Assembly: GCA_964589775.1 (NCBI GenBank)
Contig: CAZPUN010000039.1
Location: forward strand, 1-32,000
Origin: an uncultured archaeon
GTDB taxonomy: Archaea > Asgardarchaeota > Thorarchaeia > Thorarchaeales > CAZPUN01
DNA length: 32,000 bases
Direction: 5' to 3'
Shown here: one piece after another, positions 1 through 32,000 of the stretch
Numbering within the stretch: the stretch's first letter is position 1
Layout: the number at the start of each line of letters is the position of its first letter
Notes under the pieces: generated by a model
Told to the model about the DNA's origin: nothing
Databases searched by the model: none
What the model saw: only the letters and a program-made list of their open reading frames with translations
Translations under genes and position numbers: made by a program

Positions 1-75
1 GACGAAATGGAAGACCGGATAGAAGACGAAATGGAAGACCGGATAGAAGACGAAATGGAAGACCGGATAGAAGAC
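1..75. repeat. 24-bp perfect tandem repeat (GACGAAATGGAAGACCGGATAGAA)x3 plus GAC, truncated by the window edge
   Basis: Identical units at 1-24, 25-48 and 49-72 with no spacers. Frame +1 reads (DEMEDRIE)3-DSMNSSRNGRLNKR with a stop at 115-117, so it may be the 3' end of an upstream CDS. Confidence 0.9.
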
Positions 76-182
76 AGCATGAATAGCAGTAGGAATGGCA
101 GACTTAACAAAAGGTGAAATGGCAGATGTCAAAACCAATCATATGAGTCATAATTCCTAGAACAAATGGAGGCGGGGAATTA

Positions 183-1034
183 TTGAAGAATTACATATAC
201 AGCGTGAAGGAAAAGAGATACGTTTCGACCAAGGAGGGCTTTTTATATACGATAGAGCTAGATTTCATCTCGATAGACGAGGCGCGGTTTAATAATTTTA
301 CAGGATATCTTACGAAAGGACTAATTACGTCACTGATTCAAGGTATAGACATTAGATTATCTAAAGATCTTGAGTTTTGGAGGGGTATCAAGCCATATTC
401 AGTTTCACCGTTGATGCGAAATTCGCAAATGACAAATATCAACTACATTCGATTTAGAAAAGGTGACCGTGTAAGGATTTTTGTTAGTTCATTTGAAGAA
501 GAAATAATAAATCGGGTAATGGACGCAATATCTAGAGAACCAAATGTGAAAATTGGTGATTTTGAGTTTTCACTTAAAGATATAAAAATCGATAAATATG
601 ATCTTATAGACTTTATAAATTATCAATATCACAAGACTGTTCTGGAAATAAGCTTTATAACGCCTACAGCATTTTCAACGCTGTATGGAAAGGAAAACGT
701 AGTATTTCCAATGCCTTCATTTTTATTTGGAAATCTTGCAAGACTATGGAATGAAAATGCACCAAAAGGAACACAGATAGACATAGAACAATTCAAAAAT
801 TGGATTTGGGATAATGTATCGATCATACAGTACAATACACATTTAGAAAAAGCCATTCTTAAAAAGCAAAAAATAATTTCGGGATTTGTAGGGAGAGTTC
901 AATATAGGCTTCGTTCGCTAAGCAAATATGGTGCATGGATTTGGGGATTAGCACGATTGGGGGAGTTATTCGGAGTAGGAATAAAAAGAACAATTGGAAT
1001 GGGTCGGATTAGGATTCTTTCGGGGGCATATTAG
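183..1034 (+). CDS. cas6: CRISPR-associated endoribonuclease Cas6
   Basis: KPYSVSPL, FITPTAF, GFVG and C-terminal G-rich loop GELFGVGIKRTIGMGRI. TTG start after GGAGG; first gene of a cas operon. Confidence 0.92.
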   Translation: MKNYIYSVKEKRYVSTKEGFLYTIELDFISIDEARFNNFTGYLTKGLITSLIQGIDIRLSKDLEFWRGIKPYSVSPLMRNSQMTNINYIRFRKGDRVRIFVSSFEEEIINRVMDAISREPNVKIGDFEFSLKDIKIDKYDLIDFINYQYHKTVLEISFITPTAFSTLYGKENVVFPMPSFLFGNLARLWNENAPKGTQIDIEQFKNWIWDNVSIIQYNTHLEKAILKKQKIISGFVGRVQYRLRSLSKYGAWIWGLARLGELFGVGIKRTIGMGRIRILSGAY

Positions 1035-1549
1035 TGAATAATCTTAGATCAATATTAGAAACTACGTATAAAAATTGCGAATGCATGGTTCAAGAGAACT
1101 CAATATTAGTAAAAGATACAAACGATACGAAAACATTATTTACTTCTAAGCTGAAAGAGAAAAATTTGACTGATTCAAGACTTTGTTCATGCTATTTACA
1201 TATATATACAATCATAAAAAAAGAAAAAGGAGGAGATACAAAGAAAACTATTAATGAAATATACATGGAACATTCAATAGAATACATGGATATATATAAT
1301 TATAGAAAAAATACGAATACAATTTCTAATTCTCTTACAGAAGTAATTCTTATAGAAAAAATACAGAATTTACCCAAAAATATTGATAATATACTACTAA
1401 TAACAGACCTAAATTGTGGATATGTGGATTTTACAGGTTATACTTCTGTAAGATATGAAAATTTGCATTTTATTACAAACAGCAATAAGAAAATCAATAA
1501 ACAAATTGATACTTTTGAAAGAAAATTATTTTTTCAAATGGGAGGATAA
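1034..1549 (+). CDS. Hypothetical protein in the cas operon (171 aa)
   Basis: GTG start overlaps the cas6 stop; ORF ends 3 nt before cas10 and carries the cas10 RBS (GGAGG). No recognisable motif. Confidence 0.65.
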   Translation: MNNLRSILETTYKNCECMVQENSILVKDTNDTKTLFTSKLKEKNLTDSRLCSCYLHIYTIIKKEKGGDTKKTINEIYMEHSIEYMDIYNYRKNTNTISNSLTEVILIEKIQNLPKNIDNILLITDLNCGYVDFTGYTSVRYENLHFITNSNKKINKQIDTFERKLFFQMGG

Positions 1550-1552
1550 ATC

Positions 1553-4201
1553 ATGAGTTATATTATATTTGTAGACCCAATTACATTTAAAATAAATAAG
1601 ATCTCGACTAATGTCGCATCTACAAAAATCAAAAATGCTCTTGACGCAATAGCTTCTAAGATATCTACTTCAGATCCAGTCGAAGCCATCCGTAAATTCA
1701 ATGAAGAGTTTTACAATTTGTTACGAAATGAGGAGTCCATTTTTTCCACAATGCCATCAGATACAAGATTTCCGGGATTTATGTCAAGCTTGGCAGACCA
1801 CCTATTGATGACTTCTGCATATGCAGTTGCTCTTGCAGAACAAGCTATTAGGAAAAATATCAGTTTAGCAGAGGAATATCCTGAAAATTCGAAAATACAT
1901 GAAATACTCAACGATAGAAAAAATATCAAACACATTATTAGATTTGCAGCATTAATGCATGATATCGGAAAACCACAGATAAAGCATCACAAAGAAACAG
2001 CTAAAATAGTAAAAGATTTACTTATAAAAATGAATTTTGATCAGACATTAGCAAGCTCAATTGCACAAATGGCATCTAGACATCATTATGGCAAAAAATA
2101 CGAGGATTCGGAGAAGCCACATACGCGAGTGGAATGGATAATTGCTTATGCAGATAAATTATCAGTCCAAGATCGAAGCATGATTCCAAAAAGACCAATT
2201 GAAACTAAAGATGCATTTAATTGGCTTAAAGCAAATACAAAGAACTTGGGCAATAAAGCGATTAAATCTCTAATAGAAGTAGCTGAATTCTTCGATAAAA
2301 ATGCGAGTGCTCTGGAAAAAGGAAAAGTAGACCGTAATTTAGTTCCAGATGCACTTGTAGAGAAAGACCTTGTAACAAAATTAAGGATGGAAAATGAATT
2401 ATCCGGTGAGAACCGTATTAATCTGGGTAAAAAACCATTAGCAATCTTGCTTCTAGAGACCTCAGGAATTCAATCATTTATTTCACGTTCTGAAGCATTG
2501 AAGTATCTTCAGGGGAGTAGTGCACTTCTTGAAGAGGCAATAAATCGAGCAGCTGAAGTAATTGGAGATATGCTCGCACCAGAGACTATAATTTACGTTG
2601 GTGGAGGAGCCCTACTTGCAATCGTACCTGCGGAAGGATATAATGAAATATTAAGCAAAGCAATCGATGCTTTTCGAAAAGTTGCAGGGGAACAAGTATC
2701 ACTAAAGAAAGTACCAAAAGAAGCAGCAACATTCAGTATGTTCGACATAAAAAATGGACTGCTACCAATATGGCAAGAATGGACAAAAACAACACAAGTT
2801 GATTTGCGAGATTTGGTTTTAATTTCACCAGGATTCATATACAAATATCTAACTATAAATTCAATAAGGCAAAGTGGCAAGATTCCTGAATTTTCAACTA
2901 AGCCAAATGATGTATGTGAAATCTGTTATTCGGAACCGCCACATAAGCCAAATAACATGAAAAGATATTTGAAAATAGTTAGACGATTTGAACCGGATAG
3001 GACAGATCTCTCAATTGGTGAATCATGTTACAATGTATTATCATTTCAATACGACGTAATTGATGAAGAAAAACACATTTTATCAGTAAAGAAAGGTTCT
3101 TGTAATATAAATAAGCCAAAATTCAAAATTGGTGCGCTTGAAACATTATATAAAGCAATAAAAATCCTATGTGAAAAATTGCCAGATCTTGGAGTTGAAA
3201 AAGTAGAATATGAAGTTTCACACTTCAACGATATATATAGTTATAAAGCAGGAAATAGCGAGAAGGCATCATATCCCCTCGCAGTCATAGCAGGAGATGG
3301 AGATAATTTCGGTAGCATAAAGGAAGAAATGACGAATTTTACGTTACTCAAGTACATTTCGGATAAGTTCAAGATGGCAATACAAGATACATTAGCGAAA
3401 ACACTAGCAGATATACTGGTAGAACAAATTAAATTGAATAATAAGAATGGAAGTAAGAGCATTAATTTGAAATTACCATTCCGACTAATATATGTCGGGG
3501 GAGATGATTTCTTATTAGCTTTAGATCCAAGAGCAATTCCAAAATTCATTGTCGGCTTGAGAAGATACATGAATGAATTCTTTGGAGAAGCAACATCAAA
3601 ATACAAGAAAAGCCCTGATGAACCATTATCGCGCCAATTTTTAGGAATCTCCATGGGCATTACAATCGGAAAGACAAATTCACCATTGTTTTTAATGTTA
3701 GAATCTGTAAGAGCACTAGAATCCGAGGCGAAAAGATATAGTAAAACATGGCAAGCAAGAAACAAACCACTCTTTGGAAGTGAAATAACCGTAGCAATGC
3801 ATAGATTTGCAAATGTTCCAAATAAACAGGAAATAGTAGATAAATACACTAAAATTATCAACAAGTATAGTGTAACGGGATGGCCAAGAATTGGAGCAGA
3901 AATAATTGAAAATGAGGGCATTTTCGATATAACTAAAAAATTACTAAAAAGAGACATAAAAGCGAATACTATCAAGAATTATTTAGACTTGAATGAACAA
4001 AATATCATAGGGATCGATATAGTATTAAACTATGCAGCAGCTCGGTTGAAGAATGATAAGAAAAAGAGTGAAGGGTACTTGATACTTAACAAAGCATTCT
4101 TTTCAAAATATAAGGACATCAAGAATGCAATTATTACGAGTGACCTTCACGAAATTATGAAAATTATTAATGATGACCCACTATTTTTGGAGGGGCTGTA
4201 A
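1553..4201 (+). CDS. cas10: Type III Cas10 large subunit (III-D-like) with HD nuclease and intact Palm cyclase
   Basis: HD residues SLADH83, LMH136D137IGK, H177H178, AD201. Palm1 SGIQSFI/YVGGG, CEIC zinc knuckle, Palm2 GDGDNFG and YVGGDD. Confidence 0.93.
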   Translation: MSYIIFVDPITFKINKISTNVASTKIKNALDAIASKISTSDPVEAIRKFNEEFYNLLRNEESIFSTMPSDTRFPGFMSSLADHLLMTSAYAVALAEQAIRKNISLAEEYPENSKIHEILNDRKNIKHIIRFAALMHDIGKPQIKHHKETAKIVKDLLIKMNFDQTLASSIAQMASRHHYGKKYEDSEKPHTRVEWIIAYADKLSVQDRSMIPKRPIETKDAFNWLKANTKNLGNKAIKSLIEVAEFFDKNASALEKGKVDRNLVPDALVEKDLVTKLRMENELSGENRINLGKKPLAILLLETSGIQSFISRSEALKYLQGSSALLEEAINRAAEVIGDMLAPETIIYVGGGALLAIVPAEGYNEILSKAIDAFRKVAGEQVSLKKVPKEAATFSMFDIKNGLLPIWQEWTKTTQVDLRDLVLISPGFIYKYLTINSIRQSGKIPEFSTKPNDVCEICYSEPPHKPNNMKRYLKIVRRFEPDRTDLSIGESCYNVLSFQYDVIDEEKHILSVKKGSCNINKPKFKIGALETLYKAIKILCEKLPDLGVEKVEYEVSHFNDIYSYKAGNSEKASYPLAVIAGDGDNFGSIKEEMTNFTLLKYISDKFKMAIQDTLAKTLADILVEQIKLNNKNGSKSINLKLPFRLIYVGGDDFLLALDPRAIPKFIVGLRRYMNEFFGEATSKYKKSPDEPLSRQFLGISMGITIGKTNSPLFLMLESVRALESEAKRYSKTWQARNKPLFGSEITVAMHRFANVPNKQEIVDKYTKIINKYSVTGWPRIGAEIIENEGIFDITKKLLKRDIKANTIKNYLDLNEQNIIGIDIVLNYAAARLKNDKKKSEGYLILNKAFFSKYKDIKNAIITSDLHEIMKIINDDPLFLEGL

Positions 4202-4845
4202 TGAGCGAATTATGGGTAGATACTATTAATGTTGGAATAATAATTGAAAAAGCCTTTAGAGTAGGATCACGTATTTCATACGATTCAACAAGTGATTTAC
4301 CAGTAGCTACAGTAAGAGCACGTGATGGAAAACGAAGACCATATCTTCCGCCATCAAGCTTTAAGGGAATTGTTAGGACTGCATGCCAGAAAGCATTAAG
4401 CATTACACAAAATGACACCCTAAAAAACGCATACATCAGGATTTTTGGCGAGGAACCTACAAAAGAAAACAGAAATAAAGAGGGCAAAATACGGATATTC
4501 GAAACAGATGAAACGATTGATATACTATCGAATATTGGTCTTAAATCAATACAAAATCGGAATGGGATCCGAATAGACGAAAAAATAGGTTCCGTTGCAT
4601 ATCAGTCGCTTTTCGAATTTGACTTTGTAGAACTCGAGAACTCACTAAAATTAACATATGGAATATATCCAGTTCTCCCAATTACAAAAGATGAAGCAGC
4701 AATACTTATTGCAGGATTAAGGCTTCTGAAATATGATACAATTGGGGGATTTGGCTCTAGAGGTTTTGGAATTATTCGAGATGTTTTGATACCAAAAGAT
4801 TTCGTTGAATTTGCAGAAGACCAATTGAGGGGGTATTTTGCATGA
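4201..4845 (+). CDS. csm3: Cas7-group RAMP (Csm3-like)
   Basis: FRVGS...SDLP, PYLPPSSFKGIVR, IFG, RNGIRID and G-loop IGGFGSRGFG. Confidence 0.85.
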   Translation: MSELWVDTINVGIIIEKAFRVGSRISYDSTSDLPVATVRARDGKRRPYLPPSSFKGIVRTACQKALSITQNDTLKNAYIRIFGEEPTKENRNKEGKIRIFETDETIDILSNIGLKSIQNRNGIRIDEKIGSVAYQSLFEFDFVELENSLKLTYGIYPVLPITKDEAAILIAGLRLLKYDTIGGFGSRGFGIIRDVLIPKDFVEFAEDQLRGYFA

Positions 4846-5984
4846 AAATAATACAATATGAGATTACACTACAACAACCCACGATTATTTTGAGAAAGAG
4901 GGGAAAAGGCAATTTCTATATTGCATCAGATACTATCCCAGGAACTACCATCGGGGGAGCCATTGCATCAGAGTATCTCAAACAAGCAATGATCAGTGAA
5001 GAGAGAAATTGTTTCAAATTACTCTCAACCAACGAATTCAGTTGTGATGGTTGCCCAGTAGAAACATGCATGTTTAGAGATATTGTACATAAGGAGAAAG
5101 TAATTTTTTCAACGGGCATACCATCAGCGAATGGAAAACAATATCCAATAGCACATTTAGCATCAATCGTGAGACCTGCAATTGAACCAAACGAATTTTA
5201 TGATATACTATTAGAAACAGCATTCATGAAACAATTAATCAAAGAAAATAGATTTTTCTTTGAACTCTTCAAGAGCCACAAAAAACGCTTGAAAAAATCG
5301 AGTATAATAATCAACTCAGATCTGAAGATCCAAGAAATACATCAAGAATCTCATGACCATGTGGCTATTGAACGAACAATAAAGAGTTCCAAATTTGAAT
5401 ATTTATTCAGTAATATTGCACTTTCACCTGGCCTGAAATTTTATGGCATTGGCATAGATAAAACTGATGCATTCAATATGAATGAAACCAATATATGGAT
5501 AGGTGGAAGTAGAAGTAGAGGCTATGGAAAAAGCATAGTAAAATTTGAGCAAACAGATATTGATGAATATGTCACAAAACGCGCAAAAGAAATCAAATCA
5601 GGTTTTAATAAAATCAAGAATCTTGCACAACGATTTAACATTAATAGAACAATCGCTACAATTACCGGAATTTCACCGTTGAAATTCAATGATAATTTCG
5701 AAAAATCGATTAGAGATCGCATCAAAGGTCTTGATTTTGAAATATTAATCTACTTTGCAAAAGAAATGCAATTGCAACGCTGGGATCGAACCAAAGAGAA
5801 ACCACTCGAATTTCAGCCCACGTTCCAAGAGGGATACTCTGTTGCTATCGCAATTAATGACGATGATATTGACTCTATTTCAAAACAATTAGCGGAAATA
5901 GAAATGAATCCTGACCTTATTAAAAACTCCATGAACTGGATTTTTGTTAATCATCCAGTACATTATGAAAAATCAACCCTATAA
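4842..5984 (+). CDS. csx10: Cas5-group RAMP, Csx10-like subunit of type III-D
   Basis: IPGTTIGGAIA, HVAIER, IGGSRSRGYG followed by a second RRM-like half; 380 aa; position in the operon. Confidence 0.72.
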   Translation: MKIIQYEITLQQPTIILRKRGKGNFYIASDTIPGTTIGGAIASEYLKQAMISEERNCFKLLSTNEFSCDGCPVETCMFRDIVHKEKVIFSTGIPSANGKQYPIAHLASIVRPAIEPNEFYDILLETAFMKQLIKENRFFFELFKSHKKRLKKSSIIINSDLKIQEIHQESHDHVAIERTIKSSKFEYLFSNIALSPGLKFYGIGIDKTDAFNMNETNIWIGGSRSRGYGKSIVKFEQTDIDEYVTKRAKEIKSGFNKIKNLAQRFNINRTIATITGISPLKFNDNFEKSIRDRIKGLDFEILIYFAKEMQLQRWDRTKEKPLEFQPTFQEGYSVAIAINDDDIDSISKQLAEIEMNPDLIKNSMNWIFVNHPVHYEKSTL

Positions 5985-6006
5985 ATTAAAGAGGTGATAA
6001 AAGAAG

Positions 6007-6327
6007 ATGACTTTAACAAATGACGATATAAAAAAGATTATCCAGAGCGCAAAAAATATTTTAAAAATATTTGATGAAAACGAAGATGCTACTAAGAATT
6101 TTTTGAGAAATGCATTAAATCTTTCATTGAACTCGACAGATTATGATGACTTTTTAATTCGCTTTAAGTATTTAATTGCAAGAAAAACTGATAAAAATTT
6201 CAATGGCAAAATGATTGCTATGCATTTTGAAAAAGAATTTGAAAACCATAATAGAAATATGGAACATATTTCGAAAATTATGGAGTATTTAGTAATGCTA
6301 CATTATGCAAAGGAGGAGGAGATCTGA
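6007..6327 (+). CDS. Cas11/Csm2-like small alpha-helical subunit
   Basis: 106 aa, helical pattern, FKYLIAR and C-terminal IMEYLVMLHY resemble Csm2; GAGGTGA RBS; directly before a cas7 gene. Confidence 0.7.
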   Translation: MTLTNDDIKKIIQSAKNILKIFDENEDATKNFLRNALNLSLNSTDYDDFLIRFKYLIARKTDKNFNGKMIAMHFEKEFENHNRNMEHISKIMEYLVMLHYAKEEEI

Positions 6328-7124
6328 TGGAACTCCATTCAAAATTAAAATATAGAATAATATCACATTTAAGTATAGAATTACTAGAAGATCTTAGAGT
6401 CGGAGGAGAAGAAAGTTCATTTATGCCATCAGGAGTTGATTTACCCATAGTTAAGAACAAAAATGGGAGCCCATATTTACCAGGATCAAGCCTTAAAGGC
6501 GTTATAAGAAGCTATATAGAACGTATAATTAATTCGTTGGATGAGACATCAGAGGTATTAAAAAAATATAAGATAACAAAATCAAATATAGAGGAAAACG
6601 ATTTTCAAAATGCATATAATACTAAAGGAGGAGAATTAGGCCAACTAGAAAATGAATTTCAAAACGCTGGCTCAATAAATCATGTATTTGGAATTTCAGG
6701 TTATGCAGCACCATTAAAAATTTCAGATGCATATTCGGATGAAAAAATTTTAGTTGAAACACGCACTCATGTAAGTATTGACCTTAATACTGGAAAAGCT
6801 AAGAAACACGCATTAATTACCTTAGAACTCATTCCAAAAGGATACAAATTCAATACAACAATGATTTTTGACGAACTTGATGATGAACTTCTAAATGGAG
6901 CAAATGCATTGCATTTATTGATTTTAAAAATGTTCAATGCTGGACTAGAAATTCACATTGGTGGCTGGAAATCTAGAGGCTATGGACTTTCAAAAATTTC
7001 AATTTCCAAGATAGAAGTATATTCACCACAGAAATTAATTCTAAGCGAGAAACCAAATATCTATGAAGGAAAAAAAATTGATACATATATTGAAGAAAGA
7101 CTAAATGAATACGGGGGAGCATAG
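6327..7124 (+). CDS. csm3: Cas7-group RAMP (Csm3), catalytic Asp retained
   Basis: LRVGG...GVDLPIVK, PYLPGSSLKGVIRS, VFG, RTHVSID, IGGWKSRGYG. Confidence 0.9.
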   Translation: MELHSKLKYRIISHLSIELLEDLRVGGEESSFMPSGVDLPIVKNKNGSPYLPGSSLKGVIRSYIERIINSLDETSEVLKKYKITKSNIEENDFQNAYNTKGGELGQLENEFQNAGSINHVFGISGYAAPLKISDAYSDEKILVETRTHVSIDLNTGKAKKHALITLELIPKGYKFNTTMIFDELDDELLNGANALHLLILKMFNAGLEIHIGGWKSRGYGLSKISISKIEVYSPQKLILSEKPNIYEGKKIDTYIEERLNEYGGA

Positions 7125-7125
7125 A

Positions 7126-7962
7126 ATGGTTATGGAAATTTTTAACAAATATAAAATACTATACACAATTGAAACAAAAATAACTAATGAAATTCCATTA
7201 AGAATTGGTGGAGATAAGGATAATCCACGTATTTCAGAACCAAATTTGCCGGTTATAAAAGATAAGAACGGAACACCTATAATTCCTGGTTCGTCATTAA
7301 AAGGATATTATAGAGGAAATATTCATAGACTTTTAATGACTATTTGGAATAATGAAATAGCAATAAATAATTTAATGGACAAGCTATTTGGCGGAAGTGG
7401 AACAGATGATGATGCACACTCGTCTCCAATTTTATTTAGCACACTAGTACCAAAAGACATTAACAAAAGATTAACAGATTCCCGTACTCATATCCAGATT
7501 GATAGGAGAAGTCAGGGGGTTAAAAATACATTTGAAGTCGAATACGTATATGAAAATACTGATTTCATTGGAAAAATTTCTGCAATAAACGTACATCCCG
7601 TGTTCTTTGGTCTTTTCCACACAATAAAAACGCTTGCTGAAACAGGTATCGCAAGATTAGGTGGATTTAAGAGCAGGGGATATGGCAGAATAAAAATTGA
7701 TTACTATAGGATGCATATCGATCTAATAGGAGTAAATTCAGAGTCAAAGACCTACAAGGCACTCATACCAGACAAGGGCGATATACAATTTGTAATTTCA
7801 GATAAAGTAACAATGCTAGTTTTTAAAGATTTTAAAATTCCAATTAATGGAACTATTCAATATAATCCTACAATATTTGGAAAAAGAATTACAATTGAAG
7901 AAAGTAATCTATCAGAATTTCTAAGTAATCTATCATCAATTTTAGAGAGTGTGATCAAATGA
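7126..7962 (+). CDS. csm3: Cas7-group RAMP (Csm3 paralog)
   Basis: LRIGG, PIIPGSSLKG, LFG, RTHIQID, LGGFKSRGYG. ATG 7126 follows a GGGGAG RBS (ORF track starts at 7105). Confidence 0.88.
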   Translation: MVMEIFNKYKILYTIETKITNEIPLRIGGDKDNPRISEPNLPVIKDKNGTPIIPGSSLKGYYRGNIHRLLMTIWNNEIAINNLMDKLFGGSGTDDDAHSSPILFSTLVPKDINKRLTDSRTHIQIDRRSQGVKNTFEVEYVYENTDFIGKISAINVHPVFFGLFHTIKTLAETGIARLGGFKSRGYGRIKIDYYRMHIDLIGVNSESKTYKALIPDKGDIQFVISDKVTMLVFKDFKIPINGTIQYNPTIFGKRITIEESNLSEFLSNLSSILESVIK

Positions 7963-8807
7963 ATGGCCCATATGATTATATAGAAGTTGATAATACCAAT
8001 AGGGTGCGCATTTCATCTCCAAAAGACAGAGGAATTCTAAATAACACTTACAAAATTATATTCAAATTAATAACTAGTTCTCCAATACATGTAGGTTCCG
8101 GAAGAAGCAAATTAAAGGATAGTAAAATTATTATGGAATTTTCTAGAAGTAAAAAAACCTTAGTAATTCCAGGGGCTTCATTAAAAGGAGCTATTTCAAC
8201 TAATTATTTGGTATTATCAGGCTCTGGAAATAAAACTAGTGAGCTGTTTGGAACAACTTCAGAAAGTGCATATATATCAAAAGTATTTGTTGATGATTTA
8301 AAAATATTAAACAAAAAACTGGGTTTAAGAATAGTCGGCAAAGCTTTCCCGCCGAGAAAAAAAATGAGAGGGGTTAAATATTACCCACAAGGAACCATAA
8401 CTAAATCAAAATATCTGTTAGAAGTATTAAAAGAAAACACCGAATTATTTGGAAAAATAATTGGGTATCAATTAAGTGAATTAGAAGTGGGCGGCTTAAT
8501 TGCTTCATTAGGAGTAATATTTAATAATAAAAGATTAGAAAAATGGAATTTTAAAATGGGCTATGGAAAATGGTATTTACTTGGAGGCTCAAAAAAAACT
8601 TTTGGACTTGTTCGTCTAAAGCAAATCGCAGTATATAAACTAAACGTTGGATTTTCAAATAAATATGAAAAAATCGATAAGCTAAAATGGACCAAATTTG
8701 TATCTAAATTTTACAATATGGAACGAGAAAATCTTTACGAGACGGTATTAGATGTAGCGAAGCGATATTTTATAAAACAGGAGGATATACAAAATGAGCA
8801 ATACTAA
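7959..8807 (+). CDS. Cas7-group RAMP (Csm5-like terminal subunit)
   Basis: N-terminal GPYDYI, PIHVGSG, VIPGASLKGAI, LFG, KMGYGK...FG. Confidence 0.8.
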   Translation: MNGPYDYIEVDNTNRVRISSPKDRGILNNTYKIIFKLITSSPIHVGSGRSKLKDSKIIMEFSRSKKTLVIPGASLKGAISTNYLVLSGSGNKTSELFGTTSESAYISKVFVDDLKILNKKLGLRIVGKAFPPRKKMRGVKYYPQGTITKSKYLLEVLKENTELFGKIIGYQLSELEVGGLIASLGVIFNNKRLEKWNFKMGYGKWYLLGGSKKTFGLVRLKQIAVYKLNVGFSNKYEKIDKLKWTKFVSKFYNMERENLYETVLDVAKRYFIKQEDIQNEQY

Positions 8808-9186
8808 AGAATTAATACGAGATGCTACCGAATTATATAATGGTATTATCAGAACGGCTGCCTTACAAAATCAAAACCAAAAAAAGGCAAAAAAAAGAGC
8901 ATTAAATACGGTAGAAAAAGCATTCAGAGATCTCTTAATAGATCTAAGATATAATAACATTTCTATAGAAGATATTAGAAAACGCCTTTTGTCGATGTTT
9001 CAAGAAGCTGCAATTAAATCTCAATTAGGGCAGATCAGTTTTTCAAAAATTAATGAAATTTCAAAAAAATTGGCAAGTCTATCCTTCAAAAAATTAAACA
9101 AGTATTCAAAAAATCATACAGACATGATTAGATTTCTTGAATATTCAATTATGAAAATTAAAATTGAAAATGCATTTTCAATTTAA
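8794..9186 (+). CDS. Basic alpha-helical protein, possible second Cas11-like small subunit
   Basis: 130 aa, overlaps the upstream RAMP gene. C-terminal IRFLEYSIMK resembles SKIMEYLVML of 6007-6327. Confidence 0.55.
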   Translation: MSNTKELIRDATELYNGIIRTAALQNQNQKKAKKRALNTVEKAFRDLLIDLRYNNISIEDIRKRLLSMFQEAAIKSQLGQISFSKINEISKKLASLSFKKLNKYSKNHTDMIRFLEYSIMKIKIENAFSI

Positions 9187-9208
9187 AGAATATAAGGAGT
9201 GATTAAAT

Positions 9209-9675
9209 ATGAAGATCTGGGTTACTACAATTGGTACGACAATTTTCGCAGTTATCAATACACTATGGACACAACTAGACAAAAAGCAATTCATTCCAAA
9301 CGCGATATATATTATATATAATGAGGAAATGCAAAACAGAATGAATATTGCAAAACAGATAATTGATACACTTAACGAAACATACAATATTGATATCGAG
9401 ACGAAACCAGTAAAATATAGTGGCACAGCATAGAAGCATTTTCAAGAACAGTAGAAAAAATATTATTAAAACATAAAAATGACGAGATAGCATTAGATGT
9501 GACAGCAGGACGAAAATACATGTCTGCATTATTTTTCAAAATCGGTTTCGAGCGGGATAACATAAAGCATGTTTTCTATACACACATATTGGACAATAAA
9601 TACATAGAAAAGCCGCTTCCAATTATTCCACAACCATATTATAAAGTAATTGACCTAAAAGGAGTTAGTTTTTAA
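9209..9675 (+). pseudogene. Frameshifted CARF-only protein (Crn1/Csx14-like), about 155 aa if repaired
   Basis: Frame 2 (9209-9433) gives CARF motif I KIWVTTIGTT. Frame 1 is open 9421-9675 and reads SIEAFSRTVEKILLKHKNDEIALDVTAGRKYMSALF...VIDLKGVSF*, containing CARF motif II D-x-T-x-G-R-K. One base is missing between 9421 and 9430. Confidence 0.82.
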
Positions 9676-10685
9676 TGAATGTAAAATTAAATAAAGAAGA
9701 ATTAATGGCTCTTATCACCTATATTTACGATAAAACCGATGAGATATTGATTGAATCTCCGTTTACACCAACATTGGCAGACATAAAATTCGGTAAAGAA
9801 ATTAAGCTTAAATTCTTTTTAGAAGATTATGAACGGAGTGTTGAATCCGGAGAAGAGAAAAAATTCTTACCAAGCAGAGATGAACTCACGTATCTATTTT
9901 CATTGGCAGGTATTTTTAAAATTAAGAATATACAAGATATGTATACACAAATAGATGAGTTCAACAGAAGAGATGTCTTCAGGGGTCAAAGAATTGGATT
10001 AATCTCATTTGATACAAATGCGTTTCCACTTAATGTACCGAAATTAGTTTATGAATACATGACATCTAAAAGGCTAAGAAATATTGGTATCTTTATTCCG
10101 AAACCAGTGATAATCGAATTAGAAAGACAATGGATTGAAAGTAGATATAAAATCAGCAAGAAATCAAAGATCAAAGATCAAAAATTTTTGAAGACGTTTT
10201 TAAATCAACTACATCCAAATGCAAGAACGTTTAAATTATGTAGCATTTATGCGCAAAAGCTCGCAAATCAATTTCAAGTATATGCAAGTTCATCATCAGT
10301 ATCTGAGACGGGAGACATAAATATAATAAAAGACATTGAGAAAAACCACCAATATGACCATTTATTAATTACAGAGGATAGTAACATGGAAGGGCTTGCA
10401 TATCAACATAGAATTCAGGTAATTAAAATAGACGGAAATCGTGGAAAAAATTTGAAAAAATTAAGAACACGCACATTAGAAATTTCATGGGAAGTATTAC
10501 GGGATTTCATTTATGTGCTTTCGATCTATATGGGCAAAATAAAGATTTCAAACTTTGAAGTTTCAGGGTTATGGAACGGTAAAGAGGAAAAAGATTGGAA
10601 AAATGAAATAGTTAAAATTTCAACAAAGATAAATCTACCCAAAATCAAAACACTTCAAAAGATTCAGACTATATATGAATATTAA
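9675..10685 (+). CDS. PIN-domain ribonuclease with extra N- and C-terminal regions; candidate type III ancillary effector
   Basis: PIN acidic set SFD113TN, VIIE148LE, GD214INI, LIT233ED235. Start overlaps the CARF stop (TAATG). Confidence 0.85.
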   Translation: MNVKLNKEELMALITYIYDKTDEILIESPFTPTLADIKFGKEIKLKFFLEDYERSVESGEEKKFLPSRDELTYLFSLAGIFKIKNIQDMYTQIDEFNRRDVFRGQRIGLISFDTNAFPLNVPKLVYEYMTSKRLRNIGIFIPKPVIIELERQWIESRYKISKKSKIKDQKFLKTFLNQLHPNARTFKLCSIYAQKLANQFQVYASSSSVSETGDINIIKDIEKNHQYDHLLITEDSNMEGLAYQHRIQVIKIDGNRGKNLKKLRTRTLEISWEVLRDFIYVLSIYMGKIKISNFEVSGLWNGKEEKDWKNEIVKISTKINLPKIKTLQKIQTIYEY

Positions 10686-10895
10686 AAAATTCCAGGATCA
10701 TGCATAAATTATCTGCACAAAGGAATACACAACTCAAGAAACGCCATTTATCAATCTAATTGAAAAAACAAATGCAACTTACCTCTTGACATTTATTATT
10801 CATTTTGCCTTTTTTAATATAAAATGATAGTTAATTCAGAACTGAATTTTGCAGATTAATAAGATGTATCTACATAAATTAAGCCAACATCTTCC

Positions 10896-10911
10896 AAGAA
10901 AGATTTAAATA
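10896..10911 (+). promoter_or_regulatory. Candidate archaeal BRE-TATA promoter of the cmr operon
   Basis: Purine run AAGAAAGA followed by TTTAAATA (10904-10911), about 95 nt upstream of cmr1. AT-rich context weakens the call. Confidence 0.45.
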
Positions 10912-11005
10912 TAGAAAAAAATATACTATTATAAAATCCTACAAGAGGTGGGGAGTAGGACAGAAGATGCTATAAGAAATCAACGATGATGGAGGATTTT
11001 TATTA

Positions 11006-11854
11006 TTGAATATGACAACATACAATTGTGAATTTATATCTCCTGCCTTCATATATGGGGCAAATAAGGAACCGGAGTTTCGCATACCGTCTCTAAAGGG
11101 CATAATAAGATATTGGTGGAGAGCAGCAAAGGTACTACCGACTCAAGAACTACGTGAAGAAGAAAGTAAGCTGTTTGGCTCAAGCAGCAATAAGTACGGA
11201 AAATCACAACTCATAATGCAGGTAATAAAAGATCAGACGGCTCCGAAAAACACCGCATTATTACCACACAAAAACAAAGTACAAAGAAAAGCTCTGATTG
11301 GCTCAGTTAAAATTGCATTACTTTCTAAAGACTATATCAGGATTTTTGAAAACACCTTTGAACTTGCGATAACTCTAGGCGGAATTGGTCGACGTACTCG
11401 ACGAGGATTTGGTAGTATGAATATCATTAAGAAGAACAATGATAATTATGAATATCATGATATCAATGATCTTTTTGACAGATTATTTAAGCTACTATTG
11501 ACATTCAACAACAATTTTACTAAAATAGATGAAAAGACTATTGTGTACAACGATAATTCAGACAACGATACAAAAGCGAATTATCCATACATCAAAGCAG
11601 TATATATCGGAGAGTCATATGAAAAAGTGAATGATGCATTAATAAAAATCGGCAAAATAGCACATAATTTTAGCGATTACGATTCATTAGGATATGCAAA
11701 AGGAGAACATCGTCTTGCATCTCCAGTTGTTGTTTCAATATCAAAAGTAAAAAACGAATTTTATCTGATCATTACAAAACTTAACACACCAGATAATATA
11801 AATGATTTAGATTGTCAAGACGAATTTATAAAAAAACTTGGGGGGTCAAAATAA
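11006..11854 (+). CDS. cmr1: Type III-B RAMP Cmr1
   Basis: SPAFIYGA, EFRIPSLKGIIRYWWRA, LFGS, LGGIGRRTRRGFGS, RLASP. GGAGG at 10991; TTG 11006 or ATG 11012 start. Confidence 0.93.
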   Translation: MNMTTYNCEFISPAFIYGANKEPEFRIPSLKGIIRYWWRAAKVLPTQELREEESKLFGSSSNKYGKSQLIMQVIKDQTAPKNTALLPHKNKVQRKALIGSVKIALLSKDYIRIFENTFELAITLGGIGRRTRRGFGSMNIIKKNNDNYEYHDINDLFDRLFKLLLTFNNNFTKIDEKTIVYNDNSDNDTKANYPYIKAVYIGESYEKVNDALIKIGKIAHNFSDYDSLGYAKGEHRLASPVVVSISKVKNEFYLIITKLNTPDNINDLDCQDEFIKKLGGSK

Positions 11855-11855
11855 A

Positions 11856-13622
11856 ATGACATATATATTTGTATTTACATTTGGTCCTGTACAATCATTT
11901 ATTTCTCAAGCGAGAAAATCTTTTGATTTATATGCAGGAAGTTCTTTACTATCTACATTATCTAAAATTGTTATGGAAAAAGCGAAACAAACTAAAGAAT
12001 GTAAAATCTTGTTCCCGAATATAGATAATGATACCCCACCGAATAGATTTCTTGCGAATTTAGAGTTCAACAATGATTCGGACGTTGAACAGTTCGGAAA
12101 TGAACTAATAGACCATTTAAAGGAGAATTTCATTACGATATTTGAAGAAGTCCATGAAAGAGTAGTTGGCGAGAGTCCTACAGATTCAGCAATATATCAA
12201 ATAAAGAACTTCTTAGAAGTGTATTGGGCAGCATTAAAAGTAGATAAAGAAATCACGAAGGACAAATATAATGAATTGGAGAAAAATCTTGGGAGCATTA
12301 AAAACATCAAGCAATTCAAGGAATTTTCACCAAATAATGACAAAGGATATCAAAAATGTACACAATGTGGGGTTCGAGATGCCTTATTTTATATAAAAGA
12401 ACCAAAATATGTAGCAAAAGATGCAATTGAAATTGATTTAGGCAAAAATTCACCATCCATGAAAGAAAATGAGACATTATGCAGCGTGTGCTTCATGAAG
12501 AGATTCTTATTTAGGTCTCCCACATTTAGGTCCTATAACACAAATAAGAGTAGTAGCTATCCATCAACAGCTGAAATTGCACAATTTAACATATTGAATG
12601 ATAATAGTATAGAGAATCTTAAGACTGTAAGAGACCTAAAGACTCATATAACAAATCTGAAAAGCTTATCACCTGTCAAATATGATCCACAACTCCTTTT
12701 TGAAGATACATTCAATGTAGAAAAAGAAAGAGTGTTCGGTAAAAATGTAGCAAATGCGGAGCAAATTTTCAAATTAATAAAGAATGATCTTGCAGAACTA
12801 AGAAAACAAAATATAAAACAAACACCATATTACGGTATCATCGCTTTTGATGGAGATAACATGGGTAAATGGGTGGCCGGAGAATATCTTACTGAAAATG
12901 TAAATATTAGTACGTATCATAATGAACTAACAACAGAACTAGGCAATTTTGCAAATGAGATTCAAAATTATTACGAGCCACCAAAAGGAAAATTAGTATA
13001 TTGTGGCGGTGATGATGTCTTAGGATACATTAATATTAATTATATTTTTGATGTATTACATAATCTGAGAAATTCATATCCTGACTTCAGATCAATACAA
13101 GGAGTTGATAAAACTAAAGAATCGACTGCTTCCTGTGGTGTTTGTATTGCGCACTATAAACAACCATTATCAGAAGTACTAACATGGGCTAGAAAAGCAG
13201 AAAAAATTGCAAAAGGTAATAAAGAAAAAGATAGTGTATGCTTTGTGATCCTAAAACGCTCAGGGGATACTGAAAAATTCGTCGTGAAATGGGATAAGAA
13301 TACCAAAGTTCTCGATGATCTAAAATACATAATCCAAAAAATAAAAGATAACACATTTTCAAACTCGACAATTTCAAACATTAGCACAGTCATACTTGAT
13401 TTATTCGATATAACTGATGATTTGGATAAACAATATAGAAACAAGATCAAAGTACTCGTTGAACAATGTGCAAAAAGAGGCTATCAAGGTAATGATAACG
13501 AAGAAGTTAAGAACTTCTCGGAGAAAATTATGTCATTTTGGGATGCTTTTGATAAAATACAAGAATTCATCTCATTTTTGAATTTCATCCAATTTATAAA
13601 TAGGGAGGCATACATCAAATGA
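11856..13622 (+). CDS. cmr2: Type III-B Cas10/Cmr2 lacking the HD domain, cyclase motif intact
   Basis: Starts directly with FGPVQSFISQARKSFDLYAGS; PNRF, CTQC...CSVC zinc finger, FDGDNMG, YCGGDD, KRSG. ATG 11856 (ORF track starts at 11838). Confidence 0.95.
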   Translation: MTYIFVFTFGPVQSFISQARKSFDLYAGSSLLSTLSKIVMEKAKQTKECKILFPNIDNDTPPNRFLANLEFNNDSDVEQFGNELIDHLKENFITIFEEVHERVVGESPTDSAIYQIKNFLEVYWAALKVDKEITKDKYNELEKNLGSIKNIKQFKEFSPNNDKGYQKCTQCGVRDALFYIKEPKYVAKDAIEIDLGKNSPSMKENETLCSVCFMKRFLFRSPTFRSYNTNKSSSYPSTAEIAQFNILNDNSIENLKTVRDLKTHITNLKSLSPVKYDPQLLFEDTFNVEKERVFGKNVANAEQIFKLIKNDLAELRKQNIKQTPYYGIIAFDGDNMGKWVAGEYLTENVNISTYHNELTTELGNFANEIQNYYEPPKGKLVYCGGDDVLGYININYIFDVLHNLRNSYPDFRSIQGVDKTKESTASCGVCIAHYKQPLSEVLTWARKAEKIAKGNKEKDSVCFVILKRSGDTEKFVVKWDKNTKVLDDLKYIIQKIKDNTFSNSTISNISTVILDLFDITDDLDKQYRNKIKVLVEQCAKRGYQGNDNEEVKNFSEKIMSFWDAFDKIQEFISFLNFIQFINREAYIK

Positions 13623-14743
13623 GCCTAAAATTGATAAAGATAAATCCATTGGACCCGATACTATTTAGGGATGGCAAACCGTTCAATCAAGATAATCTAG
13701 TGGCTACAAGTATATTTCCACCACTACCTTCAGTATATTATGGTGCAATCAGAGCAATTTATTTCTCAACCTATCCAAAAAAACTTGAAAAAGCTAATAC
13801 ACCAGATGATCCAACGCGCTCAATTAAGATTAAAAAAGTCTATGTAAAGACGAAATATATTGAACGCAACAAGAAAAATGGAAAATACAAAGACTTACTA
13901 TTACTACCATTACCAAAGGATTGTGTTGTAGAGAAATCTATCAAAAAGAGTATAGAACGTACTGGTAAAAAAACAGGTAAGGTACAGAGACTAAGATTAA
14001 AAGAGATAGATTTTCCAAGTTCGAATCCTACGAAATATATTTTAACGCCTCCAGAAAACATGAAAGTTGAATCATTATCCAATGGTTATTTTAGTGTAGA
14101 TGATCTACATAAATATCTTACTTCAAATGATACCTTTGACTTTTATACAGACGATATCTTTAAAATTCAAGAAGGAAAAATTGGAATTAGTATCGACAGA
14201 AATACCGGAATTGTCAAAGAAGGCCAATTGTATAAACTTACTTTTAATAGATTCATAAATGATACAGAGATCCACATAGTTTTCTCCGATGATGGTCTTG
14301 ATTTTCCACAACATGGTCTAATGAAATTAGGCGGAGAATCAAAAGTCTCAGAATATTCAATTGAAGAGTTTAGCGAAGAAAAAATTGAACTAAATACAAA
14401 GGAACTAAAGAGATTCAAAGTATATCTTTCAACACCTGCGATTTTTAAAAATGGATGGCTACCTTCCGGCATCGATGAGAATACTTTGGAGGGCACAATA
14501 AAAGGTATCAAAGTAAAATTATTGACTGCAGCAATAGGGCGTCCAATTATGGCGGGGGGATTCGATATGAAGAAAAGAGAACCCAAGCCGACTTATTGGG
14601 CAGTCCCTCATGGAAGCGTTTACTATTTTGAATGCTTAGAAAAATGTGATCCTAAAGAAATAATTCAGAAGATACAAGAGGAATCAATTTCTGAAATCAA
14701 TCCCGAGCAAGGATTTGGCATCGCATACGTAGGAGGAGTTTAG
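13619..14743 (+). CDS. cmr3: Type III-B Cmr3 (Cas5 group)
   Basis: PLDPILFRDGKPF, PPLPSVYYGAIR, KIGISID, LGGESK, TPAIFKNGW, AVPHGSVYYF, GFG. Confidence 0.95.
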   Translation: MSLKLIKINPLDPILFRDGKPFNQDNLVATSIFPPLPSVYYGAIRAIYFSTYPKKLEKANTPDDPTRSIKIKKVYVKTKYIERNKKNGKYKDLLLLPLPKDCVVEKSIKKSIERTGKKTGKVQRLRLKEIDFPSSNPTKYILTPPENMKVESLSNGYFSVDDLHKYLTSNDTFDFYTDDIFKIQEGKIGISIDRNTGIVKEGQLYKLTFNRFINDTEIHIVFSDDGLDFPQHGLMKLGGESKVSEYSIEEFSEEKIELNTKELKRFKVYLSTPAIFKNGWLPSGIDENTLEGTIKGIKVKLLTAAIGRPIMAGGFDMKKREPKPTYWAVPHGSVYYFECLEKCDPKEIIQKIQEESISEINPEQGFGIAYVGGV

Positions 14744-14744
14744 T

Positions 14745-15146
14745 TTGAAATTATTTCAGAGTTTATCACATGAATTGACACAAAAACAAATCAATGATAC
14801 AAAAAGTTCATCAAATGTACAATTGCGTATTCAGCCTTCTGAGAATCTTAAGAAAATTTGGAGAGAAATTCCACCAAATAAAGCGGAAATTACAGGAACA
14901 CTTAAGCCGATTACAGACTGGCTTTGCAAAAACGCTACAAGCGAAAATTATACACTCAATCAAGGGGATTATAGTGCTACATATATCTACGTAGATTTCG
15001 CAAACAAAATTGGATCTATCCCACTCTACGCAACAACTGATGAGTATGAAATTAAAGAAAAACAATTTGACGAAACTAAAAAAATGATAAGAAAATCCAA
15101 GTATGTTATGTTTAGAAAATACAAAACAGAAAATTATGATCGTTAA
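14745..15146 (+). CDS. csx20: Csx20-like CRISPR-associated protein (putative cOA ring nuclease), divergent
   Basis: Motif series SHELT..Q..D, IW..IPP, LKPI.DWL, QGDYSAT, PLYATT, FRKY matches my recollection of the Csx20 family; lies within the cmr operon. Confidence 0.75.
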   Translation: MKLFQSLSHELTQKQINDTKSSSNVQLRIQPSENLKKIWREIPPNKAEITGTLKPITDWLCKNATSENYTLNQGDYSATYIYVDFANKIGSIPLYATTDEYEIKEKQFDETKKMIRKSKYVMFRKYKTENYDR

Positions 15147-15167
15147 ATGGTTTAGGAGGATAAGTAC

Positions 15168-16031
15168 ATGTATGATAAATCACAACTAATGTTTATTATT
15201 GTCGAAACACCACTTCATGTGGGTACCGGCAGAGAATTTGGTATCATAGACATGCCAATTCAAAGAGAAAAACATACAAACTTTCCAAAGATCGAGGGAT
15301 CTACCATAAAGGGAGTCCTCAGAGCACATTTCGAAGTCAATAACAAACCGGACTGGGAGGAACTTTTTGGAAAGAGCGATAAGAGCGGATTACTAACATT
15401 TTCAGATGCACGTATATTACTATTTCCAGTGAAGTCTATGAAGGGACTCTTCGCATGGGTAACATCACCTTTTGTGTTACAAAGATTCTTCAAAGATGCA
15501 AAATTATCTAATATAGACGATTTTCAACCATTTGTAAATGCCAATTTAGAAGGCACAGTGCCATCAGGTTCAAACAATATAATAGATTCTAAGAAGGTAA
15601 TCCTTGAAGAATTTACATTCGAAGTAAAGGAAAATGAGAATACCAAAAAGTTAGCAAAATTACTCGCGAAGAAAATATTTCCAAATGATAAATATGCAAA
15701 AGAAAAACTCGAGAAGAATCTTGTAATTCTAAGTGATGACGACTTTCGAGATTTTGTAACAATGTCCACTGAAGTCACAACAAGAATCAGAATAGATCCA
15801 AAAACGAATACTGTCGAAAGCGGCGGACTATTCACTGAAGAACAACTGCCTACTGAATCTGTATTATATACATTAATTGTGGAGATACGCATTAAAAATT
15901 CAAATATTGACGACCCCATTGGAGAATTCAATAAACACAAACCAGATATCATGCAGATGGGAGGCAACAATACACTAGGCAAAGGATTCGTTAGACTAAC
16001 CTTAGTTAAAGGTGGTACAAATGGGAAATAA
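15168..16031 (+). CDS. cmr4: Type III-B Cmr4 (Cas7 backbone RNase)
   Basis: TPLHVGTG...IIDMPIQRE (catalytic Asp), FSDARILLFPVKS, GGLFTEE.LP.ES, QMGGNNTLGKG. Confidence 0.96.
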   Translation: MYDKSQLMFIIVETPLHVGTGREFGIIDMPIQREKHTNFPKIEGSTIKGVLRAHFEVNNKPDWEELFGKSDKSGLLTFSDARILLFPVKSMKGLFAWVTSPFVLQRFFKDAKLSNIDDFQPFVNANLEGTVPSGSNNIIDSKKVILEEFTFEVKENENTKKLAKLLAKKIFPNDKYAKEKLEKNLVILSDDDFRDFVTMSTEVTTRIRIDPKTNTVESGGLFTEEQLPTESVLYTLIVEIRIKNSNIDDPIGEFNKHKPDIMQMGGNNTLGKGFVRLTLVKGGTNGK

Positions 16032-16428
16032 TACACGTAGATATGATATGGAACGAGAGCGAGCCAAATTTGCGTATGAATGTGTATCAAAAATTGCATC
16101 GGAACCATATTCAGGAAATTACAAGTCATATGTTAGAAACTTACCAGTTATGATTAAGTCAAATGGTCTTGGTGCAGCACTTGCCTTCGTATTTGCAAAG
16201 AAAAATGGAGATAAAAATATTGCTCTAGCATACAATACATTATACAGCCATCTAAGCGATTGGTTGTACAAAAAGAAAATAATCAAAAATTCTGATGCAT
16301 TGATGAAGGAAATTGTAAACATGGATACGATACAGTACAAGCGAACAACCATAGAAGTACTGAACTTCCTAATATGGCTAAAGAAATTTTCAGAGGGATT
16401 GATAGAGAAAAAAGCCACGGAGCAATAA
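16021..16428 (+). CDS. cmr5: Type III-B Cmr5 (Cas11 small subunit)
   Basis: ERAKFAY, YKSYVRNLPVMIKSNGLGAALAF, WLKKFSEG. Confidence 0.95.
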   Translation: MGNNTRRYDMERERAKFAYECVSKIASEPYSGNYKSYVRNLPVMIKSNGLGAALAFVFAKKNGDKNIALAYNTLYSHLSDWLYKKKIIKNSDALMKEIVNMDTIQYKRTTIEVLNFLIWLKKFSEGLIEKKATEQ

Positions 16429-16430
16429 AA

Positions 16431-17180
16431 ATGGAAAACACAAATATTATACGATACATTCCAAAGGATACACAAGAAATTATCAGAAGAAATATGAACA
16501 TATGTGACAATCCATACTTATATTATCATAAGATCGGTAAAAACATTACAAATCTTGAAATTCCGGCTTTAAGCATGCGATTAATCGATCACATTAGAAA
16601 TGCAGCAAAAACATACAAGAAATATGAAGAGATAGAACTAAAACAAAAAGGCAAAATGGTTGTTGGATTAGGCGAAGAATCTTTCTACGAAACTTCAATT
16701 ACACTACACTATATTTATGGAATTCCATATATACCTGCATCTGCAATAAAAGGCGTAGTTCGCCATTGGATGATTTCAAAGATATTTAATTCAGATGAAC
16801 AAGAGGCTGAAAAAGATAAAGTATTTCAACAGATCTTTGGAGTATCAGCAGGAGAAGTTAAGAAATCAGGGAATATAACATTCTTCGATGCATTTCCTGT
16901 GAGTATTGATATTAAGTTCGATGTTATGACACCACATTATTCGCAATATTACAATGGAAACGAACTTACGGATACAGAAAATCCAATTCCGATTAAATTT
17001 ATAGTCGTAGAAAATGGCAGATTCATGTTCTATATTTCCACAAATCATATTATTAGTGATAAATCACCAAACTTCAAAGAAAACGATATTTTACAAATTA
17101 CGAAAAAATATCTCATTGAAGCTCTGAAATATAACGGAATTGGAGCAAAGACTGCTGTAGGATACGGGCGTTTTGAATAG
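16431..17180 (+). CDS. cmr6: Type III-B Cmr6
   Basis: MVVGLG..S.YETSITLHYIYGIPYIPASAIKG, FFDAFP, DVMTPHY, PIPIKF, GIGAKTAVGYGRF. ATG 16431 lies just after the cmr5 stop. Confidence 0.95.
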   Translation: MENTNIIRYIPKDTQEIIRRNMNICDNPYLYYHKIGKNITNLEIPALSMRLIDHIRNAAKTYKKYEEIELKQKGKMVVGLGEESFYETSITLHYIYGIPYIPASAIKGVVRHWMISKIFNSDEQEAEKDKVFQQIFGVSAGEVKKSGNITFFDAFPVSIDIKFDVMTPHYSQYYNGNELTDTENPIPIKFIVVENGRFMFYISTNHIISDKSPNFKENDILQITKKYLIEALKYNGIGAKTAVGYGRFE

Positions 17181-17186
17181 CCTAAC

Positions 17187-17205
17187 ATTTTATTTTTTCT
17201 TTCTC
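17187..17205 (+). terminator. Oligo-T archaeal-type terminator after the cmr operon
   Basis: ATTTTATTTTTTCTTTCTC immediately after the cmr6 stop. Confidence 0.5.
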
Positions 17206-17266
17206 ATAACAAATTATAAGTACTTATTTTCCAATTCAATATTACAATATAATTGGAGGCTTCAAT

Positions 17267-18010
17267 ATGAGTTTGGAGAATAGAGTGGTCTTAATTACGG
17301 GTGGTAGTAGAGGAATAGGTCGAGCCACAGCTATTGAGTTTGCAAAAGAGGGCGCAGATGTGGCAATTTTCTATAGACGCTCAAAAGAACTAGCTGAAGA
17401 AACAATAGCAATGGTAGAACAATATAATGTAAAATGCAAAGCCTATAAAGTGGACGTTTCAAATTTCGAGCAAGTCAAGAATGGAATTGAGCAGGTTATA
17501 ACAGATTTTGGAAAATTAGATATATTGGTAAATAATGCGGGCATAATTACAGATTTCATTCCCGTGGAAGATGTCCCACTTGAAGAATGGGACGAAATAA
17601 TGAATGTGAACCTTAAAGGCATGTTCTATTGTACAAAAGTCGCTGTCCCATACCTAAAAGAATCCGGATATGGTTCAATTGTTAATTTATCCTCAGTCGC
17701 CGGAAGAATGGGCGGAAGTGTCGGTGTAGCTTATGCATCTTCTAAAGCAGGAGTCATAGGTTTCACTTTCGCATTGGCACAAGAATTGATCGAACATAAC
17801 ATAACGGTAAATGCAGTAGCACCGGGACCAATTGCAACAGAAATGATTCTAAGATTGCCCAAGGAAACCCAAGATCGCATTCGGAAACGTGTTCCCATGG
17901 GCAGATTAGGAACACCGGAAGAAATCGGAAAAGCAATTGTATTTCTTACGACGAATAGATTCATTACGGGAGAAGTTTTAGATATTAATGGTGGATATTA
18001 TATGGATTGA
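17267..18010 (+). CDS. fabG: Classical SDR oxidoreductase, FabG-like
   Basis: TGGSRGIG, NNAG, catalytic S...YASSK, VAPGPI.T, ITGEVLDINGG. True substrate unknown. Confidence 0.88.
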   Translation: MSLENRVVLITGGSRGIGRATAIEFAKEGADVAIFYRRSKELAEETIAMVEQYNVKCKAYKVDVSNFEQVKNGIEQVITDFGKLDILVNNAGIITDFIPVEDVPLEEWDEIMNVNLKGMFYCTKVAVPYLKESGYGSIVNLSSVAGRMGGSVGVAYASSKAGVIGFTFALAQELIEHNITVNAVAPGPIATEMILRLPKETQDRIRKRVPMGRLGTPEEIGKAIVFLTTNRFITGEVLDINGGYYMD

Positions 18011-18152
18011 TATTTTCTATCAAAAAACACCCCATTTTTATTATTTTTGGAAAGAAAATAACGTTATTTTGATACATATTTAACAAAATTCATGAAAAAA
18101 TTTTTAAGAATGATATTGAAGCATTAAAATAATTATATTAAATAAAATATAG

Positions 18153-18602
18153 ATGATGATGGGTATGGACAATACATATGAGGGATTGGATTTAGATAAT
18201 GCAATTTTCATCGGTTTTATGATGGGATTGCGGGATGTTCTAGGAAGAGGATCTCAATCAATCGCAAATATAATAGGAATACATGTTTCAAACGAAATAT
18301 TGCGATTCGCTGAAGCACATAATATGAACATAAATTCCTTTGATGATTTCAAATATTTTGCGGACAAATATGGTCTTGCAGGATATCTCGAATTAGAAGA
18401 ATTTACGGACCATATCGTTATCAAGATTGCAAAATGTAAGATATGCCCGAAAAAAATAGGAAAGTATGAATTTGATGGTACTGCATGCCCATGGGGCGGC
18501 ATACTGAATGGAATCTTATCAAATATAAAAGACGAGCGATATTCAATAGCCGCCAATTTGACACCGGGCGAAGTTTGCGAGATTACACTAAAAAAGAGAT
18601 GA
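18153..18602 (+). CDS. V4R / methanogen-output-domain-like protein
   Basis: Helical N-half followed by CKICP...ACPWGGIL.G...CEITL, the Cys pattern of the V4R/H-NOX/Bet3-like fold. Confidence 0.6.
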   Translation: MMMGMDNTYEGLDLDNAIFIGFMMGLRDVLGRGSQSIANIIGIHVSNEILRFAEAHNMNINSFDDFKYFADKYGLAGYLELEEFTDHIVIKIAKCKICPKKIGKYEFDGTACPWGGILNGILSNIKDERYSIAANLTPGEVCEITLKKR

Positions 18603-18725
18603 TGTGTTAATAATCATTCAAAAATCCATTTTATTTTTTAAAAAATGTAATAAGAAAAAGACTTATTTTTATAAAATGTTAAATCAAGTTAAAGAAAGAT
18701 GATTGATTTGACACGAGGGATTAAC

Positions 18726-19154
18726 ATGTCAGACATTGATGCAGAACTTGAGAGGATAAGAGCTAAAAAGATGCAAATGCTAATGAAGATGGCCCAGAAA
18801 CCCGCACAACCTGTCTATTCCGCTCCGGTATATTTATCGGATGCAGACTTTGATGAAAAGATAAATAGTATTGATGTTGCACTTGTAGATTTTTATGGCG
18901 AGTGGTGTCATCCATGCAAGGCTATTGCACCGATTCTCGAAGCAATTGCTCAACAATATGCCGGAAAAATAATGATCGGTAAAGTTGATGTAGATAAGAA
19001 TCCATTACTTGCAAGACGATTTAGAATTCAGAGTATTCCACTAGTAATCGCATTCTATAAGGGTAAGCCAGTTCATTCAATTCTCGGAGCTAGACCTGCA
19101 AATGTTTATCTTAGTGTAATAAATGCACTATTAAAACAAAAAGAAGAAGAATAA
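18726..19154 (+). CDS. trxA: Thioredoxin with archaeal N-terminal helix
   Basis: VDFYGEWCHPCK, cis-Pro IQSIP, GA; N-terminal DAELERIRAKK extension. ATG 18726 follows GAGGG. Confidence 0.93.
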   Translation: MSDIDAELERIRAKKMQMLMKMAQKPAQPVYSAPVYLSDADFDEKINSIDVALVDFYGEWCHPCKAIAPILEAIAQQYAGKIMIGKVDVDKNPLLARRFRIQSIPLVIAFYKGKPVHSILGARPANVYLSVINALLKQKEEE

Positions 19155-19164
19155 AGAAATCTCC

Positions 19165-19833
19165 TCATTCACTTCTTTTTATGAATATTTTTATAGGCTG
19201 CAAGAAATATTGCGTCGTGGCTTCACCAATTTCAAAGCTAGTGGTCATTGGAACTAGTTTGACTACTGATTGCTCAACATCAATCACAAATGAAGGTCTC
19301 TCAACTATTTCTTCTCCAGGCTGTATTATTACATCTTCAGGCTTTTCAAGATCGCTTCCGCTCAGATAAACAATTTCAGAATCATTAAGATCATCAATAC
19401 GCACTGCAGAGTAGGTCCGCTTCAATTTCCGGAATTTGATAGGTTTGTCGCCCTCGTTTCTGATACGGAAATCCATTACGATCTTATCGCCATATTCGTA
19501 TTCAATTCCATTAGGTAGAACAACTTCAATTTTATAAGGCGGATCTTCATATTCATCATATGCGGGAAGATTTTTTGCAAGCGACTCGCTCACAAAATCG
19601 ATGGATATATCCTTATACTTCTTTATGAATTCATTAAGAGTTTCCATAAAATAATCGGGATTTCCTGAATTAACTAATATGATATCCATAGTATATGGTT
19701 CAAGGTCAAAATAAATTTCAGTTATCTTACCATCTTCTTCTTTAAAATGTACAACTTTAAAACCATATGATTTTAGTTCAGAAACGATTTCGTGTTTTAG
19801 TGAAAGATTGGGTCCTCGAATTCGAATTAACAT
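19165..19833 (-). CDS. Hypothetical protein (possible ACT-like N-domain plus Ig-like C-domain)
   Basis: Long ORF with AGGAG RBS 9 nt before ATG 19833. C-half Y..GD.I......RN.GDKPI is a common Ig-like beta-sandwich pattern. Confidence 0.7.
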   Translation of the reverse strand: MLIRIRGPNLSLKHEIVSELKSYGFKVVHFKEEDGKITEIYFDLEPYTMDIILVNSGNPDYFMETLNEFIKKYKDISIDFVSESLAKNLPAYDEYEDPPYKIEVVLPNGIEYEYGDKIVMDFRIRNEGDKPIKFRKLKRTYSAVRIDDLNDSEIVYLSGSDLEKPEDVIIQPGEEIVERPSFVIDVEQSVVKLVPMTTSFEIGEATTQYFLQPIKIFIKRSE

Positions 19834-20059
19834 TAAAATCAACTCCTACACAAAATATTGTAAATTATAAATAAAAATTTTTCATAAATATAAAGATAAA
19901 ATTAAATAAATTGATTAAAACAAAATATTCGATACTAAATTTTACAAAAAGTAATAAAATCAGAAAATACACAACTCATTATAGAAAATCAATTTGTCAT
20001 ATTAGGACCAAAAAAAATTATAAGTAGATAATACCAATAGAAGATAAAAGGGACCATAA

Positions 20060-21016
20060 ATGGGGATCTTTATGAAAAAACATAACTTAATAATGCTGAC
20101 ATTTGTCATTTTTTTAATTTGGCAAAGCTCAATTACAAATATAGCTGCTGATGAACATGTTTCAGCACAGCAATACAATTACAAATTTCTATTCATACAC
20201 CACTCAGTGGGCTCAAATTGGCTAAGTCAAGGACAATTAAGGAGTAATCTAACAAATATTGGAATTGATGTACATGATGCAACATATGGTGATGATATAG
20301 GTGAGAACACAGATGTTTGCCATTGGTATCCCAAATTCAGAGACCATTTTAACGAAGTTAGAACTTTTGACGATAATGATATGTATTACACAGACGGAAG
20401 CTTTAACCAAATTGTAATGTTCAAATCATGTTATCCAAACAGCGATATTATTGGCTATGGAACTGAACCCGGAGACCCGGAAAGCTGCACGAGAACAATG
20501 GCAAATTACAAAGCAACATATAACGCGCTTTTACCAATTTTCAAGAATCATACGGATATGCTTTTCATACCAGTAACAGCTCCACCTTTGAATGTTCATT
20601 CAAGTTCGTATAACGCAGATCATGCCGCTTTAGCCCGAGAATTTAACAATTGGCTAAAAAATGAATGGGCACCGAATGTTACAAATGTAGCAGTTTTTGA
20701 TCTGTTCGACGTTCTAGCGGATCCTACTACGAACGGATTACGAGATGAATATGCCGCAGGAACTGATAGCCATCCGACTGCAGCTGGAAGTATGGCAGCA
20801 ACGGAAGCATTTATGCCATTTTTCACAAATGCACTTGATATATGGGTCAATGGTTCAAGCACGAGTACAGGAACAAGCAGTACAAACACCAATACAAATA
20901 CAAATAGTGGAACTGATGAAAATACAGGAATTCACGATCTATATCTTCCAATTGCTATTGGAGGCGGCATCATAACTTTAGCTGTTATTGTAATTGTATT
21001 ATACCACCAGCGATGA
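20060..21016 (+). CDS. Secreted, C-terminally anchored SGNH-hydrolase-like protein
   Basis: Signal peptide MKKHNLIMLTFVIFLIW, FIHHSVG, MFKSCYP, FDLFD.LA, DSHP, Ser/Thr/Asn linker, C-terminal TM helix. Confidence 0.7.
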   Translation: MGIFMKKHNLIMLTFVIFLIWQSSITNIAADEHVSAQQYNYKFLFIHHSVGSNWLSQGQLRSNLTNIGIDVHDATYGDDIGENTDVCHWYPKFRDHFNEVRTFDDNDMYYTDGSFNQIVMFKSCYPNSDIIGYGTEPGDPESCTRTMANYKATYNALLPIFKNHTDMLFIPVTAPPLNVHSSSYNADHAALAREFNNWLKNEWAPNVTNVAVFDLFDVLADPTTNGLRDEYAAGTDSHPTAAGSMAATEAFMPFFTNALDIWVNGSSTSTGTSSTNTNTNTNSGTDENTGIHDLYLPIAIGGGIITLAVIVIVLYHQR

Positions 21017-21046
21017 GGAGTGTTCCACTCCATTTCTTTTTATTTT
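21017..21046 (+). terminator. Hairpin plus T-tract terminator
   Basis: GGAGTG-TTC-CACTCC (21017-21031) followed by ATTTCTTTTTATTTT directly after the stop codon. Confidence 0.6.
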
Positions 21047-21159
21047 AAAATATTTAGAATTAGAAAAACTTCATAAAACGACAGAATACGCTCTAATTTT
21101 TATCAATAAGTTTATAATTATTGTATATAAATATCATAATACATAGGAGATTAATAAAA

Positions 21160-21759
21160 ATGCACCACGTCACATATCATGTACAAAAGGGGAAACTTGT
21201 TAAAGTTCCTAATGACGGAAAATTTGGAAGAGGCGACTGCTATCTAATTGATGCAGGTTTGAAGATATATCTCTGGATCGGAGAAAACTCCACAGTTGAT
21301 GAGAAATTCTTAGTTGCTGCAAGTTCAGTTTTCAAGGATACGCGTCGAAAAGGCGAAGCGATAATTGAACGCATAGAACAGGGAAAAGAGCCCAAGGAAT
21401 TCTTAGACTTGTTTGGTGGCAAAATAGAAGTTACAGACCAAGATACCGAAGGAATCTTACGAAAGGTCCATCTTGAAAAAAGAGAATACAAACTATTCCA
21501 CATTAAAGAAGTTAATGATGAAATTTTCTTCACGGAAGTTGAAAAATCCAAAGATTCACTTAATTCAGATGATGTATTTCTGCTGGATACATTTGATAAG
21601 ATCTATGTCTGGCGAGGAAAGAATTCTACAGGAATGGAGAAGTTCCAGGGTACATTCTTTGCGAGACGATACGACGAAGAACGAGCAGGCGTTCAGGAAC
21701 TTATTTTAATTGAAGAAGGAGAGGAGCCGGAAGAATTTCTTAAGGCTCTCGAGGCATAA
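21160..21759 (+). CDS. Two-domain gelsolin-family actin regulator (Asgard 2DGel-like)
   Basis: Two repeats: GDCYLID...IYLWIG.NS..DEK...EQGKEPKEF and DDVFLLD...IYVWRG.NS..MEK...EEGEEPEEF; LRKV in the linker. ATG 21160 follows AGGAG. Confidence 0.9.
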   Translation: MHHVTYHVQKGKLVKVPNDGKFGRGDCYLIDAGLKIYLWIGENSTVDEKFLVAASSVFKDTRRKGEAIIERIEQGKEPKEFLDLFGGKIEVTDQDTEGILRKVHLEKREYKLFHIKEVNDEIFFTEVEKSKDSLNSDDVFLLDTFDKIYVWRGKNSTGMEKFQGTFFARRYDEERAGVQELILIEEGEEPEEFLKALEA

Positions 21760-21765
21760 TTTGTA

Positions 21766-23775
21766 TTATGCCGTATTCTCCTCATTTTCTTCTTCTACAG
21801 ATATATCAATATCGGAAACTTCCGCGGTCTTTTCATTTTCGACCCAAGCGAATTTTCTAACCAGGGTCTTAGGATAATACTTCTTCCAGTCATATCCAAC
21901 CTGCTGGAACCATTTATAGAAAACACGTGGATCAATGTAGGATTTAAGACTAGTACCCAGGTTCCATGTGCGAGTTTTATTGCTCATCTCAAATTGTGTT
22001 TTTAACTTCTTTTTCGCAAGTTTAGCCTTCTTAACTCGTAGCTTTGCGGTTTCAATTTGCTTCTTCTTTTTCTCAATTCGTCGCTTGGTGGTTTCAATTC
22101 GCTTTTTAATTCGGCTCCGTTTCTTCTCTTTCTCTTCGGCTTTGAGCTCTTCCCTTAAAGATTTCAGCTTATCATTCAACTCAGCCAATTGCTCTTTCCG
22201 CTCATCTAATTTTGCCTCGGCTTTCTCAATACGTTCATCTGCTTTCTTTAAGCGTTCTTTGTAGCGTTCGACACGCTTATCCCAATTTTTTGGTCCTTGC
22301 TTAAAGTGATTACAGATTTTTGCAGCCTCTAGATTTGCAAGTTGTGCTTGCTTTTTCTTTTCAAAATCAGGAGCATCGGGGTCAATTTTCACGTTTTCCA
22401 AATATTTTTCAACAGCTATCGTAGCGTTAAAAGTTCTGAACACCTTCGCAGTAAGCCCAGGCATCGCTTTCTGCAAAAATTCATTAACGTGACGGCTGGT
22501 CACATCAGGAAAAATCTGAGGATTATCCAAAGTGGGATGGCCCGTCTTCCGAGTTTTAGGTGCTTCAGCGTTCGCAATCAATTCCTCAAGATTCTTCAGA
22601 ACAATGGGTGGAAACTTTACCTTTTTGTGCCATAGAACACTATCCTTTCCAAGAAACTTAAATTCGACCGTACCATCTTTGTGAATCTTAATATGTTCCG
22701 GTCTTAACGTAGTAGCACCAACAGTATCCGCCTCATCTGGATCCTTCTCATCACCAACTCTCATACTAAGCTTGTCAATAATATAGCATGCCGTAGCAAT
22801 CTGCCGAATTTTTGGATCTTCACTTGATAAGGCATCTTCAATATATTTTCTAACCCGTTCAATTTCCGTTCTGAGCCGCATGGCAGACTCAAACTTCATC
22901 TTTTCACGTGCCTGTTTCAATGGTGAAGTGTCCGCAAGCCATACATATTTGACTTTTCCGGTCAGTTTATCCGTCCATTTGGCTACGTATAACGTATCTG
23001 GTTCCCAATGAACTTCCTTCCAGCCCCAACCGGGCATCGGAGCCTCATCACATAAGTTTAGGATAATATCAGACTCTTGAGCTCCTTCTTTCCAGCAACC
23101 TCGTAATGGATGCTCTCCTCGACCCATAAAAATACTGCTCGGCTCTACAACATAATTCGAAATTTCCATAACTTCCGGTTCAAAAATATCGAATCCGATA
23201 AGTCGTTTAACACTTAAGGGCTCATTCTCATCAAATTCAGGAATCCGCGGATGCGCAATTAACTCAGCAACTAATTCTGCAACAATCTCATTAATAAACA
23301 CGGAAAATTCATCTTCAACCTGATTGTCATTTTCTGATGTAATTAGTTCAAGTATTCTACTTTCTATGTTTGCAAATAGATCGTCATCAACTTCGCCATA
23401 GATTGCATACCCATATTTTGCCTTGAGAGCCTCACGCTTTTTCTTTCGTTCCTCACGCAGGATCTTTTTCTCTTCCTTGCTCATATTTTCCTTTCGTGCC
23501 TTTTCCTCTTCGACAATTCTAATAGCAGGCGTAAAATCAACTTCATCTACAGTTAGCGGAGGCTCAATACCAAGCTCTTTACTGAAATCTTTCATAAAAT
23601 TAGCAACGAATACTTCGTCTTCAACATATGCAGTCCCCTGTTTCTTTGCCCATGCAATAGCCATTTCTTCTTGCTTCGGTGTTAACTTAATCGTCTTCCC
23701 TCGAACCACAAGCTCAAGCCCAAAATATTCAGGAGGGGGTGGAACATATACACCGCGATGTATCAAGATCTTCAT
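21766..23775 (-). CDS. top1: DNA topoisomerase IB, large eukaryote-like form
   Basis: Catalytic pentad SMRVG, FLGKDS, KVFRT, ICNH and SYIDPR (Y613); FMGRGEHPLRG; long coiled-coil linker before the Tyr domain. Confidence 0.95.
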   Translation of the reverse strand: MKILIHRGVYVPPPPEYFGLELVVRGKTIKLTPKQEEMAIAWAKKQGTAYVEDEVFVANFMKDFSKELGIEPPLTVDEVDFTPAIRIVEEEKARKENMSKEEKKILREERKKKREALKAKYGYAIYGEVDDDLFANIESRILELITSENDNQVEDEFSVFINEIVAELVAELIAHPRIPEFDENEPLSVKRLIGFDIFEPEVMEISNYVVEPSSIFMGRGEHPLRGCWKEGAQESDIILNLCDEAPMPGWGWKEVHWEPDTLYVAKWTDKLTGKVKYVWLADTSPLKQAREKMKFESAMRLRTEIERVRKYIEDALSSEDPKIRQIATACYIIDKLSMRVGDEKDPDEADTVGATTLRPEHIKIHKDGTVEFKFLGKDSVLWHKKVKFPPIVLKNLEELIANAEAPKTRKTGHPTLDNPQIFPDVTSRHVNEFLQKAMPGLTAKVFRTFNATIAVEKYLENVKIDPDAPDFEKKKQAQLANLEAAKICNHFKQGPKNWDKRVERYKERLKKADERIEKAEAKLDERKEQLAELNDKLKSLREELKAEEKEKKRSRIKKRIETTKRRIEKKKKQIETAKLRVKKAKLAKKKLKTQFEMSNKTRTWNLGTSLKSYIDPRVFYKWFQQVGYDWKKYYPKTLVRKFAWVENEKTAEVSDIDISVEEENEENTA

Positions 23776-24024
23776 TGTATTTCAACCGATAGAATTGATT
23801 CCCAAATGATGTTTTCCCATATAAGAACATATAGCAGAATTTTAGTCTTTTAACTATATCGAATTTAGATATTCCAAACAAGTTTTTTAGATTTTCCCAA
23901 AAATGAACAAAAAATGATTGGGGAAAAGATCTATCAATTAGTCACATAAATCAAGAATCAAAATATTTATAAAAATTAAATGTTTAATAATTCTTAAACA
24001 TTTCACAATTCTTAATATAAAATT

Positions 24025-26790
24025 ATGAATTGGGAGGAAAAAGGTGTGCTATTATATTCGCTAAAGCGCGTAAAAAGAGGTTGGCGTCTTTTTACATTTA
24101 TGTTCATAGGGATCGTAATCTCAACGACACTATTTGCAGGAACAAACATAGGTTCTAACCAAATTATGTCTGGAATCATCAATGAACAAATAAGTTCAGT
24201 AAAAGTAGATATGTCTGCACGAGGATATACAAACATTACCGATGATACGACAATAAATCAAATAAATTCATTAAGCCACGTTACACATGCGGAGCAATTA
24301 GGTATTATTAATATTATAACGAATGCATCATCACGTTTATCATATCTAATAGGGCTACAACAAAATTCGAAGTTACAAAGCGGGATTACGCTAGTTAGAG
24401 GTCGGGAACCAACAGGTGTGAATGAGACGGTAATTCCCATAGATTCAACAATGGCAAATAACGTCGATATTGGGGATACACTCTATCTTAATATAACATG
24501 GATGAACTACACAACATATTCAATAAATTCTGTATTATACCCATTAAAAGTAGTTGGAGTCGTATCATTAAATGATACCGTAAAAAACATCTTTCAAGAC
24601 GTATATGTAATTTATAATTCGTATAATAGTATGTATATTTCAGAAACAGAAACACCATATGATTTCGCAATTGTAAACTACGATACATGCTTGGAGTTCG
24701 CCAAAAAAGAAGAAACTATTACAAAAACACATGATCTTACAATTAAAATATTAATTTGGGTCGATAGAACATATTATGCAAATCCGTACGACATTGATAC
24801 AAGCATTCAAAGGTTAGAACAATTAAAATCTCAAGTTGGGAATATTCTAAGCAATTATGATTTTTATGTTCGAAGTGATCTGCTTGCAATGCTGCAATTT
24901 TCATCTTTTATGATAAGTTTTATCAAAATACAGCTTCTAATCACAAGTCTACCGATTTTCTTCATGGTATGGTATATGGGTACGATCCTTAGCAATCTAA
25001 CATACAACCTGAGGCGTAAAGAAATTGGACTGCTATTGACTAAAGGATTTGAACCAAGTAGAATTCGGCGGATGTTCCTAACTGAAGGTTTGATCATTGG
25101 CATACTCGCCGGCGTCATAGGAATTTTCACAGGTGGTGTGGCCTCAGCAATTACTATAGGCGACGAAGGTCTTACATTTCCTGCTTCGGCGATAGGAATC
25201 GATACTGTGATTATTACAATTATTGCAGGTGCCATATTTGGAATTTTCAGCGTTTACGGACCTGCAGGTAGAGCTTCCAAAATGAAGGTACTAAATGCAC
25301 TGAGAGAATACGTATATATCGAGGAAGAAGCACCATATAGAGATAAACTTGCGAAAATTGCGTTACTACTCGGTACTTACAAGTTAATTACGTGGCTATT
25401 AGGGTTCTCCGTTATTGATATCATGAGAAACATTTCATACTCAAACATACTTTTAGTAATTGCAGTAGTTATTTGGATGTTTGTTGATATGGGTCTGAGT
25501 TACATAGGTCCAATTTTGTTCTTCTATGGATTTGCGAAGATTTTCATTCAGAAGTCCATGAAGTTTAAGGACAAGATCGAATCGTTCGCTTCAACTATAT
25601 ACGGCGAACTCGGAAAACTTGCAGCTAAGGATATCAGTAGAAATACCGCACGAAATGCTTCTGTAGCCTTCATTTTAGCACTAATAATCGGATACTCTGT
25701 AAGCTCATCATTTTATGCAACTTCAAATATTGATTTCATGAATCGTCGAATTTATGCAGAGGTAGGCAGTGACGTACGAATAGATTTGGTTAATGCAAAT
25801 AATATGTCCTACGCACTAAATAACCTGTCAAAAATGGAAAATGTACAACACGTTGCGGGAGTATATTCTACAATAGTAGGTACTACATATAGACAAGCAA
25901 GAATTAATGTTGTTAATGGAACGGATTGGTTAGCGACCGCATATTATGAGGATAGCTGGTTTTCATCCTCACCACAGGAACTATTCGCACAGCTGGATTC
26001 AAGCAACTCAATAATATTAGAAAGAATTATTGCAGCAAACCTTGAACTTGAAATAGGCGATTATATACATGTTGATATTGGTCATAAATCAGTTAATCTA
26101 AAAATTATTGGATTGTTTGGACCAATTCCACAAACCCAATCAATCGGCGGCACTACTTATACATTTGCTGAATCAACATGGTCTTTTGTCTCATGGAAAA
26201 CGATCAATACAACCGTTGGAAGCAGTTTTAGTGCAGATTCATCATATGTGCTCGTAAAATTAAACAATTTAGAAAATACATATTCATTTACGGATACAGT
26301 AAAGAACTACACATCATATGTAAAAAATATAAATTCTGTCAAATATCAGAAAGACCAATTATCCACATCATATCAATATTCACTAAACATACGGGTTTCT
26401 CAACTTATTATGCTATTTACAATGATCTTAGCAACTTTAGGCACATTTGTTATCACTCAGGTCTCACTTGCGGAAAAACGACGCGAAATCGCATTAATCA
26501 GCGTTCGCGGACTTTCCATAAGACAAATGGCACAAATGTTACTCGCGGAGACTTCAGTCATCTTCATTCTATCGATGATACTGGGTATTTTCGTCGGAAC
26601 TATAATGGCTTATGGCTCCGTAATTTCACAGGCTAAGATATTTAGTACATTGGTAGTACATAGACTTGTATTTGGTCTAGATGTATTAGGTACTATTGCA
26701 GCTTTTATTGGTGCGATATTATTATGTGTAATAATTCCGGTCCTGCTTGCGGCAAGACGAGGAAGCAGAGATTTTGAAACATTGAGGTGA
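24025..26790 (+). CDS. MacB/FtsX-family ABC transporter permease, copy 1
   Basis: Two FtsX-like TM modules (RRKEIGLLLTKG; KRREIALISVRG) with large extracellular loops. True start is probably GTG 24046. Confidence 0.9.
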   Translation: MNWEEKGVLLYSLKRVKRGWRLFTFMFIGIVISTTLFAGTNIGSNQIMSGIINEQISSVKVDMSARGYTNITDDTTINQINSLSHVTHAEQLGIINIITNASSRLSYLIGLQQNSKLQSGITLVRGREPTGVNETVIPIDSTMANNVDIGDTLYLNITWMNYTTYSINSVLYPLKVVGVVSLNDTVKNIFQDVYVIYNSYNSMYISETETPYDFAIVNYDTCLEFAKKEETITKTHDLTIKILIWVDRTYYANPYDIDTSIQRLEQLKSQVGNILSNYDFYVRSDLLAMLQFSSFMISFIKIQLLITSLPIFFMVWYMGTILSNLTYNLRRKEIGLLLTKGFEPSRIRRMFLTEGLIIGILAGVIGIFTGGVASAITIGDEGLTFPASAIGIDTVIITIIAGAIFGIFSVYGPAGRASKMKVLNALREYVYIEEEAPYRDKLAKIALLLGTYKLITWLLGFSVIDIMRNISYSNILLVIAVVIWMFVDMGLSYIGPILFFYGFAKIFIQKSMKFKDKIESFASTIYGELGKLAAKDISRNTARNASVAFILALIIGYSVSSSFYATSNIDFMNRRIYAEVGSDVRIDLVNANNMSYALNNLSKMENVQHVAGVYSTIVGTTYRQARINVVNGTDWLATAYYEDSWFSSSPQELFAQLDSSNSIILERIIAANLELEIGDYIHVDIGHKSVNLKIIGLFGPIPQTQSIGGTTYTFAESTWSFVSWKTINTTVGSSFSADSSYVLVKLNNLENTYSFTDTVKNYTSYVKNINSVKYQKDQLSTSYQYSLNIRVSQLIMLFTMILATLGTFVITQVSLAEKRREIALISVRGLSIRQMAQMLLAETSVIFILSMILGIFVGTIMAYGSVISQAKIFSTLVVHRLVFGLDVLGTIAAFIGAILLCVIIPVLLAARRGSRDFETLR

Positions 26791-26795
26791 TAATT

Positions 26796-27686
26796 GTGGC
26801 ATTTATTGAAGCTAAAGACTTGGTAAAAGTATATTCAACAGGAAGTATTGAAGTTCAAGCTCTTAGAGGTTTGAACATTGAAATTGAAGAAGGACAATTC
26901 GTATCGATCATGGGACCTTCCGGAAGCGGTAAAACTACTTTACTAAACATATTAGGAGGGCTGGACACTCCAACCGCAGGAAAAGTCATTGTTCAAGGTG
27001 TATCTCTCGGTCAGCTATCCTTTAACAATATTGTAAAGTTTCGAAGAGAAGTTGTAGGACATATATTTCAGTCTTTCAATCTCATTCCAACACTAACAGC
27101 ATATGAGAACGTAGAACTACCCATGATCGCTGCTGGAAAACCCAGAAACGAACGCCATGATAGAATTATGGAACTACTAAGCATACTAGGAATTGCAGAT
27201 AGAGCGAAACATAAACCAGACGAATTAAGTGGTGGAGAGCAACAACGAGTCGCCATAGCTGCAGCATTGGCAAATGATCCCCCAATAATCCTTGCGGACG
27301 AACCCACGGGAGAACTCGACACGACTAATGCGCGAATGATCGTCGATTATCTCAATAAGATTAACAAAGAAATGGGCAAGACCATCATTATGGTAACTCA
27401 CGATCCTTCTGTAGCTCGAAAGACCCAGAAGATTTTCAGAATCGAAGACGGAAGAATTATTGCGGCGGTAAGACCATCTGAACTAAAGGAAGAAACTTCT
27501 GCAAAATCCTATGGAGAACAAATCAGGCTGCGAATCGAAGCTCTTGATGAGGAGCTCAGGGAACTTGATGAAGAGTTCAAGTCTGGAAGGATCGATGGAG
27601 ACCAATATTCAGAGAATAGATTACGAATTAAAAAGATCAAAGAAGCACTTATTGAAGAACTACACAGAATGGGTGAATCGATCTAA
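26796..27686 (+). CDS. LolD/MacB-type ABC ATP-binding protein, copy 1
   Basis: GPSGSGKT, LSGGEQQR, ILADEPTG, VTHD. GAGGTGA RBS before GTG 26796 (ORF track starts at 26787). Confidence 0.95.
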   Translation: MAFIEAKDLVKVYSTGSIEVQALRGLNIEIEEGQFVSIMGPSGSGKTTLLNILGGLDTPTAGKVIVQGVSLGQLSFNNIVKFRREVVGHIFQSFNLIPTLTAYENVELPMIAAGKPRNERHDRIMELLSILGIADRAKHKPDELSGGEQQRVAIAAALANDPPIILADEPTGELDTTNARMIVDYLNKINKEMGKTIIMVTHDPSVARKTQKIFRIEDGRIIAAVRPSELKEETSAKSYGEQIRLRIEALDEELRELDEEFKSGRIDGDQYSENRLRIKKIKEALIEELHRMGESI

Positions 27687-27856
27687 TCGTTTTACTCATT
27701 TTTTCTTTTTGTTTTTAGCGATATTATTTATTGATTTTCATGATGCGAACAAACCCTTTCAAAAATGGAACACGCAATCAAGAAACGAAATGCTTATTAA
27801 AAACAATAAGATATGCCGCCTAAACCTTTCATTTGTTTTAAATTCATAACAAACTT

Positions 27857-30625
27857 ATGAAGATGAGAGTGAAAATGCTATTTTATTCATTTAAGCGTGT
27901 TATGCGAGGGTGGCGTCTTTTTTCAATTTTATTTATAGGAATTGCGATTTCAACATCCTTATTTGCAGGAACAAATATAGCTACTTACCAGATCATGAAC
28001 GGGTTCGTCAATGAGCAGCTCCAAAACATATATGTAGATATGTATGGAACTTCAACTACGAATTTTGCAGACAATACGACTATTAGCCAAATAAAGTCTT
28101 TGAATCATGTCAAATACGTTGAAAATTTTGGTATTGACATGAATATAGAGACGAATATTTCCAGTTTAGCAGGAACTCCGTATTTGGTCGGAATGGAACA
28201 AAGCTCAATTTTGTTCAATGAAATTCGGCTAATAAAAGGGACAAAGACAATTGGTCCAAATGAGACTGTGATACCTGCAGATTCAACCTTTGCGAATAAT
28301 GTAAGTGTAGGAGATACAATATACCTCAATATCACGTGGACTAATCAGACGTCTTCAGAATTGACGTATAGGACATATCCGTTGAAAGTAGTTGGTATTG
28401 TAGCATTAAATTCCACAGTAAAAGACATATTTGAAGGTAATTTTGTATCAAGAGAAGATATATTCAGATTACCAATACCGATATATGAGGAAAAACATGA
28501 TTACATTATAGTTAATTTTGAAACATATAGAAACTACGAAAATGCAAAATTAAACTTGACTCACAGTGAAGATTTTACAAATAGGGTACTAATTTGGGTC
28601 GATAGAACGTATTATGCAACCCCATATACTCTAAGCGAGAGCGTTAGCAAGTTAACTCAATTGAATGATCAAATTGCGGATATATTAGCATCAAAAGAGT
28701 ACATATTAAAAAGTGACCTACTTTATGACCTAAACATTATGGCATTTAGTATTGATTTTATTAAGATACGCATAGTCATAGTAATGCTTCCCATATTTTT
28801 CATGATATGGTATATGGGCACAATACTTAGCGAACTAACATACAATCTAAGACGCAAGGAAATCGGATTATTACTAACCAAAGGATTCGAGGCAAAAAGA
28901 ATTCGAAAGATGTTCCTAACTGAAGCGATAATACTCGGTTTGTTAGCAGGTATAGTAGGTATATTTGCAGGACAATTCATCTCGACACTTATAGATACAA
29001 ACCCAACAATTTTTCCATTTTCAAACATAGGGGTTGATACAATTATTATCACAATAGTTGTAGGAATTCTATTTGGCATCTTTACTGTTTATGGACCTGC
29101 AGGTAGAGCTTCAAAACTAAATGTGATCGATGCACTAAAGCAATACATTTACATTGAAGAGAAAAAACCCTATAGAGAAAAACTGGCTAAAATCGCATTG
29201 CTACTAGGTACCTACAAAATAGTTTCATGGATAACAGGATTTTCAATCATCGAAACCATGCTCAGTATAAACTTTTCAAATATACTTCTGGAGATTGTAT
29301 TCATTATAGTGATACTTATTGATGCTCTGCTGGATTACATAGGTCCAATTTTGTTCTTCTATGGATTTGCGAAAATTTTCATCCAGAAGTCCATGAAGCT
29401 CAATAACAAAATTGAATCGTTTGCCTCACATATTTATGGCGAATTTGGAAAACTAGCATCTAAGAACATCAGCAGAAATACAGCACGAAATGCTTCGATA
29501 GCATTCATCTTAGCACTCATAATTGGCTATTCAGTGAGCTCTACATTATATTCTGCATCGAATCTAGATTTTATGAATCGCTCAATTTATGCAGATGTTG
29601 GAAGCGATGTTCGAGTTAATTTACTGAATCCAAATAATATGTCTTATGCACTTAATAATATATCATGGAATACAAAGGTGATACACATTGCGGGAATATA
29701 TTCAACGCTCATGAGAACTCCGGTCAGTCTAGCTAACGTTCAAATAGTAAATGGTAGCGACTGGGTATCTACGGCATATTATGAGAACAGCTGGTTTTCA
29801 GATAACCCACAAGATTTATTCAGCAAATTGGATTCAAATAGATCAATAATACTTGAAAGAGTTATCGCAAGGAATTTACAACTCAATGTCGGAGACCGTA
29901 TAAATATTCAAATTAACAGAAAGTCGATCAATTTATTGGTCGTTGGATTTTTCGGACCGATTCCACATATGAATAAACTAGAAAACACAAGTTATTATTA
30001 TGCTCAGGATACATGGTCCTTTATTTCCTGGAAGACAATAAGTCAAATATTGGGAAATGATTTCAACATGACCACAGCCTATGTGCTAGTTAAACTAAAC
30101 AAATTGGAGCAATCAGATTCATTTACCGACACGATGAAGAAATATACATCATTTGTACAAAGTATAAAATCTGTTAAAGAACTTAAAGACAATTTGTTGT
30201 CTACTTTTCAATATAGAATTAATATACAAATTTCCGAGCTCGTATTGCTATTCACAATGTTTTTGGCAACTATCGGTACTTTCATTATTATTCAAGTCTC
30301 ACTTGCGGAAAAACGACGCGAAATCGCATTAATCAGTGTTCGCGGACTTTCCATAAAACAAATGGCTCAAATGCTACTCGCAGAAACCTCGATTATATTT
30401 ATTCTATCATTAGCCTTAGGTACATTTGTTGGAACTATTATGGCATATGGCACAATAATTTCGCAATCTGAAATACTTAGTTCATTAGTTGTAGAAAGAA
30501 TGGTATTTGGCCCGGATGTATTAGGAACTATTGGACTTCTTATTGGAGTAATATTATTATGTATGATAGTACCGGTCCTGTTTGTGGCAAGAAAGGGGAC
30601 CAAAGACTTTGAAACATTGAGGTGA
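27857..30625 (+). CDS. MacB/FtsX-family ABC transporter permease, copy 2
   Basis: Colinear paralog of 24025-26790 with the same motifs and identical C-terminus DFETLR. Start is probably ATG 27875. Confidence 0.9.
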   Translation: MKMRVKMLFYSFKRVMRGWRLFSILFIGIAISTSLFAGTNIATYQIMNGFVNEQLQNIYVDMYGTSTTNFADNTTISQIKSLNHVKYVENFGIDMNIETNISSLAGTPYLVGMEQSSILFNEIRLIKGTKTIGPNETVIPADSTFANNVSVGDTIYLNITWTNQTSSELTYRTYPLKVVGIVALNSTVKDIFEGNFVSREDIFRLPIPIYEEKHDYIIVNFETYRNYENAKLNLTHSEDFTNRVLIWVDRTYYATPYTLSESVSKLTQLNDQIADILASKEYILKSDLLYDLNIMAFSIDFIKIRIVIVMLPIFFMIWYMGTILSELTYNLRRKEIGLLLTKGFEAKRIRKMFLTEAIILGLLAGIVGIFAGQFISTLIDTNPTIFPFSNIGVDTIIITIVVGILFGIFTVYGPAGRASKLNVIDALKQYIYIEEKKPYREKLAKIALLLGTYKIVSWITGFSIIETMLSINFSNILLEIVFIIVILIDALLDYIGPILFFYGFAKIFIQKSMKLNNKIESFASHIYGEFGKLASKNISRNTARNASIAFILALIIGYSVSSTLYSASNLDFMNRSIYADVGSDVRVNLLNPNNMSYALNNISWNTKVIHIAGIYSTLMRTPVSLANVQIVNGSDWVSTAYYENSWFSDNPQDLFSKLDSNRSIILERVIARNLQLNVGDRINIQINRKSINLLVVGFFGPIPHMNKLENTSYYYAQDTWSFISWKTISQILGNDFNMTTAYVLVKLNKLEQSDSFTDTMKKYTSFVQSIKSVKELKDNLLSTFQYRINIQISELVLLFTMFLATIGTFIIIQVSLAEKRREIALISVRGLSIKQMAQMLLAETSIIFILSLALGTFVGTIMAYGTIISQSEILSSLVVERMVFGPDVLGTIGLLIGVILLCMIVPVLFVARKGTKDFETLR

Positions 30626-30630
30626 TCTAT

Positions 30631-31521
30631 ATGACATTTATTGAAGCTAAAGACTTGGTAAAAGTATATTCAACAGGAAGTATTGAAGTTCAAGCTCTTA
30701 GAGGTTTGAACATTGAAATTAATGAGGGGCAATTTGTATCTATCATGGGACCTTCCGGAAGTGGCAAAACTACTTTACTAAACATATTAGGGGGCTTAGA
30801 TACTCCAACCGCAGGGCAAGTAATTATACAAGGCGTTTCTATAGGGCAACTATCGTTTAACAATATTGTAAAGTTCCGGAGAGAAGTTGTAGGGCACATA
30901 TTTCAGTCTTTCAATCTCATTCCAACACTAACAGCATATGAGAACGTAGAACTACCCATGATCGCTGCTGGAAAAATCAAACAGGATAGACAAAATAGAG
31001 TAATTGATCTACTAAACATTTTGGGCATTGAAGATAGAGCGAAACACAAGCCGGATGAGCTAAGTGGTGGAGAGCAGCAGCGCGTTGCTATAGCTGCAGC
31101 ATTGGCAAATGATCCACCAATAATCCTTGCGGACGAACCCACAGGAGAACTAGATACAACCAACGCACGAATGATTGTTGAGTACCTAAATAAGATCAAC
31201 AAGGAGATGGAAAAAACTATCATTATGGTAACTCATGATCCTTCTGTAGCTCGAAGAACGCAAAAAATTTTCAGAATCGAAGACGGCAGAATTATTGCGG
31301 CGGTAAGACCTTCCGAACTAAAAGAGGAAACTTCTGCAAAATCCTACGGAGAACAAATCAGGTTGCGAATCGAAGCTCTCGATGAGGAGCTCAGGGAACT
31401 TGATGAAGAGTTCAAGTCTGGAAAGATCAATGGAGACCAATATTCAGAGCATAGACTAAGAATTAATAAGATTAAGGAAGCTCTTGTAGAAGAACTACAC
31501 AGAATGGGTGAGTCATTATAA
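30631..31521 (+). CDS. LolD/MacB-type ABC ATP-binding protein, copy 2
   Basis: Near-identical to copy 1 with the same Walker A/B and signature motifs; ATG 30631 follows GAGGTGA. Confidence 0.95.
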   Translation: MTFIEAKDLVKVYSTGSIEVQALRGLNIEINEGQFVSIMGPSGSGKTTLLNILGGLDTPTAGQVIIQGVSIGQLSFNNIVKFRREVVGHIFQSFNLIPTLTAYENVELPMIAAGKIKQDRQNRVIDLLNILGIEDRAKHKPDELSGGEQQRVAIAAALANDPPIILADEPTGELDTTNARMIVEYLNKINKEMEKTIIMVTHDPSVARRTQKIFRIEDGRIIAAVRPSELKEETSAKSYGEQIRLRIEALDEELRELDEEFKSGKINGDQYSEHRLRINKIKEALVEELHRMGESL

Positions 31522-31689
31522 GACCCGTTCTCCATTATTTTTTGTTTAGGTTATGTATTAGAGTCTAACGTTCATATTAGCACGAGGTTTATTACTTGTA
31601 TAAATAATAAGGAAATCCCGTCTAATGTTTTTGCCTAATTAATTATTTAAATTAGGTGTTAAATTTATTTCACAATCGAGGTGTGATAA

Positions 31690-32000
31690 TTGGATCCTAT
31701 TTTACTCTGGGCCATCATTTTTATCTCTGTTGCAGTAATGCTGTACGTATCTCGAAAGAATATTTGGATTGCACTTTTTACGGGCGGTCTAATCTTGTTA
31801 ATTCCCGTAATTTTAGAAACACCGGCTGAAATCCCAAATATCATTTATAAGACTTTTCTGGATGCTTATATTTTTATTTTAGCAATTGCAGTTGGTCTAA
31901 TTGCGCTCATAGGAGGCTTACTTGAAATTGGAGGGCAGATGTCTCAGCTTGTCGATAATTTACCATTACGTAGAAGAACCACGTTGGCTTTATCACCGGC
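31690..32000 (+). CDS. Partial membrane protein, DUF401-like (runs off the window)
   Basis: TTG after GAGGTG; open to the edge: MDPILLWAIIFISVAVMLYVSRKNIWIALFTGGLILL...IGGLLEIGGQMSQLVDNL...LALSP. Several hydrophobic helices; absent from the ORF track. Confidence 0.7.
   Translation, partial: MDPILLWAIIFISVAVMLYVSRKNIWIALFTGGLILLIPVILETPAEIPNIIYKTFLDAYIFILAIAVGLIALIGGLLEIGGQMSQLVDNLPLRRRTTLALSP

Follow-up and report, generated by a model that had tools for sequence, protein, structure and literature searches.

The window analysed here (the whole 32,000-nt stretch of DNA from an uncultured archaeon of the Thorarchaeales) contains two type III CRISPR-Cas modules, with a pair of overlapping genes encoding a CARF protein and a PIN domain protein located between them. 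The upstream, III-D-like module encodes an 882-aa HD-Cas10 (1553..4201, + strand) with Pfam Cas10 palm2 and HD domains and a GGDD motif at position 649; PADLOC recognized this Cas10 plus the adjoining Csx10-type Cas5. The downstream III-B module contains a 594-aa Cas10/Cmr2 without an HD domain (11838..13622, + strand; NCBIfam Cmr2, E 5e-46; Pfam palm2, E 2e-28), whose GGDD motif lies at position 390, surrounded by Cmr1, Cmr3, Cmr5 and two more RAMP proteins at the positions of Cmr4 and Cmr6. As the earlier note had stated, both Cas10 proteins retain GGDD, and by this motif they are the candidate signal source. The CARF-PIN pair and the two operons share one strand; the pair starts 23 nt after the last ORF of the III-D-like module and ends 320 nt before cmr1.

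In silico analysis of the larger ORFs of the window with Pfam and PADLOC models agreed with the earlier view that the island has no Csx1/Csm6, Can, NucC or Cam gene: none of these models was matched except by the CARF pieces described below, which give weak CARF matches to the Csx1/Csm6 and Can1/Can2/Card1 families. One gene can be added to the earlier inventory of the island, namely a candidate cA4 ring nuclease, Csx20 (14745..15146, + strand), flanked by cmr3 and by the RAMP gene that occupies the position of cmr4. Residues 2-127 of the encoded protein match positions 3-127 of the PADLOC Csx20 model (128 positions, E 1e-30), practically its full length, and Csx20 has been shown to degrade cA4 (PMC12409355).

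The CARF gene spans positions 9209-9675 of the + strand. A Shine-Dalgarno-like motif, GGAGTGAT (9196..9203, + strand), read directly from the sequence 5 nt 5' of the CARF ATG, is a putative functional ribosome-binding site. The CARF coding information is distributed over two frames. The N-terminal piece (9209..9433, + strand; 74 codons followed by TAG) carries motif I (VTTIGTT, including the TTIGTT noted earlier), while the C-terminal piece (9433..9675, + strand), in a frame that is open over 9421-9675, carries motif II (LDVTAGRKYMS, with the family core DVTAGRKYMS) and a conserved C-terminal IP...DL tail. The CARF stop codon TAA (9673-9675) overlaps the start codon of the PIN gene (ATG, 9675-9677) within the sequence TAATG. 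The earlier note had described one CARF reading frame coupled by TAATG to the PIN gene; its coordinates, motifs and overlap hold, but the CARF is not a single frame, since one base is missing and translation from the CARF ATG ends at residue 74 in the window assembly.

The position of the lesion was defined with the nearest homologue, an intact single-frame protein (P0058), whose residues 1-38 align to frame 2 (9311-9424) and residues 39-117 to frame 1 (9424-9660), these segments being contiguous in the query. The change from frame 2 to frame 1 places the loss of one base near 9424-9431. The frameshift site itself (9421..9433, + strand) is the sole stretch in which both frames are open, and it is one base shorter than in intact homologues. 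Reading of the sequence revealed neither a long homopolymer nor a slippery heptamer at 9421-9433. Programmed -1 frameshifting was considered and rejected, as this stretch lacks a slippery heptamer and the nearest homologue is encoded in one frame. The frameshift is thus either a real, recent inactivation or a single-base assembly error; if the true sequence reads GCAATAGAA, or has any extra base within 9421-9433, the CARF frame is whole and the assembly is at fault. The genes in their assembled form, with a frameshifted CARF, cannot give rise to the complex, and the module may not work here because the CARF is truncated.

The state of this gene matters for the whole island, since the pair, placed between two type III modules predicted to be cyclase-competent and accompanied by Csx20, is the sole nuclease-type cyclic oligoadenylate (cOA) effector candidate detected in the genome, so that it depends on the frameshift whether there is a working signalling arm at all. 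Apart from this pair, the 96.75%-complete genome yielded no CARF or SAVED effector of the nuclease type, only a Csa3-like CARF-wHTH protein; searches of the genome for SAVED (PF18145) and the Csm6 HEPN domain (PF09659) gave no match, a result of little weight because the control genomes were also silent. The lack of a further detected effector fits a decaying remnant, in which a genuine frameshift has left the CARF without function, the PIN gene is being lost, and the two type III systems have only target RNA cleavage and the HD nuclease to work with. The location of the frameshift outside any long homopolymer and a relative (L011) in which the PIN gene is broken in two point in the same direction. 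However, neither CARF half contains an additional stop, the family motifs are kept in both, identity to the nearest homologue is 67% in the C-terminal half and 39% in the N-terminal half, the PIN gene and Csx20 are intact, and a single-base assembly error could account for the lesion; we hold decay to be possible but doubtful.

The PIN gene (9675..10685, + strand) encodes a 336-aa protein, identified as the PIN subunit by PADLOC model CARF_m1--CARF_PIN, fold and conservation. It is composed of (i) an N-terminal platform (residues ~1-105), (ii) the PIN domain (~106-255) and (iii) a C-terminal domain with the sequence GLWNGKEEKDW. A word-indexed protein search with this protein returned the self-match only, a search against genome contigs found no relative, plain phmmer against PDB sequences gave nothing meaningful, and a Pfam and NCBIfam scan produced no significant match. 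Relatives, 55 in number, were retrieved only by exhaustive HMMER searching. Across 46 relatives D113, T114 and D214 do not vary, and E148, D235 and the C-terminal G-x-W-x-G-K...W motif are each kept by at least 90% of the proteins, in line with the active site described in the earlier note.

Both CARF pieces score higher with the CARF_m1 clade than with every other CARF clade of PADLOC. The N-terminal piece matches CARF_m1--CARF_PIN (positions 1-65, E 1e-18) and CARF_m1--CARF (E 1e-7) and aligns with the N-terminal regions of 30 CARF_m1 proteins; the C-terminal piece matches CARF_m1--CARF (E 7e-20) and positions 77-144 of CARF_m1--CARF_PIN (E 2e-14). As residues 2-320 of the PIN protein match positions 169-456 (E 5e-32), the fused model (PDLC01973, 465 positions; the stand-alone CARF_m1--CARF models are PDLC01971 and PDLC01972) is tiled in order by three pieces of the window: 1-65, 77-144 and 169-456. 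This model corresponds to Crf6, a catalogued CARF+PIN family whose PIN domain is a predicted RNase (Makarova 2025, Supplementary Table 2). Both CARF pieces, though the gene is frameshifted, belong to the CARF_m1 domain of Crf6, and the PIN protein has the acidic residues and the middle and C-terminal domains of the family. Thus the window pair shares with fused Crf6 proteins the CARF clade, middle platform, PIN domain and C-terminal GxWxGK...W domain, and differs from them in being two polypeptides (TAA at 9673-9675, then a new ATG at 9675), in its frameshifted CARF and in its position inside a type III island. With separate CARF stop and PIN start codons, as in 16 of 29 related loci, it is a split variant and not a canonical fused member. 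We assign the pair to Crf6/CARF_m1, a CARF+PIN ancillary effector of type III CRISPR-Cas, as the form of this effector that is encoded by two genes.

The family is present in 49 of 400 genomes of the same phylum. Fused relatives retrieved with the PIN protein as query (487-584 aa) cover both genes end to end, and in the two nearest metagenomic relatives the CARF gene lies directly upstream of the PIN gene. When adjacency of the homologues was scored, as the earlier note had proposed, 16 of 29 same-phylum loci had CARF and PIN as separate neighbouring genes, most of them overlapping by 4 nt, and 10 more had the two fused; a pairing of CARF followed by PIN is therefore far beyond chance. In a tree built from the PIN portions the state, fused or split, switches at least five times, at least two of the switches being forced by well-supported branches, and the window PIN falls in a mostly split clade (41 split, 2 fused). 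The two-gene form is common and old, and the find is sound and only moderately new. Archaeal pairs of this kind, which the earlier note had mentioned as uncharacterised, belong to a catalogued family, Crf6/CARF_m1, and a structure with cA4 is available for a distantly related single-chain CARF-PIN protein, SiRe_0806. The literature covered here yielded no experiment with a split CARF/PIN pair.

Cas10 was found in 25 of the 49 family-positive genomes and in 44 of the 351 others of the phylum, and eight genomes, counting the window, have it within ~12 kb of the family at nine places in all. The Cas10 palm domain was not detected in the remaining 24 family-positive genomes, many of them incomplete MAGs, so the signal need not come from Cas10 in general. 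An alternative for the window itself is that the pair answers a signal unrelated to Cas10 and that its position between two type III modules reflects defence-island clustering. Crf6 is described as typically not CRISPR-associated (Makarova 2025), and among seven fused loci of a sister family (f2) a Cas10 match occurs in one genome only (G330, E 6e-10). Against this stand the shared strand and short distances to both operons, the recurrent linkage to Cas10, the candidate cA4 ring nuclease in the island and the binding of cA4 by the solved relative; a signal unrelated to Cas10 is accordingly judged improbable here.

The AlphaFold model of the PIN protein (pLDDT 92.8) superposes over its full length on residues 153-417 of SiRe_0806 of Sulfolobus islandicus (Z 16.9, rmsd 3.0 Å, 244 residues), and residues 95-260 superpose on PIN domain structures with Z 7-10. 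The link to SiRe_0806, which came from fold and profiles, extends to the sensor, as the CARF profile matches SiRe_0806 residues 16-134 (E 4e-8). The two systems also share a type III signalling context, the PDB titles describing SiRe_0806 in apo form (9JXW) and with cA4 bound (9JXX); SiRe_0806 differs in being a single chain of 429 aa with 16-18% identity. These comparisons account for the flanks of the PIN domain, which the earlier note had called unexplained: they are the family scaffold, because the fused PADLOC model covers the whole PIN protein (169-456), and they match the non-CARF scaffold of SiRe_0806.

Complex formation was modelled for the intact CARF/PIN pair of a relative from the same order (L019). 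The predicted binding score was 0.87, versus 0.00 for the best of three controls; of 80 solved complexes 58 attained this mark, and of 110 mismatched pairs 2 did. Since the partners are halves of a split gene with a similar single-chain structure solved, this pass may reflect likeness. Contacts agree in at least 94% between runs, with partner pLDDT of at least 88. In this model the CARF C-terminal tail contacts the PIN protein, and the docking surface is formed by the PIN flanks.

Taken with the fused homologues, the gene overlap and the cas10 linkage, this prediction supports the earlier idea of a separately encoded sensor and nuclease forming one cOA-gated complex. Our reading, to which we assign a probability of roughly 0.75, is that the pair is most likely an RNase of two subunits under the control of cA4, which the frameshift, if it is not an error, disables here. 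Membership in Crf6, the split and fused layouts, the gene adjacency, the fold and the conservation of catalytic residues are results of this analysis; we infer the ligand, the complex, its activation and RNA as the substrate as follows. The sensor would be the small CARF protein (~155 aa when intact), presumably a dimer, which would bind cOA, most likely cA4, produced by the two GGDD-bearing Cas10s. Its C-terminal tail would dock on the PIN platform, composed of the N-terminal helix and the C-terminal domain; ligand binding would turn on the PIN RNase, probably via higher-order assembly by analogy with single-chain SiRe_0806; and Csx20 of the Cmr operon would degrade cA4 and reset the system. 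Ligand and mechanism are transferred by analogy, at 16-18% identity, from SiRe_0806, which is reported to be a cA4-activated nuclease undergoing dimerisation of dimers upon cA4 binding (Wang et al., NAR 2025, gkaf744); a preprint citing that work says that the PIN fusion cleaves RNA. Counting against this reading, ST0035, another CARF-PIN protein, showed weak cA4 binding only and no induced RNase in an older test (PMC6546367).

The same logic, a CARF gating a promiscuous nuclease upon Cas10-made cOA, operates in Csx1/Csm6 (CARF-HEPN) and Can1/Can2/Card1 (CARF-PD-D/ExK), from which the window system differs in that its nuclease is a PIN domain and its sensor and nuclease are separate gene products. 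A different logic would apply if the CARF kept the PIN nuclease inactive and ligand binding freed it, in the manner of a toxin-antitoxin pair. A small upstream gene overlapping the gene of a PIN nuclease with four acidic residues is the VapBC-type layout, and a tight interface is predicted. In VapBC systems, however, the upstream partner is an AbrB, RHH, PHD or HTH antitoxin, whereas the protein upstream here matches CARF models only, is a nucleotide sensor without a DNA-binding antitoxin domain, and faces a PIN protein with two extra domains. Moreover, with the CARF truncated and all PIN catalytic residues intact the nuclease would be toxic if the lesion is real, and the single-chain relative is reported to be activated by cA4-induced assembly (Wang et al., 2025, gkaf744). 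Such inhibitory control is very unlikely.

The earlier note had also offered the converse arrangement, in which the CARF is a stand-alone Crn1-like ring nuclease serving as off-switch and the PIN protein senses the signal through its own flanking domains. The best PDB sequence matches of the CARF_m1 profile are indeed Crn1 proteins (Sso2081, E 3e-11; Sis0455, E 5e-10; CARF_m13), stand-alone CARF proteins of similar size that share motifs I and II (G-x-S/T and G-R-K) with the window CARF. The predicted window protein has the Ser/Thr of motif I and the Arg-Lys of motif II, although their presence by itself is no proof of cA4 cleavage. The label 's,e,r' given to Crf6 (Makarova 2025), which we read as sensor, effector, ring nuclease, would allow an added ring-nuclease activity of the CARF. 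Crn1, however, acts alone, whereas the tail of the window CARF is predicted to bind PIN and many relatives have this CARF and this PIN scaffold joined covalently in a single chain. The flanks proposed as a new nucleotide sensor occur in the fused forms as well, belong to the scaffold matched in SiRe_0806 and are the predicted CARF docking site. The Cmr operon already encodes Csx20 as a dedicated ring nuclease, so that no off-switch role has to be assigned to the CARF, and loci with two ring nucleases are rare (10 of 242; PMC12409355). We give this arrangement hardly any credence.

To our knowledge, the cOA effectors studied so far are, with few exceptions, single chains that combine the sensor with the toxic domain. 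A CARF-PIN form of two subunits that is widespread and stably inherited would offer a natural system for studying how a ligand signal is transferred across a non-covalent interface, and the split pair could show whether a free sensor limits its own signal. A bolder and unlikely extension of the two-subunit reading is that the split is functional and not neutral, with free CARF in excess binding and cleaving cA4 and exchanging on the PIN platform. If so, the pair would be a self-timed effector whose subunit ratio sets the response threshold, and the family members in Asgard genomes lacking Cas10 would point to a second source of the signal. More loci of this phylum are split than fused, and annotation pipelines built on fused models may miss split pairs.

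The CARF and PIN genes of the window are located on the + strand between two type III modules. Cas6 is encoded first and is followed by a III-D-like module, comprising an HD-Cas10 (882 aa), a Csx10-type Cas5 and several Csx7/Csm3-like RAMPs. A 130-aa ORF (8794-9186, +) closes this operon just 5' of the CARF gene; it had no match in Pfam, NCBIfam or PADLOC and could encode a divergent small subunit or an accessory protein. The CARF gene (9209-9675, +) and the PIN gene (9675-10685, +; 336 aa) come next, and then the III-B module (+) encoding (i) Cmr1, (ii) an HD-less Cas10/Cmr2 (594 aa), (iii) Cmr3, (iv) Csx20, (v) a RAMP protein at the Cmr4 position, (vi) Cmr5 and (vii) a RAMP protein at the Cmr6 position. 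Both Cas10 proteins retain GGDD, and the pair shares its strand with, and lies between, two cyclase-competent modules. In the nearest relative (locus L002; GCA_053994715.1, JBMYAO010000227.1, 399-5501) two unannotated genes (473 and 500 aa) come after the CARF-PIN pair, together with the SDR gene that the window also has. This locus lacks the Cmr module, which suggests that the III-B module was either inserted or lost relative to that backbone.

Pfam and NCBIfam gave only sub-threshold matches for the pair (PIN_4, E 8e-4; CARF_Card1, E 1e-3). In PADLOC-DB, which includes the CARF-census profiles, three pieces of the pair tile the fused model CARF_m1--CARF_PIN (465 positions) in order, the N-terminal piece of CARF covering positions 1-65 (E 1e-18), its C-terminal piece positions 77-144 (E 2e-14) and the whole PIN protein positions 169-456 (E 5e-32). 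The stand-alone model CARF_m1--CARF also matches the C-terminal CARF piece (E 7e-20). On the basis of these matches the pair is a split version of the catalogued family Crf6 (legacy name CARF_m1). This family, its CARF-only profiles and a distantly related single-chain CARF-PIN of solved structure are already known, and our literature search found no paper that describes or tests the two-gene form; what stands out locally is that the sensor is frameshifted and that the type III and Csx20 context is clear.

The CARF motifs, the TAATG junction and the length of the PIN protein agree with the earlier note, which had however treated CARF as one reading frame, while two frames are needed to cover the domain. 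Translation from the ATG at 9209 ends after 74 codons at a TAG (9431-9433), and the remainder of the domain is read in a different frame, open from 9421 onwards. When P0058, the intact CARF of L002, was aligned to the window, its residues 1-38 matched frame 2 up to 9424 and residues 39-117 matched frame 1 from 9424, with no gap in the query, which indicates that one base is missing near 9424-9431. The sequence has no long homopolymer or slippery heptamer at this site and no further stop codon in either CARF half. The frameshift may be a real, recent lesion or an assembly error; a CARF ending at residue 74 would leave the PIN protein without its sensor. The PIN catalytic residues are all intact, and a separate GGAG motif lies 10 nt upstream of the PIN gene. 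This is compatible with a sensor whose role is to activate the nuclease and not to restrain it, or with a lesion that is artefactual or very recent. Another degraded copy (L011, contig C136 of genome G287, 1414-3089) has an intact CARF gene and a PIN gene broken into ORFs of 235 and 139 aa.

An alignment of 46 PIN parts, in which fused forms were included, shows D113, T114 and D214 to be invariant and E148, N177, R184 and D235 to be conserved in at least 90%. The C-terminal residues G287, G298, W300, K303 and W308 reach the same level, which makes GLWNGKEEKDW a family motif. A confident AlphaFold model generated from this alignment (pLDDT 92.8, pTM 0.91) had as its best structural match the cA4-bound crystal structure (9JXX) of SiRe_0806, a single-chain CARF-PIN of Sulfolobus islandicus, with the whole chain covered (residues 1-336 against 153-417; Z 16.9, rmsd 3.0 Å, 244 aligned residues). 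Ordinary PIN domains (SMG6, Utp24, Nmd4, VapC) matched residues 95-260 only (Z 7-10), and the CARF profile matched SiRe_0806 residues 16-134 (E 4e-8). The regions flanking the PIN domain, suggested previously, as an alternative, to be an unrecognised nucleotide sensor, therefore correspond instead to the non-CARF scaffold of this solved nuclease.

An exhaustive HMMER search yielded 55 cluster representatives of PIN relatives, most of 300-376 aa and four of 487-584 aa with an N-terminal CARF domain; the family is present in 49 of 400 genomes of the phylum. A CARF gene was found directly upstream in both nearest relatives looked up, with cas1-cas2 downstream in one. ORFs were re-called in 29 loci and scored with our own CARF and PIN profiles. 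A split CARF-then-PIN arrangement was recovered in 16 loci, nearly all with a 4-nt overlap; 10 loci were fused, and the remaining three comprised a further broken PIN, a locus cut by a contig end and a non-adjacent pair. A maximum-likelihood tree of PIN parts requires at least five changes of the fused/split label, at least two of them forced by well-supported branches. The window PIN and a 44%-identical relative group together in a large clade whose members are mostly split (41 split, 2 fused; short metagenomic proteins were scored as split by length alone, two being checked on contigs). On this evidence the split is old and stably inherited, having been made or undone more than once. Seven fused proteins (527-564 aa; L012, L014, L017, L018, L021, L022 and L026, in genomes G386, G330, G370, G395, G362, G392 and G348) form a well-supported clade in f2, the sister family of the window's organism. 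In one subclade (L030, 1501-2352; L033, 1501-2340) the stand-alone CARF carries about 120 extra C-terminal residues (284 and 280 aa), and in a related fused form (L031, 1501-3483; 661 aa) a long insert separates CARF from PIN.

Since the window CARF is broken, binding was modelled on the intact pair of L019, a relative of the same order (CARF 168 aa, PIN 355 aa), with our own alignments. An interface between the separate proteins was predicted, with a score of 0.87 (best of three controls, 0.00), at least 94% of contacts agreeing between runs and partner pLDDT of at least 88. Among solved complexes 58 of 80 attain this mark, and among mismatched pairs 2 of 110, a calibration that is rough here because our own alignments were used. 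This supports, rather than shows, binding of CARF to PIN, and the pass may reflect likeness, since each protein is one half of a split gene and the structure of a similar single-chain protein has been solved. The predicted interface involves the conserved CARF C-terminal tail (residues 141-157; the IP...Q.L.DL motif of the CARF alignment) and two helices, and on the PIN side the N-terminal (9-20) and C-terminal (347-355) helices, which belong to the flanks. Both elements are kept in the window proteins (IIPQPYYKVIDL and LMALITYIY).

A Cas10 palm-domain search matched 69 of the 400 genomes: 25 of the 49 family-positive genomes versus 44 of the 351 others, counts that indicate a trend only, the genomes being related and many of them fragmented MAGs. 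Counting the window, eight genomes contain nine places where cas10 is found on the same contig at a distance of up to about 12 kb. The linkage to cas10 is real, but not obligatory. For the seven fused f2 loci, a Cas10 match was obtained in one genome only (G330) and was weak, in agreement with the remark in Makarova (2025) that Crf6 is typically not CRISPR-associated.

The Csx20 gene (14745-15146, +; PADLOC, full-length, E 1e-30) is part of the Cmr operon, flanked by cmr3 on one side and by the RAMP gene at the cmr4 position on the other. Csx20 belongs to a cA4 ring nuclease family and degrades cA4 specifically (PMC12409355), and its presence points to cA4 as the signal. The CARF protein might itself be a ring nuclease, given that the best PDB sequence match of its profile is Crn1 Sso2081 (E 3e-11), with motifs I and II common to both; set against this, Csx20 makes such a separate role unnecessary, and two ring nucleases in one type III locus are rare (10/242; PMC12409355). 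A single further CARF protein was found in the genome, a Csa3-like regulator, which leaves the CARF/PIN pair as the only nuclease-type cOA effector candidate detected there; searches of the genome for SAVED and Csm6 HEPN domains were blank, as were their controls. The regulator (CARF3 and winged helix, 221 aa; contig 20, 13582-14244; L034, 4583-5248, +) is encoded beside a lactate racemase-like gene and the gene of a Ras-family GTPase, and its surroundings contain no CRISPR genes.

With the pair read as a split cOA effector, target RNA binding would activate the Cas10 cyclases to make cA4, which may be bound by the CARF subunit docked on the PIN platform; ligand-driven assembly might then switch on the PIN RNase, and Csx20 would remove cA4. 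The PIN fusion cleaves RNA according to a preprint citing Wang et al. (NAR 2025, gkaf744); in an older test, another CARF-PIN, ST0035, bound cA4 only weakly, and no RNase activity was induced (PMC6546367).

With a GC content of 33.9%, the window is AT-rich; it forms the first 32 kb of contig 39 of a 2.16 Mb genome (64 contigs, 96.75% complete), whose source is probably an Asgard archaeon. Consistent with this origin are two eukaryote-like signature proteins encoded tail to tail, a gelsolin-repeat protein (21121-21759, +) and a eukaryote-type topoisomerase IB (21766-23775, -); a Ras-family GTPase is encoded elsewhere in the genome. Further downstream, a two-gene unit encoding an FtsX-like permease (about 921 aa) and an ABC ATPase (299 aa) occurs as a tandem duplicate (24025-27686 and 27857-31521, +).
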